Shown piece by piece: positions 1 to 64,000 of a DNA stretch of 64,000 nt (the stretch's first letter is position 1; each line of letters starts with the position of its first letter). Position numbers and translations under genes: made by a program. Under the pieces are notes generated by a model. The model made no database searches, was not told the DNA's origin, and saw nothing but the letters and a program-made list of their open reading frames with translations. Location: the NCBI GenBank assembly GCA_051294375.1, contig CM119269.1, positions 20,755,665 through 20,819,664 on the forward strand. Direction: 5' to 3'. This DNA comes from Paraspadella gotoi (taxonomy: Eukaryota > Animalia > Chaetognatha).

Positions 1-262
1 AATAAAACATCAAAATTTTAAAAAGTTGTAATTATATTTTTTGCTTTACTTTTTAAGCTCTATCAGAATCAATTAAAAAAACTTAAAGTATACAAAAAAA
101 ATTTTTGACATTATATAGCAATATAATAATATTAATTAGCGAATTACTCATGGTTCGGAACATTTTTGCAAAAAAATATTTTAACACAATAATTAATACC
201 AATAATGGATTAGTTTAATGCTGTTCCCATTAAAATTTGAATTTGGTCGGCTACCGCTACCT
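1..262 (+). repeat. Dispersed repeat end, shared with 7682-7927
   Basis: High identity between 1-262 and 7682-7927, both ending TACCGCTACC(C)TGA. Confidence 0.8.
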
Positions 263-760
263 GAAATGGTCCTTTTGTTAACCAGTCGTCCTCCGCGGTA
301 GAGCTCGAACGCGCCCCTTCCCGAGTATGCCACTGCATCGATCACAACGACTCTAACCAGGTCGGCCCGCGACAGAAGACTGAATTCCTCATATTCAGCC
401 ACTTGGTTTACTACTCGATTCTATCAGTGCGGCTGTTGCGACCATTGCCCGGGCTGGGTCCCGCCCCCGACGCATTTCCTGGCAGAAACTCAGGCCGGTC
501 GGCCGGAAGAAGAGTCCCCGTTTCAAGGTCCTCCGGGGAAGTTTGTTGTCGACCTCTGTTACTATCCTGCGCGAATAATTTCCGATTTGGACGCGGAGAA
601 GATAAAGTACATGCATATTTGAGCTCTTGTCTTGGCCGCTGTCACTTTTTTTTTGGTTATTTTATGATTAAATTAACTCTGAAGAGACTTTCATTGAATC
701 GTAGCAATAAGTTTTGATGCCAGTATGTAGAATATTTTTTGAGGCGATTAATTTCATCTC

Positions 761-1443
761 GGTATAATTTTACTTTCGCCGACCGGAGTTAGGGGGGGTA
801 ATTAAATGATAATTTTTTTTAAAGAATTTTTTAAAGAATTAAAATTCCTTTTTTTAAATAATGGTATAATTTTATTTTCGCCGACTGCGCTTAAGGGGTT
901 TAAGGCCTGGGATCAGTGGCCAAAAGTTATAATTAGGATGAAATAAAGCTTGTATTTGGAAAGTAGAGGTCCAGACGATTATGAAAATATATTTAATTTA
1001 TCTTCTCTTCGAATCCATTGCTGTTTTTTTGAATTTTATAATACTATATAAAATAAAAGAAACCTTTCGGAAGAGTTGCGGCCCAAACGGCTAAGCGGAT
1101 TTTTAGGAAATTTTACACAAATTTACTTGAGGATAAAGGTCCCAATTCTATGAGAGGGATTTTTCAAATTCATTTATCTTCATAAAAAAAGATTAGATTG
1201 TACGAAGCTTTATGCAATTCTTGTTTGAATGATCCCAGGTCTTAAGGATAAAGGTGATTTAAGGGAGGTTAGGGTTAAGAAGGTTTATGGTTAAGGCATA
1301 TTTTTTAAAACTTTTTTTAAAAATAAGTATTTAAAAGATATTAAAACCTTAATCAGCCAAAATACAATTTTACAGCTTTTACATATTTTTAAATAATTTT
1401 TTAAGACGCAAAAACCCCGGTCGGCGAAAGTAAAATTTTATCC
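761..1443. mobile_element. MITE family with GG(T/C)ATAATTTTACTTTCGCCGAC inverted ends and TTAGGG/CCCTAA-like internal motifs; further pieces at about 26744-26924, 36550, 37230, 38357, 40751-40960, 41036-41150
   Basis: GGTATAATTTTACTTTCGCCGACCGG at 761 and CCGGTCGGCGAAAGTAAAATTTTATCC at 1417; the same end motif recurs many times in both orientations. Confidence 0.65.
904..1241. mobile_element. Non-autonomous DNA transposon (MITE) with TTAA target duplication, Kolobok-like
   Basis: TTAA|GGCCTGGGATCA ... TGATCCCAGGTC|TTAA; terminal inverted repeats match 11/12; RR...YY ends with a TTAA TSD fit Kolobok. Confidence 0.7.
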
Positions 1444-4400
1444 TAATCTCTCTGTAAAAATTACTTACCCATTGATGTGTTTTTCATTTTAAAATTATTT
1501 AATATTTTAGGAAAATGTGATAAGCTATATAAGTGTTTTTTCCCAGCTTTTTCAGCTCAGTGACTTCATTCTTAGATCTGCCGAAACCGTTTTAATAAAG
1601 ATCCGAAAGTCGTCGGCGAAAGCTATAAATATTTTGGCCAGTTAATCTTTATCGCGGGTTTTCATCGCCGCGAGGATTGGCCGAGGCGCTCTTCGATCGT
1701 TCGGGGGAGAAGATTGATTTTTGCCAGAGATAATTTCTCCACTCGCTACGGGCGAATTGAGACGGAATAGTTTTAAAAAATCTTTGTCGGTGTACGGTTT
1801 AGTAAAAAAATCAATTTTTAATATTAATTTAACTTATCTCAAAGTAGCGTTTTATTATGATTTCTTTATTTAGAACGTGACTTAGCCTAGTATTGTAAGC
1901 CTCCCTTTACTGTTACCTCGGCGAGTTTTTACAATTAGGTTTTCGTAAGGTTTTTTTTAGATCTCATCTCGCCCGGTCGATTTCCCCTGCTCTTATCCGG
2001 GGCATTTGTCGATTGTCGACAGCCGCTAAGCAGAAGAAACGAAGACGGGAGATTAACGCCTGTCGTCGGCACTGTCCAAATAGAGAGAACGAGACGGAGA
2101 GAAAGAGACTTAGTTTCCAACCGAGCTTGGTCATTTGACCCTTTTATTTATGATTTGTTGACGGAAACACTTGTGTGAATACCACTAAATAGATAATTAT
2201 AGAGTGAAACAATTTACCACCAAACAACTAACCGTCTAACGAATTATCAGTTAAAGTCAAACTGAAGACGCTGATTCCATCGGAACAAGACGATTAATTA
2301 GTAAAGTTTTCAGCCTTCGCGGAACTGGGCGCTATATAATAGTTTTCCATATATCTTTCACCCGATATATTGATGTTTGCTGTATGATACTGTTTATAAG
2401 TCGCATGATTGTACGTTTCAATCTTTTGGTTAAGTCCGATCGAACGGTATATAAAGTATATAAACCCTACATTTTTAAAATTTGTAGCCTTCTACTTTTT
2501 AATGCGAAGTAAACGTTCAGAATATCAAATAATATCAAATAAAAAGCCCTTTTCAAACCATAACTCCATCCACCAAATCCTTATTAATCCTGCAAATTTG
2601 TCTTATATCTCAGTGCACTTGCAATTTTTTTTATTTATACCAAAAGGAAAGTAAACTTTTCTCTTCTTTCTCATTTGATTCGTATTTACGAATTTGAAAA
2701 GCAGGAAGAAAATTTGTCACCAGCTTGTCACCAGGAAAGCTGTACCTCTTAGTCTTAAGCTCATCCGTATCTCTTGCATTTGTAATTTTATTCCCTTCGA
2801 GTTTGAGGTTTTGTTCAGGAAAAGACTAAACTTTCAGTAAAGCGTAGCAAAAATGTTAAAATAAAATACAATCAAAATTTGAATACTGGAACAGGCTTGT
2901 TCTTATTAACATTTTCAAACAAAAAAAATTACTTTTTATGTTTCAATTTTCGCGGTAGCCCATATATATAATATAATATATATGTAATATAATATATAAT
3001 ATTATATATATAATAAAATTGAAACATATATTATATATATTATATTTTATATTATATAAAAAAAAGAGCGATATAATTAAAAACATAATTATAAACTTTT
3101 TTCTTATACTATATACTAATTTGCATATTACAGTTAGTCATAATATGAAGGGAATTCAAAAACAAATACTTATATTTATATGAAACACATTAATTTAAAA
3201 GATCTTGATGATAAAACTCCATATTTAAATTTTTTAACGTTTTACATTTGCTTACTTTTATAACAACCAATTGTAAAAAAGCGTGACAACGACGTCCCTC
3301 AGAGGCAAAAGTCAACCTAAATCTCTCCCAGGACTGACCTTGGCCCGTCTGGCGAGTTAAAATAATTTCGTGACGGAACGCTATGTATGCCCGGATAAGT
3401 CCCGGCATGACTGGGTATGTCCGGTGTTTGAAGAATTGCATCCATCGGCATCGCTATTTTGAAAAAAAGAAGAATCGAGTTGATTCGACGAAGCGGCATT
3501 ACATTTTTTAAAGTTATTTACACACTAATCAAGCTTTAAACAATCGGAAATTTTATTCAAATTGTTTTATCTTAAATATTATTATTGCCATAATAATAAA
3601 TAAAACGGTTAAGATTTAAGGCTTAAATATTCTAAAAAAAAATTTTGAAAAATCCCATAGAGAGATGCGTCTAGCCGGCCCCCCAAAAAAGGACATTGTT
3701 TTACTCGATCGCATGCATTAATGTTTCCACGCGTCGACAGATGCGTAGAAAAGTATATTATTATACAGATAAACTCATAAAGCGATGAAGTTGGACACGC
3801 ATGTTTTTTTGCTCGATTTTTTTTCCGACATCGTCAATTCGTCATTTTGTCATCCCAACTAAAAAAACGGCAAACAAAGGGGTCGACGATATGGTTTTCG
3901 TTGGCCCCTAATTGCCTTTATTTCTCTTGACACTTAATCGCGTCTGTTCTTTTCATTTTATTGACAACAGAAAGGTTTTTTCCTTTTCGTTGATAAAACG
4001 CTTAGAAAAAACGCTAGTAATAAACGAGATTTCCTAACTGAACCGAAATCCCAGGCCAATTCGATACGTGAATAATATTAGTTATATCAAGCCAAATCTC
4101 TCTTCATTGATAAAATTAATACTTGAATATTTGTTTTATTTCATTACTAAATAATGATGATATCGTTTCCCTTTTTTTTATTTCAGACGTTCGTTCCACC
4201 ACCAGACAATAAAATTGGTTATAGAAAATATAAAATTGAAGTATGGGTTTTTTTCTGCATTCTCCTCTATTAAACAAAACCGCAAAGAATCGAATAAAAA
4301 CTGAATTAAAATAAATTTAAACTAAAAAAAAACAAAAAAAACTTCTATCATCTAATTATCTTTTTTCGCTTCTTTTCTTGTCGCCTGGACGATCAGCGGG

Positions 4401-4590
4401 TGGGGTAACCTTGAAAAAGTATGATTAAAACGACTACGAAAAATTACTAGAAATTAAAACTTAATGCTCCAAAAAAATGTATGGGTATTCCTGGAGATTA
4501 ATACGTTCTAGAGGTCTATAGGAAAATGAAGAGCAAGGTTTTTTTAATAAATTAACGGAAAAAGAAGAGGAATAAAACGGTATTCTTTTA

Positions 4591-4593
<3 letters not shown>

Positions 4594-4673
<80 letters not shown>
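4594..4673 (+). repeat. (CT)n microsatellite
   Basis: About 40 perfect CT units; similar CT/GA tracts at about 42877, 44460, 46683, 48345, 50340 and 52845. Confidence 0.95.
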
Positions 4674-4677
<4 letters not shown>

Positions 4678-5161
4678 CAGCACGTCTTTCGTCGTTCCGC
4701 ACCTACGAAGGTACAAAGGTTTATTTTTCATCTTTTTCCAGAGCGAAATACTTAAATACATTAAAAGGAGTGAGGAAGAGGAACCCAGTCCTAATTAACG
4801 TCGAAGTACCCCGCAGGGAGTGAAGCTTCGCCCTTCTTCAGTCTTTTTAACTCCTGCATCAACGATCCCTTATTCGTTCGACTCCGTCCTTCGTCTTCTT
4901 TAATCTGCTGTACCGATCACCGTTCACCCCGTCCTCAACTCAATCTGGGCCGCTCATAACAAAAATATTTTGAGTCTATCGAAATTAACCGTATTTTGAT
5001 TATAAATTGATTAGTTTAAAAATTATCGTCATTCTTTCTCGTATCATAAAAATCTCGCCTCTCCAATACGCCGGCGCCCCAGCGTCTTTTTCGCGACCTG
5101 ATGCTGCTCCCTTCGCGATCATTGACGGAGCCGAGTGATTGTTCCTTTTATCCACGAAGTC

Positions 5162-8100
5162 ATGCGCGAGACTCGGCTCGATTCTTATTTCTCCGCATTG
5201 CCCGGACCACTCGTTTCCGCCATACTTCCAGCCCATACGGCCTTCGCCCCGGCTTTTCTACCTCGCGACATGGCCCTCGCCTCTTCCATAGCTGAGTCGC
5301 GGCGCTTGGGCGTTTTTTCGCAGCCCGGCATCGTGAGGGCCTCGTACTTTGGCCATCAAGGGACAAGGCTAATCGATCAATCGAAAATCGGGCCATATTC
5401 TCCAGGTATGCTTTTTAGTTGAGCGGAACAACTATACAGGTCCACCTATTTCTGTCCATTTCTCTCCGTCGATTTGTCCCACTAACGTTTTCAATGCTAA
5501 TAACTCTAGTAGTACTTTATCATATTAGTTTATACTTAGTAGTGAGTTGATGTATTTAGTATAAGATGCATTATGTATATGTTTTATACTACAGTCACGT
5601 AAATTACGTCGTAATCACCTGAAAATACGTTAACTTTTCCAGGATTAATAAATCATTTTAGTTAATAAAAGTAAAAAAATAAATATTTTGAAATTTTAAA
5701 ATCGGATTTGAATTCCTTACAAAAAGTTGATATAAGAAAGTAAAATCCATTTTAATAAATTCTTTCATTAAGTTGGTTAAAAATGATAAACCATGATTTT
5801 TGTTTAATTTTACCATTTTTGGCTTAAAATTATAGTTTTCCTAAATTTTGTCTAACTTAATGGCATAATTTTTAATAAAAATTCTATTTTCTTATATCAA
5901 CTTTTTGCAAGGAATGCGAATCCGGGATAAAAATTTTTAAATTATTATTTTTTAACTTTAGCCTAATTTTTATTCATAATTATTAATAAATATAGCTAAC
6001 TAACTTTTAATAAAACCTAGAATTGAGAAATAAATTTACCAAAATATATTTATAGGTCTTTATTTTTATATTTCAAAAGCTCATGTAAATTTTTTAAAAA
6101 ATTAATTATTTGGTTTATCATAACTTATAATGTTTGCCCTATTTTATTAGCATTTTATATACATTAAAAATCGTTATTTCCGACAAGAAAGATTAAATTT
6201 TACAAAAAAAATGGTTATCACCATCGAATTCTTCAGACCTTATTACAGTAAAATAATTACGAATGGAATTTAATATTTTAGATTTTGTTATATTTGAACG
6301 CTCTATTGTGCATGTGTTCCATAATTGTGTAGTCACCTAATCGTCACTCTATCGGTCCATGTTCATGTTATAATGAGCTAATTTCACTCGAACGCTATAT
6401 GATTATATTTTGGTTAATTTTTTTTCAACGCATAAAGATGATTATTACCATTCCCAATTAGATGGAAGCAGCGTTGGGTCGAATTCCGACGAATCACCCG
6501 ATGACGAAATCATGACCGAACTGAAGGAAACCGACAATGAAGACCGTGGCGTGAACAACAACGACCACCCCGCTGTTGACGCCAGGGGGGACTCTCCCCC
6601 CGACGATGCAGGTGGAAATTTAAGATTTTATTTTTAATTTTCTTAACTTTTTCGGGATTAACATTCTCTTGGACTCCCACCGGTATTCAAAGGTCGAAAA
6701 CCGTTTCCGTCTCTCGACCCCGAATGGGCGGAGGAAAGATTTCGGGTCGACAGAAAGAAATTAGAAGAACTATTAGCAAGCGATGCCACCTTCGCAACTG
6801 TACAGGTAACCTTCATGGGGACTAGCACGCATAGGTTATTAAGGATTAGTAATTAGTTTTAATTTTTCAGCTATTAAATTATTATTATTATCATTATTAA
6901 ATTATAATTAGATGTAGTATAAATTTCTTAGGAAATAAATAATTAATGTATTCAATTTAAAATATAAGAATAACATATAAATTATAAAAGATTATCAAAT
7001 TTACATCTATAATATAAGGACACCCCTAAAATTCTACTTTGTAGTCTTAACCCTCAATATTAATAATAATATAATTAATCAATAATAATGAATCATAAAT
7101 CACCTTAACCCCTCTACCCCTTTCTTTTCAAACTTTTAGATATTTTTAATTTTAAATAAATGACTTTTTAACAAGAATGACTAATATGTAATTAGAAAAC
7201 TAGAGCAGAAAGTAACTTTTAACCTTGTGAAATATATTAAATTTTTACATTTATTTTTAAATTTAATCCAATTTAGTCTAATATAGTAAAACAAGTAATC
7301 TTTTTTTTGTAAACCAGAGCCACTAATTAGTCACATTTAAAAAGAGTCACGTTTTCCTTGAAACAAATTTTATATCCCTCATTAGGCCCAAAGTTTATCT
7401 ATGGGGTGGGGTGGGTCAGAGGTTTGATTTGAGAACCTTGCCAAATGTAACTTCACACATTTCTGAGAAAACTTTGAATGGACCTACTTTTTATAAAATG
7501 GCTATAACTATAAGCACCAGTAATAATTTGTTTTTATTTGTTTATAGATAGGATATATAAAAAAAAATTTTAAATTTTTTATTTTTAATATTTTGATCCT
7601 AAGTGGGTCAAAATTGGGAAAAACCTAAAAAAATCATTATCATCATCATCCGATAATTTTAGCAGTTTTTGCAGTTTTTGTAATAAAACTTTAAAAAGTT
7701 GTAATTACATTTTTTGCTTAACCTTTTGAGCTCTATCAGAATCAATTAAAAAAAATAAAAATATCCCAAAAAATTTTTTACATTATAAAGCAATATAATT
7801 AACGAATTACTCATGGTTCAAAACATTTTTGCAAAAAAATATTTTAACACAATAACTAATACCAATAATAGATTCGTTTAATGCTGTTCCCAGTAAAATT
7901 TAGATTTGTTCGGGTACCGCTACCCTGATAAATATAATTTATCAACCTTAATTTTTTATTCCGTATATTTTTATATACAATATTATACATTGCTTAATTT
8001 TTAGATTAATCTATCAGGTCGAAATTTCAATTTTTTTTCGAGGTTTATTATGGTATGATCTCTCCGTTACTTCGGTTAAGTGCGGCAATGATTATTTTCA

Positions 8101-11100
8101 CAGATACATCCGTTTTCAAATTCGTTTAACAGCTTTGTATTTATTTTATCGGGGGAAAATTAATGGTTTCTGTGGCTTGATAGGATCGGCCCTTGATAGG
8201 GTTTGTAATGTAGAATTTAATATGTATTGGGGATTCTTAAGTCTATTCATATTATTGAACTTACACTAGTTTGAAAGTAGCCAGCAAGGAAAGTAAACTT
8301 GGATGGGAGAGATCGTGCGTTTGGTGAATTATTTTTATTTTTAAATAATAAACTGTAAAAAGTTACTGAAACTAGAAAAGGATTTGGCGACTTATTAATT
8401 TTTCAAGATGGTACATAACATTAACAAGGAAAAGATAATATACAAATAAAAGTTAACTTACTTTATCCTTTTTTTTTAAAAAAACCATATTCAATCAAAA
8501 CTACGTAAAATTAACACCGATGAATCCAAACTGAGTGAGTCCACTGGTTCTTCTCCCTCATATCAAAATCAGCCGGGTAGCCTGTGATGTCCATAGGGAA
8601 GGGCTTTAGCTTTCGACCCTCAGTGACGCCACCTGTCACTGGCGTGTTTACCCTAGACGGTCTCGTGTCTAGGTTTGGATATTTTAACAAATTAATAAGT
8701 CTGGGTCACCATTTGGTAATGGCTCGGTGGCTCGACTATACATAGATATCAGGATTAATTAATGAGCCGAAATACTAGAAAAATAATTGAAGATCTCTTA
8801 TAGTATGATGAAAAAATCTTCTTAAAACTTTCATTCAGACAAATAACTTCGAACTTTCTTAAAACTTTGTAATGCAGTTGAAAAAAAGTGTAAAATTGAT
8901 ATAACGTCAGGTGTGTTTTAATACTAGAATTTATATCGTTTTTAATGATCCTAAAGTTAGGAAAGATATCTTTTAAACTGCATGTTGATTTGTTTTGGTT
9001 AGCATTCTAACGCGATGGATACAGGCGGTGGATTCTTTCGACAAATCATGGAGGCGACGGGGACATCCATTACGTGGCCATCAAAACTCAAGATCGGAGC
9101 CAAGAGTAAAAAGGACCCCCACATCAAAGTCACAGGTTTCTCATTTTTTTTACCCGTTTATTTGTTCGTGTTTTTGTCGTAATTCTGTTTCACAACCAAC
9201 ACAAATATGTACGTAATATTACATAATGTGCATCGCATAAATAGAGCATTATATGCTACGAAATTGTATTCGCGGCGCTTTTCTTTCTCAATTCAGAATT
9301 TGTTTGTACCAGGCAAACGCGATCAAGTCCGTGTCGCCAAGGAGCGCATCATGTCGAAACTGGATACGAAATCTCAGCGGGTGACCCTCAAGATGGACGT
9401 CAGCTTCACCGATCACAGTCACGTCATCGGCAAAGGGGGCAACAACATTAAGAAAGTGATGGAGGAGACCGGGTGCCACATTCATTTTCCTGATTCGAAT
9501 CGCGCAAATTCTGGTGAGCCATTTCGTTGCTATCGACTAGTATTTAGCTTAATTAAAACGCGTCATCCCGAGTTACACACTTTGCTTCAAAGGCGCAGAG
9601 AAGTCTAACCAAGTATCAATTGCTGGCCACGTTGAAGGTGTTGAAGCGGCACGAAAGGCTATCCGCCGCCTCCTCCCTCTAGTTCTCGCTTTTGATTCCT
9701 TAGTTCCAATCGACGCCAATCACCCCTTCGTGCTTAAGTTACAGCAGGTAATTTCTGATGTATAGTTGTATACATGGATTATTAAAAGAACTATAAAAGC
9801 CTCGCGTCGTAGTTTGTATAAATTTAATATAGAATGTCTCGATAAAATAAAAAAAAATTGTAAGTCGTTTCTCAACCTCCAGACGTATAACATTGCGGTG
9901 ATGGTGAAGCAGAAATCGTCAGCGACCAACACCGTCTTTGTAAGAGGCACCGTCGAAAACGAGGCAAACGTCATTCAGGCGAGTGGAGGATGCAGAGCGA
10001 GGATGGTTTATTATTGTGGTTTAATGGGGACAAGCTTTTTTTTTATTAATACCAAAAACAATATTGACAAAATCAGAAACAGTATCAGTGTAAAATACTG
10101 CCTAAAACAAGCTTAAGACAAGCTTAAAACTTCACTCGCTCATTTGTGCATTTTTATCGTCGCAATCGCTTGCGCTTGCGACGATTTTGGCACTGGTCTG
10201 TCGTCGTTGTCGTCAGCGTCAAATTATTGATCACCTTTTTATATATTATATTATTTGTAATTGTATGAAGCTGAAAATTTAGATATGGCTTCTCATCATC
10301 AATCAGTTCATATTATGACTAACTGTAATATGCAAATTAGAATATAGTATAAGAAGTTGCTTCCTCTTCTGATTCAACCAAAAACTAGTTTTCTCTTTTT
10401 TTTTTTTTTTTTTAACGTTTAATTTTTTTCTTTGCCTTCTTTTTTTTGTTTTCTCTTGTTTCTCTCTCAATTTACTTCTCGAATTTTGTGTGTTTGTCTA
10501 TTTGTTTTTAAACAAAACAAAAAACAAAACTTAGTTTTCCTGTATCATCTTTTATTTTTTGTTTGAGTATCAAAGTTTGTCATTGGTCCAGATTTTGCTA
10601 TGCGATTGGAACGATCCTTATGCTTTTAAGATTTTTTTCTAGTATTGTATAAACGAAATAGTATTTTTACGCCTTATTCACTTGCTGGTGAAAATGCGAT
10701 CTTTCCTTAGGCGAGTAAAAGTTTGATCGAGCTGATCAGCCGGACCTTTGGAGCGGGTCCAGGCATTCTTCGTCCTTCGTTGATCTCCACACAGATGGAG
10801 ATTTCTCCGCAACATCATGCCTTCATTCAGGGAAAAAACGAAGTTCTCGTTAAACAGGTGCGATTTTAGCGAGAAATTTTATATTGGCCTTTGGATGGGC
10901 CGACGGAAAAAGAGCTGATTTTCATTTTTTATTTAAGCACATTTCAAAAATTTTAATTTGCGTTTAAAATATTTATTATTAAAGGCTTTTTAAGCGTTTT
11001 TTCAAAAACCCCATACCTAGATCATCCAAAAAACCGGCGTCCAGATCCACTTTCCAGACGGTGTGTCCACGTCACCGTCGACGGGCGGAGCACATTCCTC

Positions 11101-14100
11101 AGTGGCGCCGTTGATGGGTGGGGCCGACGTGTTGTCCGTCTGGCTGATGCAAGCGACGGCGCCATCGACATCGGCGTCAAATCAGGGGCGCAAATCGTCC
11201 GTCTTCATCTGGGGCAACAGCGTCGACAACGTCGTGCTGGCCAGGTAGTCACAAGACAAACAGAGAGATAGAAAGAAAAAGGGCGATTGTTCCAGTAATT
11301 TTATGTTGTCTATTAATTTCAATCGAGAAGAATACGCCCGCTAGTTATTTTTATTTTTGTTGGTATTTAGCAACTTATTTTTTTTTTAGGTCAATGCTAA
11401 TCGGTTGTCTTCCTCTTGTTCTCATGTTTGACATCAAAGACGACGCCAATGGCGCAGATACGGGTAAGTTAAAAAAAATTATTCTAATGGGCAGGTGCAA
11501 TTTTGAATTTTTAGTGTGGTAAGTTCTGCAACCTCCGTCCCTCCTTTTTCAGCCCAAATCGCCCATTACATGGAATCCCTCAACGTTTATATCTCTGTCA
11601 AGCCAAAGCCCAAGCAACCCTCGAAATCTGTCATAGTCAAATCCATGGAATCAAATTTCGCCAACGTCTACGAGGCGCGCCGCCTTTTGGTCGGAAGCGG
11701 CGGAAGTCCCACGTCGTCCCCGGGGAATCGTCTTGATCAACAAAGTAGCAACGCCGCTCGCGGTCTGGGTCTCGGTATGACCGAGAACAATCCGAGTAAT
11801 TCCTCTGGCTTTTATTTTTTGAACGTTTTTTTCACTTCTGAAATTTTTTTTTTATCGATTCCTTTTATGTTTTAATAATCTTGTCCGATTGTATTTTTTT
11901 TTAAACGGGCTAAATGAATTTTATCCCCTCCTCAGACATTTCCAACTCCTATTCCTCTACTTTGTTAATGGAGTCAACTATGATCGATCATCGCCTGCCT
12001 CAGCAACAGCTCCAACTTTCGGCGGCCTACCAAATACTGCAGTCGCAACAAGACCTAGTGAGAATCATTTACATTTGCGTAAGCAGTTTTCTACGTAATT
12101 TATATTGCGTGATATTTTTATTCATCAGCACTGCGGCTTTCCTACGACCGTTTCCCAATCCATCCCTTTTCCCCTTTGTCCGATTCCAAACTCATCGGAC
12201 TCTATCGCTACACCATCCAATGCACGCCATCTCGCGAATCTCACCGTCTCCGTGACTTCTTGCCAAACTCCCTCTCCCCAGCCCCCACCGCCGGCGTCCA
12301 TGACGGGAATGTCTCTCCCGCCGGAAGGAGCGCGTCGTTCGCCGACGGACGCCATATCGTCGATCTTCGCGGCTCCTACGCCTCTAAGGCATATAGCACA
12401 GCACAACCGCCAACACCTTCAACATTGGCAGATGCAGCATCAGCTGCAACAGCACTCTAGCATGCAGGCTTTGCTTCATCATGGCGCTGCAAAGCAAAGT
12501 TCTCGTTCCTCCCCGAGCGACGTCGGTTACGGCGTTCGTGACGCCGCGGTCGCAGCCATCGCTGCCGAAGCCGGCGTCAAAACTCATCATCCCGCTTGTC
12601 GATTCTCGACGCAGACTGATCGTCAGGATGTCGCTAACGCTTCCTCCAAAACCGCTGCCGCCGCGACGCCACTTCTACTAGTCGGTGGATCCACCGCCGT
12701 TAACCCCAAGTCCATTCCGCCGTTGCTAACCCCTCCGCTGGACCAGCGGGTGCCTCGAAACAAAGCAACGATCGGCGATGGCCCCGCCTCATCCAGTTAT
12801 ATTTCCGGAGTTAATGCTTTTCCGCCACCGTTGATCAAGAGTCACTTCGAGAGCGAAAAAGTCTTCCAGGTAGCGATATGATGTCATATGTAACCTTGAG
12901 GGATATTGAAGGCGAAGAGTAGAAACTAGAGAATGTATCGCGAGAGCCTAGACAAAATATACCGAGGGGGAGGAGGAAAGAAGAGAAAGAGGAAAATGGG
13001 TCGGCAAGCTAAATCCTCCTCTGGTATAATTTACTAATAATAATGATTTTAATAAACTTCCCTGATTCTATTGAAATGAAGTTTTTATTTAAAAATTTTT
13101 AACTTAATTTTTATTTTATATTTCGTGGTTGTCTTTTAGTGCAATATTTCCGGACTGCCAAGTCCCAACGAATCGCATATGTCTCTCGACGCCATGAGCC
13201 AAATGGTCGCTGTACCTCCGCCAACGCCTACACCGCCGCCGCCTCCCTCTACGATTACGCAAGACATCGACTTTGCCCCATTGCCTTCGAATATGGTTTG
13301 CTACGAAGCAAATAGGAACATTGTAAGACAGTTATAAAGTGGGCCTCGCTATCTTTCGTAGGCTAATAATTAACTTTTTTCACGTTACAGAAAAACGAAG
13401 CTTCTCAGTACGTTTCGTTCGTACAACCTGGATTCACGGGTGAGTAGTAACCGCGATAATCGATGATCTTGAGTTTTTTTATCTCGCCAGACGGGCTTAA
13501 GCTTAATAATAATATAATTATGATAATGATAATCGTTTAGCATTGCTTCTTTGTGTCGTCGTTATTATCACGCTTTTTTAAAATTGGAAATTGTAAAAGT
13601 GTATAACCATAGGTAGTGATTAACAGTATTCGACAAAATTTTTAATTCTTTATCCGCTAAAAAATAATAAGGAATTTGATACCAAAAAACAAGGCTTTTT
13701 AAAATATTTACTGTACAGAAAATACTGGAAAAAAATTTATTTTTTGAATATAGGTAGGGCAAGTGTAAGTCTAACAAAAAATTGAAAAAGAATATTATAA
13801 ATAATAAGAATATTGAAATAGTACAGAAAGCAATATTTCTTTTTATTGTAGCGCAAAAACTAGGCTTTCCTCGCAAAACCTCTGGTTACAGGAGATGCAA
13901 ATGTTTTTTCTTTCAACAAATTGATCATTGTTAATTCCCAAAAATGATGCGCAAAAATGCGCCAGCAGCAGTTCTGGCGATAGTCATTTTATATAATCTT
14001 TTTTATTGTATATTAAAGCTTATGAATCATCAATATGTATAAAACTGATATAATATATTTATTATGATCTTAAGATTTATCGTGTTTTTTTTCTGTTTAC

Positions 14101-17100
14101 AATCATTCCTCCTTTGCTAGATATACATGATACCTATATTTATTATAATGGGTAATTTCTTTATTATAGTTTTTATTTTTAACCAATTTCAAACTTAAAC
14201 CTAAAGACCCATTGTGGATCCACAATTTCTAATACTTTTAGTATAATTGGTCCACTGGCTTTTACGTGGTGTTTTTTTGTTTTGTTTTTTCTTGTTTCTT
14301 TTTATCTAGGATTTGAGATTTATTTTCGGTATTTAGTTTTTCTATGATTATAAAAATAAAACCAAAAAATAGAATCAGAGATTGTATAAAAATGAAAGGA
14401 AAAAGAAAAGGGAGGAAAAGGAAAGAGATGAGGGGATTAAGTGGCGCAGTTTTACGTCAATTTACGCCATTCTATGCCAGAGCATGTTAACTTAATAGTT
14501 TTATCTGGAAAATAAAAAAGTTTTCACGCCACAAAATAAAATTATATTTATATGGTTTTCTGATTATTTTACGCCATTCTACGCCACACCTGTATAAAAA
14601 AAGGGTGGATAAATCTATAACGCAATTTAACTGAATAGTTTTTATTAAAAAATAAATTAAAAGCCTTTAAGTCACAAAATTAAATAGTAGTTATATGGTT
14701 TTTTGATTATTTTACGCCATTTTACGCCACAACAGTATAATAAAATGCCAGATAAATCTTTAAAAACACTTAACTGAATAGCTTTTACCAGAAAATAATC
14801 AGAAAGTCTTTACGCCACATCATGATATCATATCATGGTTGTACCAATTTCATAAAATTCAGCTCCTTGTATTTTGATGCTAGTGCGGAGTACAATAAGT
14901 ATTCCCCGATCTAATACTAAGGGAGTGGTCTTTTCATACAATTGAAACATTCTTTGAAATATTATACCACTTCATTGATAGGGAAGCCAGGTACTCTGGG
15001 AGTGAATAAACGAGACTGTGAGAGAGTCTTAATTGAAGCTTGCAGGGACCTGCTATGTAATTATCTTGTAAGAGTGATGGAGGCCTTAAACCACCAAAGC
15101 CTGTCCAAAGTCAGGGGCAAGATAGCTTATTTATTAAATGAATGGATAATTTTATATTGGTGTTTACCAATTTCATTAAACGGTTTTACCTTCCTTTCAC
15201 GCCATTTACGCCACAATTTCTTTTCAAATTTAAATATATACAATTATACATTTATAATTATTAACTTAATAAATTTTAAAAATTTATTGGAAAAATTCAT
15301 TAACGCCACATATTTAAATAAAAAATATGTTTGGCGTAGTTTTTATGCCACCAGCGCCAGCAAAAATGTAAAAAAAAAGAAATCAAAGCTAAATGCAATA
15401 CTATAATATATTCTTAATTAGAAAAAAGCCTTTTTAAAAATTTTAGTTAAATATCCTTGACAGCAGTAACGAGGCAGGAAGGTAACTATAAATTGACGTC
15501 AATCAGTCAATCCCATATTTAAAAAAACTGCCAATCAATGATTAAAGTATATTTCGTAAGGCTTAATATAAGGTTTAAATCAATCGAATGAAGAAAAAAA
15601 GTATTTTTAACATTTTTGTGCAATACCCTACCATAAGAAGTTAAAAATTTAGATATGGCTTCTCGTTATCAAGATCTTTAAAATTGTCATGTTTCATATG
15701 AATTTTTGGATTTGTTTGCTTTAATTAAATTTGCTTTAAGTAAAAACTATTACAAATTACGTTTTAATTAAGTTCTTTATTTTTTCCATCGTTGCTTTTT
15801 CTGATTTGTTTAAAAACGAGTTCATTTCTGCAGCGGCTGGATTTCTTTCTCTTTCTCTCTTATTCTCTCTCTCATACACGCGTTTTTTGGTTTTATCTAT
15901 GAATGATTATTACCGCATCAATAATTGGTTATCATTGTATTAATAATTGGTTATTATTATATTAATGATTTATTATTACATAATAATCAATTACTATTAT
16001 ATCTATTATTATTATATTAATAATCAATTATTATTACATCAATAATAAATTACTATTACATCTATAATAAATTATTATTACATCTATAATAAATTATAAT
16101 TATATCTATAATAAATTATTATTACATCAATATAATAATAAATTATTATCGCATTAATCGTTTGTTTTTTTTTGTTTTTTTTTCAGTAATTTTTTTTAAT
16201 CACTATAGATCACTATATTTTTAGGTTGAGTGATTGTGTAATATCCTAATAGCGAATGACGTCCCATTTTAGAATCTACCCGAACGATGTCCACCTCTGC
16301 GATGCGCCCGAACGGGTCGTCTTACGTTTTCCCGCCGGTAATTTAATAACCAGTGAAAATTAAACAAGTAGTGGTGAGTCCTTCCGTCAGAGCAGTTACT
16401 TTGTAGCTTGCCTTGTTATTAAGCATCGTGTGATCATGTTCAATGAGTAAGAGACTAGGGAAATACAGAGGGAGCGCGCAGCGACGAAGACGACAATCAC
16501 GATGCTTAGTAACAAGGCACGCTACAACATACAGAAGGCTTCATATTATAAAATTAGTCACTCCTTTTTTGTGACCACCAAACTACATGATTGAATTTCA
16601 TGAATTTTATTTAATTATTTATTAATTATTATAATTTTAATTATTTCTTTTTAGAATATTTTTTTATCTATTATGTTTATACAATGAAAAGGTCATCAGT
16701 TGGGAACCTATTATACCCTTCATGGATTTCGGCTCTTTAATCCCAATATCCTTCCTTTCATTCCTCTTGATTTGCCCCTCTACCGGTCTTTCCTTGGTTA
16801 CCTCCTCCTCCGTCGCCTGCTTTTGTTTCTCTTCTGTCCGTCCTGTGCCCTCCTCCATCTCTTTCCTTTGTTGTTCTCACTATTTATGTCCTTAGTCTCT
16901 CCCCGCGCGCGATACCTTCTTCATTTTTGCGGCGCTTCCTGTGCGCCCCTCCTGTTCGTTCACCTGCTCTTGTTCCACTTTCCTTGCCTCTGTTTCCATC
17001 CTTCCACGCTTGTTTTCTGTCTCTTTGCGGTGCTGCGTGCTGCGTCTGTGTCGGCTCTTCTGCTTGTCTCTTGGTTCGGCCAACTGGTGCTACCTCACTC

Positions 17101-20100
17101 ATTGGCTCTTGCCTCTTTCCTCAGTTTCGACTTTTCCCCTTATATGTTGAGTCTCAGTGAGACTTCGCGTTTCCCTCTCCTCTTCTTTTTCTCTTCTCAC
17201 GACCCCGCCGAATCATTCCCTAGCTACCACCCCCACTGCTTCTCCTACAATCTGCCCTGGCCCCCACTCCCCCGGCCATTCTCCTTTCCTTCTTTTCTTA
17301 TCTTCCTCTCCTGGTCTCTTTCTCTGTCTCTGCTACTCTCTCTACTCTTCCGCGTGCGCCCTCTCCGCAGTCGCTCGCGGGTACGCATATCCCTGTTGTT
17401 CTCCTCCTCCCTTAATTTGTTTTCCTTTTCCTTTCCATCACCGCCGTCTTCGTCCGTGCTTGCCTCTCCCATCTGGTTCGCGCTCCGGTGCCTGTCCCTT
17501 CCGCGCTCGCGCCTCGCCGTTGCCCCTCATCTCACGATTCAGCCGCGCGCATCCGCGTCCCCGCCGCCGCTCGTCGCTCCGCCGGCGAGCCGCGTGCCGC
17601 TTCCGCCCTGCGGCTCTGGCGGCGCCCGACCGGCCCGGCCGCCGCGCTGCTCCCACACGCCGCCCCGCTCCTGGGTTGTTCGGCGGGGGGGGGGGGTATC
17701 GCGCCCGCCACCGGTCTTTCGCCTCCTACCGCGCGCCGCGTTTGTCCAGTGCGCCGTTGTCGCGCGCGCGCGGGGGACCCCCGCGTCGTATTCGGTTCGC
17801 GCCTCCTGCCGTGGCGCCCCCCGTTCGTCCCTTTCTCTTCTCCGGCCTCCGCCTCCTCCCTCGGGGATCCTTTTTTCACGCCTTCCTTTCTGCTTACCTT
17901 TTGCGGCCTTCCCTTGTTTGACCGTGCTTCCAAGTTTCCCCGCCCCCTTTTTTTTTTTTTTTTTCTGTTTTTTTTGTTTTGTTTTTTCGCCCCCCCCCAT
18001 CCTCCTCCGCCCTTTCTTTCCGCCCCCTCGCCTTTCCCGCCGCCTGCTCCGCTCCTCTCCTCCCGCTCTCCCCGCTGTCCTGCTTTGTGTCCTCGTTTTT
18101 TTGTTTCCCTCTTGCCCCCTCCTTGCACCTTTTTTTCTCCCCCCTCGGCGGTCCTCCTTCCTGCCCTTCTTTTCCGCCCCCACCTGGTCCTCGTTGTGTT
18201 CCTCTCGCACCCCCCACCACCCGCTGCCAGGGGTTCCGCCGTACTTACTCCCACGTTTCATCATCCCTCTGGCTACCGGGACGGCCCCATCCTGCGCCAT
18301 CCGCCTTCCGCGCGCCCCTTCTTCTATTCCCCTTTCTTTTCTTCCCTCTAGCTTATTTTCGGGCATGCCGCCCCGCCTTCCCCCGCCTCCTCGTCGCCCT
18401 CCGTCCCTCGGTGCCCGGCGGCCGGCGCGCGCGCCGCCGCCATGCCGCCTTCCGACCTGCTCGCGCTGTTCGTGCGTGCCGCGCGCCCGCCGGCACCCTC
18501 GAGTTGCCTTCCCCAACCCAGCAGTTTATTCGCACCGCCCTCTACGCGTCTCTCGCTCCCCCCGCCCGCCCTTTTCGCCGCTTTTCCCCCCGCCGCTCAC
18601 CGCCATCCCCCCGTTCTGCCCCCGGGTTTTCTCCGCGGGTGGTCGGGCGCCCGGGCGCCCTGGTCCCGCTTGGGCGACTGTGCGCCCCCGGCGCTGCTGG
18701 CCGCCCTGCCGCGCGCGCGACTAGCGGCGCTTGTCCCTTTTGCCTATTCGTTGCGCCCAGCTTCCTCGCGCCCCCCTCTTCGCGTTCTAGTGTTCTGCTT
18801 TTCCTCCTTCCTCGTGCACCTTCCCTTCGCCGCGTGCTTTTTCTTGCTTTTCCCACACAACGATACGCCTATACCATGGAATATTGNNNNNNNNNNNNNN
18901 NNNNNNNNNNNTGAAGGGTATAATAGGTTCCCAACTGATGACCTTTTCATTGTATAAACATAATAGATAAAAAAATATTCTAAAAAGAAATAATTAAAAT
19001 TATAATAATTAATAAATAATTAAATAAAATTCATGAAATTCAATCATGTAGTTTGGTGGTCACAAAAAAGGAGTGACTAATTTATAATATGAAGCCTTCT
19101 GTATGTTGTAGCGTGCCTTGTTACTAAGCATCGTGATTGTCGTCTTCGTCGCTGCGCGTCCCTCTGTATTTCCCTAGTCTCTTACTCATTGAACATGATC
19201 ACACGATGCTTAATAACAAGGCAAGCTACAAAGTAACTGCTCTGACGGAAGGACTCACCACTACTTGTTTAATTTTCACTGGTTATTAAATTACCGGCGG
19301 GAAAACGTAAGACGACCCGTTCGGGCGCATCGCAGAGGTGGACATCGTTCGGGTAGATTCTAAAATGGGACGTCATTCGCTATTAGGATATTACACAATA
19401 CTCAACCTAAAAATATAGTGATCTATAGTGATTAAAAAAAATTACTGAAAAAACAAAAAAAAAACAAACGATTAATGCGATAATAATTTATTATTATATT
19501 GATGTAATAATAATTTATTATAGATATAATTATAATTTATTATAAGATGTAATAATAATTTATTATAGATGTAATAGTAATTTATTATTGATGTAATAAT
19601 AATTGATTATTAATATAATAATAATAGATATAATAGTAATTGATTATTATGTAATAATAAATCATTAATATAATAATAACCAATTATTAATACAATGATA
19701 ACCAATTATTGATGCGGTAATAATCATTCATAGATAAACCAAAAAACGCGTGTATGAGAGAGAGAATAAGAGAGAAAGAGAAAAGAAATCCAGCCGCTGC
19801 AGAAATGAACTCGTTTTTAAACAAATCAGAAAAAAGCAACGATGGAAAAAATAAGAACTTAATTAAAACGTAATTTGTAATAGTTTTTACTTAAAGCAAA
19901 TTTAATTAAAGCAAACAAATCCAAAAATTCATATGAAACATGACAATTTTAAAGATCTTGATAACGAGAAGCCATATCTAAATTTTTAACTTCTTATGGT
20001 AGGGTATTGCACAAAAATGTTAAAAATACTTTTTTTCTTCATTCGATTGATTTAAACCTTATATTAAGCCTTACGAATATATACTTTAATCATTGATTGG

Positions 20101-23100
20101 CAGTTTTTTAAATATGGGATTGACTGATTGACGTCAATTTATAGTTACCTTCCTGCCTCGTTACTGCTGTCAAGGATATTTAACTAAATTTTTAAAAAGG
20201 CTTTTTTCTAATTAAGAATATATTATAGTATTGCATTTAGCTTTGATTTCTTTTTTTTACATTTTTGCTGGCGCTGGTGGCATAAAAACTACGCCAAACA
20301 TATTTTTTATTTAAATATGTGGCGTTAATGATTTTTCCAATAAAATTTTTAAAATTTATTAAGTTAAATAATTATAAATGTATAATTGTATATATTTAAA
20401 TTTGAAAAGAAATTGTGGCGTAAAATGGCGTGAAAGGAAGGTAAAACCGTTTAATGAAATTGGTACAACCAATATAAAAATTATCCATTCATTAATAAAT
20501 AAGCTATCTTGCCCCTGACTTTGGACAGGCTTTGGTGGTTTAAGGCCTCCATCACTCTTACAAGATAATTACATAGCAGGTCCCTGCAAGCTTTCAATTA
20601 AGACTCTCTCACAGTCTCGTTTATTCACTCCAGAGTACCTGGCTTCCCTATCAATGAAGTGGTATAATATTTCAAAGAATGTTTCAATTGTATGAAAAGA
20701 CCACTCCCTTAGGTATTAGATCGGGGAATACTTATTGTACTCCGCACTAGCATCAAAATACAAGGAGCTGAATTTTATGAAATTGGTACAACCATGATAT
20801 GATATCATGATGTGGCGTAAAGACTTTCTGATTATTTTCTGGTAAAAGCTATTCAGTTAAGTGTTTTTAAAGATTTATCTGGCATTTTATTATACTGTTG
20901 TGGCGTAAAATGGCGTAAAATAATCAAAAAACCATATAACTACTATTTAATTTTGTGACTTAAAGGCTTTTAATTTATTTTTTAATAAAAACTATTCAGT
21001 TAAATTGCGTTATAGATTTATCCACCCTTTTTTTATACAGGTGTGGCGTAGAATGGCGTAAAATAATCAGAAAACCATATAAATATAATTTTATTTTGTG
21101 GCGTGAAAACTTTTTTATTTTCCAGATAAAACTATTAAGTTAACATGCTCTGGCATAGAATGGCGTAAATTGACGTAAAACTGCGCCACTTAATCCCCTC
21201 ATCTCTTTCCTTTTCCTCCCTTTCTTTTTCCTTTCATTTTTATACAATCTCTGATTCTATTTTTGGTTTTATTTCTATAATCATAGAAAAACTAAATACC
21301 GAAAATAAATCTCAAATCCTAGATAAAAAGAAACAAAAAAAAACAAAAAAAAAACACCACGTAAAGCCAGTGGACCAATTATACTAAAAGTATTAGAAAT
21401 TGTGGATCCACAATGGGTCTTTAGGTTTAAGTTTGAAATTGGTTAAAAATAAAAACTATAATAAAGAAATTACCCATTATAATAAATATAGGTATCATGT
21501 ATATCTAGCAAAGGAGGAATGATTGTAAACAGAAAAAAAACACGATAAATCTTAAGATCATAATAAATATATTATATCAGTTTTATACATATTGATGATT
21601 CATAAGCTTTAATATACAATAAAAAGATTATATAAAATGACTATCGCCAGAACTGCTGCTGGCGCATTTTTGCGCATCATTTTTGGGAATTAACAATGAT
21701 CAATTTGTTTGAAAGAAAAAACATTTGCATCTCCTGTAACCAGAGGTTTTGCGAGGAAAGCCTAGTTTTTGCGCTACAATAAAAAAATATTGCTTTCTGT
21801 ACTATTTCAATATTCTTATTATTTATAATATTCTTTTTCAATTTTTTGTGGATTTCGGCTCTTTAATCCCAATATCCAGGTATAGGCGTATCTTTGTGTT
21901 GAAAGCTAGAAAAGTCACGGTCAATTAAGTTGGTAGTAATTATGAATATAACACTATAACGGCAAGAGTTTGTCGAGTAATCTTGGCGCAACTAATAGCA
22001 AAAGACAATCGCCTCTATCTCGCTTCTTGCAGGCTCCATCAAGCGCCTCGGCTTCAGTCCGCGGCCATGCGCCCTGCGCCGACCGCCTTAAAAACCCGGG
22101 CATTAACGGTAGCGACGGCGGTAAAAGCGGCGAAAATGCCGGGCGGGTTATCGATAACGCTATAGGCGGCGAAAACGGCGGTGGAAGCAACGATGGTTCC
22201 CTCTTCGTTTCTCCGTCGAACAGCGGATCCACGGCGGATCTGCTGTCTCTTCGCGCCGCCGCCTCCGGTTCACCGTTGACTGAGTCTACTGGAGGTCTGG
22301 GTGGAATTCTCGGGGTCGTCATGCCCGAAAATAAGACTAAGGGTAAGTTAAAGTAAATTGGACTAGAAAGAAGTGTTTCTCTTAAGGCTTATGTCTCAGA
22401 TTGTTCCTTCCCCTAGCCATAGGGATGATTAAACGCTGGAATAATTTACTTCCTGGAACCCCGCGCGTTTTTTTTTCTATAGTGAACACAACAGTACCAG
22501 TTTTGTTGGCGGAAAAGAATTTCAGAATGTTATTTTTACCATGGTTTAGAAAAAAATTCAATTAGTTTCAATAGTAAACAAAAAAACGGGTACACAAAAC
22601 TGCAGACATTTTTTATCTATTTGAGTATTATTTATGGATCAGGGGTGAAAGGTAGGGGGTTAAAGAAGGGCGGGATTAGGAGTGGGTGGGTTGGTAAAAA
22701 AAACATAAAAAAAAAAAAGTTTTAGTTGGTAAACTGGAACCTTCAACAAGTTAAGCCTCAAAAGTTAACTCAAATGATGCGAAAAAATTGACCGAGTAGA
22801 TTCTAGTCCTGAAATATAAAATTTTATAACTGTATTTTTTCGATGCAGAATCTCTACCGAATACGACTCTTTTTCCCGCCGCTCACGACAAACGCGCTCC
22901 TGGATGCGAAAGACGCCTACAAGTATCGGGTGAGCATCTCGGCGTGGCGCCTTCCATATCCTCATGCGTAATCGGCACGGCCCCGTCTTCTACGAGCGGT
23001 CTTGGTGACGCTTCCTACGGCATCTTTGGTGGCAACGTCGTTTCGAATGGACAGTCACCGGGCGAACCAATGGGAGAGGAAGTTCACGACGCAAACTCGG

Positions 23101-26100
23101 GTAGAAAGAAAATTAAAACAAAAATTTATTTATACAACATAATCTACCCTCTATCTACTCTTAAGTTCTTCACTCTAATAGATATAGCATATAAAGTATT
23201 TACATGTATTTATTAATAAAATAAATATGAAGAGATTCCTTGGGGGGGTTTTCTCAGTTTCAGATGAGAACATTGTTTGAGCAGTATAATATAATAATAA
23301 TATGATATTAACTCAATCCATATACCAAAAAAAAGTAGAAAAGTAACTTTATTAAGTATTCAATATCCAATAGAGATGAGCACCAGCCTGACCAAGATAC
23401 AGCAGAAGAGCCGAGACGCAGCATCAGCTCAAAGCTACATAAAAAAGCTTTGAATTAATTAACATATTCAAGTAATTTAACAAATATCATTTAATACATG
23501 ATGGTCTCAGAGGAATCTCCCAAAAATTAAGAATTTACTCTCATTTTATATACAAGGACAAAATTATAACAACCAATGATAGGAGAGTTCACAGTTTAAG
23601 AATATAATCAAAACATCTACTAGTTATTATTAACCAATGAAAGACCAGATATTCAAATTCAAAGTATTAAATTTAACTAATTAGAGGCTTTAAACAGAAT
23701 TATTGGAGTCAATTAAACGTCAAATTCAGATATTTGAGCCTTTAAAAACTAAAAGGTCAGGGCTCAATTTGGATAAAAATTACTATAAACTCTTTAACAA
23801 AATACGTAAGAAATATAATAAAAGAAAAAAATAAAATAAGGAGATAATAATTATTATACTAATAATATAAAAATATTATATATAAATATTGAATAATAAA
23901 AAATATTATATATTCTAGCCTTCCAATTCATTTTTTGCAATTTGTTATCAAAAGTTTTTCTTTTCATGTTCATCTTTTTCAAAGATTGCTTCGCATCAGA
24001 TTACGAAGAGCAGAAACTGCTGGCGACGAAGGCGATGGCAAAGCGACCAGTCGGGACCGAATCCCGACGCCCCACTGACATGTGGAGCGGGTTGGGCTTT
24101 TCCAAGTCGATGCCCGAGAACGCTATCCGTGACGCCATGAGGTAAAGCAAGTATTCAGTTTAAAATTTATCAAAATTGATTTATGACCAGTTTTTTGTTC
24201 AGAATTCTAAACTTGAGGGGTATTGAAGGCGTGAAGAAATAGAGGGAAAATAATGGTATATTTCGCGAAAAGTAGAAACGAGAGAATGTATCGCTAGACA
24301 AAATATACTGAGGGGCAGGAGGAGGAAAGAAGAAGAAGAAGAGGAAGAGGAGAATTGGACGGCAGGCTAAATCCTCCTCTGCTAAAGATCTATTTAATTT
24401 CGTTTTTTCTCCGTTTTATTCAATAGTCTCTCTCTGACACAAAACATTTTTTAGCAAACATCGTCTGATCTGACCACGATAATTTAGTTCGTCAGCTAAT
24501 AAAATGATAAGTCATGATAAATACAGGGAGGCCCACCTCTTGCAGCACAAAAACGGTTTATGGTAGTAGAAAAAAAATTTTATTTTGAAACTAGGTTAAT
24601 TTTTTTTTTTTGATCTATGTAACAAATGTTAGGAAAATCCAACGACAACTTCTGTAATTGATCCTTCTTGCATAAAGTGTCATATTTTTTCGCGCTGTTT
24701 CTTAACAAAATTTTGAGAAATTTTGGCGAAGATCAAGACAAATGATAGTGACTATGTACGGTCTTCCGATCCATAAATGGTTGTTTCTTATTGATATAAT
24801 AATTTAAGTGCTTGTTATTGTAGTGTTTGAATTGATAGCGTTGTGGTTGTAATGGTGGTTGTGTTTATGATAGTTGTATCCATTCTGGTTGTGATTATAG
24901 TTGATGTAATAGTTTTGGTATTCTTATAGTGCACCGACATTAATTGTGGCATCAAAACGTCGCCTTTTGAAATTTATGAAACTTTGACTCGCTATGAATG
25001 AAGGAACTTTTGAAAATGTTCGTTGAAATATTTTCCACTTCATTGATAGGGAAGCCAGGTACTCTGGGAGTGAATAAACGAGACTGTGAGAGAGTCTTGA
25101 TTGAAAGCTTGCAGGGACCTGCTTTGTCATTATCTTGTAAGAGTGATGGAGGCCTTAAACCACCAAAGCCTGTCCAAAGTCAGGGGAAAGATAGCTTATT
25201 TATTAAATGAATGGATAATTTTTATATTGGTTGTACCAATTTCATAATCATTTTTGAGTAATACAATTTTTTGTATCACTCCTATTAAGACACTGAGTAT
25301 TAACTTGCCTTTTCATCTCTGTATATTTTCCTTACCTCTTTTTCTCGTCCTCTTTTTTTCTTATCCTCATCCTCTGACTTTCTTACATTTTTAGTCACCG
25401 CGGGGGATTGTTGCCGACGAATCACGAACCCCCGCTAGCCGAAGCTGACGAAGAAGATTCCCCCCGCGAAGCCACTACCCTCCCAACCGGGTCTAGAGAT
25501 CCAACCACCAGCGCTGTCCTTCCCAGTGCCGACTATGAGTGCCATCTGGGCGCTGTAAATATGGGACTCTCTGCAACAGATCCGCCTTCGTCTGAAAAAG
25601 CGCGGCCTCCGATGCCGGCTCCAGATCGAGGCCGGGAGATGGAGGACGAAAAAGGAATAGCTCACCGGTACGGAATATACCAAATTAATAATAATTATTA
25701 AAGTTCTCTGTATTTTCTGTTGTACAAGTAATGGACCCCTATTACTTACAGAAGGCGTCATATTATAAAATGAGGTACCCATTTTGGGACCAGAACACGT
25801 TCGGAGAAAATTAATAGACCTAATTCATTGGAATTTGGTATGAATTTCAATATTTGACCCCTGAGCCGAGATATGAGCCCCCGGAGGTGTCACCCATAGG
25901 AGAAAAATTCAAATTTTTTTCAATTATTTTTGTTTTGAACAGATGCACAGACGTNNNNNNNNNNNNNNNNNNNNNNNNNACGTTTACTCTTCCACCAAAT
26001 CATATTTATTACTACAAAACTTTTTGTTTACCTTAACTTTCCGCTTCATGATCACAAGCAGTTGAAGTTAGATTTGGAATAATTTGGGAAAATTGGAAGT

Positions 26101-29100
26101 AAAACGAATGAACCATGCATCTTCAAACCAAGCTTAATTATTGAAAATTTATAAATTTTAGTTCTAAAATACGTATTTATATATGTTTAAAACGTTAATG
26201 CACCTGATGCTACTAAAAAATTTTAAAAAAATTTAAAAAAATTTTTTTTGAGAGAATTAGAAGTTATTAAAAAGTGTTCAATTTTGGCCTTACTAGGTAT
26301 ACTTTTAAGATTTTTTATTTTAGAGATGAAACGAAAAATCGTTGGAATAGCAATTTTTATTTTTATTATTGAACATGTTTCGACTCTTAGTGATACGAGT
26401 CTTCATCAGCAAATTGCTATGCCAACGATTTTTCGTTTCATCTCTAAACTATTTTAAATAGCAAAAAAGAAAGTCAATATACAATGATTTTTTTTATTCA
26501 ATTATTTGTTCAGTCTCTACGACCTCAGCATCAGCAACTACATCGACTCATCATCTCTCCCAAAGAGTATTTGGACAGCTTTCCCCATCAGCCCGTGCCG
26601 ATGTTACGCTCCGTCAATGCTAGAGGTAAAGGGAAAATACAGGCTGAAGACTGAAGAGTCAGTTTATTCTAAATGTGTTTACGGTTACGTTCATGGCATC
26701 TCTCCCTCAGGATCGAAACCGCGAGAGTTACAAATGTTAACAGATAAAATTTTATTTTTGCCGACTGGGGTAATGGAGTTTTTTTTATTATAAACCACTT
26801 AAAAATATTTAGTTAAAAATTAAATATAAAAAAAGTATTACCTAATTACCCTAACCCTAACCAGTAAACCATCCTTAACCCTAAACCACAACCCAACCCC
26901 GATGGGCAAAAGTAAAATTATGCCTGTGAAGAGACAGTAATTATTGTTTATGTGTTAGTGACAGAACCGTTAAATATAAGCAGTCCCTGAGCTTCGGATC
27001 AGGCTGTAACACCATGTTACAGGCGGGTTAAGCGCCCCGTCCCTCTAACTGCCAGACGACCACCGGGCTAGAACCCCGAACCTTGGGTTGGGAGGCGAAT
27101 GACTTGCCTCCGGCACCAATGCCGCTGATGAACGGTTGGTGGGTTTTAGTCCACCATACATCCCCCCTCCCGTAGGAAGAGGTCTGTTGCGTCTCTTCAG
27201 TGAATTGTTGTTGTTGTGGAAAGTGCGTCACCAGTTGAGGCATGTTGCCTGATGTTTGAGGGCCGGAAAGTGCATCGCCAGGTTGAGGCATGTTGCCTGA
27301 AAGTGTTGTTGTTGCTGTTTGTGTTCGGAAGTCGGGCTCACCAATGAAGAGACAGTAATTATTGTTATGTGTTTAGTGACAGAACCGTTCAATATAAGCA
27401 GTCCCTGAGCTTCGGATCAGGCTGTAACACCATTGTTACAGGCGGGTTAAGCGCCCGTCCCTCTTAACTGCCAGACGACCACCGGACTAGAAACCCCGGA
27501 CCTTTGGGTTTGGGAGGCGAATGACTTGCCCTCCGGCACCAATGGCGCTGATGAACGGTTGGTGGGTTTTAGTCCACCATACCTGTGAGCAATACAAATA
27601 TTTAATGGACCAAAAGGATAAAAAACTAGTAAAGATAGTATGATAGTACATTATAATTTTTAACATTTCGTGACATTATATCTAATTATCTATGCAACCG
27701 TAAAATTTATAGAGATTTATAATAATCGGTTTTGAAGGTCTGTTTGGTATTTTCTATGATGTATAGTATAACATATTTGCAATGAGTGTTTATAACATAT
27801 TTATAACATATATTATACATGTTTTATAACATATTTGTAATGAGTGTTTTAATGACTGTTTGTTAAGATTTTAAGAGGAGGTAAAATTTGAAACTTTATC
27901 AATTCAATTTTCCAATTTTTTTTCCTGATGATTAAAAGTACTTAAAATACAAGGGAAAATGTAGCATTTTTTCTCCTGTTTAAATGAATGTAAGTTAATT
28001 CGAATATCAAAAAATAACACTGACAGCCAAAAATATAAATCAAAGATAGGTTAGCATTACTCATTTTATTGGTTCAATGAACGAAAATAAAACCTGTACC
28101 AAGTTTTAGCATAAAAATAGAATATTTTATGTTGCCCATTTCATAATTTTTTTAAAACTTTTTATCACTATGATTTTTTAAAATTAAAAAAATTTAAGTT
28201 TTAAAATTGAAATAAGAATATGAAATCTATACCACATTGAAGAGCCGGGTACATTTCGCATACTATACCTTTTTAAGTTTTGATAAGTTGTGACTTCATT
28301 AAACATTAAAAGGTAAAAAATCAAAATTTTATCGAAAAATTTGAATTCTTTATTGGGACGAAGGAGTTATCAGAATTATGTAAAAATTAATATATTTAGA
28401 AAGGCTGACGGCGGGCTATAAAATGACCACAATTTAAGTGTCTATGGGAGAGGGAATCTGCAGATATGGCCACAGGAAATGTTTACAAACGAGAAAAATC
28501 CTACTGTAAAATTGTTAAAATGATAATAGTGTACATGTAAATAATATAAGGTGGTCTTTCATAACAATTGAAACATTTTCTTTGAAATATTATACTGTTA
28601 CGGTTACTTCTACTCAGAAACCGCGACAGTTACAATACTACTTCATTATAGGGAAGTTCAGGTTCTATGGGAGGGAATAAACAAGACCGTGAGAGATGAT
28701 TGAAAGCCTTGCAGGGAACTGCTAATGTCATTTTCTTGTAAGAGTGATGGAGGCCTTAAACCACCAAAAAGTCAGGTAAAGAATAGCTTATTTATTAAAT
28801 GAATGGATAATTTTTACATTGATTGTACCAATTTCAAAGAGAGAAAACAGATTTTCAAGTAAATATTTTACACCAGACAAACGACGGATACCAATCCGAC
28901 CGAAGTCACTTCGGCGACGACGACGCTGGAACCCTCGGCGCCGTTGGCCGGACGACCGCCGTTGCCGCCGACACATGGCCCCGGCACTGTTCCCAAAATG
29001 GATTCGCGAAGTCGTCCTCGCGGAGTCTACGACTCTGGAGTACAACCAGCCGCTGTCGGGCCAGCCTCGACGCCGACTGAAGGAAACTCTGAATTTAGAC

Positions 29101-32100
29101 CCGATTACCGGATCTGTTCTCGAGCTATGGCCTCGCGAAAGTACATTGACCTGTTTCAACAGCAAGGTTAGAAAAGAAGAGAAACGGGATAAGATCCTTT
29201 TTTCAATTTTACAGCAAGATTCCGGCTCCTATAATTCACTTTGTCAGTCCGTCGGTCCGCCCGCCCAATCTTGTCGGGCATCACTATGAACCATGCATCT
29301 TCAAACCAAGCTTAATTATTGAAAATTTATAAATTTTAGTTCTAAAATACGTATTTTATATGTTTAAAACGTTAATGCACCTGATGCTACTAAAAAAATT
29401 TTAAAAAATTTAAAAAAATTTTTTTTGAGAGAATTAGAAGTTATTAAAAAGTGTTCAATTTTGGCCCGCCTTACTAGGTATACTTTTAAGATTTTTTTAT
29501 TTTAGAGATGAAACGAAAAATCGTTGGAATAGCAATTTTTATTTTTATTATTGAACATGTTTCGACTCTTAGTGATACGAGTCTTCATCAGCAAATTGCT
29601 ATGCCAACGATTTTTCGTTTCATCTCTAAACTATTTTAAATAGCAAAAAAGAAAGTCAATATACAATGATTTTTTTTATTCAATTATTTGTTCAGTCTCT
29701 ACGACCTCAGCATCAGCAACTACATCGACTCATCATCTCTCCCAAAGAGTATTTGGACAGCTTTCCCCCATCAGCCCGTGCCGATGTTACGCTCCGTCAA
29801 TGCTAGAGGTAAAGGGAAAATACAGGCTGAAGACTGAAGAGTCAGTTATTCTAAATGTGTTACGGTTACGTTCATGGCATCTCTCCCTCAGGATCGAAAC
29901 CGCGAGAGTTACAAATGTTAACAGATAAAATTTTATTTTTGCCGACTGGGGTAATGGAGTTTTTTTTATTATAAACCACTTAAAAATATTTAGTTAAAAA
30001 AAATTATAAAAAAGTATTACCTAATTACCCTAACCCTAACCAGTAAACCATCCTTAACCCTAAACCACACCCAACCCCGATGGGCAAAAGTAAAATTAAT
30101 GCCTGTGAAGAGACAGTAATTATTGTTATGTGTTAGTGACAGAACCGTTCAATATAAGCAGTCCCTGAGCTTCGGATCAGGCTGTAACACCATGTTACAG
30201 GCGGGTTAAGCGCCCCGTCCCTCTTAACTGCCAGACGACCACCGGGCTAGAACCCCGGACCTTTGGTTGGGAGGCGAATGATTGCCTCCGGCACAATGGC
30301 CGCTGATGAACGGTTGGTGGGTTTTAGTCCACCATACATCCCCCCCCCGTAGGAAGATGTCTGTTGCGTCTCTTCAGTGAATTGTTGTTGTTGTGGGAAA
30401 GTGCGTCACCAAGTTGAGGCATGTTGCCTGATGTTTTGAGGGGCGGAAAGTGCATCGCCAGTTGAGGCATGTTGCCTGAAAGTGTTGTTGTTGCTGTTGT
30501 GTTCGGAAGTCGGGCTCACCAATGAAGAGACAGTAATTATTGTTATGTGTTAGTGACAGAACCGTTCAATATAAGCAGTCCCTGAGCTTCGGATCAGGCT
30601 GTAACACCATGTTACAGGCGGGTTAAGCGCCCCGTCCCTCTAATGCCAGACGACACCGGACTAGAACCCCGGACCTTTGGGTTTGGGAGGCGAATGACTT
30701 GCCCCCGGCACCAATGGCCGCTGATGAACGTTGTGGGTTTTAGTCCACCATACCTGTTAGCAATACAAATATTTAATGGACCAAAAGGATAAAAAACTAG
30801 TAAAGATAGTATGATAGTACATTATAATTTTTAACATTTCGTGACATTATATCTAATTATCTATGCAACCGTAAAATTTATAGAGATTTATAATAATCGG
30901 TTTTGAAGGTCTGTTTGGTATTTTCTATGATGTATAGTATAACATATTTGCAATGAGTGTTTATAACATATTTATAACATATATATACATGTTTATAACA
31001 TATTTGTAATGAGTGTTTTAATGACTGTTTGTTAAGATTTAAGAGGAGGTAAAATTTGAAACTTTATCAATTCAATTTTCCAATTTTTTTTCCTGATGAT
31101 TAAAAAGTACTTAAAATACAAGGGAAAATGTAGCATTTTTTCTCCTGTTTAAATGAAATGTAAGTTAATTCGAATATCAAAATAACACTGACAGCCAAAA
31201 AATATAAATCAAAGATAGGTTAGCATTACTCATTTTATTGTTCAATGAACGAAAATAAAACCTGTACCAAGTTTTAAAGCATAAAAAATAGAATATTTTA
31301 TGTTGCCCATTTCATAATTTTTTTAAAACTTTTTATCAACTATGAATTTTTAAAATTAAAAAAATTTAAAGTTTTAAAATTGAAATAAGAATATGAAATC
31401 TATACCACATTGAAGAGCCGGGTACATTTCGCATACTATACCTTTTTAAGTTTTGATAAGTTGTGACTTCATTAAACATTAAAAGGTAAAAAAATCAAAA
31501 TTTTATCGAAAAATTTGAATTCTTTATTGGGACCAAGGAGTTATCAGAATTATGTAAAAATTAATATATTTAGAAAGGCTGACGGCGGGCTATAAAATGA
31601 GCCACAATTTAAGTGTCTATGGAGAGGGAATCTGAGATATGGCCACAGGAAATGTTACAAACGAGAAAAATCCTACTGTAAAATTGTTAAAATGATAATA
31701 GTGTACATGTAAATAATATAGGTGGTCTTTCATACAATTGAAACATTCTTTGAAATATTATACTGTTACGGTTACTTCTACTCAGAAACCGCGACAGTTA
31801 CAATACTACTTCATTATAGGGAAGTCAGGTTCTATGGGAGGGAATAAACAAGACCGTGAGAGATGATTGAAAGCTTGCAGGGAACTGCTATGTCATTTTC
31901 TTGTAAGAGTGATGGAGGCCTTAAACCACCAAAGTCAGGGTAAAGATAGCTTATTTATTAAATGAATGGATAATTTTTACATTGATTGTACCAATTTCAA
32001 AGAGAGAAAACAGATTTTCAAGTTAAATATTTTACACCAGACGAAACGACGGATACCAATCCGACCGAAGTCACTCGGCCGACGACGACGCTGGAACCCT

Positions 32101-34967
32101 CGGCGCCGTTGGCCGGACGACCGCCGTTGCCGCCGACACATGGCCCCGGCACTGTTCCCAAAATGGATTCCGAAGTCGTCCCTCGCGGAGTCTACGACTC
32201 TGGAGTACAACACGCCGCTGTCGGGCCAGCCTCGACGCCGACTGAAGGAAACTCTGAATTTAGACCCGATTTACCGGATCTGTTCTCGAGCTATGGCCTC
32301 GGAAAGTACATTGACCTGTTTCAACAGCAAGAGGTTAGAAAAGAGAGAAACGGGATAAAGTCCTTTTTTCAATTTTTACAGCAGATTCCGGCTCTATAAT
32401 TCACTTTGTCAGTCCGTCGGTCCGCCCGCCCAATCTTGTCGGGCATTCACTTATATCATGTCAGAACATCGAATTATGATAAATTATGCAAAAAGAAATG
32501 TCCGTCCGTCCATCTGTCTGTCCGTCCATCCGTTAATTAATTATCTGATCAGCTGCTTACCGCTATTGATCGTGGGCAGATCCGGCATTGTTTGTTCAAA
32601 CTTGTTTTGAATTCTTTCGAATCGTTAGTTTTAACCACTATAGCTTTCTTAAGAAACCTGTCCCTTTTTTGACGTTACTTTGATGTCCTTTAGATTGATT
32701 TGACCACCTTTTTGACTTTGACGGAAGAGGATCTTCGGAACCTCGGGATCTCCACGTTTGGCGCTCGTCGCAAGATGCTTATCGCTATCGCCGACCTCAA
32801 CGCCAGGACGTCAACGAACGTGCTGCAGGTTAGTCGACTCAATGTTGCTATACTTATCAGTCGCTCTAATACTCAGCTTTTGTGCATAGGTGCATACTGC
32901 ATACGTTAATAGTATTATTATTATTATTATTTTTTTTTTAAACATCAGGCCCATCAGCAACGAATATCATCAACGGATGATCATGCGAACAACGTTAACA
33001 CCTACTCCACGCAAGACATTTCTTCTCGACCGAGCAGTAGCGCGTTCTCGACGTTTCCGCAACCCAGCGGTGGCGGCGTTAGCTGCAGCGGCTCCAGTTT
33101 CGCCAATTACGCTCCGGATCATGCTGCATCTTCTTTCAATGGAAACAGCAAAGGACAGGCCCACTTGAGCAACACCAACAACTCCAGCCACAACAGCATC
33201 GGTGGGAGGGCAGAGGGCAGCGCACTGCCGCCCGCCGATTTCCCCTCCTTCCTCTCGTCGTCTGCCCACCGATTTTCCCAACGTCTTCTCGGCAACAGAG
33301 TGTCAGGGTGAGTAAGCTTCACGTGAGAAAAAAAATTTGGACGAGCGTAATTGCATACTAATACGTAATGAAACCAAAGGTATGAAATGTTTCATTCCAT
33401 CTGTTTTAATTAGATAAAGTTTAGCGAATTATTGTTTTTGGGTTATAAAAATAGGATGAATACTAATGATTTATGAAGATGGCGGAGAAAAATCCATAAA
33501 AAAAAAACCCAAAAATTTAAGAAAATGACACTGATATAAGATAAAAAAAAGCAAGTCTTCCATCCGTCGCAGCTCCGGTGCTTTCAACTCGGCCTCTTCA
33601 TCCCCTTCCGGCTCCTTCTCTTGCGAGGCCGTATCCCGTCGATCCCCGTCCTCGTCCTTCACCGAGGGAACGGCGGTCAGCTCCTCGGCACCCAATCGAC
33701 GCGGAGGCGGCGCTCCGTCTCCTAACTCCCCTCTTCGTCCGCCGCCGGGTTTTGCTTCTTCGGCTTCTGCCTCGGCCTCCAATAATGGAACACCGCCGAC
33801 AGTGAGAGAGTTTGCTTTTGCTGTAATTTCATAATTTTGATAAGGGGAGGGAAAAAATATAAGCTTGAGGGGTATTTAAGGCGTGAGGAAATAAGAGGGA
33901 AAATCGTATATTTCGCGAAGAGTAGAAACGGGAGAATGTATCGCGAGACAAAATATACCGAGGGGCAGGAGGAGGAGGAAAGAAGAGGAAGAGGAGAATG
34001 GGACGGAGAGTTAAATCCTCCTCTGAGAAGTTAGACTGAGAGAAAGGGAAGTCTATGCAAAATCATTTGAGAAAGATACATCGCTGAGGAATGAGGATAG
34101 AAACAGATCTCAGGCTTGGGGCCGTATGTTGATTGACTTGTATGTAGAGAAAATTGAAAATAATTCATTCTTCCGCAGCATCCGACAGGGACTTCGCTTT
34201 TTGGCCCGTCCGACCACGCCAACGCGCCTTCCGCCCTTGGTTCTTCCTTTCGCTTCACTCACCCTCCGCCTCACCCCGACGACGATGACAGGGATGCCGC
34301 CTCTGTCTCCACAGGTTGGACGAGATGTTTTTCTATCAGTTTTTTGAAATTGTGAACTTATTTTGTGAGTTTTTATGAATATATGCTTTATACTAACAGT
34401 ATTCAATTTATGGCGCTCAAGTATTAATTTAAACTTAAATGGCATAGTTTTATTTACGAGAATGTTCGTGCTTTTTCCTGCTCCATTTTTGGATTTTTGG
34501 ATTTTACAATAAGAACGACTTACGTGGTAATGTCGAACGTGCATAATATGCTCTTGTAGTCGCAACCAGTAATATAAATCACTTTTTTGAATTCACGTAA
34601 AATATTTTTAAATATTCGGCTTTATTACTAGTATTTCCCTAGATTCTAGAAATAGAAATAAGTGTTTTACGATTTAAGGACACAAAATTTAAATGATCCT
34701 CTCTTTATCGCAGAGATTTTCCCTCTGGGCGCAAAACGCGATATCACTCGAGTGATGTCATCCTTCTCTTCTCATTCTTCCTCCGTTCCTCCCTCTCCCC
34801 CTCCTTCTTTCTCTTCTTCCTTTTCTTCCTCTCTCTTTAACCCTTCCTCGCGCCGTCATCGCCATCACAACACCGCTGCCGCACGCGCAGCTCTAGCTCC
34901 AGACGCGCAGCACGCTGCTGCCGCCAAAGGATCTTCTTTCTCCGGCAGCTTTTCGGGCCGTTGGTGA
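5162..34967 (+). CDS. BicC: Bicaudal-C RNA-binding protein (N-terminal KH/KH-like domains, long low-complexity linker, SAM domain). Inferred exons: 5162-5405, 6438-6611, 6693-6805, 9003-9135, 9313-9513, 9593-9747, 9883-9978, 10711-10857, 11021-11244, 11390-11463, 11553-11774, 11936-12057, 12129-12869, 13140-13322, 13391-13439, 16273-16337, 16692-16751 joined to 21878-21879 (one exon split by an assembly artefact), 21969-22342, 22849-23100, 23985-24141, 25395-25667, 29696-29808, 32041-32333, 32694-32828, 32949-33307, 33552-33801, 34179-34314, 34714-34967
   Basis: Diagnostic BicC/BICC1 peptides: EERFRVDRKKLE, WPSKLKIGAKSKKDPHIKV, RVTLKMDVSFTDHSHVIGKGGNNIKKVMEETGCHIHFPDSNR, AEKSNQVSIAG, CLPLVLMFD, KPKPKQPSKSVIVKS, DKRAPGCER, DYEEQKLLATKAM...WSGLGFSKSMP, SAM domain DLPDLFSSYGLGKYIDLFQQQE/IDLTTFLTLTEEDLRNLGISTFGARRKMLIAI, and C-terminal SGRW*. 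Intron phases chain consistently (5601 nt in total). The start codon and non-conserved linker exons are less certain. Confidence 0.95.
5701..5930. repeat. Imperfect inverted repeat (MITE-like) in BicC intron 1
   Basis: CGGATTTGAATTCCTTACAAAAAGTTGATATAAGAAA versus TTTCTTATATCAACTTTTTGCAAGGAATGCGAATCCG. Confidence 0.6.
6693..11774 (+). CDS. BicC: BicC KH-domain exon cluster
   Basis: GxxG loop HVIGKGGNNIKK at about 9420-9455 and conserved BicC KH/KH-like peptides across nine exons with matching splice phases. Confidence 0.95.
14441..15360. repeat. Element with reiterated TTTACGCCA(C/T) motifs and internal repeats of about 140 bp
   Basis: About 10 copies of TTTACGCCA-like motifs; interrupted by the 14837-15176 repeat. 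Confidence 0.6.
14837..15176 (+). repeat. Dispersed repeat of about 250-340 bp (copies at about 25000-25245, 28551-28836, 31721-31999; artefactual copies at 20454-20793 and 53405-53663)
   Basis: Shared core CTTCATTGATAGGGAAGCCAGGTACTCTGGGAGTGAATAAACGAGACTGTGAGAG...GATAGCTTATTTATTAAATGAATGG...GTACCAATTTCA. Confidence 0.8.
15905..16155 (+). repeat. AT-rich minisatellite (unit of about 21 bp, ATAAATTATTATTACATC-like)
   Basis: Repeated TTATTACATC/TTATTATATC units; a related reverse-strand tract lies at about 37345-37460. Confidence 0.7.
16401..16527. mobile_element. Small hairpin or MITE with about 30-bp inverted ends in a BicC intron
   Basis: TTGTAGCTTGCCTTGTTATTAAGCATCGTG ... CACGATGCTTAGTAACAAGGCACGCTACAA (2 mismatches). 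Confidence 0.7.
16752..18886 (-). other. Degraded reverse-complement read of about 21870 onward, with A miscalled as C
   Basis: CACAACGATACGCCTATACC near 18856 matches the reverse complement of 21879-21898; CTTATTTTCGGGCATGCCGCC near 18352 matches the reverse complement of 22316-22335 with A>C; the segment is strongly A-depleted. Confidence 0.88.
18912..21847 (-). repeat. Inverted duplicate of 13775-16722 (probable assembly artefact)
   Basis: Nearly exact reverse complement beginning at the N gap 18887-18911. Confidence 0.92.
24212..24381. repeat. Dispersed purine-rich repeat of about 130-170 bp (copies at 12895-13023, 33863-34024, 55623-55798)
   Basis: CTTGAGGGGTATT...AGTAGAAAC.AGAGAATGTATCGC...CAAAATATAC.GAGGGG...AAATCCTCCTCTG; ends are imperfectly inverted. 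Confidence 0.8.
26369..26412 (-). ncRNA. Minimal type I hammerhead-like motif (Penelope type); duplicate at 29551-29594
   Basis: Minus strand TTG-CTGATGA-A-GACTC-GTATCACTAA-GAGTC-GAAA-CATG-TT-CAA: core intact, 3-bp stem I, 5-bp stem II, palindromic stem III, GUU triplet. Confidence 0.65.
26927..27581 (-). mobile_element. Non-autonomous miniature LTR retrotransposon (TRIM) with tRNA-derived sequence in its LTRs (Helenus/Cassandra-like architecture)
   Basis: Direct repeats of about 235 bp at 26927-27160 and 27345-27581 (minus strand TGTATGG...CTCTTCA). PBS TGGTGAGCCCGAC lies just 3' of the 5' LTR (27331-27343). PPT GGGAGGGGGGA lies just before the 3' LTR (27161-27171). CCTG flanks both ends (26923-26926, 27582-27585). 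Confidence 0.85.
27056..27125 (-). ncRNA. tRNA-Gly(CCC)-like cassette inside the TRIM LTR (not a functional tRNA)
   Basis: Minus-strand consensus GCGGCCA-TTGGTGCCGGAGG...TCGCCTCCCAA...GGTCCGGGGTTCTAGCCCGG-TGGTCGT shows an acceptor stem, an A-box-like and a B-box-like (GGTTCTAGCCC) motif and a CT-CCC-AA anticodon loop; the anticodon stem is disrupted. Confidence 0.65.
30106..30752 (-). mobile_element. Second copy of the same TRIM within the tandem duplication
   Basis: Same LTR-PBS-PPT-LTR layout and the same CCTG flanks (30102-30105, 30753-30756). Confidence 0.85.
32041..32828 (+). CDS. BicC: BicC SAM-domain exons (intact copy)
   Basis: Exons 32041-32333 and 32694-32828 encode LPDLFSSYGLGKYIDLFQQQE|IDLTTFLTLTEEDLRNLGISTFGARRKMLIAIADL. 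Confidence 0.95.
32380..32595 (+). mobile_element. Possible Helentron/DINE-1-like non-autonomous element in a BicC intron
   Basis: (GTCC/GTCT)n microsatellite blocks with a GC-rich 3' stem-like end (CTGCTTAC...GTGGGCAG), between T-rich flanks. Confidence 0.35.
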
Positions 34968-37900
34968 CGACGGTCTCTTGGTATTCGGTGTTGACTTTTT
35001 AGGTGGGTGTGTGACCTCGCGAAAGAAACTAACTAAACGGGATTCGACAATATTCTTAAGGTCCACGCATGACAGCTATATTGACTGCTTTTGAAACGGC
35101 GAACGTATCCGATCGCGAAAGTGTGTCTCCTACAGAATATTTTAAGGAAACTTATGTTCCTTATCCCCCGATTCTTGTAATGTTCAACGCTATTCTCTTA
35201 GTTAATGCCCTGTTCCATTTTCAAAATTACAAGCCCCTAAATGTTGTGAAATATTGACAGTAAAGTTGTCCAAGCAACTTCACCCAAGTAAGCCAAATTA
35301 TTACGTATTTACGTATTTTTTTTTTTCGCTTAAATTTAACGGAGAGTAAAGTTAAGTCGCATACGCACAATTAATCTCAACTTTTGAACAAAAGCACTTT
35401 GCATATTCTGTACATAACTCTACACGTGCCTTATCTGAAAACAATTTTTTTTGTTTTTTTTATAATGTACACCGATTTTTTTTACCGCACTCGTTTTTTC
35501 CGAGAAGGTTAAGTGCTAATATTTTTTGCGACAAAAAAAAAATGGTTCTATTTTACATGAAAGAATCTCCATATCTCCTCGTCTGGCTTCATTATTCTTT
35601 TGAGTAATGTTTTATTGTTACACGACAAACGCCAAAAATAAACTACTAGTTTCTTTCCGCGATTTAGCGTGAAATATTTCGACAGTTACAACCAGGGGTG
35701 TGCTGATGGTTCCTTTGTTCTCTGTATTACTTTTGATATTTTGTTGAAGTCGGTACGAGTATGAATATGTATGTGATTTCTAAAACAGTTTAATATGTTA
35801 GTCCTTTTTAGTTTTGACCTGAACAAAAGAGAAATCAAAAATTTCACTCCTGGGAGAAACGTATGTCGTTATCATGACATAAGCTTTATTTAAATTAGAA
35901 TTAGCTTTCTTGCTATTTCTCCTAAGATTTTATTTTAGAAATAACTTTTTCTTCCAAATCTCTTATTTGATGTATAATAACAATAAAATTTTCACTATCA
36001 CCTAATTATTAATTCGTCTCCCAAAATAGGGCTTTTTATTTTTTTTTCTTGACGATTGTGACCAAATCAGTCTCAAATGTTATTATTTTATCGTGGTTTT
36101 AATCCTTTGTTAATCCTTTAGATTATGTGCATTTTTTACAATGAAACATGGAAAGAACTTACCAAAAAACCTTTTATTTTTCATGATTTCATTTAATTTA
36201 CGTTAATTGATTAACTCGTTGCTTATGACCGACTTTACGATCGGTATATAACTATATTCTTATCCAGCGATTGTTTCGACGTTCATTAAGACCGAAAGGA
36301 AGATTTCGAGTATTGAAAGTTGTATTTCATAAATTTTACGTAGTTTCGCCGCGAGTATTCGCAACTCTATAAAGCTATCTTTTCCGAAAGTGCCCCATTT
36401 TTTTTATACCAAAATTTGATTTTATAACTTTAATATTTAATTTAAATATATTTTTAAATTTAGAAATTAATCCTTATCCCGAAGCCTAACCTATTTTATC
36501 CTTAATTTTTAACCCTAATCTCTAATCCTAAAAATAATTTCCAAAACCCTGGTCAGCAAAAGTGAAAAATTAATTTGATTCCAAATTTAAAACGGGAAAA
36601 TAAGGCTTTTTATAAAACACTTGGGAGTCAGTTGGTCAGTAATTTTATCCCACTTACCTTAAAAATATTTATAATTTAGGTAATATTTTATAAAGTTTAT
36701 ATTTATAACCCTAAATCCATTACCATATTTATATTTTGTTATTTTCATTGACAGGAAAAGAATGTATATAAGCGACCACTAGCATTACCTTTGTTATTAA
36801 AAAAATTTATAAATAAAGAATGAACGATTTCCGATACAATATATGTCGAATATGTATATACGTAATAAGAAAATCTCTGTGGCGCAACATACATTGGAAT
36901 CTCAGTTCTTGTTTAACTGAATTAGAATTTTAAAAAGTTGATATATCTTCAAGTATTTCGCAGTTTTACCCCCGAAATACCTATTTCTCCACCCTTCCGG
37001 TAACGCATTTCACCAAGAAAGTCGAGATTCGCGAGCGAGCGTAAAAATTTCCGTCTTACGCGAAATCGTTATCATCAGTCTTCGCGGATGCGGATTTTTT
37101 GCTCAAATTTTCTTGTGGCGAAGTTAAACGTAGTTGTCATTCTATTTACACAACAACAACAAACTTAAGAGATTTGTACCCAAATCTCTTTCGGTCTCCT
37201 CGCGCGTTCTATTGGATTCGTGCATATAAATTGTAAAATTTTATTTTCGCCAACTGGGATTTTAGCTTCTTTTGAAAAATAAGAAAAGAAATCTTAAAAG
37301 AATAATGATCTGGACAAAAATTAAATCAAAAATAAAAAAAAAGAATGATTGATGCAATAACAAATGATTGATGCAATAACAATGAATTGATGTGTTGATG
37401 ACAAATTATTGATGCGATGATACTAAATTATTGATATGATGATAGGGAATCATTGATGGGGAAAACATTTTAAAAATTCAATGACTTAATAAAACGAGAT
37501 GAAATGAATAAAAGGAATTTAATAAAATTGAATGAATGAATTAAATTTATTTAATTAAAATGAAAGAATTAAAAAAAATTGTATTGAATAAATAAATTTA
37601 ACAGTAAGAACTGAATTAATCAAATTGAATGAATTTAATTTAAAAAATTGAATGAATAAATGTGAGAGAGATAGAGATAGAAAATGAGAGAAAATTATGG
37701 GAAAAGAAAAAAATAATGCAAAGCTGAACACGTTTTTAGACGAATCAGAAGTGGCAGTGAGCAACTAAAATTTTGTTTTTATAATACTATATTCAAATTT
37801 GTATATTACAATGAATCATAATGTGAAAGAAATTCAAACAAAAAATAAAATCCTATCGCAGAGGAATCAAAACTCCAGAATCGAAATCGGATCAACGACT

Positions 37901-39320
37901 CTAGTAAAATCCACCAGAACCAGAATGGAACATTCTCATTGGTCAAGAGACGAATGGCACCGGCCAATGATAGGATGGGCTTCCATCCGCCCGTGATTTT
38001 TACCCTTACTTCCGATCCGATGGAACTGTATAAATTTGAACCCAAGTTTGTATTTGATCCATAAACAGAATCCATAGGAAACATAGCTTATCATCAAGAT
38101 CTTTTAAAATAACACATAATTTTTTATCTTTTTATAAATATATATTTTACAATTTCCAGTTGTAAAAAAACTTGACGACGACGTGACGCAATAGTAAACC
38201 ATTATCTTACCCAGGATGTGCCTAGGTCCGTCTGGCGATATAAATAAATTTATTCAAAAAAAAATTATTACTTATTTTAATTTGAATAATAATTATTCCA
38301 AAATTAGCTTTAAACCACTTTTAAATTACTTTTAACCTTAAAATACCCCTAATCCAAGTCGGCGAAAGTCAAATTATGCCAAAAAGTTTTTTTTCTTTAA
38401 AAAACTAAATACGCATTGGGACATTCGGTTAACGTTTACATTTTAATCTTTACACATACATACTTCGCTCTCCACTTTCCTGATTACGATCTTACTTCTA
38501 GTACTTCAGGGTTTTATTAGAGTTTTTAATATTTGGCGACGCTCATTTTGATTTTCTAATATTATATGCCTTTCTGTCTTGCCCTCATACCAAATTGTAC
38601 ATTTCGCTAGTGAAAGTATTGTCAAATTACCCCGAGCGGCGAAGCAAAGACGCATATTTTTATCGTTTTAATTTTCCATGAAATTTTGCCCCCCCCCCCA
38701 CCTTTCGTTTTGAGCCGTTGCCAATTAAGGTATTTCAACTGTGATATTTAGACAATCACTCGAAATTTTTATTTTTTATTTTAGCAATAATTTTTTTCGA
38801 CGCGATGCAATATGAGTACATCATAGTCAAATACGATAGGTCTAGTACTTTCTTAGCGTGTTTTGTAGATGTAAAATAGTCATGTGAAAAGCATTCACAG
38901 GAATCCCTTGATTTGTACTTTCGAGCCACTTTAACTGACTCACTCCCCATTTCAAGATAAAGATTAAAGACTAAACTTAACTTTGTTTTCTTAAGAAATT
39001 TAAAAGCTAGAAGTCGAGACAATTAGCGTTACGTTACTGAACACTTTTTTAATGATTTTAGAGTAAGTCTTCTCAATCTACGCCTTAGAAAATAAGTTGA
39101 GAACTTCATTTTCACGTGTGTACTGATTAATTGAAAAAAATAATATAAATGGAAACAAAGTCAATGTAATTTTTTTTTAACTTTAAAAATATTACTAATG
39201 TAAAGCTTCATTTAGTTAAACATGGCAACTCCTTTTGAGTCAGGCAGCAGCAGCGCCTTTGGATTGGTGTTCGTTTTCGATAAAAATATAATATGGGTGA
39301 CAGATGACAACAATCCATGT

Positions 39321-41265
39321 TCAGAACTCCTCGTTAAAAGGGTAGTAAGGGTGATCCTTGACCCAGTCGAGGTGGCACCCTCTGCCATCGGCACGATTCA
39401 TGCCCATAAGTTGTTCCATTTCTTCGGCCGTTAACTCGAAGTTAAAAACGTCATAGTTCGAGTCGATCCTAAATTGCAATAATTATGACTCCAGCACAAA
39501 CTCGCTATTGAAAGTGTTGATAATGACTAAAAATAAAAATTGTAATACAACTTACCTTGAGGGTGTTACGCTCTTAGGAATAACGATGATTCCCCTCTGA
39601 ATTGCGAAACGAATCAAGACCTGAGCCGCGTTTTTCTTGTGGGCGTTACCGATTTTCTGAACCATCGGGTCTTCAAGCAGGACTGGATCATTGGCAGTTG
39701 CCCTGCCGTTAATAAAAATTTTAATACAGTAATATGTAAATAAAGCAGATTAGGCCGGCAAAAAAAAGTGGCGCAGCTATCACACCAAGGTCTGTCCGGG
39801 CTGCCTAAGGGGCTGTAAGCCGTCACGACGATCCCATTTTTCTTGCAGAACTGAATGAGAGGCTCATTGTTAAGATAGGGATGGACCTCGACTTGGTTGG
39901 TCACCGGTTTCACGGAGGAGTGGTCGAGGATTCGTTGGATCTAGAAAAAGGGAGGAATCAAGAATGGGCGCGGAATTTCAAATAATAACTAAGCTTCAGC
40001 TGTTTGAAGAACGCGTTTCACCTGCTTTGAATTAAAGTTAGATAATCCGATCGATTTGACCATGCCCGCTTTTTGGGCCGTTTCTAAAGCTGCCCACGTT
40101 TCCAAGTAATCCACGTCACTTGAAGAATCGAGTGGAAGAATTACGAAATAAGAATTTGAAAAAAAAATTTGAATATCATAAATAATATAATTTTTATATT
40201 GGTTGTAGCAATTTCATAGAATTCAAAACCATAAGATTAACTAACGAGTAAATCGTCTTGCCGTCGGCGTCGGCGGGAAAATTATCGCCGCCCTCCTCAT
40301 ATCCTTGCGGCCAGTGGATGAGCATCATATCTACGTAGTCGAGCTGAAGCGATTTAAGGCTCTTGTTGAGGTTGACTGCGGTTTTTTCTTTGGCTAAGGA
40401 CGTGAGGATATTCAATTAAAATTGCAGCTAGTTAAATTTTATTTGAACCATACTGCCCCTACAAAAAAGCTCAATTTTAATATCTAAATGACACGAGTTG
40501 ATTTTATTGCTCTTCTGTGACTAGTCACAACACCCAAGATGCTTACAGTGAAAAGTGTTCCAAATTTTTCCGGTGATAAAGAGGTCCTCCCTCTTGACTG
40601 TCCCATCACTGATCTTTTGTTGGAGGGCGTCGCCGATCTCGTCCTCGTTTCCGTAGATCATCGCGCAATCGATGTGACGATAACCGCGGTCAATGGCCGC
40701 CTGGGGACGGAGAAATGGGCCGGAAGTTACCGTTCTATAAACTTGTATGACAAAATTTTACTTTCGCCGATTGCTTAAAAAATAATAAAAATTAAAAAAA
40801 TCGGCGAATATAAAATTATATTTAAGGTAAAATTGAGGTTTTGGCGTTTTTTAAAAAAACTATTTAAATTTTTTTTTTTATTATTATTATTTTATTACCC
40901 TGACCATAAACTACCCTTAACCCCTTTTAAATCCGGACGGCAAAAGTAAAATTAAACTATATATAATATAATATTATAAAATATTTTTATAATTTTAAAA
41001 ATAATTTAATAATAATTTATAAAAATATATTTTATGGCATAATTTAAATTTTGCTGACTGGGGTAAAAGGGTTTTAGGGTAAGTGATTTAAAGGTGGTTT
41101 AGGGTGAGGGTTAGTTAGGGTTAAAAGGGTTAGAATAATTAAAGTTTTCGCACAGGGCTAACCTTGACGGCAGTTCCCACTTGGCCTGGCTGGATTTCCA
41201 AGTGCCCAGCCCAACTGAGGGATTTTTATTCCGTCGTTCAATTCGATAAAGGGGACAGCCGCCAT
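39321..41265 (-). CDS. Aldo-keto reductase family 1 (aldose/aldehyde reductase-like); exons about 41265-41163, 40700-40547, 40393-40246, 40118-40022, 39940-39785, 39702-39556, 39468-39321
   Basis: Peptides GLGTWKS (requires correcting two 1-nt indels in exon 1), [109 protein letters not shown]. The catalytic tetrad Asp/Tyr/Lys/His is present. Confidence 0.95.
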
Positions 41266-42652
41266 AATTTTTAAAAATGGATTCTGTTAATTTTTAGAAA
41301 AAACCAAAAAAAAGAAAATTATAGTATAAGGAAAGCTTTTGTGATATAAAGCAGCAGTTTGAAACTTAATACCACTGGTATTACCAGCTACACGTTTAAA
41401 AATAACCCAAAAAAATTAGAAAGAGACAGAGAGAGAGACGAAATTTCGTTGGATAAAAATTCAAAATTATCAAGATTCGGTCGATAACAGCTTTTTTTTT
41501 TTTAAAGAAAAATCAGTTATCTTTCAAATTTGGATGACGAGATTTTGAAAAACAGAAGTCTGGGTGAAGATCGAAAAAAAAAAAAACAAGTCCAGCTCGG
41601 TCATACTGATATTCATGCATATTTGAGAAAGACGAAATAAAATTACAGATGAAGAATTAAATTGCGATGCCAGATTGTGTTCCCCAATTCTTCCTGCATT
41701 AATTCAAATAGTCCAAATATTTTTTTGTATGATCGAAAAAAATTTGTATGATCAAAAAAAGTCAATAAAGTCAATAAAACGAATCGTATCACAAATAATC
41801 AATGTTATTTTCACCAGTCAAATACTTCAATTATAACTTATACAATATACAAAGAGATGAAAACTAAGAGAAAACGATTTTAATTTTAAAAAATGCTGCA
41901 CCGGCATCGGATTAACGTTTTGCCTAAACAAAGTTTTTGAGATCTTCTTATCATTTTTTTCGATCGAGCATTATTACACACCAAAATTTAGGGGCTCTTC
42001 TTGATGTAATTTACTTCATACTAAATAAGTCAGAATATAGCATCATGCTTAGAATCATCATCATGCTTAGTTAGAACTAGATAGTAAATGGCTTTATGTC
42101 AAAAAAGTTGTTCTCTTGTCCTAATTTGGTTTCTTATATTGATCGCCCTCACACTTTCAACAATTAGAAACAACTTAAACAAAAGCAAGAGTTGTCTCCT
42201 GGAAAAGAGACATGGACAATTGGACATATAATAATATAAAGTTATATTAATTTTATACCTAAATTTTTTGATATGTGTTATTCAAAAAAGTATTTTCAAT
42301 AATGATACAAACGAAACCTGGGTAAAATTAAAGTAAAATTATGCCAAAAGGTGAACAAGAAAGAGTTTTTTCTTCGATTTCCATATACATCTCCATATAA
42401 AATCATTACATTCCCGCATTACCCATAAAGCCTTAGCTTAGCCTACGAATTAAAGACGGTTTCGCGTTAAAATCGACGAACAAAAAACCTTTACCTTAGT
42501 ACGATAAGAGTAACATTACCAATCGCTAGATATTCCGATTTTTAGCTTCGATATACCTCAGCTCGGCTTTTCACGTATATTTGCGCGCCCGATTTCACAC
42601 GCGTCCGTTTGCTTTCGGGACTCTTTCCTGTAATCAGCTACCGACGAAAGCT

Positions 42653-42776
42653 ATGGGCAACAATGAAGCTTGGGAAGCCGCCTGGCAATGCATCTGCAAG
42701 GGCAAGTCCCACAAGGAACGATTCTGTCCAACTCTCTACATGTCCGAATACTACTGCTCCTACTGCTTTCCGAAGG
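42653..42776 (+). CDS. Candidate first exon of an unidentified gene divergent from the AKR (MGNNEAWEAAWQCICKGKSHKERFCPTLYMSEYYCSYCFP...)
   Basis: ATG-initiated, GC-richer island ending in a strong donor AAG|GTGAG; an assembly gap follows. The reading frame is not confirmed. Confidence 0.45.
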
Positions 42777-42876
42777 TGAGAGCGCAGTATTTTGTAGATT
42801 TCTCTCCTATTGTTACAGGGAGGTAGAAGCTGGTNNNNNNNNNNNNNNNNNNNNNNNNNGAAAACCGAAAAACGTA

Positions 42877-42932
<56 letters not shown>

Positions 42933-44962
42933 CATCTCTCTCGTCTCTTCCTCCTCTCTCTCTCTCTTTCTGCTCCACCCTCCTTCTTTAACGCCTCAAC
43001 CTATTGCTCATGGGAGGCGCAAAAAGCCGCGGAGAAGAGAATTGAATTGAAAACGCAGATGGAGAAGAAGGCGAGAGAAATGGCAAAGATCGGAAAAAAA
43101 TCCGATCGGACAAAGCGGTGAGGAAAAAAGAAACGCCGAGATAAATCGATACGCAACGTTAGGTTATGTTAGCGTTAGTTTATGACTTTGGTGAATTCTG
43201 CGTCTCTTCGTACTTGATGCTATTGTAAATAATATTTTTTGAACCGGTTTTTCGCACTTGACCTGTCTTCGACTACATCGGTGTCAAGACAAATCTTTTC
43301 GTCCATTTCGTTCAATATTAAGAAAAAATCTTATTAATTTATTTAATTACTATTTATTATTTATTTAATTACTTCTTTGGCTATTCGATATCGAAAAGTC
43401 AGTTACTGTCCGTTATAGGAAGAAATGAATTAATGCCAAAGAAAATATTTTCACAAATTCTTATGAGAACTCTCCCCTCCACGTGATTGTCGCTGCAGAG
43501 CTCGGTCGGCGGTGGGGAAGACATCTGCGAGGACACGGACCTCAAAGGCTTCCAGCCCCTGCTTCAACGGGAAAAGGTGGAGGATGGGATTTTCCCAGAG
43601 GCAACTTTCTCCCGCCCATTAGAGTCCGATTGCCCGAGCCTTGGCGGCCGGACAGATGTGCGACGGGCAAGGAGCACGAGGAGACGCTGATGCCTTCAGG
43701 TTTCTTTCTCTCTGTCGTGTTCTATTTTTTTCTGCTCCCTTGTCTTTTTTGTTTTTCAATTCTGTCCTTTTTTTTTTTACTCCTGCCTCCAATTTTTTTT
43801 TCGCGTCTTTAGAAAACCCTTCGTCAATTTTATTCATATCAATAATTTCTGCTAACATACTTTGCCTTCCCCACTTCTCTTTTCTCTCATTCCGCATTTA
43901 GCGCCCTTTTTCACTCTTCGCTCTCTGTCCTTTATCCCCAGGTTCGTGTCCGTGTTGGCGGAAACAAGATAAAGAAAGCAACCTCCGATGGTGAAGTGAA
44001 GCGAGAACTCTGTTGTTGCAAACAGATCCACCCCTCTCTCTCTCTCTCTCTCTCTCTTTCACTCCTCTCTCTCGAATCGCGCGTGTGCTGACTTTTTTTA
44101 TTCGTGAAACGAACAAATATTTTAGTAAAACTAATTTGGCAGATTGTGCCTGCTAAAATATCTCTCGTACCCGAAATTAAATCTAAAATGGATAATCTCG
44201 TCAGTTATTTTGACTTAAGACGTTCGCGTAACGTGATGAGTCTGTCGTCGTCTCGAGAATTAATCGGGTGCGCGTTGCGTCTCTCGGATCATTCATCGAC
44301 GTAAAATTACGCTTTTTCGGCTTCTTTTTTTGTTGTTGTTGTTGTTTTGTTTTTTTTCTCGTTTTCCATTTTACGGTAATAAAGCGGGATTGGCGATAAA
44401 AACGTCAGGAGCTTCCAGTCGAGCCTTCCAAAGTGGGAAATGCAAAAATGCTTTGTTGATCTCTTCTCTCTCTCTCTCTCTCTTCTCTCCTCTCTCTCTC
44501 TCTCCTCTCTCTCGTCTCCTCTCTCTCTCTCTCTCCTCTCTCTCCTCTCTCTTCTCTCTCCCATATTATTTGTATTTTTTCAAACGAATCAAATAGTCTT
44601 GAGTTTTTAAACCCTATGATTCACGATTCAGTTTAAGTGCCAAACCAATCCTTCCAAAATTTAATTGTGACAAGTTTTTTTCTTCCTTTTTTTCCCCCTT
44701 TCGTCCTTCATTGCTCTTTTTTTTCTCTCTTTTCCTTCCTCCTTCTTTCATTTCCTCTCTCATTTTTTCTTCCCTTTCCATCTCTTGCTCTTAACAATTT
44801 TTTTCCCTCTTTATCTTCTTTATTAAAACCCGCGAAGCAAACTTTTATGGTTAAAGTTTTTTTTTTTCGTCATCATCGTCCTCGTCATCCCTCACTTCTC
44901 CTTTCTCGCGATTCGTATTCCTTCCTCTGCGAATCATGAGGCGTCGCGTTTCATTTCCTTTC

Positions 44963-44997
<35 letters not shown>

Positions 44998-45220
44998 GCT
45001 GACGTCGACGCGCGGAAAAAACTCTTACGTCAACGACGACGACGACGAAACGACGATTGCGACGACGTCGGAAATTCGCGACTCTGCACGTCGTCGATTT
45101 AGTCGTCGTCCATTTCCGTGTCGTCGTCGTGATCGTCCATACTCGTCGCATTTCTGTCGTCGTTCACGTACGTTGTTCTTTCCGTTGTCGTCGCCGTCGT
45201 CGTCGTCGCCGTCGTCCTCG
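44963..45220. repeat. (GTC)n/(GAC)n trinucleotide-rich, partly self-complementary tract
   Basis: Runs of CGT/GTC followed by GAC runs; another GAC tract at 45911-45947. Confidence 0.8.
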
Positions 45221-46682
45221 GATTCAATGCCCGAGTGAAAATCTCGAGTCTCTTTTTTTTTCTCTCTCGCGACAAAAAAGTCTTTCGATGACGAAAAAAC
45301 CCGCGATGCAGATTCAACGGTCCTTATAACTAATTTTCGGGTCCAGAATACAATAATTGTAAAAAAAAATAAATTAGTGATGAACAGAATTTAAGTCATA
45401 CGTACGAGTTGCTGAAAAAAAATAATTTTGAAATGTATCTGAAATTAGGAACAACTTCCTACCGACATTAAATAAAATGTTATAATATTAAAACTAAAGA
45501 ACACGAAAATTAGTAAAGGATCAAAAAATTCATTTTACTTTAGATTTCGTGATCAAATAGGAAAATGAGTAAATATGGTAAAAATAAAAATTATCAGATT
45601 TTATTGCTACGAAAATAAAAATTAACTAATAAACAAAAACTACGCCTCTCCGTCTTGAACATAAGAGAAACAAGATACGTACTGAAACTGAACTGAAGAA
45701 AAAAGACAAGAAAAAAATTAAATAACACAAAAAAAGTACTAAAGAAAATTAACTAATACAAATTTCAACATAAACTCAAAAGTCTAACCGGGAACGATTG
45801 GAAAGATAAAAACGAATTATTTGACAAAAAGAAATCCAAAACAAAAAACAAATTAATTAATTCATTTCCGCGATGAATTCAAAAGTTTTTAAAAGTCGGC
45901 AAGGGGCGAGCGACGACGACGAACGACGACGACGACGACGACGACGAAGATTTTTTTAGAAAAAAAAAATTGAATTCAGATTCATTTTTGAAAAAAATCG
46001 GCGGGCTCTTTCTTGATTATTTTGGGTAAGTTAAAGGATGAACGAAAGAAAGAAAAGAAGAAAAGAATGAAAAGAGGAAATCAGGAAAGAAAGAAGGAAA
46101 GAAAGAAAAAAAGGGAAGAAGAGAGGAAAAAAAAACAAGAAAGGGAGAAAGAAAGCAGAAAAATTAGATAAATAAAAAGCAGAAAGATTCCAAAAGCTTC
46201 ACTCATTGGCAAAGAAATAATTTACCATAATTTACCAAACCGGAAAAAATTTATAATCCGTAATATATATCGTTCGAGGACGATTTATATCCTAAAAAGG
46301 TGTCGTTAAAAAGGGGAAAGAATTCTTTAGGCAATTTTATTTCTCGTTTTCTCTCTCGGCGGAGACTTTCGTTTTTCGTTAATGGAGAAAAAATGGTTGC
46401 CTCCCAGCGGAGCTAAAGTCAGGGCTTCAGCTGAGAAAAAAAGGAAAATCACAATGATGCAGCAATATTATCGTTTTATGTGCAGTAAAAAATGTTCTAA
46501 TACCCTAATATTGTTGGAATTAGTATGATATGTGAAATGAAATATGGGTTTAATTAATTTTTACTTTTAAAACTAAAACACTGACCGACCAATAACAGTT
46601 TTCTCTTCCGATGCTTTCGTCCATCGAAAAAAGTTTTGAACCACCGAGCGAAGGAACAAATTCTCGTTAAGGTTGGAAGTTT

Positions 46683-46777
<95 letters not shown>

Positions 46778-47514
46778 AGAAAAGAGGGCATCAAAAGGAA
46801 GAGAGAGTAGGAAAAAAAGGAAAAATGTCAGAATAAGAAAAGAGAGAATTTTTTCTCGGACGTGAACGCAAAAAGAAACCTTTTTCTTTACAAGGAAAAA
46901 AAAAAAGAATAAAAAAAATTTTGGTGATAAATCCTCGTTGAAATCCCTCCACATCCCGAAAAAAGTCTTTTCTTTTTCTCTTCCTTCTCTGCTCTGAATC
47001 CAAATCATCTTCTGTAAATAAATAAATAAATAAACAACTTAAGCCGTCCACGCGGGATTTCTTCTTGATCCCCAACTGATTTCGTCTCCCTCACTCGAAT
47101 TTCCGCAGCACCCTGCACCATAGTCACAATCACTCTATCACTCTCATCGTACAATAGCGCCATCGGTTTTTTTTTCTTTTAGTCTTTAGAGGCACATAGA
47201 TATAACTAAATATAATATTTATAAACGTAAGATTAGTAGCCAATTTTACGCAACGTAATTCATGTTTTCTTTTTATCCCAGTTTCGTCATCTCTATTTTC
47301 GTTATTCCGGGGATATAATGAATAATATTTCAATGAGAGGTGAACTCGAGTGATATTCGTCAACTTTCTCTCGTTACTTATTTTTCTCCTTCTTTTCCTT
47401 TTCTTTTCTTTTCATCCTTATTTTCCTCCAAATTCTTCCCCTCCCTCTCCGAAGTAGTTTTATTAAGTTGTGGTGTCTGGTGTGGAGGGGAGAAATAGAA
47501 GATAAGGGAGATGG

Positions 47515-47960
47515 GTGAATGAAAGAGCGATTAAGTGTAAATGAAAGAGCGATCGACGTAATGACGATGCGATCGAAATTGAATGAAATGCAATCGAATG
47601 TGAATGACGATGCGATCGAACGTGAATGAAAGAGCGATCGAAATGTGAATGACGATGCGATCGAACGTGAATAAAAGAGCGATCCGAATGTGAATAACGA
47701 TGCGGATCAAACCGTGGATGTAAGAGCGTTTGAATGAAAGACGATGCGAATCGAACGTGAATGAAATGCAATTCAAAATGTGAATGGACGATTCGATCGA
47801 ATGTGAAATGAAATGCAATTGAATGTGAATGATGAATGTGATCGAATATTAATGAAATGCAACAAAAAATGATGCGAATGCGATCGAACGTGAAATGAAA
47901 GAGCGAATCGAACGTGAAGAAAGAGCGATCGAATGTGATGACGATGCGATGAAACGTGGA
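47515..47960 (+). repeat. Degenerate minisatellite (GAATGTGAATGACGATGCGATC / GAACGTGAATGAAAGAGCGATC units of about 21 bp)
   Basis: Roughly 20 alternating units are visible. Confidence 0.85.
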
Positions 47961-48369
47961 TGGTGACGCCTAGACTCATACTGTGGATTAGATTCGGTCT
48001 CCTTTCTTGATCCTTGTCGGCTTAACAGAGCGTCTCTGTCGACGCGCAGCGGCCGACTCGGATTGGCCCTTACCCTTTGCTGAGCCTTTGCCATACCCTC
48101 GGCGGGGCCCTTACCCAACAACAACACGACTTATTATTCGAATCCTTTTGCACAGTCGGTTAAGATATTTCGTCATCTTAAAAAGTGGCAATTTCTTTAA
48201 TATCTTTTTTTCTTCTTCTCGCCGCCATCTACTTAAAAGAGCAACCTCGCGCATAACTTTCACGCCTGTAACACTCGAAACCATCCCCACTTGAAGCCGA
48301 GTCCGCTCAAAACGACGAAGACATCATCCAGTTATCATAAACTGCTCTCTTCTCTCTTCTCTCTTCTTC

Positions 48370-48413
<44 letters not shown>

Positions 48414-50391
48414 CTCTCTCTTCTCACCTCTTCTCTCTTCTCTTTCGACAAACGAGGTATTTACAAGCTCATATTTCAGCTCGTAAGACAGACTCCGAGA
48501 GATTCGACAACTTGATCGCATTCATATTTTTTCCTAAACACATGGAAACTTCAGGATTTTTCGTGTATGCTCTCGTTGTTCCGCGCAAGTCACTTTCTCT
48601 AAACTCAGTTTTACTACAAATTTTAGCTCTTTTATATTTATATTGATTATTATATCGGTTTTTATCTGGTCAGTGAGGGTTTTACCTAGTTCTTATTTTA
48701 ATTTCTGTTTTAAATAATTTTAAAAAGTGTCTCTTTGAAATCGTTCCGTCGAGTTCGCGTTATGTCGATGTCAATAACCGCCTTTTCAATTGGCAAAGTT
48801 CTTTTGTTAAATTAGTCCGTAACACTGAGGATATTAATTTTATTATTTCTTTCCTCGATTCATTTTTACTCTTTCTTATGGTCCTCGTCGTTTGTCCCCT
48901 TTCTTTTTCTTTGCCTCTTGCGTTCTGCTTAGCCGTCTTCACTTAGTCCAGAGCATTTAAGCGTTAAATCGGCCAGAGTTATCGTTCTTAAGGCGACCCC
49001 CATCCCCTCTCCTTCCTCGTTCTCTCTCTCTCTTCTCTCATCTCTCTCTCCTGACACAATGAAAATAGCGTAAACGTTACTGTTCCGTGCATAAAAAAAA
49101 TTCACTGGTTCAATAATATTATATTTCCTTTTTATTTTTTGAAAACGTTATAGGTTTCATATTTGATATCCCAAATATCAATATGCAAAACTCTTTTTTT
49201 GATTTTTTAGATATGACTGATTATAGGGTGAAAGATGATAAATTTGTTAAAAAATTTACTTATTCATATTTATTCATTAAAAACTGTAATAAAAAAAATA
49301 AAAAAATAAAATTAGTACATAGTTAGTGTTATGTCTCAAATAAAGATGGAAAAAAAATCCATTAAAAATTCGATCGGGAAGTTGGGGTAACTAAGGCTTA
49401 CCATGGCATCCTCCACGCCGATTGTTCTCTCAAATAATTTTTTTTATTTAATACATTGAAAAGGGAAAAAAAGAAAAATTGGAAATGCAGGTTGCAGAAA
49501 GGGTAACAGATTATCTGACTTATTGACAGATAACATGACCTGTATATCTTGTGAAATGGGGCAAGTAAAGAACTAAAAATTCATCATTAAGTCAGTCAAT
49601 GAACCCTTTTCCAAATGGGGTATTACGAAAATATTTTTTTCTTAATTAAATGGATGAATAAATAATAGAATTAAATTCTTGCTATATTTAAAAAAAATTA
49701 TTAAATTACAATTTAACACATGATGTTTTGGCTTGTCAAATATGTTACCAGCTAATTAATTTTTACAACTTTATTATGAATCAACAAGCAGTGTGTCAAT
49801 CTTTTAAGTTTGCAGTTAAAGATAATGAAAATGACGATTTTTTTTTCACAGACAGAAGGGTAGAATGTCAATACTGTTTATATCAAGCTGAAAACATTTT
49901 GTATTTATCTTTTTAATATTAAATATATTTTAAATCAAAGCTACACAAATTTTTGCCTTGTTTTTTAACTTTAACTCGAAAAATATAAGCAATTTAATGG
50001 AAAAAAAAAATTTAATAATAAACAAATGTAATTCATCTTTCCTTTTCAAAATTACAAAAGAAAAAGAAAAAATTTATATGTCTTCGTGAAATTTTAAAGC
50101 AAAACTGTTATACCTTTTAACTCCGATTTAAACAAAACTGTGTAAATATTTAAGGATTAATTTTATTTGTTTGTAAATCTTTCTTTTCGTTGGTTGAATG
50201 ATTAGACAAAATAACAATTTTCATTGATTTCATTTCTTTTCCACTTCTTTATCTCAAATCTGAAACTTCAGCTTCCATCACCCTCTAATGTTGCCTTCCC
50301 TAATCCTTTGTTTGGAAGCTTATTCCCTTTTGTCTTTCCTCTCTCTCTCTCTCTCGTCTCCTTCCCTCTCTCTCTTCTCTTCTCTCTCTTC

Positions 50392-50426
<35 letters not shown>

Positions 50427-50462
50427 ATTTCTCTTTTACCAAATTTTGGTAATTCAGTCCTC

Positions 50463-50507
50463 AGCACTGATGATGAACGAATAATACACGTTCGAAACAT
50501 GTCTGCT
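50463..50507 (+). ncRNA. Minimal type I hammerhead ribozyme motif (Penelope-like element type)
   Basis: AGCA-CTGATGA-T-GAACG-AATAATACA-CGTTC-GAAA-CATG-TC-TGCT: full core, 4-bp stem I, 5-bp stem II, palindromic stem III, GUC cleavage triplet. Confidence 0.8.
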
Positions 50508-51556
50508 ATCCATTTAAAAAAAATCGTTTGAAAAACTAAAATTGTTATTATTGTCTAAGGATTTAATTTAATAAAAACTTTTTTAGAAAGGTGTCCCATG
50601 ATTAGGGCTTTAAATTTGATACAATCCCACCTTGCTTAACCTCTTTCTTCTTTCAAAAGTTATATTTAAAAAAATATTTTTTTAAAATTACGCAGTACAA
50701 ATCTTTGTAAATAAAAATTTCGGCAAAGCGGGAGTAATCTCACGTATTCTATGGTACAAGATACTTATATTTCAGAAATAAAACATTGAAGAAAATTTTT
50801 TTGTCATTTTGAGACATGATTCAACTTTTAGAAATGTACCCCATCATATAATAATTTATTTATTTAATTTCCCCATAAAAGCCCTAATTTAGAAAAGTTG
50901 AATTTTTTAAATTGTTGGAAAAAAATTTTTGTCCGGCCCTATGCTCATTGAGAATAATGGTTTTGCATAGAAATCAAAATATCAAAAAAAATAAAAAAAT
51001 TCAAGCCTCCTAACAAATCGAAAGGCTAGAAGCTGATTTTTTTGAAAATTGCAAAATTTTTTTTCCTGATCTCAATAATCCATTATTCTAAGTTTCAAAA
51101 TATTTTTTTTCCAAAAATCATTCAATCAAGTTTTTTTTATTAATTTTAAAAATGTTTTTTATATGTTGTTTTTGTTTGAAAGAATTGAAAAAAAGTGGAA
51201 AAATATAGTAATTATATAAGGTTTTTGAAAATACCCTTTAAAATAAAATAATTAGACCACAAGGGAATAAGCAGAGAAACTTTCCCATTCATAAAAAAAT
51301 TGAAAATGAATTTTGTCATATTGTTATTAGATTAATTGACTAATTAACAAACAAAATGATCAATAAAATTGAGGAACATGATGGGTAAAAATTCAACTTG
51401 GTCTCGGTTAACTATTAGGTTATCGTTAAAAGTTTTGTTTTAATAATATTAATATTTTTTTTGCATTTAAAAACAAATGTTGCTAAAATTTTGTAAGCGT
51501 TTCAGCTATATTGGCCTCTCATCTTTTTACTATTTTTGAATCTAGTAGCTTTTTTG

Positions 51557-52886
51557 GTTAGCGTTAGTTTATGCTTTTGTATTCTGCGTCTTTCGTACTT
51601 GATCTATTGTAAATATATTTTTTGACCGGTTTTCGCCGTTGACCTGTCTTCGACTACATCGGTGTCAAGACAAATCTTTTCGTCCATGTTTCGTTCAATA
51701 TTAAAAGAAAAATCTTATTAATTTATTTAATTACTATTTATTATTTATTAATTACTTCTTTGGCTATTCGATATCGAAAAAGTCAGTTACTGTCCGTATA
51801 GGAAGAAATGAATTAATGCCAAAGAAAATAATTTCACAAATTCTTATGAGAACTCTCCCCTCCACGTGATTGTCGCTGCAGAGCTCGGTCGGCGGTGGGG
51901 AAGACATCTGCGAGGACACGGACCTCAAAGGCTTCCAGCCCTGCTTCAACGGGAAAAGGTGGAGGATGGGATTTCCCAGAGGCAACTTTCTCCCGCCCAT
52001 TAGAGTCCGATTGCCCGAGCCTTGGCGGCCGGACAGATGTGCGACGGGCAAGGAGCACGAGGAGACGCTGATGCTTCAGGTTTCTTTCTCTCTGTCGTGT
52101 TCTATTTTTCTCTGCTCCCTTGTCTTTTTGTTTTTCATTCTGTCCTTTTTTTTTACTCCTGCCTCCAATTTTTTTTCGCGTCTTTAGAAAACCCTTCGTC
52201 AATTTTATTCATATCATATTTCTGCTAACATACTTTGCCTTCCCCACTTCTCTTTTCTCTCATTCCGCATTTAGCGCCCTTTTTCACTCTTCGCTCTCTG
52301 TCCTTTATCCCCAGGGTTCGTGTCCGTGTTGCGGAAACAAGATAAAGAAAGCAACTCCGATGGTGAAGTGAAGCGAGAAACTCTGTTGTTGCAACAGATC
52401 CACCCCCTCCTCTCTCTCTCTCTCTCTCTTTCACTCTCTCTCTCTCGGAATCGCGCGTGTGCTGACTTTTTTTTATTCGTGAAACGAACAAATATTTTAG
52501 TAAAACTAATTTGGCAGATTGTGCCTGCTAAATATTCTCTCGTACCCGAAATTAAATCTAAAATGGATAATCTCGTCAGTTATTTTGACTTAAGACGTTC
52601 GCGTAACGTGATCGAGTCTGTCGTCGTCTCGAGAATTATCGGGTGCGCGTTGCGTCTCTCGGATCATTCATCGACGTAAAATTATCGCTTTTTCGGCTTC
52701 TTTTTTTTGTTGTTGTTGTTGTTTTGTTTTTTTTTCCGTTTTCCATTTTACGGTAATAAAGCGGGGATTGGCGATAAAAACGTCAGGAGCTTCCAGTCGA
52801 GCCTTCCAAAGTGGGAAATTGCAAAAATGCTTTGTTGATCTCTTTCTCTCTCTCTCTCTCTCTGGTCTCTCCCTCTCTCTCTCTTC

Positions 52887-52929
<43 letters not shown>

Positions 52930-53379
52930 TCCTCTCTCTTCTCTCTCCCATATTATTTGTATTTTTTCAAACGAAACAAATAGTCTTGAGTTTTTAAACC
53001 CTATGATTCACGATTCAGTTTAAGTGCCAAACCAATCCTTCCAAAATTTAATTGTGACAAGTTTTTTTCTTCCTTTTTTTCCCCCTTTCGTCCTTCATTG
53101 CTCTTTTTTTTCTCTCTTTTCCTTCCTCCTTTTCTTTCATTTCCTCTCTCATTTTTTCTTCCTTTCCATCTCTTGCTCTTTACAATTTTTTTTCCCTCTT
53201 TTATCTCTTTATTAAACCGCGAAGCAAACTTTTATGGTTTAAGGTTTTTTTTTTTCGTCATCATCGTCCTCGTCATCCCTCACTTTCTCCTTTCTCGCGA
53301 TTCGTATTCCTCCTCTCGAATCATGAGGCGTCGCGTTTCATTTCCTTTCCTCGTCGTCGTCGTCGTCGTCGTCGTCGTC
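51557..53379 (+). repeat. Duplicate of about 43168-44985
   Basis: Collinear near-identity with small indels; ends at the N gap 53380-53404. Confidence 0.88.
51882..52362 (+). CDS. Two candidate exons of an unidentified gene (SSVGGGEDICEDTDLKGFQPCFNGKRWRMGFPRGNFLPPIRVRLPEPWRPDRCATGKEHEETLMLQ | GSCPCCGNKIKKATPM); frameshifted duplicate at about 43499-43990
   Basis: GC-rich islands bounded by CAG acceptors and GT donors, with phase-0 continuity in this copy. Confidence 0.5.
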
Positions 53380-53404
53380 NNNNNNNNNNNNNNNNNNNNN
53401 NNNN

Positions 53405-56400
53405 TACATTGAAACATTCTTTGAAATATTAACTGTTACGGTTACTTCACTCAGAAACCGCGACAGTTACAATACTACTTCATATAGGGAAGTCAGGTTC
53501 TATGGGAGGGAAAACAAACCGTTGAGAGATGATTGAAAGCTTGCAGGAAACTGCTATGTCATTCTTGTAAGAGGTGATGGAGGTCCTTAAACCACCAAAG
53601 TCAGGTAAAGATAGCTTATTTATTAAATGAATGGTAATTTTTACATTGATTGTACCAAATTTCAATAGAGAAGAAACAGATTTTCAAGTTAAGATATTTT
53701 ACACCAGACGAAATCCGGACGGATACCAAGTCCGACCGAAGTACTCGGCCGACGACGACCGACGCTGGAACCCTCGGCGCCAGTTGGCCGGACGACCGCC
53801 GTTGCCGCCGACACATCGGCCCCGGCACTGTTCCAAAAATGGATTCCGAGATCGTCCTCGCCGGAGTCTAGCGACTCTGGAGTACAACACTAGGTCCGCT
53901 GTCGGCCAGCCCTCGAGCCGACTGCAAGGAAACCTCTGAATTTAGACCCGATTACCCGGATCTTTTCTCGAGTATGGCCTCGGAAAGTACATTGACCTGT
54001 TTCAACAGCAATGAGGTTAGAAAGAAGAAGAAACGGATAAAACGTCCTTTTTCAATTTTTTACAGCAAATTCCCGGCTCTATAATTCACTTATGTCAGTC
54101 CGTCAGTCCGCCCGCCCAATCTTGTCGGGCATTCACTTATATCATTCAGAACATCGAATTTATGATAAATTATGCCAAAAAGAAATGTCCGTCCGTCCAT
54201 CTGTCTGTTCCGTCCAGTCCTTTGCCGTTAATTAATTATCTGATCACTGCTTACCGCTATTGATCGTGGGCAGATCCGGCATTTGTTGTTCAAACTGTTT
54301 TGAAATTCTTTCGAATCGTTAGTTTTAAAACCACTATAGCTTTCTTAAGAAAACCTGCTCCCTTTTTTGATCGTTACTTTTGAGTCCTTTAGATTGATTT
54401 GAACCACCTTTTTTGAATTTTGACGGAAGAAGGATCTTCGGAAGAACCTCTGGGATCTCCACGTTTTGGCGCTGCCGCGCAAGATGCTTATCGCTATCGC
54501 CGACCTCAACGCCGGACGTCAACGAACGTGCTGTGCAGGTATTAGTCCGACTCAATGCTTGCCTAACTCTATCAGTCGGCTCTAATACTCAGCTTTTGTG
54601 CATAGGTGCATACTGCAACGTTAATAGTATTATTTATATTATTATTTTTTTTTAAACATCAGGGGCCATCAGCAAACGAATATCATTCAACGGAATGATC
54701 AATGCGAACAACGTTAACACCTTACTCCACGCAAGACATTTTCTCTTCTCGACCGAGCAGTAGCGCGTTTCGACGTTTCCGCAACCCATGCGCGGTGGCG
54801 GCACGTTAGCTGCAGCAGGCTCAGTTTCGCCAATTACGATCCGGATCATGCTGCTATCTCTTCAATTGGAAACAGCAAAGGACAGCGCCCACTTGAGACA
54901 ACACCAACCAACTCCAGCCACAAACAGCATCGGTTGGAGAGGCAGAGGGCAGCTCACTGCCGCCCGCCCGATTTCCCCATCCTTCCTCTCGTCGTCTGCC
55001 CACCGATTTTCCCAAGTCTTCTCGGCAACAGAGTGTCAGGGTGAGTAACGTTCACGTGAAAAAAAAATTGCAGACGAGCCCGTAATTGCCATACTAATAC
55101 CGTTAATGAAACCCCAAAGTATGAAAATGTTCACTTCCCATCTGTTTTTAATTAGATAAAAGTTTAGCGAATATATTGTTTTTGGTTTTATAAAAATAGG
55201 ATAAATACTAATGATTTATGAAGATTGGCGTGAGAAAAATCCTAATAAAAAACAAAACCCAAAAATTTAAGAAAATGACACTGATATAAGATAAAAAAAA
55301 GCAAGTCTTCCATCCGTTCGCAGCTCCGGTGCTTTAACTCGGCCTCTTCATCCCTTGCTCGGCTCCTTTCTCTTGCGAGCCGTATTCCCGTCGACCCCGT
55401 CCTCGTCCTTACCGAGGGAACGGCGGTCAGCTCCTCGGCACCAATCGACGCGGAAGGCGGGCGCTCCGTCATCTTAACTCCCCTCTTCGTCCGCCGCCGG
55501 GTTTTGCTTCTTCGGCTTCTTGCCCTCGGCCATCAATAATGGAACACCGCCGAACAGTGAGAGAGTTTTGCTTTTGCTTGTAAATTTCATTAATTTTGAT
55601 AAGGGGAGGGAAAAATTATACAGCTTGAGAGGGTTAATTTAAGGCTGTGAGGAATAAGAGGGAAAAATCGTATCATTTTCGCGCAAGAGTAGAAACGGGA
55701 GAATGTATCGCGAGAACAAATATATAACCAGGGGCCAGGAAGGAGGAGGAACAGAAGAGGAGAGTGAGAAATTGGACGGAGAGTTAAATCCTCCTCTGAG
55801 AAGTTAGACTGAGAGAAAGAGGAAGTTCTATGTCAAAAAATATTGAGAAAGATACATCGCTGAGGAGATGAGGATAGAAACAGATCTCAGGCTTGGGGCC
55901 GTATGTTGTTGACTGTAATGTAGAGAAAATTGAAAATAATTCATGTCTTCCGCCAGCATTCCGACAGGGACTTCGCTTTTGGCCGCGCCGACCATCGCCA
56001 AACGCGCCTTCCGCCCTTGGTTCTCCTATTCGCTTCACTCACCTCCGCCTTCACCCGGAACGACGATGACAGGCGATGCCGCTCCTGTCTCCACAGGTTG
56101 GCGAGATGTTTTTCTATCAGTTTTTGAAATTGTGAACTTAGTTAGTGTGAAGTTTTTATGAATATATGCTTCTATACTAACAGTATCAATTTTTGGCGCT
56201 TCAAGTTATTAATTTAAGCTTAAATGGCATAGTTTTATTTACGAGGAATGTTCTGTGCTTCCGCTCCATTTTTTGGAATTTTGGATTTTACAATAAGAAC
56301 GGACTACGTTCGGTAAATGTCGAACGCTGCATCAATATGCTCTTGTAGTCGCAAACCAGTATATAAAATCACTTTTTGAATTCACGTCAAAAATATTTTA

Positions 56401-59400
56401 AATATCTCGGCTTTATTACTAGTATTTCCCTAGATTTAGAAATAGAAATAAGTTTTACGATTAGGACACAAAATGTAAATGATCCTCTCTTTATCCAGAG
56501 ATTTACCCTCTGGGCGCAAAAACGCGATAATCATCTCGAGTGAATGTCATCCTTCTCTTCTCATATCTTACCTCCTTCCTCCTCATCCCCCTCCTTCTTA
56601 TTCTCTTCTTCCTTTCGTTCCTCCTCTTTAACCCTTTCCCTCTGCGCCGTCATCGCCATCACAACTCACCGCGCCAGCACGCGCAGCCTCTGCTCCAGAC
56701 GCGCAGGCACGCTGCTGCCGCCAAAGGAATCTTCTTTCTCCGGCAGCTTTTCGGCCGTTGGTTTGACGACGGTCTCTTGGTAATGTGCCTCTGGTGTGAC
56801 TTTTTTAGGTGGGGTGTGTGACCTCGCGAAAGAAACTAACTAAACGGGATTCGACAATATTTTTTAAGGTCCACGCAATGACAGCTATATTGACTGCTTT
56901 GACAACGCGAACGTAAAATCCGATCGCGCGAAAGTGTGTCTCCTACAGAATATTGTTAAGAACTTATGTTCCTTATCCCCGATTTCTCTGTACATGTATC
57001 AAAACTCTATTACTTCTTAGTTAATGCCCTGTTGCCATTTTCAAAAATTAACAAGCCCCTAATTGTCTTAGTGAAATATTGACAGTAAATTTGTCCAAGC
57101 AACTCACCAAGTAGCCAAATTAGTTACGTATTTACGTTTTTTTTTTTTCGCTTAAATTTAACGGAGAGTAAAAGTTTAAGTCGCAATACGCACAATTAAT
57201 CTCAAACTTGTTGAACAAAAAGCCACTTTGCATATTCTGTACATAACTCTTACCACGTGCCTTATATCTGAAAAACAATTTTTTTGTTTTTTTTTATAAT
57301 TGTACACCGATTTTTTTTTACTCGCACATCGTTTTTTCGAGAAGGTTAAGTGCTAATATTTTTGCGACGAACAAAAAAAAATGTTTCATATTTACAATGA
57401 AAGAGAATCTCCATATCTCCATCGTCTGGCTTCATATTCTTTCTGAGTTAATGTTTAATTGTTACACGACAATCGACAAACGGCCAAAAATAATACTTAC
57501 TTAGTTTCGTTTTCCGCGATTTGCGTGAATATTTCGACAGTTACAACAGGGGTCCTGTGCTGATGGTCCTGTTCTCTGTATTACTTTTGATAATTTTGTT
57601 TTGAAGTCGGTTACGAGTATGAATATGGTAGTTGATTCTCTAAAACGTTTAATATGTTAGTCCTTTTAGTTTTGACCTGAAAAAGAGAAAATCAAAAATT
57701 CTCAACTCTCCTGGGAAAACGTATGTCGTTATCATGAACATAAGCTTTTATTTAAATAGAATAGCTTTTTTTGCTATTCTCACTAAGATTTTATTTTAAG
57801 AAATAACTTTTTCTTCAAATCTCTTATTTGATGTATAATAAACAATAAATTTTCACTAGCTCACCTAATTAATTAATTTCGTCTCCCAAAAATAGGGCTT
57901 GTATTTTTTTTCTTGACGATTGTGACCAAATCGTCTCAAATGTTATTATTTTATCGTGGTTTTAATCCTTTGTTAATCCTTTTTAGATTATGTGGCATAT
58001 TTTTTCACAATGAAACATGGAAAGAACTTACCAAAAAACCTTTTATTTTTCATGATTTCATTTAATTACGTTAAATTGATTAACTCTGTTGACCGACTTA
58101 CGTCGTATATAACTATACCTATCCAGCATCTGTTTACGTTCCATTAGAGAACCGAAAGGATAGACTCTTTCGAGTATTTGGAAAGTTGTTATTTCATAAA
58201 TTTTACGTAGTTTCGCCGCGAGTATTCCGCAACTCTGAATCATAAAGCTATCGCTTTTCGCGAAATGTGCCCCAATCTTTTTTTAATACCAAAATTTGAT
58301 TTTATAACTTTAATATTTTAAATGTAAATATATTTTATTAAAATTTAGAAATTAAATCCTTATCCGAAGCTCCTAACCTATTTTTATCCTTTAATTTTTT
58401 AACCCTAATCTCTAATTCCTAAAAATATTCCAAAAACCTCTGGTCAGCACAAGTGAAAAATATTAAATTGATTCCAAATTTGTTAAAACGGGAAAATAAG
58501 GCTTTATAAAAACACTTGGGAGTCAGTTGGTCAGTAATTTTATCCGCACTGTACCCTTAAAAATATTATAATTTAGGTAATATTTTATAAATTTATATTT
58601 ATAACCCTAAATCCATTACTCATATTGATATTCTCGCTCTTTTTCATTGACAGAGGAAAAGAAATGTATTATAAGCGACCACTAGCATTACCTTTGTTAT
58701 TAAAAAAATTTATAAATAAGAATGAACTGATTTTCCGATACAATTATAATGTCGAATCATGTATATACGTAATAAGAAAATTCTCTGTGGCGCAACATAC
58801 ATTGGAATCTTCAGTTCTTTGTTTAAACTGAATTTAGAATTTTAAAAAGTTGATATATCTTTCAAGTTATTCTGCATTTTACCCCCGAAATACTATTTCT
58901 CCAACCCTTACCGGTAACCGATTTCACAAGAAAGTGCAGAGATTCGCGAGCGAGCTAAAAATTTCCGTCTTACGCGAAAATCGTTATCATCAGTCTTCTG
59001 CGAATGCGGATTTTTTGCTCAAATTTTCTTGGCGAAGTTAAACGTATTTGTTATTCTATTTGACACAACAACAACAAACTTAAGAGATTTGATACCCAAA
59101 TCCCTTTCGTCTCCTCGCGCGTTCTATTGGATTCGTCATATAAATGTAAAATTTTAATTTTCGCCAACTGGGAAGTTTAAGCTTCTTTGAAATAATAAGA
59201 AAAGGAAAATTTCTTAAAAGAATAATGAATCTGGACAAAAATTAAATCCAAAAAAAAAAAAAAAAGAATGATTGATGCTATAACACAAATGATTGATGCA
59301 ATAACAATGAATTGATGTGTTGATGACAATTATTGATGCGATGATACTAAATTATTGATATGAGATAGGGAATCATTGATGGGGAAAACATTTAAAAATT

Positions 59401-62400
59401 CAATGACTTAATAAAACGAGATGAATGATAAAAAGGAATTTAATAAAATTGAATGAATGAATTAAATTTATTTAATTAAAATGAAGAATTAAAAAAAATT
59501 GTATTGAATAAATAAAATTTAAACAGTAAAGAACTGAATTAATCAAATTGAATGAATTTATTTAAAAAAATTGAATGAATAAATGTGAGAGAGATAGAGA
59601 TAGAAAATGAGAGAAAAATTATGGAAAAAGAAAAAAATAATGCAAAGCTGAACACGTTTTTAGACGAATCAGAAGTGGCAGTGAGCAACTAAAATTTTGT
59701 TTTATAATACTATATTTCAAATTTGTATATTACAATGAAATCATAATGTGAAAGAATTCAAACAAAAAATAAAAATCCTATCGCAGAGGAATCAAAACTC
59801 CAGAATCGAAATCGAATCAACGATATCTAGTAAAATCCACACCAGAACTCAGAATGGAACATTCTCATTGGTCAAGAGACGAATGGCACCGGCCAATGAT
59901 AGGATGGGCTTCCATCCGCCCGTGATTTTTACCCTTACTTCCGAATCCGATGGAACTGTATAGAATTTGAACCCAAGTTTGTAATTTGATCCATAAACAG
60001 AATCCATAGGAAACATAGCTTATCATCAAGATCTTTTAAAAAATAACACATAATTTTTTATCTTTTTATAAATATATATTTACAATTTCCAGTTGTAAAA
60101 AAACTTGACGACGACGTGACGCAATAGTAAACCATTATCTTACCAGGATGTGCCTAGGTCCGTCTGGCGATATAAATAAATAATTTATTCCAAAAAAATT
60201 ATTACTTATTTTAATTTGAATAATAGATTATTCAAAATTAGCTTTAATACCACTTTTAAATTACTTTTTAACCTTAAAATACCCCTAATCCAAGTCGGCG
60301 AAAGTCAAATTATGCCAAAGTGTTTTTTTCTTAAAACAAACTAATACGCATTGGGACATTCGGTTAACGTTTACATTTTAATCTTTACACATACATACTT
60401 CGCTCTCCACTTTCCTGATTACGATCTTACTTCTAGTACTTCAGGGTTTTATTAGAGTTTTTAATATTTGGCGACGCTCAATTTTGATTTTCTAATATTA
60501 TATGCCTTTCTGTCTTGCCCTCATACCAAATTGTAACATTTCGCGTAGTGAAAAGTATTGTCAAATTACGCCCGAGCGGCGAAGCAAAGACGCATATTTT
60601 TTATCGTTTTAAATTTTCCATGAAATTTTGCCCCCCCCCCCCCACCTTTCGTTTTGAGCCGTTGCCAATTAAGGTATTCAACTGTGATATTTAGACAATC
60701 ACTCGAAATTTTTATTTTTTTTTAAGCAATAATTTTTTTCGACCGATGCAATATGGAGTACATCATAGTCAAATACGATAGGTCTAGTACTTTCTTAGCG
60801 TGTTTTGTAGATGTAAAATAGTCATGTGAAAGCATTCACAGGAATCCCTTGATTGTACTTTCGAGCCACTTTAAACTGACTCACTCCCCATTTCAAGATA
60901 AAGATTAAGACTAAACTTAACTTTGTTTCTTAAGAAATTTAAAGCTGAAGTCGAGACAATAGCGTTACGTTTACTGAACACTTTTTTTAATGATTTTAGA
61001 GTAAGTCTTCTCAATCTACGCCTTAGAAAATAAGTTGAGAACTTCATTTTCACGTGTGTACTGATTAATTGAAAAAAATAATATAAATGGAAACAAAGTC
61101 AATGTAATTTTTTTTTTTTTAACTTTAAAAATATTACTAATGTAAAGCTTCATTTAGTTAAACATGGCAAACTCCTTTTGAGTCAGGCAGCAGCAGCGCC
61201 TTTGGATTGGTGTTCTTTTTCGTATAAAAATATAATATGGGTGACAGATGACAACAATCCATGTTCAGAACTCCTCGTTAAAAGGGTAGTAAGGGTGATC
61301 CTTGACCCAGTCGAGGTGGCACCCTCTGCCATCGGCACGATTCATGCCATAAGTTGTTCCATTTCTTCGGCCGTTAACTCGAAGTTTAAAAACGTCATAG
61401 TTCGAGTCGATCTAAATTGCAATAATTATGACTCCAGCACAAACTCGCTATTGAAAGTGTTGATAATTGACTAAAAATAAAAATTGTAATACAACTTACT
61501 TGAGGGTGTTACGCTCTTAGGAATAACGATGATTCCCCTCTGAATTGCGAACAACTCAAGAACCTGAGCCCGCGTTTTCTTGTGGGCGTTACCGATTTTC
61601 TGACTGACCAATCGGGTCTTCAAGCAGGACTGGATCATTGGCAGTTGCCCTGCCGTTAATAAAAATTTATACAGTTAAATGATAAATACCAAGCAGATTA
61701 GGCCGTGCAATAAAAAGCACCAGTGGCGCAGCTACATCACACCAAGGTCTGTCCGGGCTGCCCTAAGGGGCTGTAAGCCGTCACGACGATCCCATTTTTC
61801 TGCTAGAACTGAATGAGAGGCTCATTGTTAAGTAGGATGGGACGACTCGACTTGGTTTCACGGCGTCACTCGGTTTCACGGAGGAGTGGTCGAGGATTCG
61901 TGGATCTAGAAAAAGGGAGGAATCAAGAATGGGCGCGGAATATTCAAATAATAACTAAGCTTCAGGCTGTTGAAGAACGCGTTTCCCTGCCTTTGAATTA
62001 AAGTTAGATATATCCGATCGATTTGACCATGCCCGCTTTTGGGCCGTTTCTAAAAGCTGCCCACGTTTCCAAGTAATCCACGTCACTTGAAGAATCGAGT
62101 GGAAGAATTACGAAATAAAGAATTTGAAAAAAAAAATTGAATATTATAAATATAATTCTTATATTGGTTGCTGTTAGCAATTTCATAGAATTCAAACCAT
62201 AAGATTAACTAACGAGTAAAGTGTCTTGCCGTCGGCGTCGGCGGGAAATTATCGCCGCCCTCCTCATATCCTTGCGGCCAGTGATGAGCATCATATCTAC
62301 GTAGTCGAGCTGAAGCGATTTAAGGCTCTTGTTGAGGTTGACTGCGGTTTTTTTCTCTGGCTAAGGACGTGAGGATATTCAATTAAAATTGCAGCTAGTT

Positions 62401-64000
62401 ATAATTTTATTTGAACCATACTGCCCTACAAAAAGAAGCTCAATTTTAATATTCTAAACGACATGAGTTATTATTTATTGCTCTCTTCTGTGACTAGTCA
62501 CCACACCCAAGATGCTTACAGTGAAAAGTGTTCCAAATTTTTCCGGGTGATAAGAGAGTCCTCCCCTTGACTGTCCCATCACTGATCTTTTGTTGGAGGG
62601 CGGTCGCGATCCTCTGTCCTCGTTTCCGTAGATCATCGCGCAATCGATCGTGTGACGATAAACCGCGGTCAATGGCCGCCTGGGGACGAGAAATGGGCCG
62701 GAAGTTACCGTTCTATAAACTGTTTATGACAAAATTTACTTTCGCGATTGCTTAAAAAATAATAAACAATTAAAAAAAATCGGCGAATATAAAATTATGT
62801 TTAAGGTAAAAATCTTGAGGTTTGGCGTTTTTTTAAAAAAAACTATTTAATTTTTTTTAATTTATTATTATTTTTATTACCCTGACCATAAACTACCCTT
62901 AACCCCTTTAAACCCGGACGGCAAAAGTAAAATAAACTATATATAATATAATATTATAAAATATTTTTTATAATTTTAAAAATAATTTAATAATAATTTA
63001 TAAAAATATTTGTTTTATGGCATAATTTAAATTTTGCTCGACTGGGTTAAAAGGGTTTTAGGGTAAGTGATTTAAAGGTGGTTTAGGGTGAGGGTTAGTT
63101 AGGGTTAAAAGGGTTGAAAATAATTAAAGTTTTCGCACAGGGTACCTTGACGGCAGTTCCCCACTTGGCCTGGCTGAGATTTCCAAGTGCCCCCGCAACT
63201 GAGGGATTTTTATTCCGTCGTTCAATCGATAAAGGGGAACAGCCGCCATAATTTTTAAAAATGGATTCTGTTAATTTTTAGAAAAAAACCAAAAAGAAAA
63301 TTAATAGTATAAGAGGAAAGCTTTTGTTATAATTAGTTCCAGCAGTTTTGAACTTAATATCCACTGGTAATTACCGAGCTACACGTTTAAAAATAACCCA
63401 AAAAATTAGAAAGAGACAGGAGAGAGAGACGAAATTTGGTTGGAGTATAAAATTCAAAATTATCACAGATTCGGGTCGGATAACAGCTTTTTTTTTTTTA
63501 AAGAAAAATCAGTTATCTTCAATTTGGATGACGAGATTTTGAAAAACAGAAGTCTGGGTGAAGATCGAAAAAAAAAAACAAGTCCAGCTCGGTCATACTG
63601 ATATTCATGCATATTTGAGAAAGACGAAATTAAAATTACAGATGAAGAATTAAATTGCGATTGCCAGTTGTGTTCCCCAATTCTTCCTGCATTAATTCAA
63701 ATAGTCCAAATATTTTTTTGTATGATCGAAAAAAATTTGTTATGATCAATAATAATAAAGTCAATACAGAGATCAATAAATACGAATCGTATCACAAATA
63801 ATCAATGTTATTTTTCGACCGTAATTTCATTTATAAACTTATACAATATACAAAGAGATGAAACTAAGAGAAATACGATTTTAATTTTAAAAAATGCTGC
63901 ACCGGCATCGGATTAACGTTTTGCCTAACAAAGTTTTTGAGATCTTCTTATCATTTTTTCGATCGAGCATTATTACACACCAAAATTTAGGGGCTCTTCT
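53405..64000 (+). other. Duplicate of about 31733-42000 (BicC 3' exons, intergenic DNA, AKR); likely low-quality haplotig or read
   Basis: Starts right after an N gap, is collinear with 31733-42000, and differs mainly by dense small indels. Confidence 0.9.
61265..63249 (-). other. Second, indel-rich copy of the aldo-keto reductase gene (probably uncollapsed assembly duplicate)
   Basis: Near-identical to 39321-41265 including introns, but with many 1-2 nt indels. Confidence 0.85.

Follow-up and report, generated by a model that had tools for sequence, protein, structure and literature searches.

The window, which is the whole 64,000-nt stretch analysed here, carries a Bicaudal-C sequence, an aldo-keto reductase exon and a small mobile element. 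The Bicaudal-C sequence is 76–85% identical to the matches listed (n = 120), which are mostly from vertebrates. The best single-domain matches of the aldo-keto reductase exon are from mites and Daphnia (74–77%). The mobile element is a non-coding TRIM on the minus strand of this animal genome, and its presence where an earlier note had placed it was confirmed. The anatomy is likewise as that note described it, a miniature LTR element with LTRs of about 235 bp, a 184-bp interior, a PBS, a PPT and a CCTG TSD. The element is 655 nt long in the copy described here (copy A) and 647 nt in a second assembled copy (copy B), with LTRs of about 233 bp each. Its GC content is 52%, against 36% and 24% in the two flanks.

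All features of the element are read on the minus strand. The TSD (CCTG on the plus strand) lies upstream at 27582–27585 and downstream at 26923–26926. The 5' LTR lies at 27345–27581 (237 nt, ends TA...CA, the same ends being found family-wide in contigs) and the 3' LTR at 26927–27158 (232 nt, or 234 nt with the TG that follows the PPT). The 184-nt interior (27161–27344) contains the PBS (27331–27343), in which 12 of 13 positions agree with the tRNA-Trp end (Fig. S2 of PMC10886601), and ends with the PPT (27161–27171). Between them are an 18-nt direct repeat (27282–27299 and 27234–27251) and a segment (27182–27198) with complementarity to the 3' end of the LTR. The two nucleotides TG behind the PPT (27159–27160) are missing from the integrated 5' end. 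An ATG frame of 87 aa in copy A was rejected as coding, and copy B has no frame of 90 aa or more. No autonomous helper element was found within the 64-kb window.

Copy B (30102–30756, minus strand) sits in a 3.18-kb tandem duplication, whose two units differ, over 3216 columns, by 8 substitutions and by gaps in 88 columns. Both assembled copies have a 5' LTR starting with TA, as noted before, and both are flanked by CCTG, which counts as one insertion only. Because its flanks and TSD are identical, copy B represents the same insertion and not an independent one, probably a single insertion that came out twice in an assembly of noisy long reads. Between the 5' and 3' LTRs there are 2–4 substitutions and 9 gap columns. 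These differences are mostly assembly noise, but at least one substitution is common to both 5' LTRs and is therefore real. A recent insertion, as proposed earlier, is plausible, but it is undatable because most of the LTR differences are noise.

The family was surveyed in contigs from sequencing runs, and 11 runs matched the stretch or part of it. Four runs gave 13931, 17151, 3224 and 1099 aligned contig pieces. The LTR 3' end passed into unrelated AT-rich flanks in 87, 93, 65 and 25 different contigs of four runs (agreement 0.42–0.46), and the LTR 5' end passed into unrelated flanks at exactly the TA base in 85 (X1), 84 (X3) and 21 (X9) contigs. These counts come from the best-supported ends only, and among those shown run X5 has no 5' end. 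The many insertion sites answer the earlier call for other genomic copies. Since the contigs leave the LTR at TA and not at TG, the family ends in TA...CA, and the absence of TG, which had been regarded as a defect of the 5' LTR, is its normal state. The TG behind the PPT is likely a spacer trimmed at integration. The flank consensus adjoining both LTR ends is ATAT, and the CCTG target of the window insertion is atypical against it. The summed contig depth over the element is about 1–1.6 million against a few hundred in the flanks (X1), which is not a copy number. These results indicate a large, interspersed and very abundant family. The interior of the window copy departs from the majority at at least 9 sites, so subfamilies exist. 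Run X11 gave one contig at depth 2 and run X10 (organism B) gave none, and both are uninformative on other species. The contigs carry no RNA ends, strand or level.

Each LTR has in its 5' half a degenerate tRNA-like segment, which is predicted to be a Pol III promoter. In the 5' LTR this head lies at 27475–27548, with an A-box-like motif at 27530–27541 and a B-box-like motif at 27484–27494. In the 3' LTR it lies at 27056–27125, with the corresponding motifs at 27107–27118 and 27065–27075. A and B boxes with at most one mismatch each, 43–45 nt apart, were found in two of the four noisy LTR copies and nowhere else in the window. To this extent the box motifs reported earlier are present, but the same pair also appeared in 99 of 10000 LTR shuffles (about 1% chance). 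Eleven of those shuffles also had an acceptor stem of at least 6 pairs, and the two detected copies score 5 by the same rule. The B box GGTTC has one mismatch to a wider consensus in three of the four LTR copies, and the fourth carries an extra T. Box A has three of the five letters of TRGCY (the criterion used for Helenus TRIMs is TRGCY plus YGG). Compared with TRGYNNANNNGG, which we take to be the A-box consensus, the window copy has one mismatch and part of the population has none. At site 30290, 22–49% of depth shows the A14 that is canonical for the A box; this site is absent from the core-variation table.

ARAGORN detected no tRNA gene in the element and the Rfam scans gave no tRNA match, so the covariance-model signal that had been expected was not obtained. 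The anticodon stem pairs at only 2–3 of 5 positions, and therefore the tRNA-Gly identity given by the earlier note is unsupported, although a degenerate tRNA-like segment does exist in each LTR. With no covariance match, no paired anticodon arm and a negative ARAGORN result, the Gly assignment was rejected. The 3' half of the head presumably looks at least as tRNA-Asn-like. A 7-bp acceptor-like stem and a T arm form in the fold of one LTR copy (z −2.8), but not in that of another (z −0.7). Two common population variants turn a G·U of the acceptor stem into G-C. By its sequence, the head is a degenerate promoter-like remnant, and it probably serves as a Pol III promoter. A degenerate tRNA-like part is described for many Helenus elements (Kojima, PMC10886601).

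Behind the head, the earlier note had described stable hairpins. Both are present, but that reading missed that they correspond to P3 and P4 of a P5-permuted twister fold. The order of elements is the 5' strand of P5, a P2 strand, GA, CGG, a 6-nt strand, UAA, CCC, GC, the P3 hairpin, the P4 hairpin with loop UCCGAAGC and the 3' strand of P5. This is the strand order of type P5 twisters, as in the Rfam alignments of phage examples. P4 has 5 Watson-Crick pairs. Pseudoknot T1 could pair the loop triplet CCG with CGG, and the two partners are co-changed (loop UCCGAAGC with GACGG); T2 would be formed by the two GC. The predicted ribozyme lies at 27398–27471 in the 5' LTR, with the predicted cut at 27449/27448, and at 26980–27052 in the 3' LTR (L4 loop 26991–26998), with the predicted cut at 27030/27029. 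In copy B the corresponding folds are at about 30158–30231 and 30575–30647.

The fold was searched with a descriptor of a P5-order twister (GA plus the T1 triplet, NAA, 3–4 nt, GC, and P4 with a U-NNN-AAGC loop), which was composed after the sequence was seen and in which P2 was relaxed to 2 pairs. It matched all four LTRs and nothing else in the window. Only one match was obtained in 150 shuffles of the window (19.17 Mb) and none in 20000 LTR shuffles. A set of 120 metagenome loci, chosen beforehand because they carried two of the descriptor's motifs, gave no match, and none of these loci was similar to the element by BLAST. The descriptor recovered 34 of 126 phage loci picked by the canonical twister motif, many of the others being P1-order, and the recovered set included five of the seven loci that Rfam scored as P5 twisters among 20 scanned. 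Of 16 phage loci with the same co-changed T1 pair, hand-picked from 78 distinct sequences, 13 matched twister-P1 (E from 2e-11 to 0.016), none of them reaching the gathering score. A model independent of the element, built from 24 of 36 P1-type 3' modules of phage twisters, placed the four LTRs among its top 5 matches in 64 kb.

The variation within the family was also examined. In the 75-nt core, only two sites vary at 3% of depth or more (7049 and 989 contig pieces, two runs). Both fall within the P3 loop of 5 nt (P = 0.004), and the core is free of indels. The other three common variants lie in P5 or the acceptor stem and replace G·U by a Watson-Crick pair, one of them being a change from G·U to A-U in the flanking P5. 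Low core variation may in part reflect a young family. Taken together, the motifs, the co-changed pseudoknot and the pair-preserving variants suggest that the fold is very probably derived from a twister.

Several observations lower the case. No match to the Rfam twister models was obtained at E ≤ 5 or E ≤ 10. The scores of the phage-module model are weak (10.6–11.1 bits, E 0.04–0.05), and a site at 8594–8650 without T1 complementarity scores level with the LTRs. P2 has only 2 pairs followed by a C·A mismatch or a bulged A, against 3–4 pairs in the type P5 criterion. P1 spans 6 nt against 14–39 nt in all 37 natural P5-order examples listed, a list that required 3 P2 pairs; it forms no intramolecular helix, and a 6-bp intermolecular helix is possible. 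The lowest-energy fold (−29.5 kcal/mol) is not the twister-compatible nested fold (−18.6 kcal/mol, pseudoknots uncounted), and it sequesters the cut site by pairing the T1 strand with the bases behind it. Twisters without P1 have been reported to cleave at a near wild-type rate (PMC5408937). Since this is known, and since a blocked ribozyme is also predicted in plant retrozymes, these objections weaken the case but do not remove it, and the twister probably still cleaves at the predicted U|A step. A hammerhead was considered on the plus strand, where CTGATGA is present, but by eye no stem II-GAAA follows, and Rfam scans of the element gave no hammerhead match.

The 6-nt strand that replaces the P1 hairpin (27031–27036 in the 3' LTR) is self-complementary. 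Two such strands could form 6 pairs (duplex −8.3 kcal/mol), and no site of the strand varies at 3% of depth or more; in a single derivative contig of low depth, the two central pairs of the palindrome are lost. By an arithmetic estimate, chance alone would give a 6-nt palindrome, wobbles allowed, in about 5% of cases. Co-folding of two cores did not yield a P1 dimer. The stunted palindromic P1 suggests a swapped dimer, in which the P1 strands of the two LTRs would pair and each active site would consist of the 5' half of one ribozyme and the 3' half of the other, so that cutting would wait for both LTRs. Such a dimer could also hold the two unit ends together for ligation, and the closed circle would then be left with one stunted ribozyme and would be re-cut slowly. 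Dimeric cleavage and circularisation by RtcB are described for the hammerhead retrozymes of animals (PMC7229834). That the present ribozyme is an obligate dimer is conceivable but somewhat doubtful.

With the hairpins read as a twister fold, a retrozyme-like route of replication becomes likely in place of that of a plain Pol III TRIM. In the proposed model, transcription by Pol III would begin at the tRNA-like head in the 5' LTR. Neither copy has a run of four T on its sense strand, in itself a weak piece of evidence, so Pol III is expected to read through the element. The two twisters would then cut at their U|A sites (27449|27448 and 27030|27029) and release a unit of 417–419 nt (419 in copy A, 417 in copy B), which a host ligase would close into a circle. 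Because a doubly cut RNA has no terminal redundancy, regeneration of the LTRs would need the circle, and circle-based regeneration has been proposed for plant retrozymes (PMC4918200, PMC7761336). A Gypsy-type helper would prime the circle with tRNA-Trp, copy beyond one full turn and so rebuild both LTRs, and integration would produce the 4-bp TSD, mostly at ATAT-like sites. The earlier proposal that the element is mobilised in trans by an LTR element agrees with the PBS. As 12 of the 13 PBS positions fit the tRNA-Trp end, a kind of PBS used by Gypsy (for example Gypsy-32_NVi, PMC10886601), the helper is likely a Gypsy element. Given cleavage, we consider the circle route quite likely. For the whole route, a Pol III-driven LTR retrozyme with circle-based replication, the case is evenly balanced.

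Three other readings of the element were weighed. The twister could mainly form the 3' end in place of a Pol III terminator. A linear RNA that starts at the 5' LTR's tRNA-like head and stops at the 3' LTR's cut would then have about 100 nt of terminal redundancy and replicate by ordinary strand transfer, with no circle. The lack of a sense T4 run fits this reading, whereas in most animal Helenus LTRs of PMC10886601 a T run, judged by eye, adjoins the tRNA part. A weak and slow ribozyme, with stunted P1 and P2 and a competing hairpin, would spare many 5' copies, and the predicted circle is poorly paired (only 51%, z −1.7 against 100 shuffles). However, the two ribozymes do not differ in sequence or in near context, which leaves cutting at the 3' site only unexplained; a swapped dimer would cut both sites, and plant LTR retrozymes with the same layout form circles (PMC4918200). 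We regard end formation without a circle as unlikely. To a similar degree, it seems improbable that the element is an ordinary Helenus TRIM that replicates as other TRIMs do and in which the hairpins are a dead twister remnant or serve packaging. The missing Rfam match, the weak model score, the deviation of P1 and P2 from natural P5 twisters and a lowest-energy fold other than the twister would be expected of a remnant. In contrast, the catalytic core has kept all its motifs and both pseudoknots, with co-changes, and variation is confined to a loop or preserves pairs. In addition, two described Helenus families have, by eye, a hammerhead at the same LTR position (PMC10886601), which points to a recurring use of ribozymes there.

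The last reading keeps the twister retrozyme but has it transcribed by read-through or by Pol II, with the tRNA-like head as a relic or a structural element. Consistent with it are the negative ARAGORN and Rfam tRNA scans, the one mismatch in each box of the window copy together with the roughly 1% chance of the pair, and the proposal that retrozymes rely on read-through (PMC7761336). The order of the boxes and their 43–45 nt spacing, the 7-bp acceptor-like stem (fold z −2.8), the pair-preserving stem variants and the subfamily with the canonical A14 argue against it, and we hold this reading to be very unlikely. Among the readings considered, the preferred one is the Pol III-driven LTR retrozyme with twister ribozymes.

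If this reading is true, retrotransposition through circular RNA would extend to animals and to a second class of ribozyme, and eukaryotic twisters would gain a role beyond the 5' processing of RTE elements. It would also account for the way in which RNA ends are set in a Pol III TRIM that has no terminator, and a dimeric twister joined by a palindrome would be a new ribozyme architecture. The reading further predicts unnoticed ribozymes in the published Helenus set. A broader proposal is rather doubtful. It holds that an overlooked class of animal Pol III LTR retrozymes was reached at least twice, with a twister here and a hammerhead in the Helenus-2 of wasps, and that an obligate swapped dimer, cutting only when both LTRs are in one transcript, leaves a stable and self-silenced circle.

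Among known elements, Helenus (TRIMp3; Kojima 2024, PMC10886601) shares with this element a length below 1 kb, two tRNA-like LTRs, a PBS and a PPT, no coding capacity, the 4-bp TSD of animal members and a Gypsy-type PBS. The earlier description of a TRIM with a tRNA-like LTR part and an animal 4-bp TSD fits that account. Helenus is defined operationally as a TRIM whose LTR has a tRNA-derived part, and by this criterion the element, with a box A that agrees only in part, is likely a Helenus judging from its sequence. The nearest layouts are those of Helenus-2_SyJa and Helenus-2_SyUm from Synergus, in which the PBS is likewise of the tRNA-Trp type and the tRNA part is placed 5' (PMC10886601). 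In most animal Helenus of that source the tRNA part lies, by eye, close to the 3' end of the LTR with a T run behind it, whereas here it lies in the 5' half and is followed by a twister fold with no T run. The available text of PMC10886601 places no ribozyme in Helenus, but a type III hammerhead with complementary loops was seen by eye behind the tRNA part of Helenus-2_SyJa and Helenus-2_SyUm. No twister-like motif was seen by eye in the animal Helenus entries of the supplement, as far as available, and short-motif comparison of the LTR start or PBS gave no match there to the described Helenus families. The Bicaudal-C and aldo-keto reductase matches point no further than to a metazoan host, so a new host lineage for Helenus is not supported. 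A 12-nt word common to Ajax LTRs was rejected as a sign of relationship, being expected by chance at that file size.

The plant LTR retrozymes (Cervera et al. 2016, PMC4918200) share with the element a ribozyme fold in each LTR, a non-coding interior, a PBS, a PPT, a 4-bp TSD, an inferred Gypsy helper and a ribozyme blocked in the lowest-energy fold. As described there, they have type III hammerheads, a tRNA-Met PBS, circles of 600–1000 nt and no tRNA-derived promoter; in contrast, the present element is from an animal, carries predicted twister-type ribozymes, is tRNA-Trp primed and has a unit of about 418 nt. Its predicted unit is about 51% paired, against more than 70% in retrozymes (PMC4918200). 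Because the ribozyme is not a type III hammerhead and the unit is not highly paired, the element falls outside the definition of LTR retrozymes; it likely works like one without being a member as defined. LTR retrozymes are described as mainly from plants and with hammerheads, and those of animals as non-LTR, in the available parts of PMC7229834, PMC7761336 and bioRxiv 10.64898/2026.07.22.740005. In the open-access literature, no report of a twister-bearing or animal LTR retrozyme was found. Schistosome SINE-like repeats that combine a tRNA with a hammerhead (PMC6765202) share the Pol III-type head and a ribozyme, and metazoan non-LTR retrozymes (PMC7229834) share dimeric ribozymes that make circles in animals. 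Both are tandem and have type I hammerheads, without LTRs, PBS or PPT (PMC6765202, PMC7229834).

With the twister types P5 (RF02684) and P1 (RF03160), the fold shares GA plus the T1 triplet, the UAA cut loop and the GC of T2. It further shares with type P5 the P4 with a U-NNN-AAGC loop and the P5 order, and its P3 is as in many P1-type members. It differs in that P1 is a 6-nt palindromic strand, P2 is short, P3 and P5 are both present, and it lies below Rfam detection. The twister variants of Perere-3 and RTE elements (Liu et al. 2021, PMC8501958) are also twisters with an altered P1 in animal retrotransposons and are active in vitro. Those elements are non-LTR and autonomous and have a single ribozyme at the 5' end (PMC8501958), whereas the present element is non-autonomous and carries two predicted ones in its LTRs. 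Among the schistosome twister variants, 1.6% have an LTR-type RT within 10 kb (PMC8501958), so related cases are possible. The element is likely a new combination, in which a Helenus promoter would be joined to the logic of a retrozyme by means of a twister, with a circle strategy that has so far been described for plant elements carrying another ribozyme.

Additional pairing is found in the TRIM element, the minus-strand miniature LTR retrotransposon (27159-27198 and 26927-26965, minus strand). The 3' end of its interior is complementary to the 3' end of the LTR, and its PPT folds as a UACG-loop hairpin. In the predicted circle, the unit between two predicted cuts, the tRNA-plus-twister domain is flanked by a 9-bp inverted repeat.

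A low-depth derivative of the twister core predicted in each LTR was observed at a contig joint (30182-30236) in sequencing runs X1 and X6. GA-CGG, UAA and P4 are still present in it, with all of the P3 hairpin and the 5' strand of P5 missing. In the P1 strand the two outer pairs remain, the central ones having been lost. Outside the element, a twister model derived from 24 phage 3' modules matches weakly at 8594-8650 (minus strand). This site contains UAA, GCC, a hairpin and GGGUC; it has no T1 partner and its P4 is broken. The match is probably due to chance, or possibly the site is a decayed ribozyme.

A second repeat with CCCTAA-like units adjoins the TRIM element (26820-26920 and 30000-30100), and its read depth is about 100x that of the flank. 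It is reminiscent of Helentron-associated elements. The window also contains Bicaudal-C exons (9183-12881, plus strand) and an aldo-keto reductase exon (39614-39940, minus strand). Near-identical large duplications are present at 26108-32451, 31733-42001 versus 53405-64000, and 43168-44992 versus 51557-53379. Single-base indels predominate in them (92-97%), and they likely reflect a redundant, noisy long-read assembly. The inverted repeat at 13774-21849 (2.96 kb, 98.75%), whose 2.2-kb centre is GC-rich and low-complexity with an N gap at its end, has the appearance of an artefact from a fold-back or chimeric read.

In the portions of PMC10886601 consulted, no mention was found of a hammerhead in the LTRs of Helenus-2_SyJa and Helenus-2_SyUm, two tRNA-bearing TRIM families of Synergus. 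In the part of its DataS1 consulted, both families have a tRNA-Trp-type PBS, and inspection by eye revealed a complete type III hammerhead directly after the tRNA-like part of both LTRs, with the core motifs, a 7-bp stem I and about 12 nt of complementarity between loops I and II.
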